From: Carpediemonas membranifera BICM
Taxonomy: Eukaryota > Protista > Fornicata
Reading direction: 5' to 3'
Assembly: GCA_019828565.1 (NCBI GenBank)
Contig: JAHDYR010000012.1
Span: forward strand, 1,359,780-1,423,779
DNA: 64,000 bases
In this document: positions 1 to 64,000 of the stretch, one piece after another
Layout: each line of letters begins with the position of its first letter
How positions within the stretch are numbered: position 1 is the first letter of the stretch
Made by a program: the position numbers and the translations under genes
The notes under the pieces: generated by a model
The model's database searches: none
What the model was told of the DNA's origin: nothing
The model's input: the letters and a program-made list of their open reading frames with translations, nothing else

Positions 1-1986
1 TAATGCTTGTATAGCCCTCTAACATCTGGATCCGGGCCATTACCAGCAGGCGCACACTGGAAGTATGCGTTTGGAGTCGGCCCAAACTTCGATTTCGACC
101 GACATCGAACATGACGAGTAGAGGTCGGAGAGGGCTGAAACTCACACAATTGCACTATAGGAGAAGCTCATACAGGATGGCTGACCCATCTTAGTCTTTA
201 AACTCCCAATCGTAATTTCTGGTGTCGCCGAAAATGACGACTCAGGATGACTCGATCCACCCTCAGCCCGCACCCAATGGCATAACACTAGGTACTAGGT
301 CTGGGTATAGTGTGATTGCCTCATCCGCAGCCTTGAACACAACGTCCACCAGACCACCGTCCTCGAGATGGCCGCGCAGAATACGCCATCATTTTTCTTA
401 AGATCCTGGTTGACGCAAGCAAGGGCCTGGACACGAACTGGACCCCTGCATCGTTCACGTTTGATCTTTATCTCACCTTGATTCAGGGCAACTTCAGAGT
501 GAGGAGGAGCTTCAGGGCTGGTGGATCCGCTGGACCCCGTCCCAGACAGTCCCAGTAACCACCCAGTCGCCTGACCAGTGGGAGCCTTCTGGCTGACTCT
601 GCCCAGTTCTTGGTCTGTAATATTTTTTCGCACATTCCTTCGCGAGCTCGAATAATCGTTCTCCAAGCACCTCTGCTGCTATATTTGTGTAGGATGCACA
701 TTTAAGACATATAGATCACGATTCTTCGCTTTCGCTCTCTCAGTTTCGGTCACTTCTTCGTGCCGAACTAAACAACATCAATCAGGTGCGCCGACGGGAC
801 CCTGGAGCGGCAACAAGGTAAGTCCGCCACCATCAAATGATGTCAAAATCCTAGCTGTGCGCCACGGCGTCTTCGGACCCGTGGTATTGCATTGGCCTCT
901 GGCCCTTGCTGCACACCGGGACATCCGCGCCACCTTACACGGCGCGGAACCCGGCTTCTAGCTAGGAGCGCGCGGGCGGTGTGTGACTGCCGCGCGGACA
1001 TCAGATGGACCTAGGACAGTGAGCCTAGATGATACACTTGGACGACCCAGCAGCTGCTGGCGGTTGGCGAGTGTATGCGGGAGGGCAAGCCCGCGGCGTG
1101 GAGCCCCATCTGTGAGTCACACCCATGGGGGGTCATTTTCGTCCGAAAATTCCATTTGCCAGACTAGCGAATACGAGCTCTAGGGCTTGAAATCAGGTCG
1201 AGTTCGAATATCTGAAGCCGGCGAGGGAATGTGTCACCAGTTCAACGGTATTTGGAACCCCGAGGTCATTCATGTTTGAGAAGGACTTTGCGCCGGCTGC
1301 TTTGGCGATGAGCTCGTCAACCACTGGCGGGGGAACGTGATCGACACTGTAGCGTCGTTAAGAGCATGGTAATCGACACACAGCCTTAAAGGTGGGTCAT
1401 CCGAATCATTTCCGGACCACGAGGGGACCCACTGAGACTTGACCTGCACTCACAACCCCGTATCACGGAGTCGACTTTGGATTTATCTCTGTTGGCACGT
1501 AAACACATTGATCTGACTCTGACCGACTCTCCAGGGGCAGGTTGGCCGAAGCCAGCTTGCTCAGGGTCTCCTTTGCCGCGACGATTGAGACTGTGAAATA
1601 CTCAAGCGGCTCGGGAGGGACGTCGACCGAGTCACCAAGCAGATCGTGGTTGGGTTGTTCATGCAACAAGCATCTCGTTGACCTCATCAGTACTCAGCAG
1701 CCTAAGCTGTCATGGTAATGGTTGACAGCCCCTGAGAGCGCCGCGAGGAGAGCAGACAAGCACAAGCGTTCTTCGTCTTGCCCCCAGGGTGCACTGCAGA
1801 CGCATTGGCGGGCTTGGGTACGAACACGGGCATGGGGAACTGGACAAGGCGAGTTGCCATGCCGGGTTTCTCGCTTGCGACCAGCAGCGCCGTGAGTCCC
1901 TTCACCCAGGCTTGGTTGGAGATGCGCCCCTATGGTTGCGGCATGTCTCTAGGAGCGACTTTGACCCCAGTTGACCCCAGTCGACG

Positions 1987-2793
1987 TTGGCTGACTCCGT
2001 GGAGTCGAATTTGTTGGGTCCACGAAGGCAGGTTAAGCACAGACAATTGAAGCAAATGAGCGGTGAGCTTGTAACTTCTATTGGCAAAGGCGTCATCGTT
2101 AACATGACCTCATCCTTCCTTTCTTCCGGCGCTTCCACCATTGCTGGCTGTGCAGCAAGCTCATGCAACCAATGCCCCAACTTTGGCTCATGCCAGAGCA
2201 ACACCACTAGCACAGGTGGCAATGATTTCTTCACACAAGACTTCTCCTACGACAACGCTACTTCAGGTGGCTTTTCGTCCTCGAGCATGGCGGCCGGCGT
2301 GGTGAAACTGAACACGTTCGATGCCCCCGCCGCCTCCGGCTTCTCTGGGATCCGCTCAGACAACGGGATGGTCCACCTGGACATGGATTCTCTCGTAGAC
2401 CTCGGCGGGCCCGATTTCGAGGACCCCATCCCGATGTTTGCCGCCAAACCCAAGCCTGTCCCGAAGAAGCAAGCTGTTGACGCTACTTGCGTTGCTCACG
2501 GCTTCGCTCTGTTCTCAGGTGTTGTCGACAAGGTCACCCTCAACTTCTTCCTCGTCGACGACATCACCGAGGTCGAGGTCCAGCACGCCCAGACCTCCAC
2601 TCCCACCAAGCGGACCCGCGCCATGCGCAGGGGCAGCCCCGTTGACCTTGCGGACATTGTCATCGGCGGGACCCTAGCCCTCGACGACCAGGTGTTCTTT
2701 GTAGACGCAGTCGACCAGGCCGAGGCGATCATGGAGCGCCGCCGCAGAGGGCGCCACAGTGGTCGCGGGGCGGGTCTCCTTGCCTTGCTCTGA
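1987..2793 (+). CDS. Hypothetical protein; start uncertain (first ATG ~2056); may be a chimeric or degenerate fragment
   Basis: Open 268-codon frame with host-like C/G-ending codons in its 3' two-thirds; no recognisable domain. Confidence 0.3.
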   Translation: MADSVESNLLGPRRQVKHRQLKQMSGELVTSIGKGVIVNMTSSFLSSGASTIAGCAASSCNQCPNFGSCQSNTTSTGGNDFFTQDFSYDNATSGGFSSSSMAAGVVKLNTFDAPAASGFSGIRSDNGMVHLDMDSLVDLGGPDFEDPIPMFAAKPKPVPKKQAVDATCVAHGFALFSGVVDKVTLNFFLVDDITEVEVQHAQTSTPTKRTRAMRRGSPVDLADIVIGGTLALDDQVFFVDAVDQAEAIMERRRRGRHSGRGAGLLALL

Positions 2794-3317
2794 GTGCTCT
2801 TTGCTGTTTTACTTTGATATTTCGATTGGTGCCGACATAGAAACTGACGTGCGGTAAATGCCATCTTAAGGTCTTGCAGGCAAGGGGCACCCCGACGCCG
2901 GCAGTCGACAGCCGAGTCGGAAAGGTGTGCCGAAAGAGTGCCTTCGCCCCATCAAGCGGGGTGACACTGAGAGTTCGTCGACTTGAGTCAACACGCCCAT
3001 GTCTGTCGAAGTCGGCTGATTGCTCGTTGGCGCCGGGTTGACCGGGTATGCCGAACACAAAATACTTTGACTCAGATCCGTTCGCGGCAACGCCACAAGC
3101 ATGCGGATCTCGCGCTCGGTGGCAGAGTTTGAACTCGGGCTCTGTCCGAAGCACCACCTGGGGGCGCCTGCCGAGGTATGGCTCGGTCTCGGATGTGAGG
3201 TGGTTGAGGAACTTCTCGCTGTTGTTAAAGTGATGCTCGGTCCTGCCAATTGCCACGTTATTGTATGTGCACTTTATGCCCTGCAACTGAGATGTTGCCC
3301 TAAAGACTGACAAACGG

Positions 3318-3695
3318 AGGGTGCACTTTATGGATCGCAGATGTACTCAATCTTCTGCAGGTCATCATAGCCCAGTGTATGCTGCAGCCATGCGAGGAAG
3401 TTGTCTGCTTGGCGAGAGTGGACCTTGGTCCTGGACTCGAACTTCAGGGGTTTCACCTCCGATGTCCCTTCCAGTTCAGTTGCCTCCTTCTCGAGCAGGG
3501 CCAGCAGTTTGGACTGCACCTTATCGCGCCGGTGTGCGTCTTCGGAAAGGGCCTTCTTGACCTCCATGCTGTTCAGGAAGTCAACTTGAGCTTTGAGGTT
3601 AGCAATGAGCTTATCCTCGCCACCAGACTTCGTTGAGTCCGCAGGTGTTCCGACAGCGCGGGCCTTGAGTTGATAGGGTGCACTTTATGGATCGC
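3318..3695. repeat. 21-bp direct repeat AGGGTGCACTTTATGGATCGC (3318-3338, 3675-3695) flanking a 336-bp minus-strand coding-like fragment
   Basis: Exact repeat read directly. The enclosed sequence is open on the - strand (..EDKLIANLKAQVDFLNSMEVKKALSED..). Confidence 0.85.
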
Positions 3696-3706
3696 TACAT
3701 GAGAAT

Positions 3707-4513
3707 ATGATCTTCATTTGCGTCGGAAGTATCGGAGGAGCTTTTGGTCTGTCACTTTCACGGCTAATTCTAAGAAACAAGGTTCATTACAGGCATATGT
3801 TTTCTGAACAAGGGATGCCGAAGCTACTTTTCGTCAATTCCAGCGAAGAGACCATCCAACACGTTGTTAAGCTGCCCTGGAAGGGAAAACGACCGGTAAT
3901 ACTAGTAGCTAATGATCCCATTGTCTTTTCAGGCAACGCTGAGGAGGCATGGCCAGCTTGCAAGCCGCATTCCGACGATTTGTCATCATTCCCGGCCTAT
4001 TCATGGCAGGGAAAGTATGTCATCAGTCCCAAGGTTCTCAAAGAGGCCGCGTCACATTGGATCCAGACCGTGGCGTCTCTCTCAGACCAGTCTGACGGCG
4101 TGTTGTTCGCCTCGTCGATGCAAGACGGGGCAGTAGGACTCATTCCGGGCCTAATCAACGCTATCCGAGCAATACCGCGGTTCTCATACCCAGCATATCT
4201 CGGCGCGGCCCTTCTTTTCGACCCACTGCCCGGGAAACAAGGCGCTGAGAACGCGTCGGCTTTCGTCAAACATGTGCGGCGGGCATGCGACGTTGTGGCC
4301 GTTACTGACCGGGATGCAGTCGACGGCATTGACGGTTGGGTCCACGCCCTGATGCTTGTGCTGACCCTCGAGCTCCAGGACTCCCGCATCCCCTCCCTGT
4401 CAAAGCTGGTCAACGACTGTCCAGAGTCGTTGTACAAGGGCGAGGGTGTTGTTCCAGTGAAGGGGCCGGCCGGCAGACTGCTGCAGTCGACCCTAAGGAC
4501 GATCGCCGGGTGA
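3707..4513 (+). CDS. Highly divergent tubulin-family (delta/zeta-like) GTPase-domain protein
   Basis: Colinear degenerate tubulin motifs: IFICVGSIGGAFG (~xQVGQCGNQIG), PKLLFVN (~PRAVLVD), SGNA (~GNNWA), IQTVASLSDQSDGVLFASSMQDGAVG (~IRKEAEKCDCLQGF..HSLGGGTGSG), ENASAFVKHVRRACDVVAVTDRDAV (~YNA.L....L....D.....DNEAL). Confidence 0.55.
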   Translation: MIFICVGSIGGAFGLSLSRLILRNKVHYRHMFSEQGMPKLLFVNSSEETIQHVVKLPWKGKRPVILVANDPIVFSGNAEEAWPACKPHSDDLSSFPAYSWQGKYVISPKVLKEAASHWIQTVASLSDQSDGVLFASSMQDGAVGLIPGLINAIRAIPRFSYPAYLGAALLFDPLPGKQGAENASAFVKHVRRACDVVAVTDRDAVDGIDGWVHALMLVLTLELQDSRIPSLSKLVNDCPESLYKGEGVVPVKGPAGRLLQSTLRTIAG

Positions 4514-4824
4514 TGCAACGAGGCACACACAATCCCCTCGACACGACGGTTGACTCTGCCAACTACTACTGTCGGAGGCAACGCTAGCTGGAGATTGACC
4601 ACCGCGAGGGAGAGATAAAGAAGATGCAGGGGCCCTTCATGAATTGTCTTGTCGGGTCGGGAAGTTGCAGATCCGCACCCTCACTTCTCTCTCTCGCTTT
4701 AATGTCTCCGCCCTGGAGGCCCTCTTAGTATGGCTCTCCCTGCCATTGCCGCGGCGTTGATATGGGTGCAGTTTATGCTCACTCATTTCCCCTCAGGATT
4801 GAGATCTTTGGCAGTTCAATCCAC

Positions 4825-5505
4825 ATGAGCAAAATGAGTGCACTTCTTTTCTTTTCCCTAGTTTCTGTTGTCCTGTGTGACTACAGGAACATTCACATCA
4901 AGCTCGACGCCGAGACTGAGGCTTTTGTCGTCCAGGCCAACGATGTGTTCCACCGCATCTGCCCCTCTGACGACATCGATCTCAGGAACAAGGAGCAGCC
5001 CCATATCACTCTCTATCTTACCGACTTTGTGAATGGCACCGATGCCGAGCTCATTTCCGCCATCGAGTCCGCCATCAACCAGTTCGAGTCCTTCGACGTC
5101 GGACTCAACAACACCGTTGCCGTGGGCCAGTACGGCATGTGGCAGACGACCATCCCCCGCCCCCTCCAGGACCTCAGCGACTTGATTGTGAACGCGACAT
5201 TCCACCTAGTCAACCCGAACCAGGCCGTTCCGGAGTGGATCAAGAACCTCCCCGCGGACGAGCGCGAGAAGAAGCTCGCCATGTTCAAGAAATATGGCTC
5301 CCCGAACGTGTTCTCCTCCTTCCAGCCGCACGTCACACTCTGCTGGGACCAGTCCCACAACAACGTCGTCCGTATGTTGAGCTCGGTGCCTCTAGGCCAC
5401 CCGACCTCACGCATCGCGACTGTGGCCATTGCTCACGTCGGGCCCCATGGCACCGCCCTGAGAGGCGAGGACATCGCCTCGTTCAGCCTTTCACAGTTCC
5501 CATAA
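4825..5505 (+). CDS. Secreted 2H phosphoesterase (2'-5' RNA ligase-like superfamily); start at ATG 4825 or 4834
   Basis: Two HxT motifs (PHITLY, PHVTLC) and a hydrophobic signal peptide MSALLFFSLVSVVLC. Confidence 0.75.
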   Translation: MSKMSALLFFSLVSVVLCDYRNIHIKLDAETEAFVVQANDVFHRICPSDDIDLRNKEQPHITLYLTDFVNGTDAELISAIESAINQFESFDVGLNNTVAVGQYGMWQTTIPRPLQDLSDLIVNATFHLVNPNQAVPEWIKNLPADEREKKLAMFKKYGSPNVFSSFQPHVTLCWDQSHNNVVRMLSSVPLGHPTSRIATVAIAHVGPHGTALRGEDIASFSLSQFP

Positions 5506-5529
5506 ATAGTTGCCAGTAGTTAGGTGCCG

Positions 5530-5856
5530 TCATTGCATACCCAGCGTGCTCTTCAGTGTTTCATCACGGGCGAAAAATCCAGTGATAAATTTTCGCATCA
5601 ACGCAATCTCCAGGCTTGCCTTGGGTTGGTGCAGTTCAGCAATCTTGGTGTTGGCGAACTGAGTCGCATTGTCCGCCTGGATGGATAGCAGGTGGCCGAA
5701 GTGGGCTGCCCAATCTCTGAGGGCGTATGCATCGTCGGCAGTGGTGGATTTGGTCAGGTAGGGCTTGACCAACTTGGAGAAGGTGTCAACCGCCACTAGG
5801 ATGTTCTTCAGACCGCTCGCTGAGGTGGGTAACGGACCCAATGTGTCCAGCTAACC
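5530..5856 (-). pseudogene. Isolated Ty3/Gypsy integrase core fragment
   Basis: DTLGPLP..VAVDTFSK..IQADNATQF contains the first two DDE aspartates; no LTRs visible. Confidence 0.8.
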
Positions 5857-5926
5857 GGTGGCGAATGGTTTAAAGTCAATCCTTAATCTGCGGGTGTGTG
5901 AAAAAAAGTTGGCAACGGGCACAGCA

Positions 5927-6829
5927 ATGTCTAACCGCGGAAAGAAGACTCTGAACGTTTCTGAACAGCGCTGCCGGTTCTATGAGGACGAATTCCCCAA
6001 AGTTGACGAGCTTTGCCTTGTCCGGTTCGATTCTGTCGACAACACCGGCTGCTACTATGTTTCGCTCCTTGAATACGACATGAAGCAAGGCATGATCCTC
6101 CAGAGTGAGATCTCTAGGAGGAGAGTTCGTTCTGTTAGCAAGATTGCCCGCGTCGGCCAGGTTCACGTTGCTTCTGTGCTCCGCGTCGATTCCCAGCACG
6201 GCTTCATCGATCTTTCCAAGAAGAACGTCGAGGAGAGCGAGGTGCACATGGCTGAGGAGCGATACGCCAACGCCAAGCTTGTCCACACTGTGATGGCCCA
6301 GCTTGCGGCCATTACCGAGATCCCTCTGCTGGAGCTGAATGAACACATCACATGGCCTCTCTACCGCAAGTACAAGCACGGGTACAACGCCTTCATGCAG
6401 ATCCTGGAGACCGGGCCCGAGATTGTCGATGAGTGGAAGAAGGAAGGCGTCGAGGACCTTGACTTCGAGCTCCTCGAGAAGGTGTTCGATACTCTTTACG
6501 AGCATATCACTAGACGTCTCGCGCCGTCCCCCAAGAAGGTCAAGGCCGTGCTCAACGTCACTTGCTTCTGCCCCCGTGGCGTCGAGCTCATCCGTGACGC
6601 TCTCCGCGCCGCCGAGGCCGTTGACTGCGGCGACATCGCGCTCACAGTCAGACTCGACGTCGCGCCGGAGTATGTGATCGAGACCACCTCAAGCAACGTG
6701 CGGGAGGCCAAGCTCGCGATCACGAAGGCCATCGAGGCTGCCAAGAGCGTCATCGTCTCTGGCAACGGTACTTGCATCGTCACGCACGAGCCTAATGTCC
6801 TCGATGAGGCAGCTGAGGAGAAGAAGTAA
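5927..6829 (+). CDS. EIF2S1: Translation initiation factor eIF2 alpha subunit
   Basis: CRFYEDEFP, YVSLLEY..GMILQSEISRRRVRSV (Ser51 loop), VLRVD..GFIDLSKK. ATG 5927 is in frame with the track ORF. Confidence 0.97.
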   Translation: MSNRGKKTLNVSEQRCRFYEDEFPKVDELCLVRFDSVDNTGCYYVSLLEYDMKQGMILQSEISRRRVRSVSKIARVGQVHVASVLRVDSQHGFIDLSKKNVEESEVHMAEERYANAKLVHTVMAQLAAITEIPLLELNEHITWPLYRKYKHGYNAFMQILETGPEIVDEWKKEGVEDLDFELLEKVFDTLYEHITRRLAPSPKKVKAVLNVTCFCPRGVELIRDALRAAEAVDCGDIALTVRLDVAPEYVIETTSSNVREAKLAITKAIEAAKSVIVSGNGTCIVTHEPNVLDEAAEEKK

Positions 6830-6997
6830 AGGACAGCGGAGTTTATAAGGGGGGGGGTGGTGATGCGGGTCGAGGCCCGGGTTGCAGCTGCCTCGGTTCA
6901 ATATCGTAGGATGCCGCCTGGATGCTGTCCCGCACTGTTGCCGTCGCCGTCTTGGCCGGCATGGGTGCAACTTTTTTCCTTTGCCAGAAGCAAGCGA

Positions 6998-8782
6998 ATG
7001 ACTCCATTCTTGGACGCGTTCTATGATCCCATTGAAAACCTAGATGCTATATCATCATGTATTGAATCCGCAGACCTGTACGGCGACGGGGATCACCGCC
7101 TTCTGATCGCCAGCCGCAATAGGACGCTTCGGGTATACCGCGGCGCCAAGGTTGTTGCTGAACACGAAATTCTGGGAACCCCGTCCGGTGTAGTCTCATT
7201 CAGGCTCGAGGGCGTGGACAAGTCCCGCTCCTTGGCCATCGCCATCGCAGCGGGGACGGCCATCTTCGTATACAAGCCCGTCAAGGGCGCTCTGAAGCCC
7301 CACTCCAAGTTCTGTCTGCCCCCGTTCCAGCCCACCGAACAAGAGCAGGACATCTGGCGCCGTCTCGTCGGCGGGGGCCTGACGATGCTCGAGGGCTGTC
7401 AGGAGCTCGTCGACCTCCGCAACTCGGGCTCCAGCATCTCGCCGCAGAGCGAGAGCATGCTTACTGCGCCCCAGCACGCAACCGACACCACGACTATGTT
7501 CGACGCCGTGCCCGACGGCCAAACCCTTGACAACAGTCGCCGCGGGATTGTCACAGCCCATCCCGACGGCATCGCCCGGTCCGTCCCAGTGATCACGGCC
7601 ATCACGGTCCTCCCGGCCACCATCAACGAACACGAGCCGCTCGGGCAGATCATCGTGGCGACAGAGGGTGGCGACGTTTACCTCCTCGGGCCATCCTGCC
7701 GAGAGACAGACATCCACTACAAGCTGAAGTCGGTGCCCATACGGCTCCACGTGACGGGGACGAGGGCCGTGGCGTTCCGTGTGACCGTGCCTTGCAGGGA
7801 CCGGGCGATTTACTCTATTACGGAGCAGGGCATCTCCGCCAATGTAATTAGAGCTGAGGCAGACATCGTAGACGTCGTGCGGATCAGGAACAAGATCTTC
7901 GTCGCCACCGCGGACAGCACGCTGTCGGTCTACAGTGCCCGGGGTCGGCAGGAGGCTCAGTACAAGACGGCCGCCCCAATCGTGGCCATAGAGCACTTCG
8001 ACGCCGCATCGGTGGAGGGCTTCCTGCTCTGCCTCGCGTCAGGCGAGGTGCGCATGTTCAGAGGGGCCGAGCCTATCGCGACCATGCAGCTGGCCAACCC
8101 CGTCAAGGGGATTCGGATGGTGCCTTTTGCCCGGGAGAGCCACTGCTTGGTATCTGTGACAGATACGGGGGCCCTAGATATCAAGATCCTGCACAGATCT
8201 GCAGATCTCGGATCCATGGGGTCGATCGTGGAATCTGATCCGCAGGATGTGCCCCTCGGCATCATTGACGACACGACTGCACTCAGATCCGCCTACACGC
8301 GGGAAAAAGACCTCGAGGCTGCCAGCAAGATGTACTTTGGGTTCCAGACAGACCTGCTCCAGCTCAAGCTGGCGGCACTCAGCACGAGGGTGAAGGCCAG
8401 GAAGCAGACCGAGGACACCATGGCGGGGATCAAGCCGCAGGTCGGGCTCCGGACGACTATTGAGGGATTTGGACCATCGTTCCTCGTTAGGGTCCACGTG
8501 TCTGCCCGGAAGCCGCTCAGGGGACTCAGCCTGTGCACCGTGTGCCACGGCCCGGACGGCATGGCCACCACCAGGCCTCCGCTGGCCATCAAGGACCCGC
8601 TCCTGCCGATCAGCGTGCTTTTGCCGGGCATTGACACAGTGCTCGAGGTCAGGGTCGCGGTGGGGTCCGGCGATGGTGTCGTCGGGATGCTGGTCTTCAC
8701 TGTGTCAGATCGGGCGGGCAAGGTGCTTGGGCGATCGGAGTTATTGACACCGGAGATCGACGAGTTTGTCGCGCAGATGTAG
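6998..8782 (+). CDS. BBS1: Bardet-Biedl syndrome 1 protein (BBSome subunit)
   Basis: N-terminal FLDAFYDP..ADLYGDGDHRLLI, KFCLP, FARESHCLV..GALDIKILHRSADL, and C-terminal EGFGPSF all match the BBS1 pattern. Confidence 0.92.
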   Translation: MTPFLDAFYDPIENLDAISSCIESADLYGDGDHRLLIASRNRTLRVYRGAKVVAEHEILGTPSGVVSFRLEGVDKSRSLAIAIAAGTAIFVYKPVKGALKPHSKFCLPPFQPTEQEQDIWRRLVGGGLTMLEGCQELVDLRNSGSSISPQSESMLTAPQHATDTTTMFDAVPDGQTLDNSRRGIVTAHPDGIARSVPVITAITVLPATINEHEPLGQIIVATEGGDVYLLGPSCRETDIHYKLKSVPIRLHVTGTRAVAFRVTVPCRDRAIYSITEQGISANVIRAEADIVDVVRIRNKIFVATADSTLSVYSARGRQEAQYKTAAPIVAIEHFDAASVEGFLLCLASGEVRMFRGAEPIATMQLANPVKGIRMVPFARESHCLVSVTDTGALDIKILHRSADLGSMGSIVESDPQDVPLGIIDDTTALRSAYTREKDLEAASKMYFGFQTDLLQLKLAALSTRVKARKQTEDTMAGIKPQVGLRTTIEGFGPSFLVRVHVSARKPLRGLSLCTVCHGPDGMATTRPPLAIKDPLLPISVLLPGIDTVLEVRVAVGSGDGVVGMLVFTVSDRAGKVLGRSELLTPEIDEFVAQM

Positions 8783-9020
8783 CCTAGGGTTTACGCGATC
8801 TGAATCAGTGAATGGCACCTGAAGGTCGTGTGTCAGCTTCATGAAGGTTGATGCACAACTCGAAATTTCGCTAAATACCTTACAGTGCACACAACTGAAA
8901 TCGATTAATGCCTGGCATGGAAGGCCATGCGGCATGGGAATCATCTTGTACATTATAGGCTGTAACTTGCAAGTGGCTCGACGAAAGGAGTGTGCAGCTT
9001 AAAGACAAGGTGCACGAAAG

Positions 9021-9971
9021 ATGGGACAGAAGTCGAAGAAGAAGGCTGCTACGCGCAAAGAGGACGAGAAGACGATTCTTCTCGATGTTTTGGGCTGCGA
9101 GACCGCGCTTTTCCGCGCGAACTTCCCTGATGACGAAGACAAGCGTATCAAGCTCATTGACGAGCTTGACGCTGATCTAGCGAAGATTTTCAAAGACGAA
9201 GACACCGATATTGCTCCTGAATATGCCAACACACTCTACAACATGGCCTACGCGCTCTTCACCGACGTTCAGGCCCGCATGGACTTCATGGGAGACATGT
9301 ACGTCCGGGAGGCCGAGGAGAAGGCCGGCAAGCGCAAGGCGAGTGAGGACATGCCCAACGAGGAGGAGAAGGCGGAGATGGAGTCTGGTGTTGCCGAGGA
9401 CATGAACACTGCGTGGATGTACAGCGAGCTCGCCAGGAAGTCGTTTGAACTCCGTATGAACAACGCGAAGGAGAAGGGCGAGGACGCCAAGATGCACATG
9501 CGGGACCTTGCGATGGTCATGCTTCTCCAGGGTGAGATCAACGCCGAGAACGAGATGCTCGAGCTAGCTGAGACTGATGTCCGCGGTGCCATTGAGGGCC
9601 TTGCCCTCTCCACAGACGAGAAGAAGCCGATCCCGTGCCAGCTTGAGGCGGTTATCCAGATGGCGACACTTGTTCTCATGCGGAAGGAGAAGGAGCAGCA
9701 GCAGGAGGTGCTCGACTACATCGCCAAGGCCAAGGCCATACTAGAGCTCCTCCAGAAGAACGATGCCCTTGTCAGCGCCCAGCTTGACGACTGGCGTGAG
9801 GCCATCCTCGGCCTCGAGCAGGACTGGGACGAGATCAAGAACATGACCGAGGAGGACAAGGCCACCATCGGCCAGGCCATCGAGGGCATGATACCCGAGG
9901 ACGTCCGGGATAAGGAGCCCAGCGAGGACGAGGGTGAGGTCCACGAGGTCGTCGCGAGAGCCAGGAAGTAA
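9021..9971 (+). CDS. NASP: NASP/Sim3/Hif1-like SHNi-TPR histone chaperone
   Basis: APEYANTLYNMAYALF, an acidic insertion, EDMNTAWMYSELAR, LAMVMLLQGEINAENE, and a basic C-terminal tail. Confidence 0.8.
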   Translation: MGQKSKKKAATRKEDEKTILLDVLGCETALFRANFPDDEDKRIKLIDELDADLAKIFKDEDTDIAPEYANTLYNMAYALFTDVQARMDFMGDMYVREAEEKAGKRKASEDMPNEEEKAEMESGVAEDMNTAWMYSELARKSFELRMNNAKEKGEDAKMHMRDLAMVMLLQGEINAENEMLELAETDVRGAIEGLALSTDEKKPIPCQLEAVIQMATLVLMRKEKEQQQEVLDYIAKAKAILELLQKNDALVSAQLDDWREAILGLEQDWDEIKNMTEEDKATIGQAIEGMIPEDVRDKEPSEDEGEVHEVVARARK

Positions 9972-10120
9972 AGTTCAACGATGGGCGCGAAGATTACCAT
10001 ACCTTGTCTACGAACCGCACTGCGGACACTCTGAAGGGCTCACGCCGCTCGTTTAATTCCGGCCGTCGTAATATTTTGGGCATGGTTATTTTCGTTACAA
10101 CAACCTAAAGTCCAACACCA

Positions 10121-10921
10121 ATGCCGCTTTTCTGCAAGGGAAAGAACAAAACGGTGTTTAATCCCCGTGATGGAGCTGCGTTTAAGCTCCGCTGCGTCGA
10201 TCACCGTCTCCTAACGATTAACAAGGACGGCAATCTCAGCCTCCGCACCAAGAAGGGAAAGAAGAAGGCCGTCTGGCAAACATTCGTCACCGAATCTACC
10301 GGGCAGGATGGCTTCTACCGCCTCGTGCATCCCCCTACCAACAGCTACATCTTTGCCAAGAAGCACAAGATCTATGGCAAGATCATCAAGCCAGGCAAGG
10401 AACAGAAGTACGCACGCCGTGCTGACCACGTATTCAAGCTCAGCCCCATCGAGGGCGGCACGTGGGCGCTCCAGTCAGCTCGGAACTCGAACTTCCTTGG
10501 CGTGATCTCCAGCAAGCTGCGTCTCTCCGACATGGTCACCATGTGCGCCGAGTCCTGGGAAATCCTCCCCGCCGACGCCGCTGCTGTCGATCCCACCAAG
10601 GTTGACAAGCGTGGCAAGCCTGTGAAGCAGAAGGTCGATCCGCGCGCCGTCAAGGGCAACAAGAAGGGCAACAACAAGGGCCGCCACGCCAAGGCCCCTG
10701 CCATGCAGCAGCCCATGATGATGCCCCAGGGTGGCATGATGATGCCTCAGCAGCAACAGATGCCCATGATGCAACAGCCGATGCAACCCATGATGATGCC
10801 TCAACAGCAGATGCCGATGATGATGCCGATGATGATGCAGCAGCCCATGATGCAGCCCATGATGATGGGCCAGGCGCCGCTTTCGGCCCGTCGCGGCAAG
10901 GGCAAGGGTCGTCGCCGTTAA
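10121..10921 (+). CDS. Fascin-like beta-trefoil domain protein with M/Q/P-rich low-complexity tail
   Basis: Three trefoil-like repeats (WQTF..FYRL; HVFKLSPIEGGTWALQSARNSNFL; AESWEI), then a K-rich segment and PMMMPQQQ repeats (~10700-10870). Confidence 0.55.
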   Translation: MPLFCKGKNKTVFNPRDGAAFKLRCVDHRLLTINKDGNLSLRTKKGKKKAVWQTFVTESTGQDGFYRLVHPPTNSYIFAKKHKIYGKIIKPGKEQKYARRADHVFKLSPIEGGTWALQSARNSNFLGVISSKLRLSDMVTMCAESWEILPADAAAVDPTKVDKRGKPVKQKVDPRAVKGNKKGNNKGRHAKAPAMQQPMMMPQGGMMMPQQQQMPMMQQPMQPMMMPQQQMPMMMPMMMQQPMMQPMMMGQAPLSARRGKGKGRRR

Positions 10922-11042
10922 TCTCTCTTCTGATAAACATGTATACATACGGGCGGTATCGTTTACATAGGTCGGGGTCACCTTATCGCAGTTATGTGTC
11001 GGCGAATCGAGAGTATCCATGGTCTGACACGCTTATCATGTC

Positions 11043-11187
11043 TGTGCTGCGCAGGATTAGAATTGTTGAGTCCAAAACACACAGTGATCCAAGCAGCATC
11101 AGGATCGCAGTGTGGTTCATCATACTCTATCAATCGTGCGCTGCATATCACGCGCCGCTGCAGCGCGTGCTTGCTCAACTTAGCAAG
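11043..11187 (-). ncRNA. Putative Fanzor omegaRNA scaffold
   Basis: Consecutive stems directly 3' of the stop: CTTGCT/AGCAAG (11170-11187), CACGCGC/GCGCGTG (11149-11169; alternative pairing GCGCTGCA/TGCAGCGC), and CACAC-GTGATCC/GGATCGC-GTGTG (~11077-11114). The position matches TnpB/Fanzor guide-RNA loci. Confidence 0.5.
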
Positions 11188-13041
11188 TTAATGATAGCGA
11201 GGAAGAGCACCTCTCTGGGAGTCGTAGTGGAAAGGAGATTGCTCTATCTGATCTGAAGTTGCATCGTAGATGCACCAAAAGATGTTCTCGCTGGCGCTCT
11301 TATCTCGGTGAGAGAGATTGAGAAGAATGTCTCTCTGCTCGGGATGCCGACGTAGCCGTTCAACGCGCCATGGAGCTCCCTCGCACGCGGGATTCTGGCA
11401 GAGCATGGTGCGGTGTGTGTGCACCACACGTCGGAAGTGTGATTTGCAGTATGGGCACACGATGGAAGTGCGGAATTCGGAGATTATGCCAGGAAGAGCT
11501 CGAGCAAAGTGGCGGTACGGAGCACAGGAGGGAGTGCCGGCGGAACCGAACAGTGCAGCCCCATACGCGACTTCGAGATGAATGGGCTCCGGGGGGCGCC
11601 CGCCGAGATCATCCAGGAGTTGACGTCCAGCCCGGGCGAAGTGCTTCAGGCGCAGACAGTGATTGGCAAAAGTAGCACGGCGGAAACACTTTCTCGTCCC
11701 CTCGTTGATGATCTGAACGATATTCTCATGGACAAACCTAATCGACTGTTTGAGAGCCTCTAGACTTGTCGTTTTGAACGATGCTGCGCTCATATTCACG
11801 CGGAAAGAGGGGGTGGCAGTGTAGCCACACTTAGCGAGTACGCCAGATACACTCTGCCCGTCTGGGCGGCGGATCGTGTAGCCGCCCAGCGACCGAGCAC
11901 CAGGGTCGAAGCCCATGCGAGCTTGAATGTCCTGGGCAGGAGTAGCCTCGGCGTCATCCTGACCGAGCCGAGCCCGCTTGTTATTGCTACCCTTTTTGTA
12001 CGTGGGCCGGTCAGCCACCCGACCGCCACGGTATTTCTCGCGACCCACCCAAACCGTCACAGCAACAGAGACCCCGTCTGTCTTCACAGAGAGCACTCTG
12101 CGGAGCTTGGTGATGTCGCCGTGATCACGCTCGTATCTATCAACCTGCTCAGTGGTCTAGTTGCTCTTCGCTGACCAATCTTGATAGACACGGAGGCGCC
12201 TCTTCATCGCTGGGGTGAGCGACATATGACCGTACTCGATGGTCATGAACCCAGGCCTGACCGGTGCCATCGGAATGAGCTTCGGCTCTGGCAGGGCCTG
12301 ACTGAGCTCGAGGTTCACGGCACGAGTGAGTGTGACCAGCTTGGTCACTGCAGCACTCATGCGCGTGACGCACGACAGCACGCCGACGAGGGCCTCGGCC
12401 ACGGTACCAGTGCGACCCACCCGTTGCCCCTCGGGCGATGCATGCATTTGAGGATGATACCTGTCATGATCGGCGGCTATGGCGGCAACCTCAGTGTCGA
12501 GCTCGCCTAGGGTGTCGAGACAATCCTGTCGAACACCCGGCTGATCATGGAGGAGCGGACGCACCCGTTCTAATCCAGCACGAAGACGGGTCAGGTACCC
12601 GGGTGACGCGCGCGAGAGCCAGACCCGGGTGGCTGTGGAGTACTCACCCAACCAGCTCTGAAATGGCGCTGCAATTCCAACGTAGGCTTCCCTGAAGTCC
12701 TCGACGAGTGGGGTTATGTCAGGGTCCCTCCACATCGCCAGGTCGCCAATCCACCTGCACCGATCCGCTGCCTTTGCCTTGGACTCTCTTCCCTTGGCAA
12801 TGCTGACGATCTGCGCGAGGACCTCCTGGTCGAACAGGTTGACCGTCCTCGGTGGGGTCAACGCGTGCGCAGATGCAGAGACGCACGCAAGCAGGCAAGT
12901 GAATGTGTACTTAGCCTGCGTGAAAGAACGCATGCTGGGTTCAAGATTTCCTCGCCGCGGCGCGTTGTTATCACCTCCGCCGTTAATCTCGCCAATGGCC
13001 TTGTTAACGGAAGCCTTCACCGTGCATATCTTGGAAGGCAT
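11188..13041 (-). pseudogene. Fanzor1-type (eukaryotic TnpB) RNA-guided endonuclease, ~617 codons, with one in-frame TAG at 12157-12159
   Basis: The two track ORFs are in the same frame and separated only by TAG. Motifs: KTDGVSV, RuvC-I GFDPG, VAYGAALFG, RuvC-II ISEFRTS, zinc ribbon CPYC..CQNPAC, RuvC-III RDKSASENI. Confidence 0.9.
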
Positions 13042-13524
13042 CGGAGTCTATTGAGCTGCCTGCATCGATCATTTCTTTTCAGGGTTCATCAGCTAGCAGC
13101 ATCCCTCAAAACACAAGAAACCAGCATCATACAGCACAAAGCGTCTTTACTACCAGCTACAACCGCTTTCCACCACTAGTGTCTCTCACAACAGACTAAG
13201 ATGACGAAGACGACGACGACATGAGCTTCAGACGCCGGCAATGGACGACAGATGAGCGCGTAAACAGACGAGCACAGACGCGAAAGAAGACAGCAGCGTT
13301 CGACACAGACGATGGACGACAGACAACGCATCTTTTCGTGCAGACCGACGACTGAAAGCACGAAAGCCCGATGGTACAGACGAGGGCTGAAGTGGGTGAG
13401 TGGAGGTAGTGTGCTGCGCAGGATTAGAATTGTTGAGTCTAAATACCATGTCATCATGTCCATACCGTAAGCTGCGAACACACTTTGCATGCTTAGAAAG
13501 AGCTCAAAGCCCTCCAGAACACTA

Positions 13525-14086
13525 ATGGTGAACAAGAGAATGCTAATGGATGTCAGAAAGCTCCAGATGGGCAGTTACAAGGTACATATGAATGGCGATA
13601 GGCTTGATGATTTCGTTTGTGCCCCTGATCAGTCTAACGCAGTACGTCTGGTTTGATGGACCAAAAGAGAGCCCCTATGAAGGCGGCAGATGGAAAGTAC
13701 ACGTCCAGTTGCCCGAGAATTATCCGTATCGTTCGCCCTCGATCGGTTTCACGTCGAGGATATTCCACCCAAACATCGACGAGGCATCAGGCTCCGTCTG
13801 CCTCGACGTGATCAACCAGACATGGTCCCCAATGTATGGTTTGAACAACATCTTCGACATCTTCCTCCCGCAGCTGATGCTCTACCCAAATCCCGCAGAC
13901 CCGCTCAATGGCACGGCGGCTGCCTTGATGCTCAAGGACCAGCAGGCATACGCCAAACGGGTCAAGGAGCACATGCGGCAGCACGGCACCCTGCTTCTTG
14001 AGGCGGACGACGATGCAGACACTGATGATGCTGACGCGTCCGAGCTGAGCGACGTGAGCAGCGCGTACAGCTCAGATTCCGACTAA
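13525..14086 (+). CDS. UBE2H: Ubiquitin-conjugating enzyme E2 H (Ubc8-like); exons 13525-13614 and 13643-14086
   Basis: Removing the 28-nt intron GTTTGT..CTAACGCAG gives [31 protein letters not shown]. Active site [23 protein letters not shown]; acidic tail. Confidence 0.95.
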
Positions 14087-14326
14087 CCTTCATCGGCTTT
14101 GAAAGCGTATGAACGGACTCATAAATATGCGGCGCGTTTCGACTTCGGCGAAGTCAGGAGAGCAGCTGCCGTGGGATCAAAAATCAATCGAATTGCGATC
14201 CCCATCATATTGATCAACAAGCGATGGGCCGTCTCATGCCAGACTTTTTTCATCCTATTTACGTGATTTATGTGATTTATGGGATTGTGCACAGAGTCGC
14301 GTGTTGAGCGTGTCTGAACTTAATGC

Positions 14327-15340
14327 ATGGGAGAAAGCACAGTCACGACAAACGTTGCATGTGGATCTCTGTATATTCTATCAGTTTATGCCTCTTCGCT
14401 CGAGAAGCAAGTTCTTAAGCCTCGAAAGACGACCATTTTTCGTGCTGCGTCGCGTGCGCCGCTCTCACAGCAGCCAAAACCCACAAATCCAGCTCCTGCT
14501 CCAAGTATGGATCCGCCCTCCGAGCCAAACCCCGAAAATCCGAAGCGAGAACGCAAAACGCCATCGAGAAATAGCAGGGCTCTGGCCAACAAGGATTCCC
14601 GTGGCAACAAGACGAAGTCCTTGAACAGAGCCGTTGAAATGTGCAATACTGTGCTGAAGGACCGCGGCGTCGTCATCCGGGGCACCAAGTGGGAGCAACT
14701 CATCTACCTCTCCTGCGCCTACACCACCATCGCCGGAGAAAGCGCCCACCTTGCACCCTTCCTCGCCATCATGGACGACCTCAGGGAGTGCTCCTACGTC
14801 TGCGCGGATCTTGAGTTCAAGGCCCGTTTTTGCGCCATCGTGGACCAGTTCGAGCACTTTATCCCGGTCCAGCAGACCACCGCCAGCACGGAGCCGTCAG
14901 AGTTGTTCATACGGATCGAGGAGCACTACGACGAGATCGACCTTGGCTTTGACGGCCGCTCGGCCTATGTGAAGGAGCGGAAGTACACCGACCAGCGCAC
15001 GGCCGTCCGCATATGGGTCTCCTCTGCCGTGGCTGCCCAGGCACTGGTTCTCGTCTCGGAGCAGGACACGTTGAGGACGTACATGAAGGAGAACGCGGCA
15101 CGAAAGGTTGGCCATAAGTTTGCTGTGAAGCAGAAGGAAGTGATCGACTGCATCCGGGTCCGCCTCGAGGCCATGCTCGGACCCGAGATCGCGGGGGTCG
15201 AGCCGATCGTCGAGACACCACGGGTACAGAAGATCATCGAGGGCGACCAGCCCCCAGCCCTGTCGCAGGCCCCGGCGGTAGTGGGGCCCGCAGCAGGTGA
15301 GCCAGAAGAGGAGGAGCCGTACGTGGCACGGATAACATGA
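14327..15340 (+). CDS. Hypothetical protein (true start may be ATG 14507)
   Basis: Long ORF with host codon bias, followed by a TAAA-type motif like the neighbouring genes; no domain recognised. Confidence 0.65.
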   Translation: MGESTVTTNVACGSLYILSVYASSLEKQVLKPRKTTIFRAASRAPLSQQPKPTNPAPAPSMDPPSEPNPENPKRERKTPSRNSRALANKDSRGNKTKSLNRAVEMCNTVLKDRGVVIRGTKWEQLIYLSCAYTTIAGESAHLAPFLAIMDDLRECSYVCADLEFKARFCAIVDQFEHFIPVQQTTASTEPSELFIRIEEHYDEIDLGFDGRSAYVKERKYTDQRTAVRIWVSSAVAAQALVLVSEQDTLRTYMKENAARKVGHKFAVKQKEVIDCIRVRLEAMLGPEIAGVEPIVETPRVQKIIEGDQPPALSQAPAVVGPAAGEPEEEEPYVARIT

Positions 15341-15567
15341 TACACGGTATGATAAATATCAATGTGCGTGGGTTGACCCTGTCGTTCAGCAAGCAGGGCG
15401 AGACTGCGGTCCGCCGTTCTTAGCTATCCGAGCGCATGAAGCAAGTTTAGTGAACAGTGTGTATGAATATGCTGAGGAACTTCTGTTGATGAGAGTATTG
15501 CTCTTGACTGTACTCTTGACACGTCAGGCCGTGTCACAGTTTCGCAGTTTTAGGACCAAAATCTGAA

Positions 15568-16152
15568 ATGAACAAGATCTTCTTCAGTTTGGTTCTTGTG
15601 GCCCTTGTCGCCGGCGTTTTTGCCGAGCCTCGTGTTACTAACCGTGTCTACTTTGACATCAGCATCGGAGACGAACCGATTGGACGTATCGTCATGGGTT
15701 TGTTCGGCGATGTCGTTCCCAAGACCGCTGAGAACTTCCGTGCCCTTTGCACTGGCGAGAAGGGCTTCGGTTACGAAGGGTCCATCTTCCACCGTGTCAT
15801 CTCCTCCTTCATGATCCAGGGCGGCGACTTCACCAACTTCAACGGCACCGGCGGCAAGTCCATCTACGGCCCCCGCTTCCCCGATGAGAACTTTGATATC
15901 AAGCACTTCGTTGGCGCTCTTTCCATGGCTAACGCCGGCCCCAACACCAACGGCTCGCAGTTCTTCATCACGACTGCCAACACTCCCTGGCTCAACGGCA
16001 AGCACACCGTCTTCGGCAAGATCATGGAGGGCATGGATATTGTGAAGACCATCGAGGCGACCCAGACGGACCGGATGGACAAGCCCCTCAAGGAGGTCAA
16101 GATCGTGGCCAGCGGCGAGCTCATCGACAGCACCCCCACCGACGAGTTGTAA
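15568..16152 (+). CDS. PPIB: ER cyclophilin (peptidyl-prolyl isomerase B)
   Basis: Signal peptide, [38 protein letters not shown], and a C-terminal TDEL retention signal. Confidence 0.96.
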
Positions 16153-16393
16153 AGAGTATTATGAATGTGTGGCATGGGGTGCCTGCTTGAAGGCATTGTC
16201 TTGTCAAGCGAGGCGACCCCCGTGTGTGGATGGCAGGATAAGGCTGTAGAATGATGATAACGGCGGGTTTATAGGGCACACCCACTGGAATGCTGGCATA
16301 GCCGACCGCATTCAGTACGTCAACCCGATTGATTTGGGCTATGCGTAAACTGCACATCGAATTGATCTTCGCCGCAGACAAGCACAAGACACG

Positions 16394-18109
16394 ATGTCGG
16401 CAGAAAAGAAAGCTCTTGGCGTAGCCGCCTTCAGTGCTGGAAACTACGCTGATGCTGAGAAGTATTTCACTGAAGCTATTGAAATGGACCCCACGAACCA
16501 CCTCCTCTTCGGAAACCGCGCTGCGGTGTTCGCTAAGGTTGGCAACTACGAGAAGTCTCTTGCTGATGCGCAGCGCTCTGTTGAGATTGCCCCGAATTAT
16601 GCCAAGGGCTACAACCGCGTTGCCACCGCCTACCAGTATCTCAACAAGGTCGACGAAGCCATCGAGGCCGTCGAGAATGGCCTCAAGGCCTGCCCCGGCG
16701 ACGCCTCTCTCACCCAGCTCGGCGACCAGCTTCGCCAGTCGGCCATGAGCGGCGCCATCATGGGCCTCTTCCAGCAAGCATTCGCCAGAGACCCCAGCCT
16801 CGCCCAGGATGCCGAGGTCTCCGGCCTCATGCAGGAGATGCAGTCCCAACCCCACCGCATCGGCGAGTTCATGCAGGACCCCCGCATGCGGCGTGTGGCA
16901 TCCGTTGCCCTGAGCGGCATGACCGGCCCCGACCAGGCCCAGGCCCAGGAAGGCGTCAGGACCTGCCCTAGGACAGGCAAACCGTGCGGATGTGCCCACC
17001 ACGACGACCACGAGTGCCACTGCCACGAGGCCCCGCGGTCTGCTCCTGAGCCCACACCCGCCCCGGCGGCCGCCCCCCAGCCCGAGCCGGAGCCTCTCAG
17101 CGAGGAGGAGAAGCTCAAGCAGGAAGCTGATGCCGTGAAGGACGAGGGCAACAAGCTGTACAAGGCGCGCCAGTTCGACGAGGCTATTGCGAAGTACGAC
17201 GCGGCCATCTCAATACTGGACCTCAGCGCCTTCCACCTCAACAAGGCTGCGGTGTTCATGACCATGGACCGTCTCGAGGAGGCGATGGCCGAAGCGAAGG
17301 AGGCTGAGCGTATCGCGTGGGACCGTCGTGACACGCCCCTCCAGAAGAACAAGTGTCTCACCCGTATCGGCGCCATCCTCGAGAAGATGGACCGGCTGCC
17401 CGAGGCGATCGACATGTACAACAAGGCGCAGCTGGAGCACCGCGAGAAAACTACGCTGGCGAAGCTGCGGGCCGCGGAGAAGCGGCTGCGTGTGTGGAAG
17501 GAGGAGCAGTACAAGGACCCAGAGAAGGCCGCCGAGGCCAAGGCAGAGGGAAACAGGCTCTTCTCCGCGCAGGATTACCCCGCCGCGATTAAGGCGTTTA
17601 CCGAGGCGATCAAGCGGGACCCGTCGGTGGCCATTTACTACAGCAACAGGGCTGCCTGCTACCTGAAGCTCATGGAGTACCGCCTGGCCGAGCAGGACTG
17701 CGAGAAGGCGCTGGAGATCGACCCCAACGCAGTGAAGGCCCTCCTACGTATGGGCAGGGCGCAGTTCTTGACCAAGCGCTACCACAAGTCCCTCGACACA
17801 TTCCAGAAGGCCGCGGCGCTCGATGGAACTAACCAGGAGGTGCAGCAGGGCCTTAACGACACCGCCCAGCAGATTATGCGGCTCCAGACTGGCCAGATGC
17901 CCGCCGACGAGGTCGCAATGGTCCGGGAGGCGTCCCTCCAGGACCAGGAGGTCAAGGACATCGTCGAGGACCCCGCGATGGCCCAGATCCTCCAGAGCAT
18001 GGCCAACCCGCAGGCCATGCAAGAGCACATGAAGAACCCCCTCATCGCGGCCAAGATCTCCCGGCTGATTGCCGCGGGTATGGTCCAGACGGGGTCCCAG
18101 CCCATGTAA
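16394..18109 (+). CDS. STIP1: STI1/HOP Hsp70-Hsp90 organising protein
   Basis: TPR1-DP1-TPR2A-TPR2B-DP2 layout: KDEGNKLYK, YSNRAACYLKL, DPAMAQILQSM..LIAAG. Confidence 0.95.
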   Translation: MSAEKKALGVAAFSAGNYADAEKYFTEAIEMDPTNHLLFGNRAAVFAKVGNYEKSLADAQRSVEIAPNYAKGYNRVATAYQYLNKVDEAIEAVENGLKACPGDASLTQLGDQLRQSAMSGAIMGLFQQAFARDPSLAQDAEVSGLMQEMQSQPHRIGEFMQDPRMRRVASVALSGMTGPDQAQAQEGVRTCPRTGKPCGCAHHDDHECHCHEAPRSAPEPTPAPAAAPQPEPEPLSEEEKLKQEADAVKDEGNKLYKARQFDEAIAKYDAAISILDLSAFHLNKAAVFMTMDRLEEAMAEAKEAERIAWDRRDTPLQKNKCLTRIGAILEKMDRLPEAIDMYNKAQLEHREKTTLAKLRAAEKRLRVWKEEQYKDPEKAAEAKAEGNRLFSAQDYPAAIKAFTEAIKRDPSVAIYYSNRAACYLKLMEYRLAEQDCEKALEIDPNAVKALLRMGRAQFLTKRYHKSLDTFQKAAALDGTNQEVQQGLNDTAQQIMRLQTGQMPADEVAMVREASLQDQEVKDIVEDPAMAQILQSMANPQAMQEHMKNPLIAAKISRLIAAGMVQTGSQPM

Positions 18110-18804
18110 GCATGTAAATCGTTCCGTAGATGACGAGTGTTGAGCGGGGTGCCTCTTGTGCGTCATGTCCCTGTGATCTGATCCAAGATATGGTACCACA
18201 TTTTGTATCTCAAGATTGATGGAGTGACATCACTAACCGAGCATATTCGGGTGCTGTATGAAGGTCATGTAGCACCACAGTGGCTGTTAGTGGTGTCACT
18301 TCACCAACCTGAAATGCGTGGTCATTAGTGCCAAAGCATCACACCCTAATCCAGCACCCGATGTCTACCATTGACGACACGAGGCCGTCGGTGTCATACG
18401 TGGCGAGGATAACCGTGGTTGCCTCATTGGTAGCTGCCATATGCGGTGGGCCAACCCTGATTGTCAGCAGATTCTAGTGCAATCAGGATGACTTGGGAGT
18501 ATAAACCGCAGAGACGGGTTTCCTGACGCTGTATTGGCGTCCACCAGTAGCTATACAGGCAGTTTCCCTGCCCGCCATCATTGATACGGCCGCCCATCAA
18601 TATCACGATTTCTGGATTGAATCTGCAGGAGAAAATCGCAACCCAAGTCATACGTTCCCGTCGTCATTTTTCTACATTTAATTGCCATTTAGGAGTCTAT
18701 TCATGCGCCCCAACGTCGGCCATCGTTTGATTCGGGATCGCGCAAAAAGTCGAATTTTTTTTTCATGCTGCAGGCCAGTGAAGCGAGTGAAAGAGCCCGA
18801 GCGC

Positions 18805-20082
18805 ATGGTATTCTACTTTTCGAGTGAAGCTGTTGGTGAAGGCCATCCTGATAAGATCTGTGACCAGATTTCGGATTCCATCCTTGACGCCTGCCTTGCC
18901 CAGGATCCCAATTCGCGTGTTGCCATTGAAACTTGCTGCAAAGGCAACAGCATCACTCTCAACGGTGAGATCTCCACCCTTGCGAACATCAACTACATGG
19001 AGATTGTCCGCGAAACCGTGAAGAAGATTGGATACGACTCTGCGGAGAAGGGCCTCGACCCAGACAACATTGTGTACTCCATCAACGTCTCTGCCCAGTC
19101 CCCCGACATTGCGCAGGCCGTGGACAAGAAGATGAGCAACGTTGTCGACCGTACCAAGCTCCTTGGCGCCGGTGACCAGGGCATCATGTTCGGCTATGCC
19201 ACCGACGAGACTGCGGAACGTATGCCCCTCACCCACCAGCTTGCCATGAAGCTGATCATCCGCCTCAGCCAGGAGCGCCGTGGCGTCGACTGGTGCGACC
19301 GCATCTTCCCCGATTGCAAGGCGCAAGTGTCTGTCCGTTACGAGGGCCGCTCGCCCATGTCCGGCCACATCAAACCGCTCAAGGTCGATAACGTGGTCAT
19401 CAGCACGCAGCACAACAAGAACACCGATCTGAACGAGCTTCGCGACCTCCTCCGCAAGATCATCGCAGAGGTTCTCGGCGACCTGTTTGTGCCCGAAGAC
19501 GTCAAGGATGAGAGCGGCAAGGTCATCTCGAAGGCCACCGAGCTCTACCTCAACCCCTCGGGCCGTTTCATCATCGGCGGGCCCGCTGCTGATGCCGGCC
19601 TCACAGGCCGCAAGATCATCGTCGATACGTACGGTGGCTGGGGCTCCCACGGCGGCGGCGCGTTCTCCGGCAAGGACAGCACGAAGGTGGACCGGTCTGC
19701 ATGCTATGCCGCCCGATGGATTGCCCGCTCGCTCGTGGACAACCGGCTGTGCAACAGGGCCCTCATCGAGCTCTCGTACAGCATTGGTATCACCCACCCC
19801 ACCTCCATCTGCGTCGAGGACTTCGGCACGTCTAAGTGCGGCCCCGAGAAGCTGCTTGAGATCGTCAACGCGAACTTCGACCTCTCCCCGGCCAATATCA
19901 TCAGTGAGCTGCGTCTGACTGACCACAAGGCCGTCAAGTACTACCAGACGGCGAGGTTCGGTCACTTTGGCCACCACAACCTCCCCGGATCAGAGACGGC
20001 GTTCCCTTGGGAGGTTTCCAAGGAACTTAAGGGTCTTGAGGGGGTGGAGCTCGTCGACCTGGCAGATATTACGAGGCGTTAG
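18805..20082 (+). CDS. MAT: S-adenosylmethionine synthetase (methionine adenosyltransferase)
   Basis: SEAVGEGHPDKICDQISD, GAGDQGIMFGYA, GRFIIGGP..GLTGRKIIVDTYGG, GGGAFSGKD. Confidence 0.98.
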   Translation: MVFYFSSEAVGEGHPDKICDQISDSILDACLAQDPNSRVAIETCCKGNSITLNGEISTLANINYMEIVRETVKKIGYDSAEKGLDPDNIVYSINVSAQSPDIAQAVDKKMSNVVDRTKLLGAGDQGIMFGYATDETAERMPLTHQLAMKLIIRLSQERRGVDWCDRIFPDCKAQVSVRYEGRSPMSGHIKPLKVDNVVISTQHNKNTDLNELRDLLRKIIAEVLGDLFVPEDVKDESGKVISKATELYLNPSGRFIIGGPAADAGLTGRKIIVDTYGGWGSHGGGAFSGKDSTKVDRSACYAARWIARSLVDNRLCNRALIELSYSIGITHPTSICVEDFGTSKCGPEKLLEIVNANFDLSPANIISELRLTDHKAVKYYQTARFGHFGHHNLPGSETAFPWEVSKELKGLEGVELVDLADITRR

Positions 20083-20143
20083 AGTTAAATGTTCGGGACA
20101 AGTTTTTTATGATTATGCAGGTTAAGGACTGTAGGCTGGAGAG

Positions 20144-20615
20144 ATGGTTACACTATGCATGATCGGGCTCATGAGATGCCCTCTTGCTGACACACATGAG
20201 GTACAAGATCTTATGAACGAGAAGAAGCTTGTTGTGGAGCATGGTTTGTGTTTTCCATTGATTTCTCTCATATAGACGACAAGCTGCAAATTGTGGATCT
20301 TGAGAACCACCAGACCTTCGTCCCCGGTTTCATCCGCACGATCTGCGAGCGCATTGGCTACGATAACGTCGAGAACTACATCCGCACGGTCAGTCGCACA
20401 TCATTTCACTAACGCAGCTTTTCACCGTCCCCGAGGGCTTTCCCCACCTCACAGAAGAGTCCATAGCCGACGAGGAGGTCGCTATGTTCCTCCATGAGCA
20501 CATGCTCAACAAGGACATCGTCTTTGGCAGTGTCCGCTGCCCCGAGTGCGGCGCGGCGTATGCCGTGAAGGAATCCATCATTCACATGCTCGACGACGTC
20601 AGCACGGCCCACTAA
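20144..20615 (+). CDS. TRMT112: TRM112 methyltransferase activator; exons 20144-20243, 20276-20388, 20418-20615 (absent from the ORF track)
   Basis: Introns of 32 nt (GTTTGT..ATAG) and 29 nt (GTCAGT..CTAACGCAG). The spliced product contains FVPGFIRTICERI and FLHEHMLNKDIVFGSVRCPECGAAYAVKESIIHML. Confidence 0.85.
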
Positions 20616-20811
20616 GGCAGTCACAGGACCGGCAGGGTAAATATTATATCGGCCGTTGATTGGGTGGTGGAGAACGTCGTTGTGGAGTTCCTAAGAGCCT
20701 TTGAACGCAGCGCCCGCAAGGGCAATGTGGCGCGTGTTGATATTTGCAGACAGGGTGCATGTGAGGCAATGCATGAGGCCGTGATCCGTGTCGAGGTCAT
20801 TGACGCAGATA

Positions 20812-21189
20812 GACCAGGAGGTCAAGGACATCGTCGAGGACCCCGCGATGGCCCAGATCCTCCAGAGCATGGCCAACCCGCAGGCCATGCAAGAGCACAT
20901 GAAGAACCCCCTCATCGCGGCCAAGATCTCCCGGCTGATTGCCGCGGGTATGGTCCAGACGGGGTCCCAGCCCATGTAAGCATGTAAATCGTTCCGTAGA
21001 TGACGAGTGTTGAGCGGGGTGCCTCTTGTGCGTCATGTCCCTGTGATCTGATCCAAGATATGGTACCACATTTTGTATCTCAAGATTGATGGAGTGACAT
21101 CACTAACCGAGCATATTCGGGTGCTGTATGAAGGTCATGTAGCACCACAGTGGCTGTTAGTGGTGTCACTTCACCAACCTGAAATGCGT
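20812..21189 (+). repeat. 378-bp direct duplicate of the STI1 3' end and downstream sequence (17942-18319)
   Basis: Reads as identical from GACCAGGAGGTCAAGG to GAAATGCGT; the copy abuts the start of the retroelement pile. Confidence 0.95.
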
Positions 21190-24140
21190 TGTTACCGCCT
21201 TCATGGACGATGGGGCGCGTTAGAGCGTGGCTGTGTCGTGGAGTCGCCAGTAGGGGCGGCGCTGGTGGAGCGGTGGGGGTGTTGAGGGGAAGGACACCCT
21301 CCACCTCGATCTGCTCGACCCCGTCTGTCACCACTGCGACAAGGGGTACTTGGTCAGTGGTACGGCCCCCATGGCGTGGGACTTAACCCGTGATCCCGCC
21401 TGGCTGGCTGGGCCGGATGCCTTTGGGAAGGCGCTCTTGATCTCAGGGAATTCATCTGCGCACCAAGCAAGGCCGAACTGGTTCGGCTTGTTGATCATGA
21501 TGTGCCGGGGCGAAGAGATTGGAACATTTACATAAACTGCGGACGTGGATGCCTTATGACATCCTACCCCCCTTAAGCTTGAGCTTGTGGGACTTGAGGT
21601 AGTCACGTGCCGCAGTGACGTGGCGGAGCCCGTCAGCGGGTTCCCATGTGGGATCGTAGTCGCCCTCCCAGCAGACGAGGAGCTGCAGTGTGCCGTTGCG
21701 GCGACGGTGCTTCTCGATGCCTTGCACGACGTACGTCTGCTCGTCGGAGGCGGCGAGGTTCTTCAGGCGGCTGAGCCCCGACTTGGTGTTGAAAGGAAGG
21801 ACCTGGTCTACGTGAGCCATGAAGGGGGCGCTCTCGAAAAGGTCGACCAGCTGAAGGGTGTTGTTGTCCTTGATGGCGAGAATCTTGAATGGGCCGGCGA
21901 AGCCATGCAGCTTTGGGGTCTTCGTCCGGTTGAGCAGGACGAGGTCGCCTTCCTTGAAGCTAGTCGGCTGGCGGTCGGCGTTGGCCTTGGCGAGGCGCTT
22001 GTCTACAGTCTCGCGCTGCTTCTCGGCCGCCCTAGAGGTCAACTTGGAGAGGTGGGCTCGAAGTAAAGTGATGTAGGCTGAGGCTGAGGCAAGGGGCGAG
22101 TCATTGTCGCTCGGTCGGAGGATTCTAGCGACTGTGGAGCTGGGGTCGAGTTGGTCTCCATACAGCATGGCGTGGGGTGTGACCCCAGTGGCGCTGCAGG
22201 TGGTTGTGTTCAGCAGCAGCTGAACTACCGGAAGGAGGTCGCTCCAACGGGAGAACTTGTCGAATTGGAGGATCAAACAGCGAAGATGCTTCATGACCTC
22301 CGCGTTACGACGCTCTACCAGCCCATTCGACTGAGGGTGGTAGGGGAGGTGAATTGCTGGGTGATGTCCGCGCTTTCGAGCAGGGCCTTGACGACGTTGC
22401 CGGTGAACTCAGGCCCGTTGTCGGACTTGATGAACAGGGTGTAGCTCTTCTAGGATCCTCAATGAACGAATGAACTGCTTTAACCTGCGGGGCAGACCCA
22501 ACTATAAATATCACATTACACCGCCTTCCCGTGGCTGACCCGCAGTCAAGTAGGCATCTAGCGCCTCCAGCCGAGCCACCACGTAGTAGGGCTCCCACGA
22601 GCTGGACCCGTCTGCCCACTCGACCCAGTACTCACGGCCCTGGACCTCGGAGTCCCGATGGTCCGTAATCCGGAGCACCATCAGCTCTGCAGCATCTCTC
22701 CCATTCAACTCCACTAACTGCTGTTCCGACAGTCGATCTGCTCGGAATGACTTCAGGCGGTCATTGTGAACGTCAATCTGCAAACTTGTGTCCTCCAGGC
22801 TCTGCAACTTGCATCCATGCTCCATTACCCCCAGAACCTTGTACGGTCCCTTCCATGTCGGCAATAGCTTCGCTGTTCGCACTCCTGGTAGTACCATGAC
22901 TAATTGTCCCACTGTCCAGGACGGCACTGTCCAACCCTGCATGCGCCGCTCACGTTGGGCCAACAAACGCTGCTGTACCTCATTGGCTTGCTTCCGAACG
23001 TCCCGTATGAATAGTTGCTGCTCCTGATCCGCCTCCTCTACGTCCAGTTGGATCTTCGCCTCCACCGCCCTTGGCATAGTGCCATGCGGCTCTGGGCCGA
23101 ACATGCCTTGCATAATAGCTGCGGCTGTCGTCCCTGTGGCGCTACAGAACTCAGTATTCAGCTGTCGCTGGACTATGGGGATATACTTGTGCCACTGCTC
23201 AGGCTCGCCCCAATCCAACACCATACCCCGCAACCGTGATAATACCCTGCGATTCGCCCGCTCACACCCTCCGTTCCCAGGGGGATGGTACGGGAATGTC
23301 GTCGTCTGGCCAGAGCCGAAACGTTGCAGGATCTCCTTGATAGTCTCGTTGAGGAACTCCGTCCCTTGATCGGAATGCAGAGTCTTCATGGGTCCGTGAC
23401 GCGCAATCCACCATGTTACAGCCTCTGCTGCTGACTCCGCTGTCTTGTCCTTGGTCGGGAAGATCTCCAGCCACCGGGAGAATAGGTCCACCATTACGAA
23501 CACGTACTTGTGACCCTCCTCGCTCTCCGGCGTCACCTTCATAGTATCGATTGCTACCTTCTGCATCGGGCCGTCAACCATCTCTGTGCCCATCTTCAAC
23601 TTCACAGTATCGACCGAGGCAAGCTTCTGACAGGTACAGGTCGAGACAAACATCTGCACCTGGTCCCACATTCCCTTCCAGTGGTACCCCTTGTGCTTAA
23701 GCGTGTGATACGTCGACAGACGCCCCAGGTGTTCGCCCTCGCCCTGGTGTGCCCATGTGATCAGTTGCACCTTGTCATCCTCCGTCAGCTCGCCCCGCGA
23801 TGCCCGTAGGCTCATCTCTCGGCGCCGCTCGGCGTCGGCCTGTGCCTCGCGAGAGTGATCCTCTCTGGGTTCCTCGACTTCGACTTCTTCCTCCGCGCTA
23901 TCCTGCACTGGTGAGTCTTCGTCGTCGCTCGCTATCTGGTAAAACTCATCGTCCATCAGTCGCTGCGGTGGTCTACGGGTCCTAGCGGGCCTATCGCTCC
24001 TTACTTGCTGTACAAATGCCCGTGACAGCGCATCCGCCACTACATTCTTCTCTCCAGCAACGTGAACCACGTTGAAACTGAATTCCTGCAGCAGTAGCTT
24101 CCAGCGTTGCACCTTCTGACTCGCGGCCTTCCGCTCCATA

Positions 24141-27100
24141 TGTGCCGAATCAAGGCAAGAACTGGTGAAGTGGTTTAAACTGACAAAACTCACTGGAGCA
24201 ACGAGACAGGAAACGCCACATCCTGCCCCTCCTCAAGATCCTTGAGGATTAGCTTGCCCTTGGGGTGGTTGGCCAGACTGGCCATCGGCTCCTCGGTGGC
24301 CTCCGAGGCCGGGAAGCCATCCCATTCGATCAGAAATGTGTGAGCGTCTCTGTCGCAAGACAGGATGCGGGATGGGAGGAACTCCTCCCGATCACCGACG
24401 GCAAACATTCGCATCTGCTCAAGCGTGGCGTCGGCGTCAAAGAGAAAGAGCTTGTCCTGGTGGACAGTGCGCTCCGACAAATCGACAAGATGCTGAATGG
24501 TGACAGCCTTGTTTTCCCCTATGCTGACCACCTTAAAGGGGCCAATGGCACCGTGGAGCTTGGTCTCTCTCTCGTTGGCTAGGAGGACGAAGTCGCCCGC
24601 TTTGAACTGCGCTGTGACAGCGGATCTTGACCTGATGATGCGCTCCTGCTTCGCCACCGCCTTCGCGCGCAGCCCGTCAAGGTACGACTGAATGTCGGAC
24701 ATGTAGTCGTCCAGAGAAGCCAGTGGCTCGGTCTCGGCCCTGTCAGCCGGCTCGTGTACAAACGTGAGGCCGGAGGGGTAGCCGAAGAGGAGTTGGTGCG
24801 GGGTGAACCCCGTTGCGGAGTGACGAGAGTGATTGATGACATGTTGCACGTACGGCACCAGCGGGGACCAGTTGCTGTGTGTGTTAAACTTCGCGCAAAG
24901 GAGGCGGAGATGCCGTTTGATCTCGTAATTCACGCGCTCTACGATCCCGTTCGACGCCGGGTGGTACGGCAGAGTGCGGTGGTGTGTAACGTTGAGGCGT
25001 CTGAGGAGGGCATTGAGGACCCTGTTCACAAACTCCGGGCCATTGTCAGTCCGAATTGTGGTTGGTAGGCCATGTCTGCCCATGATGGCGGTCCAAATTG
25101 CCCCTGCGACGGAGTCCGCGGTGTGGTTGGGCATGGGTACAAGCTCCACATAACGCGTGAATGCGTCAATGATGACCAGGATAAACCTGTTGCCCCATGC
25201 GTCTGTGTGAAGGGGGCCGACTGTGTCGACCGAGACGGTGTCAAACGGTGTGTGTACCATGGTGGACGCGAGAGCCGACTCTCTGAAACGGGCGAGTCGC
25301 GCCTTCTGGCACAGGGCACACTTGCTCACGTAAGAACGACAGTCGTCGATGACGGCTGGCCAGGTGAAACCCATCGCGCGTAGGTTAGCGGCTGTGTTGA
25401 CGGCGCCGGCGTGGTAGCGGTGGGCCTCGGCGATGAGCTTCGCCTTCAAGTCGGTAGCTCCCTCGGGGATAACGGCGACCCCATCGTGAACGTGGAGACC
25501 GTCGGCGTCAGTGGGCAGGCGCGAAACCGAGGGGTCGGCGGCCTGAGCTGCTCGCACCTCCGTGGACAGGTTGACGGCCGCAACCACGGGTGGCCGCGAC
25601 AAACTGTCGGCAACGACATTGTCTGCGCCCTTGACATGCTCGATGGAGTAGGGGTACTCCGCTAGTATCGTTCGCCAACGAGTGAGCTTCCGATTGCCTT
25701 CCTCGCTCTTGATGACCATAGTGACGAGGTTCTTGTGATCCGTGCGGATGAGGAAAGGTTTGAGCTTCAACAGAGGAGCTAAATCTGCCCGGGTAACACA
25801 ATGTATGATCCCGTATAGCTCCTGGTCCACAGTGGCCCATCTGCGCTGGGTTTCTGTGAACTTGTGCCCGAAAAAGGAGATGGGGAGTCGCGACTCGTCA
25901 TCGGAGACCTGCCATAACACACCGCCGCAGGCAACGTCGGAGGCATCCGTCTCCAGGATCCAGGTCTTAGAGACGTCCGGCAGAGCCAGAATGGTGTCGG
26001 CAGTCGCGCGGCGCTTCAGTTCAGCGTAGGCCGCATCGTGAACCTCCCCCCACTGCATGGTGATGTCTGCCTCGGGGCGGAGTAGTTGGTGGAGCGGCTC
26101 GGCGGCCTCGCTCAGCCCGTCGATGAAGCGGGCCAGGAAGTTAAACTTGCCGAGAACTCGGCGAAGCTCCTTGATGGTCGTGGGCCGTGGCATATCGAGC
26201 AGGGCCTGCTTACGGCTCTCGGAAACACGATGGCCATCGCGGTTGAGCACGAAACCGAGGGCTTCCGTCTCGGGTGCACCAAGGGTGCACTTTTCGGCCT
26301 TCAGCCGAAGACGGTGCTGGCGCAGGCGTGTCAGTAGTTGTCGTGTTCTGGCGAGGTACACTTCGGCGTCGTTGGCATAGTTCAATATGTCGTCGACGTA
26401 GACGCTCGTGCCCTCCACTCCGCGAAGGGCGTCATCCATTGCACGTTGGAAACGTCCAGGGGCGTTCGTGAGGCCAAAAGGAAGGCGCACGTACTCGAAC
26501 TGACCCCCTGGTACGACGAACGCCGTCAAGGAGCAGACAGAAGGGTCGAGGACCATCTGATTATACCCCGAACGCAGGTCCAGGCTGCCAAAGAACGAGC
26601 AACCTGATGCGCTGTTGATGAAATCACGGGTGTCCGGGAGCGGGTACGCGTCCTTGACCGTGACCGCGTTAAGGGCGTTGTAGGCCACGCAGAAGCGCTT
26701 CTGGCCGCCCTTCTTGTCCGTTAGAACGTGTGGGGACGCGACCGGGCTGACGCTCGGTCGTATGATGCCCTCGTCCAGCAGTCGCTGGATCTCCTGCTGA
26801 ATTACGTCGAGGTGACCCTTGATGGGTCGCGGCTTAGCCTTGGCAGTGAAAGGCTCCTCGAGTTCAAGTGTGAACGGTGTGAGGGTAGACCCCTCAGGCG
26901 GCAGGACGGGGTCGAACAACTCGCGGAACTCGTATACCAGGTCGACAAGCCGGTCGTGAAGCGGACCGTCAGGGATAGTGACCTTCTCAAGCTCCGCCGC
27001 AATGCGGACCTCGGCTTCTCGAGCGGGCTCGGCAGAGTCGGACCCAAGGTAGCCGATCGCCTCGATATCATCCTCATCGTCCGGTGGAGCCTCCGTCGGA

Positions 27101-28850
27101 ATGATCAGTGCCGAGTCAGTCAGCAGTCCTACCTCTCGGAGGACGTCCCGGCCCAGCAGTACGGAGTGCCCTTGGCCTTCCAGAACGGAGAAGTTCCAAG
27201 TTAGGGAGAGCGTCGTGTTGGCACCTGGCATGGTGAGCTGTAGAGGGACCTGGTCTGCTGCGACGGTCACCTGGTTGGCGACCTTCAGGTCGATGGTACC
27301 AACCGGGGAAGTCGGCTGCTTCGAAACAGCTGCGATAACATCGCGCGTACCCTCGCTGACACAACTGACCGCTGCGCCAGTGTCTAGCTCGGCTGTCCGG
27401 ACCCCGTTGAGGGTGATGTGGACCCGGATGGGCTTAGAGTCGGGGGTTGCCACCTGGTTCACAGGCGCCTCCACCGCATGGACGACCATGTTGGGGAACT
27501 TGTTCTGTGGCGGGTTCTGGCGGAGGCTCATGGGGTGTGTCTTGGTGGCGGCGGCTGGCTGAGTCGTCGCAGTCGGGGTGACAGTGATCTTAGGCTGGGC
27601 CAGCGAGCACTTGCTACGCTCGTGGCTTCCCCAGCGACCGTGAAGATCACACCACGTCATCCCCTCGAATGGCGGCTTCTTAGGGTCACACCATCTTGCG
27701 GCGAACGCGGCTGAGACCGCTGAATCGTCCTTCGAGCCCTTCGATGCTGGGGCTCTAGGGCCGTGGGTAGCTTTGGCAGCGCCCTGAGGTCTCGGTTGAG
27801 TGGGCGTGCGGGTGGTCGCGGGCGTCTTGGGTGCTGTAGCGGCAGACGGGGCGACCGAGGTTGACGTGGCAGGTGGTGCCACAGTGGCAGCCGGAGGTTG
27901 GACCTTGGGCTGTGTGGGAGTGTGGGCGTAAGTGGCGGCCCGTGTTGATGCGACCTCCAGGGCGCGGAGCTCGCTTACGAGGTCAGTGGCGAGCGCGGTC
28001 ACAGTCGTATACTTCTGGAGGGCCGTTAGGGTCTCCAGAACCGCACGTACCGTGTGTGGGGCCGCGCTCTTGCAGGATGACTCGAAGGACCGCAGGACTG
28101 CACGCTTCGGCAGCCGGTCGGAAGGGTCGAGCCAGCGGTGGAGAGTGTCGTGTTCGGCGGCCACCCAAGCGACCTGCGTTGCTAGCTCGTGGGGGCAGCG
28201 TCTATCAGTCCAGAGGGCGGTGCCCTTCTGGCCGAGCTGACGGAGGAGAAGTGTAGGGTCCTCCACGGCGAAGGCCGCTGCCACAGTCTTCTTGACCGTG
28301 GCAAGGTCCTCCTGGCAGACTGCCAACTCGGCTGCCAGGCTGGCGATCGTCGTAGGTGGAACAGCCGCTCGCAGGCTCCAGGCGGCATGCAGTTGCACCA
28401 AGGGCGCGAAGCGGGTGTCCAGGGCGAAGTGGTGACACCACTTGCCAAGGTTGGAGAGGATGCTCTCAGCAGTTGGGTACTGGAGCACATGGCGTTCGTA
28501 AGCCGCCAAGAATGCCCGCCAATGATCCTGGCTCAGGCTCGAAAGCTCCTGCCCGAAACGGGGGCGCTTTAGAGAGCTGAGCGGCACGGCAGGCGTAGTG
28601 GACACAACGGAGGATGAAAGTTGCTGACGAAGGGCATCTATCTGCCCCATCAAGTAATCGACGGACTTGGTGGGCGCAGAACTCTCGATGACAGTGACGA
28701 GATCCTCCTTAACATGAGTGGATGCAACATCGTCAACAACAGGTACCTCAATTTCCGATAATGTCGACATTGTGCCGAATCAAGGCAAGAACTGGTGAAG
28801 TGGTTTAAACTGACAAAACTCACTGGAGCAACGAGACAGGAAACGCCACA
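24141..28850 (-). mobile_element. Intact chromodomain Gypsy element C (4710 bp), 80-bp LTRs (24141-24220, 28771-28850), TSD CATA
   Basis: Identical LTRs, PPT GAGGAGGGGCAGGA, and a single uninterrupted ORF. Confidence 0.96.
24190..28770 (-). CDS. Gag-Pol polyprotein of element C (1526 aa)
   Basis: WCDLHGRWGSH..C knuckle, LDTGA protease, LPFGL..YVDD RT, ETDASD RNase H, HHCC, DTVGP/TDNG/VERVN integrase, GPF, chromodomain. Confidence 0.96.
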   Translation of the reverse strand: MSTLSEIEVPVVDDVASTHVKEDLVTVIESSAPTKSVDYLMGQIDALRQQLSSSVVSTTPAVPLSSLKRPRFGQELSSLSQDHWRAFLAAYERHVLQYPTAESILSNLGKWCHHFALDTRFAPLVQLHAAWSLRAAVPPTTIASLAAELAVCQEDLATVKKTVAAAFAVEDPTLLLRQLGQKGTALWTDRRCPHELATQVAWVAAEHDTLHRWLDPSDRLPKRAVLRSFESSCKSAAPHTVRAVLETLTALQKYTTVTALATDLVSELRALEVASTRAATYAHTPTQPKVQPPAATVAPPATSTSVAPSAATAPKTPATTRTPTQPRPQGAAKATHGPRAPASKGSKDDSAVSAAFAARWCDPKKPPFEGMTWCDLHGRWGSHERSKCSLAQPKITVTPTATTQPAAATKTHPMSLRQNPPQNKFPNMVVHAVEAPVNQVATPDSKPIRVHITLNGVRTAELDTGAAVSCVSEGTRDVIAAVSKQPTSPVGTIDLKVANQVTVAADQVPLQLTMPGANTTLSLTWNFSVLEGQGHSVLLGRDVLREVGLLTDSALIIPTEAPPDDEDDIEAIGYLGSDSAEPAREAEVRIAAELEKVTIPDGPLHDRLVDLVYEFRELFDPVLPPEGSTLTPFTLELEEPFTAKAKPRPIKGHLDVIQQEIQRLLDEGIIRPSVSPVASPHVLTDKKGGQKRFCVAYNALNAVTVKDAYPLPDTRDFINSASGCSFFGSLDLRSGYNQMVLDPSVCSLTAFVVPGGQFEYVRLPFGLTNAPGRFQRAMDDALRGVEGTSVYVDDILNYANDAEVYLARTRQLLTRLRQHRLRLKAEKCTLGAPETEALGFVLNRDGHRVSESRKQALLDMPRPTTIKELRRVLGKFNFLARFIDGLSEAAEPLHQLLRPEADITMQWGEVHDAAYAELKRRATADTILALPDVSKTWILETDASDVACGGVLWQVSDDESRLPISFFGHKFTETQRRWATVDQELYGIIHCVTRADLAPLLKLKPFLIRTDHKNLVTMVIKSEEGNRKLTRWRTILAEYPYSIEHVKGADNVVADSLSRPPVVAAVNLSTEVRAAQAADPSVSRLPTDADGLHVHDGVAVIPEGATDLKAKLIAEAHRYHAGAVNTAANLRAMGFTWPAVIDDCRSYVSKCALCQKARLARFRESALASTMVHTPFDTVSVDTVGPLHTDAWGNRFILVIIDAFTRYVELVPMPNHTADSVAGAIWTAIMGRHGLPTTIRTDNGPEFVNRVLNALLRRLNVTHHRTLPYHPASNGIVERVNYEIKRHLRLLCAKFNTHSNWSPLVPYVQHVINHSRHSATGFTPHQLLFGYPSGLTFVHEPADRAETEPLASLDDYMSDIQSYLDGLRAKAVAKQERIIRSRSAVTAQFKAGDFVLLANERETKLHGAIGPFKVVSIGENKAVTIQHLVDLSERTVHQDKLFLFDADATLEQMRMFAVGDREEFLPSRILSCDRDAHTFLIEWDGFPASEATEEPMASLANHPKGKLILKDLEEGQDVAFPVSLLQ

Positions 28851-31800
28851 CATATATAGCAAGTTCCGATGGTCCGTCTCTAGGCGGAAAGGATAGCCCT
28901 GTAGGTACATTCTCCAGCGCCGCACGCACTCAACGATAGCACAGCACTCTTTCTCACCCACAGTCCATCGTGTCTCTGCCCCTCTGAACGCCCGGCTATA
29001 GACAGCGACTGGTTCCTCGCCCTTGTCCGTCTCCATGCATAGAATCCCTCCCAGACCGATGTCCGACGCGTCTGTTCTGACTATCAACGGCTTCTTATAG
29101 TCGATGTGTCAGCTTCAGGTGGTCCGCGATCGCTCTCTTCACATCGCTGAACGCGGCTTGCCTCTCGTCTGTCCAGGCCGTCTGTCGGTCCTTGAGTGCG
29201 TCATTCAGTGGGGCCAAATGCATCGCTAGGTCGGGGTGAACCCCTGAACCAGTTCGCCAAGCCAATAAACCTCCGCAGCTGCTTCTGGGTGGTCGGCCGC
29301 TCGAACTCTTGCACTGCCCGAACCTTGTCGTCACTGATCCTGACACCGTCCTGGTCGATAATGTGTCCGAGGAACTCCACGCTCGACTGGGCAAACCTGC
29401 ACTTCTCCAGGTTCGCGCGCAGCCCGTGCTTCTTGAGTCGGTCAAGCACAGTCCTGATTCGATCTCTCATCTCTTCCCGTGAGTTCGCCATTATCAGGAT
29501 GTCGTCAATATATACCAACACACCGGGAATTCCCTTGAGTACGTCGTCCATCGCCGTCTGAAAGAACGCAGGAGCATTCTTCAACCCGAACGGCAGTCTC
29601 TCGAACTCGAACAGGCCGAACGGCGTGATGAACGCCGTCTTCGCGCGGTCTTGCTCCCGAACTGCGAACTGATTATATCCCGATGTGAGGTCCAGTGTCG
29701 AGAACAGCTTTGCCCCCGCCAATTGGGCTAGTAGTCTCTTCACGTCCTTCACGGGCGCGGCCAGGGTCTTCGTTGTCGCATTCAGCCGGCGGTAGTCGAC
29801 GCATAGTCGCCACGTGCCATTCTTCTTCTTAACCAATACGATAGGTGACGCGTAGCCGGACGTCGACCTCCGCACTATACCCTGCCTGAGCCACTCTTCC
29901 ACCTGCTTCTGCGCCACCTCTTCCATCACGGGAGATAGCTGTCTCGCGGGTTCTCGAATCTCTTGCTCCGTCATTAGGTCGATCGGGTAAGGCGGCGCCT
30001 TTGCCGGCTCTGGCCCTAGCGGCCCGAACACCTCGCCGAACTCAGTCAGCATTGAGCTAAGCTGAGGGTCCTTCTCGGCCAGACTGTGCCGGAGTTCCGC
30101 ATGTGCCTGCTGCACCCGGAACATCTCCTCCACTAGCTCGGCCTCTACTTCGCCCTCGTCCGCGTCGTCCGTGTCCTCTGCCAACAGGCCCAAGTCCTTG
30201 ACCGTTTGGAACGGAATCAGCGTGTCTGTCACTCCGGCACACCCATACACGGTCACCCGTGCCTGCACATACGTGCCGAGCCCTCGGGCCTTCGATCGCC
30301 CGATCCATACCTCGCACGCATTGTCTGGTCTTCGTCCGTCTCCTGTGAAAGTCTGGATCACCAGGTCGTCCGGAGGGTGACCTCTCGTGCCCCTGCGTGC
30401 ACCCGTGCGGCGACCCAGGCTGGGCTCGCCACAGCAACGTTCGCCCGCGTGTCGGGGCCGACGCGCATCCGCACCGCCGGCTTCTTCGGATTCACGCGAA
30501 CATCCATAACCAACTCCCACGTGTGTGCGTACTTCTCAGCCTTTACAGACTGCACCTTCCACCGCGGGTGACCTTCGGGGATAGGGCCCCGGGTCAGTCG
30601 GCCGTACTGCTTCTTGTCCTTGTCGTACTCCCGGTACCAGCCGTGGAGCAGCTCCGCATCCTTAGCCTGGCAGCGGCCAACCTTGTGACCCACTCCGCCA
30701 CAAGCATAACACTTGAACCTGGCCTCCCGTACACCCGCGCCTTGAGACGATGTCTGAGCCTCCTTCCGCTCAACCGGCTCATCTTGCCGGGTCTTGGCCT
30801 TCTTTCCCGGTCGGGTGACCAGGCCAGTGCGAAGCGCCTTCGCGATGCACTCATCGTAGTCCTCGGCGAGTTCCGCTGCCCGGGCCTGAACCTTCTCGAG
30901 GGTATCGTCGCTGACACCCTCCCTCTTCAGGTCCTCTGCGAGTGCTGTGTTCTGGATCAGCTTGCGGTACGTGCGGATAGTCTCCTTCGGCTTGGGCGTC
31001 GCCGACTCGGTCACGTACTCGAGGAACTGATTCACACGAGCGTTGACCAGCGAGACGCGTTCCTTAAGAGAGTCTCCCTTGTACGAGACCTCCACCTGCG
31101 CCATCTTGGTAAGTGTGTCCGCCGCGTCCACGGGCGACACGATGTTGGTCAGAGCGGTACGTAACTGGTCCTCCGCATCGACCGGGCCGCTCCTTCCCTT
31201 CAGCTCTGCCTCAACAGGCGCCACGAGTTGGGTCATCTTCCTGGTCCCACCAGCAGACTTGTACTCTGTGAAACGCTTGAGGAACCACCGCACACTGGCC
31301 TCCTTGAGGTCCCGCAGTGTTGGCGCCTCTTGGACGCTGGCCTCGAGCTGCACGTTACCACTTTTGGCTTCAAGAGCCGCAGTGAGCTTCTCGATCATCT
31401 GCGCCTGTCGTTCCGATAGGGCCATGAGCTTCTCTAGGGTTCCGCTTGATTCATTGTTGTTGTTAGCCATTGATCAATGTAGCTCTTCTAGGATCCTCAA
31501 TGAACGAATGAACTGCTTTAACCTGCGGGGCAGACCCAACTATAAATATCACATTACAAGGGGAGTCCCATGACGGGTAATCACCTGGCGCCAGAGGGCC
31601 TCTGACGCTGCATCAGCTGTGTTCTCGTCCGTCGCGGCCAACTCAGTGTAGCGAGTAAACATATCGACCATAACTGTGATGTATCTGGAGCCGACTGCGT
31701 CTGCCGGGATTGGACCAATAGTATCCACTGCGACAGTGTGGAACGGTTTGTACACTGCTGTTGTGCGGAGCTCTGCCTCGGCGAAGTTGCGTAGGCGAGC

Positions 31801-34800
31801 TTTCTGGCACTCGTCACATGAGGCGATGAACTCCTCGACATCTGTTGTGCAGCCTGTCCAGGTATAGCCGTCTGCTCTCAGGCGTTCGATGGTAGCCTTG
31901 GCGCCGTGGTGTCCTCTGTGGGCGATCTGTATCAGCTCCTTTCGGAGGGGTCTGCACACGGTTGAAGTAGGGATGACGACGAGGCCGTCCTTGCGGCGAA
32001 GACCGTCGCTGTCTACGGTCAGCTTGGAGACGGTAGAGTCGTCTGTCTGGTGTTTGATGAGTGTGTCATGGTAGCGGGAGTCAGTCGTGATGGCTGCGAC
32101 AGTGGGCGAGGTCGAGTGACCGCAGCGGCTCAGCGCGTCTGCGACTGCGTTCTGTAGGCCGGGAACGTGCTCGACATCGAACTTGTAGTCTGCTAATGTC
32201 AGTCTCCACCGGTTGATCTTGTCGTTCTCGGATGACTTGGCGATCATGTAAATAAGATTACGGTGGTCGGTCCGTAGGAGGAACCTCTTCAGGCGTAGGA
32301 GGGGTGACAGGGTCGGGTGTGTAAGGCAAAAGACAATGGCAAATAGCTCCTGCTCACACGTGGCCCAGCGCGACTGGGTTGACGTGAATGTGTGAGAGAA
32401 GTAGGCGAGGACCTGTGTCTTGTCGTCCTTTGTCTGCCATAGTACGCCGCCTGCTCCGATGTTGCTAGCGTCTGTCTCGAGCGTCCAGTCGGCGTCGGCG
32501 TCCGGATGTGCGATAAAGAGATCGTCAGTGAACAGGGTCTTCAGGCCGTCGAAAGCGGCGTCGTGCTCCGCTGTCCATTCCCACAGACGGTCCTTTTGCA
32601 GAAGATCGTTGAGAGGTCTCGTGTACTCGTGTCGTGTATGGGGAACGAATGATGCGAGGTACTGGAACTGTCCGAGGACTACGCGAAGCTCGTGGACGTT
32701 GGTGGGTGCAGGTAGATCGCGTAGGGCTTGGGTCCTGGCTGGGTCGACGTGTACTCCGGCCTGGTCGACCGTAAAGCCGACAATCTTGGCGCTGGTGGTG
32801 CCGAAGACTCCCTTCTTGGCGCTGAACTGAACGCCTGCAGCGTCCGCGCGTGTGAGCAGGTCGCGGAGAATGCGTAGGAAGGAGTCATCGTCACGGGCGT
32901 AGATGAATATGTCGTCGATGTAGGGGTTGGCGCCCTTGTACAACAGTGGGGCGAGCATGCCTTCGATCTCCCGCTGGAAGTGAGAAGGCGCGTTGCAAAG
33001 GCCGAACGGCATCCTGAGGAATTCCTCGTAGACGCCCGGGGCGGTGAAGGCCGTCTTAGGCACGTCGTCTGGGTGCATGGCCACCTGCCAGTAGCCCGAC
33101 GTCAGGTCTAGCGTCGCAAAGCGTGTGCAGCCCGACGCGAGGTTGAGGAGTTCTCGCATGTTGGGGATCGGGTGCCGGTCGGGTACTGTCCAAGAGTTGA
33201 GGCGGCCGTAGTCGATACAGAGACGGTAGGCGTCGCCCTTTGCGACCAGGACGATGGGGCTTGCGTAAGGCCCCTCAGAGGGCTGTGTGATCTCGTCCTG
33301 GCGCAGGCGCTCGACGTATGGCAACAGCCACTCCAGCTTCTTCGGGTGTAGGTTGCGCGGGCGAAGACGGATCGGAGGGGCGTTGTCGTAAAGCGGGATG
33401 CGCATAGGGGCAAACGAGCACGGCTGTTTGCTTATGACGGGGTCGAATAGGTGATCGAACCGACGGAGGATCGAATGTAGCTCGTCGGTCTGGGCCTTGG
33501 TGGAGAGCTCGTGTATCTCACACGCGTCGGTGTGAAACTCGCTTGAGGAGACGGCCTCGACGGGGGCGTCGAGGTACTTGTGGAGTGGGAGGCCATCGGT
33601 GGCGTCCTCCGGGCGTGAATCCGGAAGAAGTGGGATGTGGAGGCCACTCTCGGAGAGACAACCGAGCGCGCGAAGCACGTCGCATCCAATGAGCACACGT
33701 TCAGTGGCGCGCGTCATGATGTAGAGGATGAGATCGACGATGACGTTTCCAGATGTGCTGGGCAACGTGATCCGCGCTTGGACGTAGTGAGTGATGAGGA
33801 TGGGCTCATTGGTAACGGACTGAACAGTAAATGGCTTTTCAAGCTCATGTGTGACGAGTTGGAGCGTCTTAACGGAGGTTGTGGAGATGATCGTGATTGC
33901 GGAGCCGCTATCGATCAATATCACCTGTTCTTGGTCATTCACAGCTCCCTTAACTGAGAATGCAGTTGAAGCGGCAACTTCTTCGATAAAGGCATCATCA
34001 CAAGCATTGTGTGCGACTTCGACTTCGTGGACTCCTGGACGAGAGTTGATCAGCTTGGATCTGTCCCGGAGCACCATGTTCCCAGCGCGTCTCTCGTCGG
34101 GGCGAGGCTGTGGCTGCTGGGATGACTGTTGCTGCTGCTTCTGAGCAGCTGGTGCCGGCTGTGGCTGAGCCGGTTTGTTGGCCGCTTGGGGCTGGCGTTG
34201 CGGCTGAGGTGCCGGTCTGGCGTCGCGGGCCGCGGCGGGGTGGCCTTTGGTAGCCTGGGGCTGTCCGGGCGTGCTGCCGCGGTGCGGGCAATCAGCCTTC
34301 CAGTGCATGCCTCCACAGGAGCACGCGTATGGAGGAGGGCGCCGGCGCTCGCGGCGGGATCTGGTGTTGGCGTTCTGGCTATGTTTCGGGCCAGTGCTGG
34401 AGCTCGTGATGGAGCTCGTGCTGGAGGATGTGATGGATATGTCTTGAATCACGCTTCCGAGGACTTCACGGGCGTCAATGGCGTGCAGTATGAGCTCGCG
34501 CGTGTGCACAAATAAGCTATCGATGTCCCGGGCGCCAGAGAGGTCCCACTTTTGCTGAATACGGTTGGCAAGTGAGACCGGGCGAAGGGCGGCGATAAAA
34601 GCTTTGGCGATGATCTTATCGAGTCCGCGGGTGGGGCTGGCTTTTCTCGGGGTGTCCTGCTCACTCGGCGTGCTGTCTGGCTTCTGGGTGATGACCTTGC
34701 TGAGGGCGGCCTCGTCTTCATCCACCTCGGCGGGCTCGGGCTCTGGCTTGGCGCCGAGCTCGGCGTTGAGAAGGGCATGGGCGTGGGAGCGCAGCTCCTC

Positions 34801-35204
34801 GGTCTCAGCCATGAGACGAGATACGGCCTCGATCGTGGACTTGGTTCGGTCCTGCGTGAGGGCCCGGATTTCTTGGATGGTTTTCTCAAGGGTTCTCGGG
34901 AAAGAAAGAGCGGTGATTTCGGCGAGAAGTTCTGCGTCGTTGAGTGCTTCGACGTCGACGTTGCGGACAAATCGGACATGACTGACTTGATCCTCGGTGA
35001 GGCACTCGTAAGCCGTTATGACGGTTGTGGTAGGAGCATGCTTCTGCGCGAACGTGAGGGCGCGTTTGAACGCGCGAACGGACTCTCTAGAGAAGTCCGA
35101 TAGTGATGGCGGAATCCAATTATTCATTTCGGAAAGTGATCACTGTGCCGGGGCGAAGAGATTGGAACATTTACATAAACTGCGGACGTGGATGCCTTAT
35201 GACA

Positions 35205-35856
35205 ATGAGCTGTTTTGCAGGAATTGCACTCTGTTGGTGGGACGGTTCGATAGGCCGACACGTGCCTCTCGTGGCCGGGTCGAGGGCAGGGGTTGGCCGG
35301 TTTCTCCTTGGCAGGCATTCTGCCTTCGGCGTGAGGCGTCATCAGGTGCCGGGGCCTGCTCTTCTTCTTGGCGGAAGTCTTGCCGGAGACTGTGTGGGTG
35401 AAAGAAGCCGGAGCGGTAGACTGCCGCGGTGGTCGCAGCGGAGACCGTTGTGATCCCCAGGTCAGCCAGTTGCTTGAACCTGCTCTCGACTGCGGCGGAG
35501 AGTTTTGCAAGGCACGGACGGGGCGACTCGACATGGATGTCGAAGCCGTCGGTGTTGATGCTGAATAGCTTGGTGTGAAGTGAGGCGTCGCCCGACCTAC
35601 GGATGTCTAAGCGGGTCCTTTGTAAGATCAATGACCGGAGGTTGACGAGGGCGTCCGCTTGGGTGATGTCGAGAAGCTCCAAGTCTGCCATGAGGGTGTA
35701 GGTGTCTGTGAGGTAAGTGCCGAAGCTCTCTCTCGTCAATGCACCCGCTCTCAGAATGAGCCTTTCATGGCACCTGCGTCTCCATCACACGTCATGCAAC
35801 CAACTCAACGCACAGATAATCGCTAGGCACAACATGGTGGTTGATGAGAGCGTCAA
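35205..35856 (-). pseudogene. Degenerate gag-like fragment of an older element into which A inserted (continues at 21500 downward)
   Basis: Coding-like - strand sequence on both sides of A's ATGA TSD; family not recognised. Confidence 0.35.
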
Positions 35857-35947
35857 TGTGGTCTCTTCTAGGGACCCGAAGGATTAACAAGGATCGGAAG
35901 GCTTTATCTGAACATAAACTGCACCGACTCTGTGATAAGTCACCACA
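35857..35947. mobile_element. Solo LTR (91 bp) with TSD TCAA
   Basis: TGTGG..CCACA termini with TCAA on both flanks. Starts like LTR B (TGTGGTCTCTTCTAGG vs TGTAGCTCTTCTAGG) and shares CATAAACTGC with LTR A. Confidence 0.85.
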
Positions 35948-36539
35948 TCAATGAAATGGCGCACGTCGGATTGGAGAACCTACTCGTAGAATACACTCAG
36001 AACCAAGCGCACGAAGCGACGGGGGACGACGGGGCAGTGTTGGACCGGTGGGACCGGTTACGTAACACTGAATGTACATGTAAAAATTTTTAGATTTCAA
36101 CGAAGGTATGGGCTTGTTGGACCAGCTTCTGAATGAGACTGTCGTTGGTGTCGACGGGATGGGAATCAGTCGGTTCCTCTCTTATGGGCAACAGCTGGAG
36201 GGCGGCTTTGAGGCTTGCCACGTCTTCCAGTATTTCCCGGCTCGCCGCCCGTCTGTGGAGCCTGGGCCTCCATATCAGTGCTCGAATCGGGGTCACTACC
36301 CGCTGAATGATTGACCGCGACGACGGCGGTGTCGGGGTGAGGTGTCGCCAGGGCCGGGGTAACTTGCCGCTCTGGCTGGACAGACTTAGGCTGCGGTGCG
36401 GTAGGACGGAACTATCTGCCTGCACACACACCACCCTTGTGATGTCTTCGCTACGCTCAGGCTCACGAAGCTCGGCTGCGCCTCGCCGCTCGCAATACTG
36501 TTCGTCGTTTAATAAACACATGCTCCCTCCCGTTTTGTA

Positions 36540-37320
36540 TCGACTGGGTTTACTCATCTCAACCTCGGGCATCAACATAAGGTCGGCCGAGGGGATCCAT
36601 CAGGGGGACCCGCTATCACCAATTCTTTTCAGCCTGGGTGTTAAGCCCATCCTGGACGTCTTGAGTGAGGCATTACCTGGGTGGACCATCCGCGCGTACC
36701 AGGATGACATTGTCGCGACCACACCACGCGCACTTCAGACTCCCGGTGTCGGCCGCGAGGCCAGCAAGCTCACAGAGCTTGTCGCACATAAGTTCAGTGA
36801 GTTTGGTCTCAACCTCAACTGTGCCAAATGCGTGCTTGCCCACAAGGACGTCGTTGACGGCAACACGACCGGTGGAGTACCGCGGAGACGTGACACAAAA
36901 CTGGTCGGTGTTCCCATCGACTCCGACACACACATCATGCGGGAGCTAGGCTCCGTTAACCGCAAGGTTATGGTGCTACTTGACGCTGCTGCAACGATGG
37001 TCTCTAACATTGGCGCGGAAGCCGTCACCCCGGCCCTCCTCATAGCGAAACTGTGTGCCCTCACCAAGTGGGAGACACTTCTTCCGAAACGTTTCGCCGG
37101 GCGTGGGGGACATGTTCGAGTCGCAGCTGGAATTCGAACAGCAGGAAGGTGTTGCCCACCATCCTGAAGCTGCTTCAGTCCAGTGTCGAGGTCGACAAGG
37201 ACTTTGCCGCAAGGCTCAGTCTGTCTGTCCTCCAAGGTGGGCTCGGCCTGGCTAAGCCCTCCGTCGTGTGGGCCCCAGCCTACCTGGGGCCCACGCCCGG
37301 CAACTCATCGTGTTGAAGGT
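36540..37320 (+). pseudogene. Non-LTR retrotransposon RT fragment, related to the element at 58993-60971
   Basis: GIHQGDPLSPILFSL, AYQDD, GLNLNCAKC, then LSVLQGGLGL after a frameshift. Confidence 0.85.
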
Positions 37321-38499
37321 CGAGAGACCCGAAACACTGTAGGTGTGCACGGAACCTGCCTGCCCGTGTGAACCAGCTCCTCTTCCTCGCTCCTGAGGGC
37401 ATGTCATCCTCGTCGGGCTCGTCATCGGGAATCATCTTGATGGCGCGGGCGAGGCGTTACAGCCGGGAAGACGACAGGCAGGGGAGAGGGCGGGGTCGTT
37501 GCTGACTCTCTCTCGGCTGAAATTGGCGAAGGCGACAAGATACACTCCTTGTCCTTTGCACCCTTCTCCTTCTTATCCTTCTTCCCTGATCTTTCTTGTA
37601 AGGCTTGTCGGTCTGTCTGTCAGAGTTGGTCTTCTTCTCGCCCGACGTCTCGCGGGTACTCAGCCCGGCGGATGGCCTCGAATGATACGATCGAATCCGG
37701 AATACTGTGCAGACGCTCCGAGTCGTTCAGGCCAAGGCACTCGAGGCCGAATGCCTTGGTGGATGCGGACCAAGTCGTCGTGTGCCAACGCATAACGGCC
37801 AAGACGGTTACGCTCAGTCTCAGCCGTCTCGACCTCTTCTAGCTGCTGTACAAACCACTTGATGCCTGCCTGGATGAGGCCGAGATCCTCGTACAGTGTG
37901 GACATCGCCGACATTCTGGCTGACCCTGCGAGAACCCCGCCTTCGAGAGCGGCGTTCAGGCCTCGATTTGAACGAACTGCGCAGCCCCGCGGCGTGCGGT
38001 CCGCTTGACTGACTCACCCACAGAGACTGGTCGACAGCTTGACCACCGATGCTTGGTCGACCTACTCAGATCAGCAATCGGCCATCCGGAGCGTTTCATC
38101 TGACCTCACCCCCGAAAGGCAGGAGCAGCTTGCCGACATCGTAAGAAAGATTCTTGCACTCCCCTGCGTCAAGGCCACACTCACCCGGGGTGGCTCGCCG
38201 AGGAGGAGACAGAAAGTGCAGTCATTGACAGGTCGGTGCAACAAGAGCCGCCCTGATAGACGAGAGGTGAGGCCTCAGGGCCAGTGCCTGCCCGTGTCCA
38301 TTGACCCGGGCAGGCTGCGGATGCAGTTTGAGTTTGAGTTTATTAGATTTTTCCGGTGCCAGGTAGCCACAGCGTGGCGTCCCACTTAGACCGGCCACAT
38401 CCCGAGACATGACTGGGGTTGATCATGCCCCTGGGGAGGATCTCGGTTCTCTTGACAAATGTCGCAGTGGCCTCTGAACGGCTCTACACAGCCACTATC

Positions 38500-40069
38500 T
38501 GTTGCCTTGGTAAGGTTACGAAGGATAAAGAACGGAAGCAGTTTAATGGATCAATCAAATGATGTGGGGCCACAACATCCCGCTTCTCCCACGATCGGGC
38601 GTAGCCCGTGGGCATCAATGTAATCCTCGGCAGGAATGCTGCCCCATAGATCCTCGTCATAGCATTGCCAGGTGTCCTCATCGGGCTCGTAGCCGCGCCA
38701 GCGGATTCGGAATTCGAGAACATCCGGATCGGAGGCGAGGGGACGGTGCTCGACGATGGATTCGACAACATAGAGGTCATCGGCGTCCATGGAGGCGATC
38801 ATGGCCAGCTCAGTGTCATCGGCGGTGGTGGCGAATTGACGCAGGCGCCTTAAGTGGACGGTAACGGGACTCTGCTCGTCAACGATGCTGACGATCGTAT
38901 ACATGTTGTTGGCGTGACATTGGGACACCTTGAACGGTCCGCGATAGTTTGGAGCGAGCTTGTTGAGCGGGCCCTTAGGCGGACAAAGGAGCACGAGCTC
39001 TCCAGGGGTGAGCTTGAGTGTCGGCACCTGTTGGTAGGCCAACTCATCGCTCTGGCACTTGTTGGCGGCCTCCCTGATCTGCTTCAGCCTGGACCTCAGG
39101 TCGTTGACGTAGTCGTCCGAGGCGTCGCCAGGCCATTCGTCCTCGTCGAGCAGGCGTGGAAGAAGACTGACCCGAGGCTTGAGGTGATCGCCGTAGAGGA
39201 GAGAGTAGGGTGAGCAGCCGATCGAACGGTGATAGGCGGTGTTGATCAGGAACTGGACTAGGGGGAGCACGCGAGGCCAGTCCTCCCTCTCACCAAGAGT
39301 GGCCATGAGGGTGCGAAGATGCGACTTGACCTTACCGTTGGCTCTCTCGACTATGCCGTTCTGGTTCGGGGTATACGGGGCTATAGTCGTGTGGGTGATC
39401 TTCAGAGCGTGGCAGAGACTATCGATCACCTCGTTGACGTACTGGGACCCGTTGTCCGAGTGGATGAGGTAAGGGAGACCGTGGCGGGAGTAGACACTCG
39501 ACACGAGGGCGTCCGCGGCCTCAATGGCGGTGGTGGAGGAGCAAGGGACGAGCTCCGTCCATCTCGTGAAGTTGTCGACGATGACAATCACGTGTCGGGT
39601 CTCGCTGGCAGAGGGTAGGGGCCCTATGCTGTCGATCGAGACTGAGTGGAAAGGCGTATCGGCGTACAGGTGGCCGAGGTTGTGTGAAACCTTGAGCTTG
39701 AGGCGGTACTTGAGGCAGACCGGGCAGCCCTGCACGAACTTGCGGACGTCGCCCTTCATACCAGACCAGCTGTGTCCGGCGTCGGTGAGCTTGCGGGTTG
39801 TGGCCTCGACCCCGAAGTGACCGCTGAGGGAGTTCCCATGCACTGAGGCGATGAGCTCCTCGTGAGACTGGCCCTGAGCAGGGGCGGCAGCCAGGCACAA
39901 GTCAGCCTGCATGGCGCGTGACAGACCGTCGGCGATGCCATTCGCCGGGCCGGGGATGTACTCAACCTCGAACATGAACTCGGAAAGTCTGTGCTTCCAG
40001 CGTTCGACCTTGGCAGAAGAGGACTCGACAAGGAAAGTCAAGTTTTTGTGGTATTCATTGACCACAACA
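38500..40069 (-). mobile_element. Deleted chromodomain Gypsy element G: 78-bp 3' LTR (38500-38577), integrase plus chromodomain, only the tip of the 5' LTR; TSD CTATC
   Basis: GHFG..CPVC, DSIGP, SDNG, VERANG, GPF, chromodomain; PPT GGGAGAAGCGGGA. CCACAACA recurs at 40062-40069 followed by CTATC, matching 38495-38499. Confidence 0.85.
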
Positions 40070-40722
40070 CTATCTGATGACGTGCCACGCGCAGAGGGCA
40101 GAAAACCCCAGTGGGGGGAAAAGAGAAAGACCGCGAGCAGCTTGCGGTGCCGAGACATGCGTGTCGTGGTGTCATACCAGTGCAGTGAACTGTGTAAGCG
40201 GGGGTTCGAGGTACTGCGTCGCGGGTCGTCCTAGGACCGCAGCAAGACCTGCTCGTGATCAAAAAGGGAGGAACAGGGCCTGGGAGGCGGTGGCACATCT
40301 GTGTAACCGAAAGGAGGACAAACCTCATGCTTCTAAACAGGTAGAGATCCATTCAACAAGTTGGTCGTTGAAGAATCAAACTGTTTATTGTCAGATTTGA
40401 CCATTTACTATGCCGTGAGGTATAGTAAATGGCCTGACGTATTTAACCATTGGTAAATACCATGGAATATTTCATGTCCCATGTCATCGTCGTAGCGCTG
40501 GGCAAAGCGGACAGGGTCCTTAAAGAGGAGGTAAATGTCGAGCTGGAGATTGGGGCAGGCGGCCGATCTTTTTTACATAAACTGCACTCAGTCGGGGTGG
40601 TCAACACAGCGAGTCTGCTACCTGCAAGGCACGAGGCACTTGCGATCTTGCCTGGGTCACTGGGGCAAAGTCCACTTGTCGCTGTGCGTATTATACAAAG
40701 CCAGCATTGACGACAACCGAGA

Positions 40723-42183
40723 ATGGAAGAAAGGGTTCGTGACCTTCTTGCCTCAGAGAAATACGCTGAAGCGGGTGCTCTGTTCCTCAATGATGCAAAT
40801 AGTGCGCACGAGCTCGTCCTCAACGAACAGTTTGACCTTTGTGGCTTCATATCAAGTGTTCTGAGCCTCATTGACTACGAAGAACTTGGTGCTACCATAT
40901 CTACTGATATTATTAGGTTCGTCACGGCTCCTGAGCGCGTGGCCCTTCTTATAGGCCGCGTTCAGTGTGCCTTGCTTCTTGCCGAGTTGATTCACACCAA
41001 GGACGCTCCCGGGTCCATAATCGTCCAGTATTTCGGCATGCTCTTGCTCCATAGCATCCTCTCAAACGATGAGATTGCTGCTTCTGAGTCATGGCTCCGG
41101 AATGAAACTGTCCATCTCGTATTCCAGCTGGCGGTCGGGCCGGAGCTCACCAAGACGTCTGTTCTTGCCCACAAATGTGCAGGGATACTCCTATCTACGC
41201 GCCATGAGACACAGACCCGCACAACTGTCCTGTTTATTGTCGAGAGACTGCTGCAGAAGGGTGGCAACGTTGTCCAGCTTGGCGACATTGTGTCATATGC
41301 CACTGAGCCTTCTCCCGCCGCTACACGCATTGGGGACTTCCTTTCGACTGCTATTATCGACCCCACTGGCGATGTCCTGGTCGACACCGTTCTGAGAGAG
41401 ACAGTTGGCCAGCTGATCGCGACACGGGTCATTCCCTCGAAACACGAAGATACGATCATCCTGACGTCTATAGAAGCACTCAAAGCGGGTGACGGCCGCT
41501 ATCTATCTCTGCTCTGTTCAGCCACGGCCTCGATCCCGTGGCTTGAAGCCCATGCCGAGGAGCTTGACTCGATGGCCGCCCAACTTCTTGCCGTGTTGGC
41601 GGACAACAGCACGCCCGAGCGGGAGAGCCATCATGGCCGCGTCGTAGAGGCTCTGTGCGACCTCCTCGTCTGTGCCGGTAAGGACACCCGCGCCGCCATT
41701 CTCCCTGCCGTCCTCACGTGGGGCTCAGGCGGCGAGAGGAGGCAGCTGGTACTCCATGCGCTGGCCACAAGCCTCATGAGGGCGCCGACAGGGGAGCTGG
41801 GGCATTCTGTGTATTCTCGTCTTCAGCACCTTGCTGGCATGGAACAAATGCATTCTTCCGAGATCTTGCACGGCTTGGTCGCCTCGTCGGCCCCGGGGGA
41901 CGGGAGGCTTGTTGGCTACTTCTTCCTCGTCTCCCTTGCCATGTGCGACGTTCGTATGCTCATTCACATCAACAATTTGATCGATCATTTGATTAGTCGG
42001 TCTAGTGAGCCCGACGACTCCTGTCTGCAGGCCAAGTATGAAGTCGTGAGAGCAGTGGACGACGGCATCAGGCGGCAGGGCATTAGACACGAGAAGGCGG
42101 CCGACATCTCCGCCTACAGACGTACTGGGCCGTATGCACCTGCTCCTGTCGCTATTCCACAGTGCAAGACTGTCAGTCAGTAG
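40723..42183 (+). CDS. PSMD5: 26S proteasome assembly chaperone PSMD5/S5b (Hsm3)-like ARM-repeat protein
   Basis: Leu-rich helical repeats. The C-terminus IDHLISRSSEPDDSCLQAKYEVVRAV..AYRRTGPY resembles the PSMD5 signature R..E.D....AKYE.V..L..Y...GPY. Confidence 0.7.
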   Translation: MEERVRDLLASEKYAEAGALFLNDANSAHELVLNEQFDLCGFISSVLSLIDYEELGATISTDIIRFVTAPERVALLIGRVQCALLLAELIHTKDAPGSIIVQYFGMLLLHSILSNDEIAASESWLRNETVHLVFQLAVGPELTKTSVLAHKCAGILLSTRHETQTRTTVLFIVERLLQKGGNVVQLGDIVSYATEPSPAATRIGDFLSTAIIDPTGDVLVDTVLRETVGQLIATRVIPSKHEDTIILTSIEALKAGDGRYLSLLCSATASIPWLEAHAEELDSMAAQLLAVLADNSTPERESHHGRVVEALCDLLVCAGKDTRAAILPAVLTWGSGGERRQLVLHALATSLMRAPTGELGHSVYSRLQHLAGMEQMHSSEILHGLVASSAPGDGRLVGYFFLVSLAMCDVRMLIHINNLIDHLISRSSEPDDSCLQAKYEVVRAVDDGIRRQGIRHEKAADISAYRRTGPYAPAPVAIPQCKTVSQ

Positions 42184-42306
42184 GCGGTGTTCATAAATAT
42201 CTGGCGGATGAGGTTGAGGTGGGTGTGAGCTGCAGGTTGACCCCAGAGACATTGGGCAGGTAACGAAATTGAGCCCTTGCCAAATATAGCCCTTGTACAC
42301 GTGCTC

Positions 42307-42518
42307 GATGTCGGTTACAGCGTCCAGCTGATCGGCCCCGAAGCCGACCATGGGGTTGGGCGCCCCCGACTGACGGGTGGTGGCGGCGAACCATGCATTG
42401 CGTAGCACGGTCGTGGCCTCCCTGAGGCCCGGGTTGGCGGGGGCAAGGGCCTCGATCCTGCCGATCCACGTCTCAAGATCCTTCGATTGGACGCTCGTTT
42501 CGATCGAGTCGGCCCAGG
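42307..42518 (-). repeat. ~212-bp inverted near-identical copy of 43586-43797
   Basis: The same peptide WADSI..SVQSKDLETWIGRIEAL..DQLDAVTDI is encoded on opposite strands, with few mismatches. Confidence 0.92.
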
Positions 42519-45500
42519 CGGTAAGGACTCGAAGGACTCGAAGAAACGATCCCATAAGCCTCCTGTTCGATGGTGGGCCATGTGTCTCTTGAGTGTTTCC
42601 CACGCTTCCTGCGCAAGGCTAGACTACCGCCAGGGCGTATCCTTTCGTGTGAGCCGAGTCAGGATGCCAGCTTGGGTGGGGAAAGCGGAACCCGCGTCGG
42701 CCGTCCGCAACGACGACGACGATCTGCACCGTCTCGTCAGGACGTTGGCCCAGCTCGACATACCGGCCAAGCCGTTCGCCCCCGGCCAGGCCCTTCTCAC
42801 AGTCCCGGCAGACGTCCTCGCAGCGCTTGGTTTCCCCCCGACGATCATCGAGCAGCTCGGCAACGGGGGCATCAGTCTTCCCGGGGCCAGCAGAGCGGCT
42901 GTCGATCCCGTGACTCCCCCCGAGGCCGTTGACGACGCCACAGCCGAGCTGGCTGACGAGCTCTTGGGTATGGAGGTCCTCGAGTGGGTGCCGGCCGACA
43001 CCCACACGGCCCAGCCAGCCAACCTCTGGGCGCTAGTGAAGCCCTCAGGCAGCCATCGTCCCATCACCGACATGAGGGACGCCAATTCCAAGCTGGACCT
43101 CTGGCCGATCAGCTTCGAACAGCTGCCGACCATCCTGGGGGATTCGTTTGCCTGGGGCTTCGGTGCCGACCTCGAGAAGGGCTACTACAACATCCCTCTC
43201 GACGAGGTCAGCCGCAACGCCTGTGTGGTCTGGGCACGCGACACGGACGGCAGCCCCCGTCTCGCCCGCTTCACCTGTCTGCCCTTGGGCGCAAGCCCTT
43301 CAGCCGCTGTCTTCACGGCCTGCTCAGAGCCACCCGTCCAGCTCTTGCGCAGAATCGGGTCGGCCCTGGCCCACTTCCTGGACGACTTTGCAGGCTTCGC
43401 GGCGACCGAGACCGACGCAGCGTCCCTCAGAGCTGCCACGATGAATCTCTTCCGCGCCCTCGGCTTCGGCATGGCCGAGCAGAAGTGTCCACCTCCGACG
43501 AGGCAGCTGATCCACCGCGGCTTCCGCTTCGACCTTGAAGCTAAGCGTCTCCACCTCCCAGACGCCAAGGTCGAGGCCTTCATCACCTGGGCCGACTCGA
43601 TCGGATCGAGCGTCCAATCGAAGGATCTTGAGACGTGGATCGGCAGGATCGAGGCCCTTGCCCCCGCCAACCCGGGCCTCAGGGAGGCCACGACCGTGCT
43701 ACGCAATGCATGGTTCGCCGCCACCACCCGTCAGTCGGGGGCGCCCAACCCCATGGTCGGCTTCGGGGCCGATCAGCTGGACGCTGTAACCGACATCAGG
43801 GAGGCAGTGTCAGAGAACCGAGGAGTGCCCTTCCGAGCGCGTGCAGTCTCAGCGATCTTCGCCACAGACGCCAGCTCGGTTGGCATCGGCGGCGTCAGCA
43901 TCGACGAGGACGGCACCGCAGTTGAGGCCTACAACACGCCCCGCGACCAGGCGGGCGACCTCATCGCACTCCCCGAGCTCGAGGCAGTCAAATCTGCCCT
44001 CGAGAGACTCACCCCTCACGACAACTCGACCGTAGTCCTGCTGGACAACACGGTCGCAGTGTCGTGCATTCGCAGGGGGTACACGGCCGCTGAGTCCCTC
44101 GAGGCGGTCACCAACGCCATCACCTCACTCGCCAAGCGACACGGCTGGGACCTGCGCCCACTGTACATCAGCTCGGAAGCCAACAGAATCGCTGACTGGC
44201 TCTCCCGCGAGCCCTGGAGTGAGGCCGCTAGCGTTGAGGGGACGAGGGTGTGGCTTCCCAAGCGGAACAGGGTCCTGGAAATCCCTGGCCGCATGCCGTG
44301 GGCTTGGCAGGACGTCGCCTCCAACCCAGTCCTTGCCCCCGACCCGTCCACGCTCGACCGCCAACGAGCTTACGCCGGCCGAGGTAGGTGGCTCCTTTCT
44401 TGGGCGAAGAAGTTCCAGCTGGCCGGCATCAGGGTCCCGCCCCAGGCCCCAGCTCCGGCGTCGCAACCCGAGGTTCCCGAGTCGGACCTGTCAGGCTACC
44501 CGTATCGGGGCCCAGACACCTGGGACACGGTCGGGACCCTAGAGGTTTTCTACGGCTCGAGCCCGGTCGTCATGCTCGCTGGCTCGGCTGTCGACCAGAT
44601 CGAGAACTGGCTGAGAACCCCGATCGCCATCAGACCCAAGGCGGTGTCGGCGAAGCTTGGCCGCTACGTCCCGTTCTTCTGGGCGGCCCTTCCCCTGGAG
44701 CGTGTCTCGTTGTCTGTGAACGACGGAGTTGCCACTCTCTCCTCAGGGTCGGCCCCATCGGAGGCCGCGGTTGGAGTCACCACCAAGAAGGTGGTCGAGC
44801 TCCTCCACAGCTGCCAGGTGGACGTAACCCCGAACGGCATGCTGGCATTAGCCCAAGCGGCGGACCCCCATGCCTCGGCCGAACTGTGGCAGAGAGCCCA
44901 AGCCGTCATGGAGCTGTTCGTCGACAACGCAGCTCGGACGCTGCAGTCGGCTCTACCGCGCTGGGTCCAGTTCTGCCAGCACCACGACTACGCTGTCAAC
45001 TCAGCCGACCCAGTTGCGATGCAGCAGTTCCGAGCATCGTCACGCCGGGAGCTGGGCGAGTCCACTATCTCGAAGTATTCCAACGTGCTCGAGAGACTCA
45101 CGTCGAGTCAAGCTTTGGCCACCATGGGACGCAGGTCCCAGGCTCAACGTGTGCAGGACGCGTCTCATGAGGCAACGAGGGCCCAGATCTTCACATGGGA
45201 CCAGATCAGGACGATCACGCACCTCATCCGCTCCCAACCGACGCTGACTCTTGAGGCTCGCGATGCTGCTCAGATCCTCTTCTGCCTGGTCACCGGGGCC
45301 CGCCCGAACGAGATGGCGTGGGCCGTAGGCGATATCCAACCGGTGGAGGAGCCCCCTGGGTTCACCGTCCAGATCCGCCAGACGAAGACTCGGGCTGCTA
45401 GCGAGGACGATGCCGACGTCCGAACGGCCTGGGTGCCCCTGCAGGCGTGGCCGCCCGAGATCGGTGCTGCCCTCCAACACTTCCTCTTCCTCCGCCGAGA

Positions 45501-46523
45501 GGCGGGCGGTACGACTCCGCTCCAGCTTGTGTTCCCTCGGGTTGGGAACGAAGAGCCTGTCCCACGCGATCGGATTGCCGCCCACATGACGGCCCGTCTC
45601 ACCTCGTGGTGCCACGAGGGCCTGTCATCGTATTCGTGCCGTCGGACCTTTGTCACCTGGCTTGCGAGCTGGGGATGGCCTCCCGAACAGGTTCAGGTGA
45701 TTATGGGATGGATAAGTGCGGACATGCCTCGTCGTTACATCGAGACAGGTTGTAGTCCGTTAGGGACAAGAAAGCTTTACAGGGAAAAGAGACGACACCA
45801 AATGTGTCGACAGAAACCTGAAGACGATGTAAATAATACAACTATGTAAATATTGGGTAAGACCCACGACACCGCCCCTCCATGGACCCCAAAGGGGCCA
45901 TGGCCTCAGGCGTATGCCACTCGAACGAATGTGCGATGAGGGACTTGACCAGTCCCGAGACCTCCGATGCCACTCATTGGTCTACGAGACTCTGTACCAT
46001 GGCAGGGTACAGGGTGAATGCCTTGTTCAAGTCGGGAGCCAGAATTAGCGGGGTGAATCTGAAAGATTCGGAAAATATCTGCGGATCTCAAAAATCCTAT
46101 CGTGGTACCACTTGTTAGCGCGCTGTGTAATTAGAATGATCTTACGTGAGGCATTCCGCCCCTCCACGGTCGTAAAACGGCCGTTTGAATATTGATTAGA
46201 TCAAATGAGCGCCTAAAACTGCTCACTGTGATGATCTTTGTGTTTCTCTTGGTATGTACTTCACGTCGCCGTCCTTATTACATAGAGATCGAAAAACGTC
46301 ATTAGAAGCCTCAATTCGGCTTCGTTCGCGAGTTCTCGCGTTTTTTTGCTCTCGACGGTGCGACGTTCTCTCTCGCGGCTGCAAAAGGCCGCGTTCATCC
46401 TTAATAACATCAATCGGGCTTGAATTAGCCGTAAAACAGTGTCTTTCAGGTTCCATTGAGGTTGGTTGCTACTTCTTTCGAGTTGTTGTTTTCTCAGTGA
46501 AAACGGGAAGTGACGAACGAGCA

Positions 46524-47772
46524 ATGTCCGACGTACGTGAGCAGATTACGCAGATGCTGGCGCTATTTGATGAGGAGAAAGCCCGAAAGGCCTTCAAACG
46601 CTTCTTGAACCGCTATCTCGATCGTGCCCGTTTTTTTCAACTCAGCCAGCGACTACCACGCTTTGTTCAGCGCACCTGCTCCTACAAACGTGACATCTAT
46701 CCGGGACACCTCTACTGAGAGCGTTACGAGTGCTCCGGTCACTTCTTGTGTGCGTTCGCCGACGCCGGGCGGTGACGAAAGCCCGGAGGAGGCTGAGACG
46801 GTGAGTTGTGATGCTGGCTCTCCACGTGAGAACCGTGGTGACTCGTGCGAGGCCGAGACCGCTCGTAGCGATGATGAATCCCGGCCGACGGGTCACGGCG
46901 ACTCGGGGTCGGGGAGTGAGGAAACCGAGGTCTCGCCGCTCTTCTCTCTGGAGGAGATGATCACCGCTGTTGCCGCAGAGGGCGTGAGTTACATCACTCT
47001 AGACATGTCTGGTACCTTGCGGGCGCTCCGCGCCGGGATGCTCAACTCATATGGGCATCTCGCCGCAACGGAGAACTCTTCTTCCGTTGCGCGTGACATC
47101 TGTCGCGATGGTCTCGTGTTGCTGGCGCTATCGCGCGAGTACCACACTCGGGCTATGTGTGGTCGGCCTGGCGATCCCACCGATCAGGATCTGGTGGCTT
47201 TGCACCTCTGCCGCCTCGACGCGACCTCGCGTACGCTCTGTCATCAGGGTTTGCGCGAGCGTATTCAGCTTCTCTCGGGGCGTGGTTACACCGTCATGAC
47301 CCCTCATCTGCGCCGCGCCATAATGTTAGGTAATGACCCAGACCTGTATGACATGATGGTCGTGGGCCATGCGCAGGGCATCCTAGACGCTGCTGACGTG
47401 CGAGAGTTCAGCCGCCAATACATTGAAGCAATCCGGACCCCCACTGGTTTCGGTCATGTGCGCCACTCTTTGATGGACAACTTCCTGTTCGATGTCCCCA
47501 GCAATGACGTCCTGCCCGTCGCGCTCGATCATAACGAGCCACGTCGTGTGTATGTGCTTGAGGCAATCGTTGGCCACCATCTGCATGAGAATTCCCTGCG
47601 TCTGCTCGTGCACTATGCTCGACGCGAGTACAGCTCGATTATCCTGGCAACCGAGGCAATCCGTGATAGTCAGGCTGGGGTCAAGTTCTTTGCTGCTCAT
47701 CCCGAGCTAGTTCGCTATTGTACCCGGTCTGAGGACGCGAACGGTGCTCTCAGCGGGGGTGTTTTGGAGTGA
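46524..47772 (+). CDS. Antisense accessory ORF inside element D with a C-terminal chromo/chromo-shadow-like domain; frame break near 46624-46645
   Basis: ATG 46524 (MSDVREQITQML) lies in a different frame from the 382-codon ORF. The C-terminus reads YVLEAIVGHH..LRLLVHY..IILATEAIRDSQAGVKFF. Confidence 0.6.
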
Positions 47773-47805
47773 GATAAAGGTTTGGATTGAGTAGCTGCTG
47801 AAGGT

Positions 47806-50800
47806 TTACAGACCGGCTCGCTTGGCCTCGTCTGACTTCAGGAATATGTCTAGCGCCTCTAGGTCCTTGACTGACGAATAGTCTTGCCACGTAGCCTCTT
47901 CGTCTTCGCACCCAGCCCAATGGACGAGGTATTCCCGCTTGGACATCGGGCCTCGACCTCGAGATCGACTGATTCGCTCAACTTCCCACTCGTCGTCAGC
48001 CGTGGCTGCGAGTGCTTTGATCTGATCTTCTGTCAGCCTGCCGGGATTGAACTTCCGAACTCTCGATGCGTCTACCGTGATCGCTTTCGAGTTGTCCTTC
48101 TCAGCTAGGTCTAAAACCTTATACGCGACAACGACACCGTGTTGTTTCACTCCGGCGAGCCTTCGCATTGGCCCTCTCCATCCAGGTGACAACTTGTTCG
48201 GTGGTCTAGAGGGGTACTTGACTAGGACGAACCTGCTAATAATCTCATTCCTCGAGGCAGTAGCCTTTGCGAGGGCGTCCTCTCTCATCGCCTGGACTCG
48301 GCTGCTGGCGAGTTGGACAGCCGCTGCGGCCGCTTCCCTGTGAGACTCACTCGCGCTCGCTGTACTAGAATCAGTCACATACACGTTCTGTGGTATTCTC
48401 AGGTCGTACCCGAGAACTATCTCGGCTGGTGACAGGCGTGTAGACGTGCGCGGGGATGAATTAACGATGAACTGGGCGACAGGTAGATTCTCGATCCAGG
48501 TTGACCCTCTGAGCTGAAACTTACGCGCCTTGAGGATGCGTAATACTTGCTGGTTGGCGCGCTCTACCATCCCATTGGATTGCGGGTGGTGAGCCGTGGT
48601 AATATGGATCTTGAACCCCATCTCATCTGCGATGCGCTTGAAGAGTTGGTTCTTGAACTCTGGTCCTCCGTCGGATTGGAGAACCTCAGGGCACCCGAAA
48701 CGCAATATCCAGTTGTTGACCAGGGCGTCCGCTGCTGCCGCGCCGGTGGTACTCGAAGATGCGACTAGCTCAGTCCACCGACTGCACATGTCGATCATGA
48801 CTGTGATGTAAGCCTTGCCGTCGACGGAGGGGAAAGGCCCCATCGTGTCAACTGCCACCCTACGGAACGGGCGATCTACGGCTGTGTGCAATCCTGACGG
48901 GCTGTCAACCGGAGGGCGTCTAATCACCTGGCACACCGGGCAGTTTTCGATGACCTTGCTGACAGTCTCACGTGATACTGACTTGCCTTGGTCCTTGAGT
49001 CGTTCAGTAACTACACGTCGGGAGAGGTGGGCCCCGGCGGTGAGGTGTTCTGCTTCAACGTCATCTTCTGATGCGGACTGCATAACGTACACTCGCGATA
49101 AGCCGTCTGCCCCACCGTTATCAAGGCCAGCGACGTGCTTGACGTCGAAGTCCATGTCGGACATAGCCTCAGCCCATCTGCGGACCTTGGCGTTAGTCGA
49201 CTTGTACATGTAAATCAGGTTGCGATGGTCCGTGAGAAGGGTGAACTTTCCCCAGGAGAGGTACTTGTTCCATCGCTTAATGGCGGCGACGATGGCGAAT
49301 GCCTCCTTCTCTCCGACCGACCATCGCGATTGCACTTGGTCAAAGGCCTTGCTCATAAAGCACACGGGTTGGCCTTCCTGCAATAGCACAGCGCCGTAGC
49401 CAACTCCTGACGCGTCGGTCATGATGGTGTGTTCCTTGGACGCATCGAAGATGGCGAGTGCTTCTGCTTGGGCGAGGAGTGTCTTGACTTTGCGTAGGGC
49501 TTGCTCTTGCTCGTCGCCACCCAGCGGGATCTTGGAGGCCATCGCTTGAGTTAAGGGGTGTACTACTTCTGCGAAACCAGGGACATGATCCCGGAAATAG
49601 TTAAGAAATCCGACGAGCGCTTGCATTCCCTTGACCGACTTAGGCATTTCGAGATCCAGGATGTCTTGAATGCGGTCCGCTGCGATGCGTTGACAGCCAT
49701 GGGATATGACCCTGCCCAGGAACTCGACCTCGGCCCTCGAAAACTGGCACTTGTCACGGTTGAGTTGTAACTTGATCTGTCTAGTACGCTGCAGCACGCT
49801 CTCCAGGTTCTTGAGGTAATCCTCCTCGTTTTCCCCGAAGACAATGATATCGTCGATATAGATATAACAGGCGTGACCAACCAGTTCGGCGAAAGCCGAC
49901 TCCATGGCACGCTGAAAGTGAGCTCCTGCGTTCCTTAGCCCGAAGGGCATCCTAGTGTATTGATATTGACCTAGAATGGTGGTGAACGCAGTGTACTTGC
50001 GGCAGCGTTTGGTCAGTTCGACCTGGTGATAACCCGACGACAGGTCTAGTGTGGCGAAGATCTTCTTGTTGGGTAGTTGGGCGATCACCTCGTCGATCAT
50101 TGGGATCGGGTAGTCGAAAGTGGGGGTGATCTCGTTGATCTGCCGGAAATCCACGACGAAGCGCGACTTCCCGCCCTTCTTCGGCACCGTCATGGCCGGG
50201 GATGCGTACGGTGAGTTGCTTCTCTCGATAAACCCCTTCAAGGACAGCTCGTCGATGTGCTCCCGTATTATGTCGACCTTGGCTGGTGGGACGAAGTATG
50301 GTCTGGCGTTGACCACTCGGTCCTCGCGTAGGATGAGGTCATACGGCTCGAGGCGGCTGGGTTCGCTACGGTCCTCGAACACGTCGCTATAACGTCTGAT
50401 GAGCTCGCCCTGCCGGTCGATGCTGGTCTGCGACAAAGAAAACAATGGTGCCTGATACTTGTACACGTCCGGAATCTCGATCTCGTCATCATCTTGCTCG
50501 TCTGTGTAGGCTTGGGGAAGGATTCCCAGTGCTACCATGTCTGGATATCCGATAATCATGTCGAACTCAGTGTCAAGTAGCAGCATACGTGGCTTGTAGG
50601 AGCACGCCTTGGGTGTAAACGCTGACGCTAGCAGTCTTACGTCGCCTTCAACAGCGCCTTGCGCGTGAAGAATACCCTTGTTGGCGGTACGGATCGGAAT
50701 AACCTCGGAGCTAACTTTTGTCAGCTTGGACGCCCACGTGCTCTTGATGATCGTGACTCCGGCACCTGAATCAAGTAGAGCAGTGAGGTTGTGACCATTA

Positions 50801-51756
50801 ATCTGGACTTTGATCAAGGGAACAGATGGCTTAGTCTCGGTCTCGCCCTTAGTCTTTGACGGTTCGCCCTCGGCCGGTGACTCCTTGGAACTTAAAACAC
50901 ACACGCACTTGGAGGATTTACAGTAATCCTCCAGGTGGCCGACACGACCACACTTCTTACATGTGTGCTTGGGCTTCTTACACTTGAACACCGAGTGACC
51001 CTTGCCACCGCAGTTATAGCAGGTGTAGTTAGAGTAGTCCTTTGCCGGCTTCTCCTTCTTGATTGCCTTGTGGCCCTTGTTGGTTTCAGCCGACCGGTTA
51101 TCGGACGAGGGCTTCTTCGGGATCACAGACGAGTCGTGTCTGCGGTCATGGCGGGACGTGTAGGGTTGACGAGAGGGAGCGTCTTCGAAAGCGCTTAGTA
51201 GATCCCGTGACTCTTGGACTTCACGTGCTAGGGCTAGGACGGCGGGCATAGCCTTTTCCAGAGGCTGGTCCTCGATGAGCTCTTGGATGCGGTACATGGC
51301 CTTGGGGTTGCTCTTAAAGGCACGCGTATACGCCTCCTTGAGGTTGTCCTCGTTGAGGGACTTCCCATCGAACAGGGACAAGAGGAGAGTGAACTTCCGA
51401 TTGACGCGTGCGACCTGTACCGTGTCGAAGCTGTTGGCTCTTAGACGGAACAGCTGGAGGCGTGAGGTCTTGGTTCTGGGTTGCAGGGCTTGTCCGAGCC
51501 GCTTGAGAGTTCTCTGATCCTTCAGATCGCGGATGTTCTTCCTTGAGGCTACTAGGGGAGTGTGATCGTCGTCTTCGTCCTGCGTAGTGGATAGGATCGT
51601 GGCAATGAGGTCTTGTACCGAGCTATCAATCAAGTCTGAGATATCCCGATGGCCTCCGTAAGCGCGATAGTCGCGGAAGGCCTCGGCGAAAGTGATGAGA
51701 GCCTCAACTGACGGAACCGTTAGTAGAGGAGGTATAAGGCGTTTCTTATCGTTCAT
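47806..51756 (-). CDS. Gag-Pol polyprotein of element D (1316 aa, intact)
   Basis: Two CCHC knuckles, LDSGA, MPFGL..YIDD, TDASG, HHCC, DTMGP/SDGG/VERAN, chromodomain. Confidence 0.96.
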   Translation of the reverse strand: MNDKKRLIPPLLTVPSVEALITFAEAFRDYRAYGGHRDISDLIDSSVQDLIATILSTTQDEDDDHTPLVASRKNIRDLKDQRTLKRLGQALQPRTKTSRLQLFRLRANSFDTVQVARVNRKFTLLLSLFDGKSLNEDNLKEAYTRAFKSNPKAMYRIQELIEDQPLEKAMPAVLALAREVQESRDLLSAFEDAPSRQPYTSRHDRRHDSSVIPKKPSSDNRSAETNKGHKAIKKEKPAKDYSNYTCYNCGGKGHSVFKCKKPKHTCKKCGRVGHLEDYCKSSKCVCVLSSKESPAEGEPSKTKGETETKPSVPLIKVQINGHNLTALLDSGAGVTIIKSTWASKLTKVSSEVIPIRTANKGILHAQGAVEGDVRLLASAFTPKACSYKPRMLLLDTEFDMIIGYPDMVALGILPQAYTDEQDDDEIEIPDVYKYQAPLFSLSQTSIDRQGELIRRYSDVFEDRSEPSRLEPYDLILREDRVVNARPYFVPPAKVDIIREHIDELSLKGFIERSNSPYASPAMTVPKKGGKSRFVVDFRQINEITPTFDYPIPMIDEVIAQLPNKKIFATLDLSSGYHQVELTKRCRKYTAFTTILGQYQYTRMPFGLRNAGAHFQRAMESAFAELVGHACYIYIDDIIVFGENEEDYLKNLESVLQRTRQIKLQLNRDKCQFSRAEVEFLGRVISHGCQRIAADRIQDILDLEMPKSVKGMQALVGFLNYFRDHVPGFAEVVHPLTQAMASKIPLGGDEQEQALRKVKTLLAQAEALAIFDASKEHTIMTDASGVGYGAVLLQEGQPVCFMSKAFDQVQSRWSVGEKEAFAIVAAIKRWNKYLSWGKFTLLTDHRNLIYMYKSTNAKVRRWAEAMSDMDFDVKHVAGLDNGGADGLSRVYVMQSASEDDVEAEHLTAGAHLSRRVVTERLKDQGKSVSRETVSKVIENCPVCQVIRRPPVDSPSGLHTAVDRPFRRVAVDTMGPFPSVDGKAYITVMIDMCSRWTELVASSSTTGAAAADALVNNWILRFGCPEVLQSDGGPEFKNQLFKRIADEMGFKIHITTAHHPQSNGMVERANQQVLRILKARKFQLRGSTWIENLPVAQFIVNSSPRTSTRLSPAEIVLGYDLRIPQNVYVTDSSTASASESHREAAAAAVQLASSRVQAMREDALAKATASRNEIISRFVLVKYPSRPPNKLSPGWRGPMRRLAGVKQHGVVVAYKVLDLAEKDNSKAITVDASRVRKFNPGRLTEDQIKALAATADDEWEVERISRSRGRGPMSKREYLVHWAGCEDEEATWQDYSSVKDLEALDIFLKSDEAKRAGL

Positions 51757-52288
51757 GGCTTGAATTTCTAGAAATGTAGTCCGTTAGGGACAAGAACACT
51801 TTATGAGGAAAAGAGACGACACCAAATGTGTCGACAGAAACCTGAAGACGATGTAAATAATACAACTATGTAAATATTGGGTAAGACCCACGACAAGGTG
51901 TGGATCTCAGCTCTCTGCACGGCTCGCTGCGGTGGTCGCTCGAACACTTCCAATAAGCACCCGCGAACGGGATTAACGGCATCGGGATGGTATTGGGCCC
52001 GCGACGGCTTCCCTAGCTCCGTCGCGCCTGCTGCCACGACACGATGTGGATCACGGCACTCCTATACGCGAATCTCACGATCCCTAATTCGATCCGTTAA
52101 ATTCCCGAGTCTTCAGCATGAACATACACGTACCAGGCCAGAAGCCTAATAGCATACCCACATTACCGCGGTGTGCTTGAAAATGGCACTTAGAGGCTTC
52201 AAAGCGGCTTCTACGCCGAGATACACCCATTCCGCTTCCCCCATGCGAGTTGTTGGCTCGTAGCCGTTGAAACTGCTCGCATCGGTCA

Positions 52289-55200
52289 TTAATCAACATC
52301 AGGACGCTTGTAGTCATCTCTTTTCCGTTGAGCAGGCAACTTGCGGCTCAATTGCGGATGATCGTCGAGGTAGCAGTTGTGGCGAAACAAAGCAAAGGCG
52401 GAAAAGTGTTTACTCCAATGAACCCTATTGTGGCGAAAAAGGCAAAACCCCATAACGCTAAACTGCGGGTCCGGCACACTTCCCTCTCTTAGAAGTGACG
52501 AAGACCCGGGTTCGCGGACAGGTAAACGTCCAGGGCCTCACAGTCGCGGACAGCAGTGTAGGGGAGCCACTGGTCGTCGTCCTGGGTGTAACCGTCCCAG
52601 CGGACGAGGAACTCATACGAGGTGCGGTTACGGAGGCCACCGCGGTGGGCGATGATGGCCTCAATGAGGTACGTGTCAGCGTCCAGGGCAATTAGCTCCG
52701 CGGAGTGCGCGAGGCGTCGTACTGACGCAGACGGGTGACGTGGAAACGCTGCTCGCGCTGGGACTCGGGGTTCAACACGGTGTATATGTCGTTCTCGGAA
52801 GCAGTCACGACAAAGGGGCCCATCAGGCGAGGGGCGAGACGGTTGGCAGGGCGCTCGGGATACGTGACAAGCACGTGATCACCCAGCTTGAGGACGTCGC
52901 GAGCTACGGGGGCCTCAGGGGTATAGGCATCTTCTTGAGCAAGGGCAGCGTTTTGCTGAACCTCAGCGAAGAGCAGCGTGGCGGGGCTGTGGCCGGTGGT
53001 CTCGACGCGCGTGGAGTTAATAATGCGCTGCACCATGGGGAGATTCTCCGCCCACTTGGTCACCGAACGGTCATCGTTGACCAGGACGCGCAGGTGGCGT
53101 TGGACCTCGCGGTTCATGCGCTCTACCAGGCTGTTGCCCTGGTGATGGTAGGGCAGCACCATGATGCGGTCGATGTCGAAACGGTCAGTGAGGGCATTGA
53201 ACGCATGGGACGTGAAGTGAGAGCCATTGTCCGTTCTGAGGATGCGCGGCGGGCCGTAGCGGCCGATCAGGCTGATGAGGGCCCGGATGGCTTCTGCTGA
53301 TGTGGCCGCGCGGGCGGCGTACAGCTCCACGAAGCGTGTGAAGCAGTCGACGGCCGTGAGGATGTACGACATACCGTCATCGTCCTCAGGGAATGGGCCG
53401 ACGAAATCAATCGCTACCGTGGCGAAAGGCTCGCTGCTGTAGGTCGGGCGACGGGTGCCGCTGAGGGAGCGGGCTGTGGCGCGCACCTTTTGACACAGCG
53501 GGCAGCTGCGGACGAGGGCCTTGACGGCAGAGGGCGCGAGGCCCTTAATGAAGACCGCGGTGAGTGTCTTCTCCTCAGGGAGGAGGTTCTCGCAGAGGTC
53601 CTCCACGCGGTCGAAGCGCTCGAGGTATGCCAGGATGGCTCGCTTGGTGACGCTGGACGACTTCATGACGAGGGAGCGGAGCCGCTCAGTGACCTGTAGC
53701 TGGTTAGTCGGAGCGAAGAAGTGGTTGTAGATGGCGGGGATTACGGCGTCGTCTTGGAGGTCATCGAAGTCGTCGAGAGCGAGGCGAACGGTGCGGAGGG
53801 CGCGCTTGGATAGTAGCTGACGGACAGGAATCACTTCTCCTTGCACGGTTGCGGCATAAGTTTCATAGGCCTCGTTCCATCGCAGAAAAGCAGGCTCGTC
53901 ATATTAGTTCGCCAAAAAAGGCGGTGTAACAAGCTGAAGATGGTTCATCTGTGCCTAATATCGATATTGTGGCGAAACAAAGCAAAGGCGGAAAAGTGTT
54001 TACTCCAATGAACCCTATTGTGGCGAAAAAGGCAAAACCCCATAACGCTAAACTGCGGGTCCGGCACACAGTCCAGGACCTGGAGGTCATCCAGTTCGTC
54101 CGAGAACGGCTCCCACGTGGACTCCTCATCGAGATAACCCTGCCACTTGATGCGGAGGTACAGCTTTCCTTTCGTGAACCTGTGGTCCGTCACGGCTTCC
54201 ACCAGGAACTCGTCTTCTTCGCTTGCGACCCAGCTCGCGATTTCCTCTCTGGAGGCATCCGTAGCAAACTTCTTCAGCCGCTCCGCGTGCACCCGTCCGG
54301 TCTTACCTGTCCTGAGGTTCTTGATGACGTACACGTTGGGCGAGTTCGCATGGCTCTCACACCACATGGGGCCGGTCCAGACTGTCCTGGCGCCCACCTT
54401 CGACCTCACCAGGACTGGCGAGTCGGCGATGTCTGCGTGTGAGTTTGGGTCCTCGGGTATCGCGATCTGGTCTTGGATTGCTTGAGTAAACGCTATTGCA
54501 CGGCTGAAGCGCTCGATTGATGCGTCGTGTGCCCCTAGCAGTGCGCTTGGGGGCGTCGTTACGTCTTGGTTGTACAGCACCTTGAGGGGCGACTGCCGTC
54601 TGTCCTGCTGTCTGGCGTGGAATTGACGATGTACTGCGCGATAGGGAGGATGGACAGCCAGTCTTTGCCTCTGTTGAAGTCGCGCAGCAGCGACTTCAGG
54701 TGTCGTTTGACCTCGGCGTTCAGCCTTTCGACCGCGCCTTGACTCGCCGGTCTGTACGGGGTACCAACCTTGTGTTCCACGCTCATGTTGTTCATCAGCT
54801 CATCCACTAGCTTGTTAACGAACTGTGATCCTCCATCCGACTTGATCACACGGGGCATGCCATAGGTAGCCGTCCAGTCAAGCAGGGCGCTGACTGCGCT
54901 CTTGGCGTCCGTGGTCTTCGTTGCTCTGAGCATAGTTGCCTTGGAGAACGTGTCGGTCATTACGATTACATGTTTGAATCCATTACAGGCCTTCATCGGG
55001 CCAATAGTGTCCACTTGCACAACGTCAAATGGGAGTCGACCCGCCATCGACCTCATATCCAAGGTAGTCAATTTTGGTGGCACCCAGCGAGGTCTTGCTC
55101 GCGTTCAGGCGCAATCCCACCGCATCTAGCTTACCGAGGACATATGCGAGGTTCTCCAGGTATTCTTCGTCATCGTCGCCGTATACGACTATATCGTCTA

Positions 55201-55813
55201 TATAAACGAGGCAGCGCGTGTAAAGCGCGTCTTCGAGGACGGTTTCTAGTGTGTGCTGGCAAAATGCCGCCGCCCCCTTGAGTCCAAATGCCATCCGGGC
55301 ATATTGGTACTTATCTCGCCCCACCGTGAATGCGGTGAGGTATCTCGAGGCCGGGCTGAGGGGCACTTGGTGGAATGCTTTGCTCAGGTCGAGGCTGGCA
55401 AAGCGCTTTTTGCCCTCAAGCCGCGCGACGAGGTCTTCAATGATCGGGAGGGGGTGCTCAAAGTCTGCCGTTATCTCGTTGAGCTTCCGAAAGTCGAGGC
55501 AGATCCTCCTCGTTCGATCCCGTTTCCAGACGAGCACCGTCGGGTTGTTGTACGGACTCGTCGACTTCTCGATGACGTTAAGGTCCTCGAGCTTTCTCAT
55601 CTGGTCAACCATGTCTTTTTGCTCAGCCGGGCTATGGTTGTATGGAGGTATATTAACGACGCGTCTGTCGGTCAGGGTGAGATCAAACGACTGTACGTCC
55701 GCCGGGTCTGTTATAGCGCCGAAGAGGTCCAGGTACATCCTCAGGATCTCTTGGGTCTCGTCTGCCAGGCCTGCGATCTCCGGCGTGGTCTGAGCATCGT
55801 CCAGCGAGAAGAT
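52289..55813 (-). mobile_element. Degenerate Gypsy element F (RT, integrase and chromodomain pieces), interrupted by element E
   Basis: RT YIDD (55025-55813), integrase DTIGP/SDGG/VERLN. The chromodomain reads through the CAGT TSD (LQVLDC|YLDDHP..DVD*). Confidence 0.85.
52378..54068 (-). mobile_element. Non-autonomous Gypsy derivative E (1691 bp), 101-bp LTRs (52378-52478, 53968-54068), TSD CAGT
   Basis: Identical LTRs and PPT AAGAGAGGGAAG. The gag N-terminus is fused directly to integrase (ORF 52692-53846); protease, RT and RNase H are absent. Confidence 0.92.
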
Positions 55814-55821
55814 CCTTACCT

Positions 55822-55900
55822 TACCTACTAGGTAGTTAGTAGTACCTACTAGGTAGTTAATACTACCTAGTAGGTAGTTAGTAGTACCTAGTAGGTAGTT
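55822..55900. repeat. 21-bp tandem repeat x~3.8 (TACCTASTAGGTAGTTARTAS), preceded by CCTTA repeats
   Basis: Units start at 55822, 55843, 55864 and 55885; each contains the dyad TACCTA-N-TAGGTA. Confidence 0.9.
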
Positions 55901-56062
55901 GCACAACAGCAAACAAGAATGGGCACCTTTGTTGGCGATGACGGAAACCTGTATTCTCACGATCAACAGTGCGCTTACCAGAATGCCGAAGCAAGAGATG
56001 ATTACAACAATCCTGGCTATCGAGTGAATTAAATCATCATGATTGAGGGTTTTACAGTTAGT

Positions 56063-56863
56063 CTAAAGTTTATCAGGAAGCTGCGTCGATCTCATGGGCG
56101 CCAATCTCCTCAACAGCCGCTTCTTCAGGGGCGGTCTAGCCTTTGCCTTGCCCAGTGTGTTGGGGATTGGTGAGCCAACTGGCTCTCCTGTGCCTGCCCG
56201 CACCTTGTAAGCGGCATACTGACTCAGCGTCATGTCCAGAGGCCATGACCGGGGAGGAAGGGACGGACCATTGTCATCGAGTGCAAGGACCGAATCGAGT
56301 ATCGAGTCGGCTTCACTCTCGCTCGCAGGTGCAGGTTCAGGCTCAGGTGCAGGTTCAGGACTAGGCTCAGGTTCAGGACCAGGTTCAATATCGGGGATAG
56401 ATGCAGACCTTACAGATGCAGACGCGGGTTGACACACCAACTCAGGTGCAGGCTCGGGCTGCTCAGACAGGAAGGTGCGCAGGTATCGCCTCCGAAGCCC
56501 AGTGAACTCGGCAGCCTTGTCCAAGTCTTGCTTGACTGCATGCACGAGACCTTCACGGCGAATCGCGGCTGAGGGGACGTTGGTCAGTCGCTTGATCACA
56601 TCGCCGATCCCCACAGCAGAGATACTGAATAGTGCATCGCCCTCATTAAGACCTGCTGCAACAGCATATGCATCCAAAGCAGGACTAATCACTGTATCTC
56701 GTCCGCAATACGCCTCGAAATCCTTCAAAACCATCCCCAATTTCTGGCGTTTCATTTCTGCAGGTTTCATCAGGCCGTAAAAGGCCAGGCGTACAAGGAG
56801 CAGATTGCGCGCGGGTTCTTTGCTAGCCATACTCTTGCTCTCAAGGTCTTTTATGCTGAACAT
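56063..56863 (-). CDS. Tyrosine-recombinase-fold protein, probably catalytically dead, with a PE-rich tail
   Basis: RNLLLVRLAFYGLMKPAEM (~box I R....LGF.G.LR.SEL), LDAYAVAAGLNEGDALF, SAAIRRE (~HSLR), FTG..LRTF (~GH..Y). Confidence 0.55.
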   Translation of the reverse strand: MFSIKDLESKSMASKEPARNLLLVRLAFYGLMKPAEMKRQKLGMVLKDFEAYCGRDTVISPALDAYAVAAGLNEGDALFSISAVGIGDVIKRLTNVPSAAIRREGLVHAVKQDLDKAAEFTGLRRRYLRTFLSEQPEPAPELVCQPASASVRSASIPDIEPGPEPEPSPEPAPEPEPAPASESEADSILDSVLALDDNGPSLPPRSWPLDMTLSQYAAYKVRAGTGEPVGSPIPNTLGKAKARPPLKKRLLRRLAPMRSTQLPDKL

Positions 56864-57482
56864 GTGCCGTTATGCTTAATCTGCTTACGAAATTTCTTCT
56901 GGGTGGGCGGTAATCGCAATCAACACCTTCAAGAACTAACCAACCGCCTTCAGTAACTTCATGCCCTCTCTCGTGCGCACCAGAGCTTCATTGATTGAGC
57001 TGATTTTGCTTAAGTTGTGGTGCGTCTACGGACGAACACTTTACAAGAGCAGACTCGACATTTAGGTGCCGAGGAGAAACTCCTTGACTAATAAATGTTA
57101 CTATTATCCTGTGTAACCTTGGGTTAGATCTATGACAAAGTCGTAGAACTCAGCATCTACTCATTGTCAGACATCTCAATCAAAGGACCAGGACTTTCTG
57201 ACCGTCTTAACCTATCGATGATCTCTGCTGTATGTGTTTTTTCAGTCAGCGTTATGCCATGGTCATCCAGCAACACCTTCACATACACGCTAACCGCTTT
57301 CAGTAGCTTCATGCCTTCTCTCGTGCTCGCCAGAGCTGCTACATTGATTGACCCAACATTGATCAATTGCCTCTCAAAGTGGGCGTTGAATACATATTGG
57401 GGATCAAACTGATATGCTCTGTCACATGGTGGGGGGTTTGCATTGTTAATTACAAGAGGGCTCAGTGAAGTCAATAAACTCC

Positions 57483-58073
57483 TCATATGCTCCCTAGACT
57501 CCCTATTATGCTTTTCCTCAAGACTAGCATTGCTCGACAACAACAAAGGAAGTCATCTCGCCTAATATCAGCGCAGGCGATAGCAACGACGACTGGGAGA
57601 CCCTTAACTACGTACGGTTCGAGCTTGACGTTAGTGTGTTGCTCACCAATATCATTCATGAGATGGACCCCAGCAAGCTCCTTGCGAGATGATCCGTTAA
57701 CGTAGATGCCATTATGTTCAAAACTGTACTGGGGGTCATCCTCAGATGGGCGATTATTGCTGATGGTTCCACCATAGACTCCGATTACGGTACGCTCGGG
57801 AATATCATGCAATGCTGCCAGTCCCAATCCAATATTTTTGCGGCGGTTCCTTTGGTAAGGCTGGTTTCTTGATTCTGCAAGGTTAGGTACGAGAAGGGTT
57901 TTGGTATTCACTTGAATCTTCTCGCCGTTCCATGGTTTCCATCCCGTCTTTTCAAATAACTTTGCATCAATGTCATTAACGTTGCAATACACTGAATGGC
58001 AGTTGGTCGCTGAAATAACAAGTGTCTCAGCGCTTTTTACCATGTGCACCGTGGGACATGACATAAAATGCAA
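57483..58073 (-). CDS. SET-domain protein (possibly frameshifted into 57157-57546)
   Basis: IGLGLAALHDIPERTVIGVYGGTI, YSF, LMND..NVKL, AIACADIRRDDFL. The terminal DYG motif is not seen. Confidence 0.65.
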   Translation of the reverse strand: MHFMSCPTVHMVKSAETLVISATNCHSVYCNVNDIDAKLFEKTGWKPWNGEKIQVNTKTLLVPNLAESRNQPYQRNRRKNIGLGLAALHDIPERTVIGVYGGTISNNRPSEDDPQYSFEHNGIYVNGSSRKELAGVHLMNDIGEQHTNVKLEPYVVKGLPVVVAIACADIRRDDFLCCCRAMLVLRKSIIGSLGSI

Positions 58074-58289
58074 CTATGTGACTCGGTAGCTGTCGCCTTA
58101 TGAAGTTTTAGCCCTGGCTATGCCCAGAGGCCATTGGTTTATACAGCCCATAAGTGTGTATTACTACTAGTGTGTTGATTGCAAGAAAAAAATAACATAC
58201 CTACTAGGGACATGGCAAAAGGATCGAGGAATGCCAAGAATGCAAAGATGAAACATGCACAGGGGAGAAAGGAGAAGAAGTCCTAAAAA

Positions 58290-61200
58290 ATGGTTACCGA
58301 ACCACCAGCCTTCCTCCAAACGCCACAGGATTCAGATTCTGAGGTGTATATGATTGCATGCACCGTGTACAACAATGATGAGCGCGATTACTGCTATCCC
58401 GCGTTGCTTACAGATGACATGACACTTGGCGTCGTCCTTGATGACGATACCTTTTACATTACCTATATGACGACCCTCGAAGCTAACACTTGGACTGATA
58501 GTTCTCAGACGTTTGTGTTCAGCCCCGATGTTGCACCCGATGGCAATTATGCCGCTATCTTTGACCAGCTGGCGAATTCGAACCAGCCTGGTGCTGAGGT
58601 GTTTGCAAAGCTTCGCGACAAGCGAGTGACAGCACGAGTCATCTGGAATTCGAGGATTGACCTTGACGCTGAAGATCTGATCAACCGTCGCCTTGACCCC
58701 GGGACGCCGGGAACATTTCCTGGCGGATTTCCTTCGGTCATGCTCGGCCACGATGATGACAGTGTAGTTGAAGTACTTGACCACCAAGTGAATGCAACAC
58801 CATTTTTGCGTCAGACGGATGAACCAGTGCAGGAAAACCCACGGGTGTATCCCATTCTTGCCGACCCAACCCGGCTTTGTGCATATTTGGATAACCCCGA
58901 TGAGTTCGATGACATATCTTTCCCGCTTTATCACCAGTGTGCGGTTTGTGGACGGATCATCAAGTCCAATCGCCCGAGTCGTACATGCAGTGTGTCCAAT
59001 GCGTACGGAACCGTCAGTCGGCAGCATCTGTCTGAGGTCGCACAGGCGTGGGCCCCGGTCTTGCTACCGTACCTGCACACGATGTATGCCGGGGGCAAGA
59101 TGATCACACCAACAGGCCTTGTCATCCCGTCCCGGGAGGGCATCCAGCAAGGGGACCCCATATCTCCGCTGCTGTTCACCCTGGCGATGAAGCCGGTCCT
59201 GGACCAGATCAGAGGTGAGTTCCAGGAGTGCAGGATGGTCTCCTATCAGGACGATGCTTACTTGATCGCGCCAGCGTCCATGCCGGCCTCACGAGTTGAT
59301 CGGTTCTACGACCGGATGGCTGAGGTTTGTGGCCGCATCGGCATGCGCGTGAACACGGCTAAGTGTATGGTGATCAGCGCTGCTGGCTCCCCGGGTGCCA
59401 TTCAGCGGGTAGTCAACGGTAGAGCCGTTGGAATCCCTGTTGGTGACGCTCATGGTGAGGCAAGAGCTGTCGATGATGTCTTCTCGGAGATGGAGATGGC
59501 GACTGCTCGCGTCGTGGAAATGGTGGAGACTGTAGGGCCTTCTGCGGCCAGCGTTGCGCTGAATATGATTCGTTCATGCATTCTTGCGATGCCATCCGCA
59601 ATCTACAGAGCTGTGTCGCCGATTAGGCACGAAAGCAGGACATCCCGCTTCGAGCAGATGCTTAGCCGCAGCGTAGAGCACATTCTGCAACTAAGAGATG
59701 GTCTGGAAGACAAAACTCGTAGAATGGCTCTCGATTATGGAGATTACGGGCTCCGCATGCCAATCCCATCACTCGTCTGGAAATGCGCATTTTTGGGCAC
59801 GGAACACCAGCTGCACCAGCTGCTTCCGGACCGGTCTGTGCACCTAGACGAGGCCCTGTTTACCGTTGAAGGCGCCGAAGAGTGGCCTAGGACCAAGGAC
59901 GAACTCTATGAGATGGAGGCCAAAAAGCCTCAGAAACAACTCACAAAGTACCATAGAGACGCCTGGACAGTCCAGCACCGCCCATCAACGCCGTCTGACT
60001 TCAACTTGGACCGCAATGCGGCCACTCAGGCCCTGAACGACTCCTCCCAGCGCGCTGCCCCGGCGGCTGGAATTCTCCGGCAAGAGGCCGCACTCACCCC
60101 AATTGAGCTAGAATCGAAGCCTGTTGGCTCAATATTTGTCCCAATTGCCAGGGCACACCTGGATGTCGCCCCGTTCGAAGAGTGGCCCGAGACTTGCCCC
60201 CTGTGTCAGGCCCAGCGCTGCACCTGGCAGCATGCCCTCTCGTGCCCACACACCAAGGGAACCGCCCACACCGAGCGTCACAACCATGTTAGAGACGCTG
60301 TGAGCGCCGTGTTGACCGACGACGACGTTAGAGGTCGACCCATGGCCCGTTGCCAGGCCGAGGTCGCGCTCACCTCTCGTCACCCCCGCTACCAGCAGGC
60401 CGATACCGAAGCGCCCAGACGCAAGGTGGCCGACCTCATGGTGGCAGGCGAGAGAGACGTGGTCGGGAACCGTGTCCACGAGGAAGTCTATGTCGACTTC
60501 GTGGTCAGCCTGCACCCGCGGGAGGCTGAGCTAGAGAAGCTCCGCGAGTACCGCAACTGGCAGGTCACCTTCGTGCCTGCTGCCTGCACGGTTCTGGGCG
60601 AGACTGAGTCCCGTCTGACCGAGTGCTGGGTCGCCCGCCTCTGTGCCGCGATTCGCAGGCCGGCCCTCGTGGGCGCCATCCGTGACCGGGTATTCTGGTC
60701 CATCTGGGCGGACAACCAGACCGTCTGGTCGGACTATGTCTCCCAGTGCAAGGCCCGTTGGGCCGAGCACCACCAATAATCTGCCCTCCCCACAAAATGC
60801 CGGAGTCGCGACTCGGCTGACTCGGCCACTCTAGGCTGCGTCGTCCCCGAGCCCCCCTGCGCCTCCCGCCACATCGCCGCATCGCATAACGCATCCCCTG
60901 CCCCTGCGCGAGAGTAGTTGCTCGAAATTCCGCGGAGTCGCGTGTCGTTCGGACAACCTGGGAAAGTAAATTCGTACATGCAGTGGCTCGGTGCAATGCA
61001 AGAGCCGCCAATTACGTGATGGAAGGAGAAAGAAGGGTAAGCAAACTCGGGCATGCACCAGTCTGCTTTCTGACATGCGTTCGGTTCGGAAGAACAAGGC
61101 TGGACAAGTTTTCAACCGACAAACCCGTCTGTTATACCTCGTCAAGCCGCTGCGTGATCTTGCTTTGCATCAGAGCCGCACTGTTTTCGACCCATCCGGT

Positions 61201-61605
61201 CATGATAACCGCTGTTGGCTTCGCTGCTTGCTGTTTGCAGCAGGTGTTGACGGCATTGCAACCTCCGGCGATGGCGATAATGACATACTGGAGCCCTATT
61301 TGCAGATGCTTCTTGAGCACTCTGATGTAACCGATGAGGATAAGGCGAAGATCAAAGCGTGTGAGTTTATGCCGGTGTCAGCCCCATTTGCCGCCCTCAT
61401 CTTGCACAAGGCGGAAGCAGAAAAGCACTGCCAGCGTATCTGGCTTGAAGACAAGCGGTTTTGTAATTGCAGTTGGGAATATGCTGATGGCAAGTGGATC
61501 ATGAATTGTCACTCGCCGACCCCTGAGGAAGCCTCGGCTGAACTTCTTACAATTGTTGGCGATGACTTGCACTTCGTCGTGGAGAGGACGACGAGTGTTC
61601 TTTAA
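58290..61605 (+). pseudogene. Zn-finger + OTU-like protease gene disrupted by a non-LTR insertion (58290-58992 joined to 60986-61605)
   Basis: Removing the insertion and one TSD copy restores the frame: CAVCGRIIKSNRPSRTCSGSVQC..PSGHDNRCWLRCL..GDDLHF. Confidence 0.65.
58993..60971 (+). mobile_element. 5'-truncated RLE-type (CRE/NeSL/R2-like) non-LTR retrotransposon with a 14-bp TSD TCGTACATGCAGTG
   Basis: SNAYGTVSR, GIQQGDPISP, SYQDD, CPLC..HALSC, RHNHVRD, ADL..YVDF..EKLREY. TSD copies at 58979-58992 and 60972-60985. Confidence 0.92.
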
Positions 61606-61777
61606 ACATAATTTGCATAAGGTTTAATGCGTTGATCATACTCTCGACGGTTCGCGGCTTTTCTGACCTTTGCTATCATGTCGCAACTCTTGTAGAATGG
61701 CGAATCTGACTCGCGCTTCAGTAAGTCAACAGTGCAGTTTACGTCACTTCATTCATTGCAATATTGCAGAGGAGAGA

Positions 61778-62388
61778 ATGAGTGACGAATGGGGAGAAGT
61801 TGCACTTGCACCTTTCCCTGGAGGTCCAACTGACGACTTTACATGCATTATTCTGAACGAGGCACCTACTGCTCGACGACTCGACATGTTTACTTCTGCA
61901 ACCCGTTGAAGAACTACCTGCAGCGCCCTGCAACCCCCACTACACGGGTTTTCAATGTCAGTGGACATCGGAATCGTTGCTGGATTCGAACACTTTATAT
62001 CGCATCTAAGGGGAGTCCCGATGGAGTCATGTTGGCTGGCAGTAATGACAGTACCGATGACGACTTGTTCGACCCCGTCATTGCATCGTGCATCAGTAGT
62101 CTGGAAAGCGAGACCGATCCGCAGATTCAACAGCTTGTGGCAGATATGCGCGCTGATCACATGGTGAATATTTTTGCGATTGCTACATCGCTTTTGAATC
62201 ACTTTGGATGCAATGCAGCATACGTGTTGATCAATGATGTTGTACTGCCCAAGGTTGCGGGATACAAGCCCATGTCTGCAGTGACTCTCAATAACCCAGA
62301 TGCTTACCCTCAGATTAAGGGTGACGGCTTACATTTCACCATCACTCTACCGTCCTTGGTAGATGAGTGGGAGGAAGTAGGTGATTAA
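61778..62388 (+). CDS. Second OTU-like protein, paralogous to the C-terminal part of the disrupted gene; 5' frame break
   Basis: TRHVYFCNPL..VFNVSGHRNRCWIRTL..GDGLHF aligns with TRLLYLVKPL..VFDPSGHDNRCWLRCL..GDDLHF. Confidence 0.55.
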
Positions 62389-63019
62389 AGACATTAGGTT
62401 CTTACCTTACCTTACCTTATCAGTAAATCCATTTCTCCTCAATTGAGGAGAACTACACTCAAGTAGAAAATGATGGTTTATTTGTGCGTAACAGAAACAA
62501 AACGGCGCGGGGGACGTAGCAGCCGCCAGTAGCCAGGGCTGCACTCATGCTACAATCCTTGTAGCTGTCACATCGAATGCATTTTAAGGTACATCATACA
62601 CACACATGGTTTCCACCAAATTAACCGGCCCATCTCTTGCAGCAATCATCCCTCGGTCCCATTTTCGACCCGCGAAAAAATGTAGATGGGGTCAACCCAC
62701 CCCAAGGCCGCGGATGATTGGGCTGAAAGTGGGCGTGCGTAGACGCCATCTATGGATGCATGCATGCATCACACCGCGAGCCATTCAAAGGGCTTGGGGT
62801 GGGGGTCGGGGGCGCGGACTGCCGACCCTCCCCAGTGTACCTTACCCCGGCCCTCGCCATGCAGTAAGACCGAGTACTACATGTTTCTGATCCCATTCTT
62901 GAGCTTATGCAGTGGGTTAAAACATTTCGATTGTTTATACCTTGGTCTCGAAATCGCTCTGAGAAATATGTCCGAAGCTCGCAGTCGTCATCACCTCAAC
63001 TTGACCTCGGATTCCGAAG

Positions 63020-64000
63020 TGGACATACCGTAGGAACTGTTCGAAGTGCTTGACCCCTTCCTTGATGGCGAACGCCTCCTTCTGGGTCATGTTCCACCTC
63101 GCCCTTGACGTGTCTTCCTGGATGGCTTTGGAGAAGTACCCAACCGGAAGGAGCTTGTCGCCCCGCTTGGCCATGAGGACTGCACCCACTCCGTGTTCGC
63201 ACGCGTCAGTGTATAGCTCGAGTGGTTCTTCTGCCCCAGGAATGCACAATGCCTCGGCCTTCGCAATCTCAGCCTTGATGGTGTTAACGGCTTCGACGCA
63301 CTCCGGTGTCCAGTCTCGCTCGAACAATGCGTCCTTCTTCTCTAAGCGATGAAGGCACCTCTCACGCCACGCCAGGTGGGGTATACAGTCGTGCACGAAG
63401 TTGACTGTACCCAGGAACCCCCTGACCGCAGGAATGGAGTCTGGCATGGGCATGCTCTGGATGTGCTCGACCCGCTTCGGGTCAATCCGCTTGTGCTCTC
63501 CGCTAACAATCCATCCCACATACTCGATCTCCTCCTTGTCAAACACGCACTTCGCCTCGCCCAGTCCCACCTTGTGCTTAAGGAGCCGGTCGACCACCTC
63601 GTCCAGGTTGGCGTCATGCTGCTTCTGGTCGGCTCCGAACACGACTATATCGTCTATGTACACGAGGCACGCGCGCCCGATAAGGTCACCCAGTACAGAC
63701 TCGATGGCCATCTGCATGTGGGCCGCCGCGCACTTGAGCCCAAACGGTATCCTGTTGTATTCAAACTGACCTTCCTGCGTCGCGAACGCTGTGAGGCCCT
63801 TCGAACCCTCATCCAACTCAACCTGGTTGAACGCGGCCTTCAAGTCCAGCGTACTGAACTTGGTGTTGCCCTCCAGCATCTCTATCAGTGAGGAGATGGT
63901 GGGCAGCGGGTAGTCATAGTCAACTGTCAGCTTGTTCAGCTGCCGATAGTCACATAGTCTCTTGTCTCCCCCTTTCTTGTCGGCAAGCACCACCCTCGAG
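63020..64000 (-). mobile_element. Gypsy RT-RNase H fragment (element H), running off the window end
   Basis: DYRQLN, LDLKAAFNQ, IPFGL, YIDD, YTDACEHGVGAVL; truncated near 63020. Confidence 0.9.

Follow-up and report, generated by a model that had tools for sequence, protein, structure and literature searches.

The role usually ascribed to Fanzor and TnpB nucleases is to let cut-and-paste transposons survive their own excision, and according to a 2026 review a LINE-type carrier is undocumented for Fanzors. SPu-1 of Spizellomyces punctatus, the element of SpuFz1, is a unit of about 2.1-2.4 kb with a single Fanzor1-type ORF of about 634 amino acids (PMC3627910, PMC10432273). It has a conserved non-coding RNA region that spans the interval between the gene's 3' end and the end of the element, and dozens of copies which are about 92-97% alike; all these features are shared by the element of Carpediemonas membranifera described here. 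Its gene-less derivatives, the 'ghost' elements, have their counterpart here in elements made of a repeat and a tail. On the other hand, only SPu-1 has inverted repeats of 30-33 bp and putative TA duplications in the style of a DNA transposon, whereas the Carpediemonas element shows direct repeats, 5-bp target-site duplications (TSDs), a LINE-type 3' end and strict targeting of a promoter motif. Moreover, its protein is too diverged from SpuFz1 for a direct sequence match.

SIDE elements, which are non-autonomous partners of R2-type LINEs, and LINE-dependent SINEs share the 3' end, the target site and the duplication of their partner LINE and need the LINE proteins in trans. They are not known to carry a protein gene, whereas in the Carpediemonas element a 34-nt repeat encloses, on either side, a nuclease gene of about 1.9 kb in antisense orientation. 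In the U6/L1 chimeric retrocopies, template switching by the reverse transcriptase (RT) joins a complete second RNA head-to-tail to a variably truncated LINE 3' segment within one pair of TSDs. In the present case the chimera is recurrent and heritable, its family numbering about 100 copies, and the RNA attached to the LINE segment would be a mobile cassette instead of a cellular snRNA.

The window (the whole stretch of 64 kb that was analysed) further holds four mini-LTR Ty3/Gypsy elements (21501-35204, 22440-31558, 24141-28850 and 45751-51895) which encode protease, RT, RNase H and integrase. All four have 4-bp TSDs and two of their LTRs begin with TGTGCC, the TSD length and LTR start given in the first-pass annotation. 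They share with the Fanzor element the very short direct repeats, the TG...CA termini, a purine tract by one repeat and, in two LTR families, the first 7 nt TGTGCCG. They differ from it in their LTR pairs (61-121 nt, identical in three elements and 96% alike in one), their TSD length and the possession of their own enzymes. Two of the four are nested inside other Gypsy elements, away from any promoter motif, and hence these elements lack the strict promoter-motif targeting of the Fanzor element.

Layout of the window copy and its family

The earlier description of direct repeats flanking an antisense Fanzor-like gene is borne out in the window, where positions 11043-11072 and 13410-13439 are identical at 30 of 30 nt. 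The match extends to 34 nt at 97% (11043-11076 and 13410-13443) and more loosely to about 39-41 nt, and the 30-mer occurs only at these two sites within the window (0 of 100 shuffles matched). Both repeats start with TG; the left one ends in CACA and the right one in TACCA followed by TG, whereas the right end of sister copies reads TACCACA. The TGTC reported on both sides is present, and so is the duplication of the 8-bp ATCATGTC at 11035-11042 and 13453-13460, while the canonical spacing to the host motif places the 5-bp TSD at 13456-13460 (Table 1). The purine tract by the right repeat and the stem-loop just interior to the left repeat, both pointed out before, are conserved. Inverted terminal nucleotides amount to only 5 of 6 and the long repeats are direct, which does not fit a Fanzor-carrying DNA transposon with terminal inverted repeats, such as SPu-1 or those of the Mariner and hAT kinds. 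The gene has an in-frame TAG at 12157-12159 and a deletion of 12 residues immediately before the RuvC-II glutamate; the window element is a decayed short-form copy, a pseudogene. The cDNA of the downstream host gene has its 5' end at 13480, where an adaptor-tagged contig ends in three runs.

Table 1. Features of the window copy, in window positions
Feature	Position	Strand	Remarks
Left flank, candidate TSD	11035..11042	.	Last 4, 5 or 8 nt (TGTC, ATGTC, ATCATGTC) recur right of the element
Left terminal repeat	11043..11083	+	Identical core of 30 nt followed by CAAAACACACA; in LINE sense the 5' end, on the minus strand the 3' end of the conserved RNA past the Fanzor stop codon
Conserved structured non-coding region	11084..11187	-	Between Fanzor stop codon and left repeat; candidate omega-RNA scaffold
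TnpB/Fanzor-like gene (probable), decayed	11188..13041	-	In-frame TAG and 12-residue deletion
Fanzor 5' leader	13042..13388	-	Conserved between copies; covered by cDNA contigs
Purine-rich tract, PPT-like	13389..13409	+	Adjoins right repeat; kept in all copies
Right repeat and TAAA	13410..13443	+	LINE tails attach directly after TAAA in sister copies
TACCA, short-form right terminus	13444..13448	+	Final bases of the LINE 3' end CTCTAAATACCACA
Ambiguous junction and TSD copy	13449..13460	.	TGTC, then ATCATGTC
Host target motif CGTAAGCTGCGA	13466..13477	+	Local version of the consensus CATAAACTGCAC

The genome of C. membranifera holds about 100 or more copies of this family and roughly 210 of the repeats, and every copy begins exactly at TGTGC beside unique DNA. 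Since about 100 copies carry the same repeat beside different flanks, the repeat is a part of the element and not a long TSD peculiar to each locus, a possibility raised in the first-pass annotation as grounds for rejecting its own proposal. The copies are star-like and only 1.3-3.7% away from their consensus. Every copy shows a constant difference between its left and its right repeat, confined to the last 11 nt. Further, two repeat variants, A and B, are found as left-B/right-A at five independent loci (L012-L016), so the repeats are inherited as they are and not regenerated in each cycle; the LTR replication cycle assumed earlier does not agree with this behaviour. The Fanzor part nearly always retains its left (5') end, the deletions being internal with both ends kept. 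A second Fanzor family, 40-46% identical to the first, has the same layout, a homologous repeat, the same target geometry and an analogous purine tract before the right repeat. All five right ends that were read in family 2 are without a LINE tail, yet have the same TSD and target.

The Fanzor-like gene and its candidate guide RNA

The intact version of the gene, a protein of 634 amino acids with a complete D-E-D triad, is found at the sister locus L013. Pfam (PF07282) and PDB sequence searches gave no match for the window pieces or for this intact protein even at an E-value of 10, and the family 2 relatives reached E-values of only 0.028-0.12. The hhalign comparison with P0044, a protein which carries PF07282 and matches SpuFz1, gave a probability of 94.9% and an E-value of 4.6e-8, and it pairs the D, E and D motifs as well as the zinc finger. 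In this alignment the RuvC motifs GFDPG, SEFRTS and HRDKSASENI stand opposite GIDPG, NEFNTS and NRDVNAAGNI of P0044. The RuvC-II glutamate lies 6 residues before the zinc finger (E-FRTSIV-CPYC, then CQNPAC), and a glutamate shifted to this position before a CxxC...CxxC zinc finger is a feature of the Fanzor type (PMC13565253). On this remote evidence the gene is probably TnpB/Fanzor-like. The AlphaFold2 model, built on an alignment of eight sequences, had a mean pLDDT of 38 and was too poor for a fold search.

The non-coding region beyond the stop codon occupies the place at the 3' end of the gene where TnpB and Fanzor1 nucleases have their omega-RNA encoded. It has a consensus fold of -50 kcal/mol in which the repeat pairs with an upstream segment; the sites that distinguish repeat variants A and B sit in unpaired columns, and no covariation was seen in this fold. 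At other loci cDNA contigs cross the left boundary, as seen in small contig sets from one study that are possibly cDNA. If the region serves as an omega-RNA, its guide would correspond to the flank below 11043. The guide-proximal end adjoins new flanking DNA at each insertion, just as had been predicted. The accompanying idea of homing into empty alleles finds no support in the sequence, as the bases that would adjoin the guide match in an empty site are not conserved and no constant TAM is visible among them. Choice of the target by the Fanzor through a CATA-like TAM in the host motif was also considered and rejected, since neither the side of the element on which the motif lies nor its distance from the guide would suit this.

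Target sites and the LINE-type 3' end

Every insertion is placed 10 nt upstream of the promoter motif CATAAACTGCAC of the host, always in one orientation, and at thirty distinct sites the motif occupies positions +11 to +22. The TSD is exactly 5 bp in 21 independent sister copies and 7 bp in two copies ending in TACCA, and the 4 bp proposed earlier for this element is thus not the length used by the family.

In most sister copies the right repeat and TAAA are followed by part of an ORF with the same orientation, namely its C-terminal coding portion and its 3' UTR. This tail ORF can be aligned with the C-terminal end of a 1367-aa ORF that contains an RVT_1 domain and has the Bombyx R2 protein (R2Bm, 8GH6) as its best solved relative. 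The LINE features comprise the reverse transcriptase, a CCHC motif and a restriction-like nuclease motif, the nuclease being identified solely by the CCHC and D..D..K motif pattern, and no LTRs flank the RT ORFs. RVT_1 is present in a LINE copy of the same family with 98.6% identity; this RT-bearing copy is broken, and no intact autonomous LINE of exactly the tail family was found. The LINE of the 1367-aa ORF itself (the L062 family) was rejected as the direct partner owing to its different 3' end (…TTCATAAA) and flanks.

The last 7-13 nt of the Fanzor element are the LINE 3' end (terminal TCTAAATACCACA). Across 56 junctions genome-wide the breakpoint of the tail varies in nearly every copy, whereas the 3' end is constant, and the tails pile up as expected for 5' truncation. 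The joints are mostly without microhomology, and some contain 1-9 extra bases. The 3' terminus is slightly variable (TACCA, TACACA, ACCACA, extra A's, TAA repeats), as expected where an RT initiates. Its terminal heptamer tends to vary with the subtype of the tail, CGCTACA being the end of each of the four listed B tails of ACAC type and TACCACA that of most A tails. Splicing was tried as a cause of the fixed TAAA boundary and discarded, the joints being without GT...AG. The sequence to the right of the second repeat is likewise not explained by insertion of the element into another repeat, as the left flanks are unique and the TSDs bracket the whole composite.

With the exception of L056 and L059, which are tandem duplicates, the LINE tails seldom occur outside Fanzor or repeat sequence, and this confinement could reflect targeting of the right end of the element by the LINE. 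Where LINE 3' ends are duplicated they stop at TAAA, TACCACA being present once only. In the region G000:C39:1073372-1073431, a 27-nt fragment consisting of LINE 3' end only is flanked by TCCAC and TCCAG and lies beside a short-form element. This insertion indicates that the LINE alone uses the target and duplication of the Fanzor element, and it could not have been made by an integrase. The locus L045 is another example of the target site and duplication of the LINE matching those of the element, such examples being few.

Mobilization of the element and its significance

These observations are best accounted for by a LINE-dependent retroelement that is inserted by target-primed reverse transcription with an R2-type LINE as the mover, an explanation to which we give about an even chance. 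In its own sense (+) the element consists of the 34-41-nt repeat, the antisense Fanzor gene with the candidate guide-RNA scaffold, the second repeat and a short LINE-type 3' end. The LINE proteins would nick the DNA 10 nt upstream of CATAAACTGCAC and the LINE RT would copy an RNA ending in the LINE-type 3' end. Often the RT may begin with the RNA of the LINE and switch from there to that of the Fanzor cassette, at its 3' end; such a template jump would give each copy a LINE tail of its own length and, in some cases, a few untemplated bases where the two are joined. Adaptor-tagged ends of cDNA were observed at 11059, 11069 and 13410 (the last on the minus strand, an exact contig end), and none corresponds to an RNA with the predicted ends 11043 or 13447 in these runs, which are small contig sets of one study and possibly cDNA. 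The recurring loose end CTCTGGACCTTGGCTGTCACTCAAA on cDNA contigs, considered as a possible spliced leader, does not occur in the genome and is therefore a library adaptor. Against the LINE model, the Fanzor part almost never shows the ordinary 5' truncation of LINEs, which fits an enzyme needing both ends. Moreover, several features recall LTR elements (the TG...CA ends, the purine tract ahead of the right repeat, the hairpin just past the left one), and the Gypsy elements of this genome do have mini-LTRs. The broken state of the RT-bearing LINE copy, the rarity of LINE tails elsewhere, the stop of duplicated LINE 3' ends at TAAA and the lack of RNA ends at the predicted positions weigh against it too.

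The chief alternative, which we consider rather unlikely, takes the short form, composed of repeat, Fanzor, repeat and TAAATACCACA, as the element proper. A DDE integrase of the Ty3/Gypsy-like or Ginger-like kind would insert it in trans via its TG...CA ends, and the LINE pieces would have been nested later. A site-specific R2-type LINE would then enter the right repeat at the point where TCTAAA meets TACCACA, with occasional loss of the sequence upstream. Such an origin agrees with the constant retention of both ends, with TGTGCCG and CCACA being common to the element and the window Gypsy LTRs, and with the purine tract kept in both Fanzor families. It also agrees with the near confinement of the tails to Fanzor and repeat contexts, the stop of the LINE 3'-end duplications at TAAA and the tail-less right ends of family 2. 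On the other hand, the TSD is 4 bp in each of the four Gypsy elements examined, and two of these are without promoter targeting. TSDs of 5 and 7 bp and ragged 3' termini would be untypical of insertion by an integrase. The tendency of the terminal 7 nt to follow the LINE tail subtype and the identical site and duplication of the 27-nt LINE-only insertion also speak against it. Further, about 90% of the family 1 copies would have to have gained a LINE independently, and a matching integrase-bearing partner was not seen.

A very improbable alternative is that DNA-level recombination or gene conversion, with no dedicated mobility enzyme, spreads the cassette among pre-existing promoter-proximal LINE insertions. 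Chimeras do exist between both Fanzor families and with LINE tails, and the elements with a single repeat and a tail resemble recombination products. However, unique left flanks carry a TSD that matches the far right flank and so brackets the whole composite, which implies that each composite arrived as one piece, and the star-like divergence of the copies is also against such a spread.

Replication of a non-autonomous mini-LTR element by the ordinary Gypsy cycle, with PBS/PPT priming, strand transfers and a 4-bp TSD, is hardly credible: the TG...CA direct repeats, the PPT-like tract, the mini-LTR Gypsy elements in the same window and the TGTC flanks of the window copy suit it, but the repeats are neither identical nor homogenised, the left-B/right-A variants persist over independent insertions, the family TSD is 5 bp, most right 'LTRs' contain LINE sequence of varying length and no tRNA-type PBS (TGG start) is evident after the left repeat. 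The TG...CA termini and the polypurine tract by the 3' repeat are present only as a resemblance to LTR elements, since each terminus could just as well be the 3' end of an RNA that finishes with CACA. The first-pass annotation was right in seeing a small non-autonomous retroelement-like unit with an antisense Fanzor that is moved by something else. Gypsy as the mover is not supported, in view of the TSD of 5 bp as against 4 bp, the laxer targeting of the Gypsy elements and the R2-type LINE 3' end at most right ends.

Under the preferred LINE-dependent explanation, the Fanzor may be a working, selected cargo. Its guide would be re-aimed at each jump, and the nuclease would cut unoccupied alleles or paralogous sites for repair copying, or would aid the second-strand step of the LINE. 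We regard this role as improbable; if true, it would be the first RNA-guided nuclease built into a retrotransposon life cycle.

Two lineages that are 40-46% identical have kept the same layout and catalytic motifs, and a compact promoter-proximal target motif is now defined in a metamonad. If the tie to a LINE is confirmed, a Fanzor function independent of excision must exist. The Carpediemonas family would then offer a natural case of two enzymes, an RNA-guided nuclease and a site-specific reverse transcriptase, that act at one genomic address.

The Fanzor gene and its element family

The direct repeats that the first-pass annotation had placed around the Fanzor gene were recovered, with 30 nt identical between 11043-11072 and 13410-13439, 97% identity over 34 nt and a looser match up to 39-41 nt; beyond the repeat core the left copy runs on as CAAAACACACA and the right copy as TAAATACCA. 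The 30-mer has no third occurrence in the 64-kb window, and a shuffled-sequence control gave zero matches. In the C. membranifera genome (24.2 Mb, 69 contigs), the element has no fewer than 20 full-length copies besides many partial ones, pairwise 94-98% alike and 1.3-3.7% from the consensus, and there are about 210 repeats, half of them in right-hand context. Every copy starts exactly at TGTGC adjoining unique DNA; hence the repeat is part of the element, and the alternative of a long TSD is excluded.

Relatives of the protein in a 5.8-billion-protein collection were all found to be from Carpediemonas membranifera, and Pfam and PDB searches with the Fanzor-like protein gave no direct match. 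The family profile reached a single outside protein in a 1.8-billion-protein library (P0044, E 4.5e-4), which has PF07282 above the cutoff and also matches SpuFz1 (8GKH). The hhalign comparison of the family with P0044 (94.9% probability, E 4.6e-8) paired the RuvC-I aspartate, the zinc finger and the RuvC-III RD..A..NI motif, as well as the Fanzor-type glutamate six residues before CxxC. From these profile and hhalign matches, the gene can be indirectly assigned as a probable, very divergent TnpB/Fanzor1-type nuclease. An intact 634-aa version is present at locus L013; the window copy is a pseudogene, since it carries an in-frame stop and a 12-residue deletion immediately before the glutamate.

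Features of the window copy, its neighbours and related loci
Feature	Position	Strand	Remark
Two same-frame ORFs between repeats	12157-13041 and 11188-12096	minus	separated by one TAG
Host gene on one side of element	10949		cDNA polyadenylated here
Ubiquitin-conjugating-enzyme-like gene on other side	13480		cDNA 5' end
Adaptor-tagged contig end	13480		host gene
Adaptor-tagged contig end	13410	minus	inner edge of right repeat
Adaptor-tagged contig ends	11059 and 11069	plus	
Short forms	window copy, L020, G000:C26:871304, G000:C39:1073397		TAAA, then directly TACCA(CA)
Ty3/Gypsy elements	21501-35204 (nested inside: 22440-31558, 24141-28850); 45751-51895		nesting three deep

Insertion signature and the LINE-derived right end

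Exact 5-bp TSDs enclose the entire unit (left repeat through LINE-type 3' end) at 15 loci, and a pattern search yielded six more (GGTGA, TTTGG, CATGG, AAGAC, AGGCG and CAGCC); many loci were read as 35-nt pattern matches only. Two copies ending TACCA have 7-bp TSDs (C5:412952/413299 and C7:36924/35992), and the 3' terminus is slightly variable (TACCA, TACACA, ACCACA, extra A's, TAA repeats). CATAAACTGCAC is shared by 30 distinct right flanks at +11 to +22, always in the same orientation; neither the TSD nor positions +6 to +10 show conservation. This host motif has 10 matches in the window against 0.48 expected (~20-fold enrichment), and the host cDNA at the window locus starts two bases past the 12-nt motif at 13466-13477. 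Its consensus from 30 loci, (C)ATAAACTGCA(C), with 10 window sites (e.g. 4767, 35914 and 40577), probably represents a core promoter or initiator element of C. membranifera. With ATGTC at 13456-13460 as its TSD, the window copy would have the canonical geometry, the seven bases after TACCA then being unexplained; a TSD of 4 bp (TGTC) or 8 bp (ATCATGTC) may apply instead.

In most copies the right repeat and TAAA lead into a conserved tail sequence 50 to 475 nt long, of two subtypes, A and B, whose left boundary varies from copy to copy and whose right boundary is constant, ending CTCTAAATACCACA; 56 repeat-tail junctions were tallied genome-wide. The tails contain the C-terminal coding part of a plus-sense ORF (CCHC, then a D..D..K pattern), a stop codon and a ~60-nt 3' UTR. 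This ORF aligns (E 7e-12) with residues 1054-1289 of another, 1367-aa ORF of the genome, which has RVT_1 at 644-879 and Bombyx R2 (8GH6) as its only solved relative. A tail-family copy, 98.6% identical, has RVT_1 within a 629-aa ORF, and LTRs are absent around both RT elements. Moreover, the tail-protein search gave more than 100 matches heaped at the C-terminus, as 5' truncation would give. Together these features show that the tails derive from an R2-type non-LTR retrotransposon. In the short forms, which have no tail, TACCA(CA) is identical to the final 5-7 nt of the LINE.

A 46-nt TG...CA repeat ending CTAAATACACA was seen at L062:5312-5357 (G000:C10) and in 10 other places; as it forms 100%-identical pairs with 2-9 kb between members, it looks like another mini-LTR-type element. 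The C10 pair encloses the 1367-aa R2-type LINE, with 4 nt between the LINE 3' end and the right repeat. A tandem array at G000:C8:931006-935355 (loci L055, L056 and L059) has a 2.08-kb period of host promoter region plus 415-nt LINE tail, the repeat and Fanzor part being retained in the last unit only.

Candidate vehicles of the element

We consider it an evenly balanced proposition that the LINE is the vehicle of the Fanzor element. The element has its terminus in common with the LINE, and its TSD length is variable. The repeat-tail joints are mostly without microhomology and some have untemplated bases (e.g. nine in L035 and L037), as results when an RT jumps between templates end to end; the tails would have been joined by such jumps. 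At G000:C39:1073372-1073431, TCCAC, a 27-nt B-tail fragment and TCCAG come in that order after a short-form end; this fragment is a LINE-only event with site and duplication as for the Fanzor element, and L045 looks like another. Further, the terminal heptamer tends to go with the tail subtype.

It is rather unlikely that the short form is inserted by an integrase-type enzyme and that a LINE with site specificity nests later in its right repeat. This explanation stays alive because copies retain the left end and have internal deletions (in Fanzor family 2, a diverged relative, the surviving part is the C-terminal, left-end part), because tails without upstream repeat or Fanzor sequence are rare if the tandem duplicates L056 and L059 are set aside, and because duplicated LINE ends stop at TAAA and a purine tract lies ahead of the right repeat in both families.

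The four Ty3/Gypsy elements of the window encode protease, RT, RNase H and integrase, and have mini-LTRs of 61, 81, 80 and 121 nt (three of the four pairs 100% identical, the fourth 96%). Their 4-bp TSDs, as first annotated, were borne out in all four (ATGA, AGGG, CATA and AGGT), but the proposal that Gypsy moves the Fanzor element conflicts with the family's TSD of 5, occasionally 7, bp, and two of the four sit within other Gypsy elements and are therefore not promoter-targeted. Movement through a canonical LTR cycle is highly improbable, since such a cycle would homogenise the repeats, yet the two differ in a constant way, and two repeat variants are inherited in a left-B/right-A arrangement at five loci that are independent and differ in their TSDs (L012-L016).

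The bases beside each Gypsy 5' LTR, at the PBS position, form a short palindrome (GTGATCAC, TTGATCAA, ATGTCGACAT and TTTCTAGAAA), which may be a sign of an unusual priming mechanism. The 61-nt LTR holds the host promoter-type motif ACATAAACTGCG (21528-21545 and 35171-35188), presumably its own promoter. A 1120-aa ORF at 42487-45849 (+) combines RVT_1 with a phage-integrase-type tyrosine recombinase domain and hence belongs to a DIRS-like retroelement. A perfect ~380-bp duplication (17942-18321 and 20812-21191, 2870 bp apart), which is not an LTR pair, spans the end of a coding region on its 3' side together with downstream sequence.

In the SPu-1/SpuFz1 elements, the repeats are inverted and the putative duplications are TA (PMC3627910, PMC10432273), whereas the C. 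membranifera element has direct repeats and 5-bp TSDs; no retrotransposon encoding a Fanzor is known according to a 2026 review (PMC13565253).

Transcripts, guide end and a second Fanzor family

The minus-strand region from the stop codon to the left end is conserved and foldable, the repeat pairing with an upstream segment; repeat variant sites fall in unpaired columns of the fold, and no covariation was found in this region. Transcription of the family is seen in four small runs from a single study, all of them cDNA in view of the poly(A) tail at 10949; the library adaptor sequence is absent from the genome. As the palindrome CTGCGCAG within the repeat is similar to the host motif, it can be speculated that the repeat may be a bidirectional initiator. 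For the proposed homing into empty alleles, a constant TAM is not apparent, because the bases adjoining the would-be guide match in empty sites are unconserved (30 right flanks).

In two chimeras, L043 (G000:C4:365181-368371) and L049 (G000:C6:1725224-1728413), a family 2 left-end stretch, CCCAGACAGGGCCTGAAAGGAAC, is placed between family 1 (the window element's family) sequence and the LINE tail, hence the Fanzor families have recombined or undergone template switching with each other. At G000:C21:77761 and G000:C60:10069, 3' ends of the 1367-aa LINE family adjoin partial family 2 repeats (35-nt pattern reads); thus LINE-repeat junctions recur in a second LINE-Fanzor pairing.

Family 2 (protein P0014, at least 80 matches) is 40-46% identical to family 1. 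Its repeat is homologous (TGTTGCGCAGTRTAAACACATTGTTCGA…), with a purine tract ahead of the right copy, and the right end is short (AATAGCACA). The TSDs measure 5 bp, and the host motif is the same and lies at the same distance. Hence, the layout and catalytic motifs have been retained across the long divergence of the two Fanzor families.
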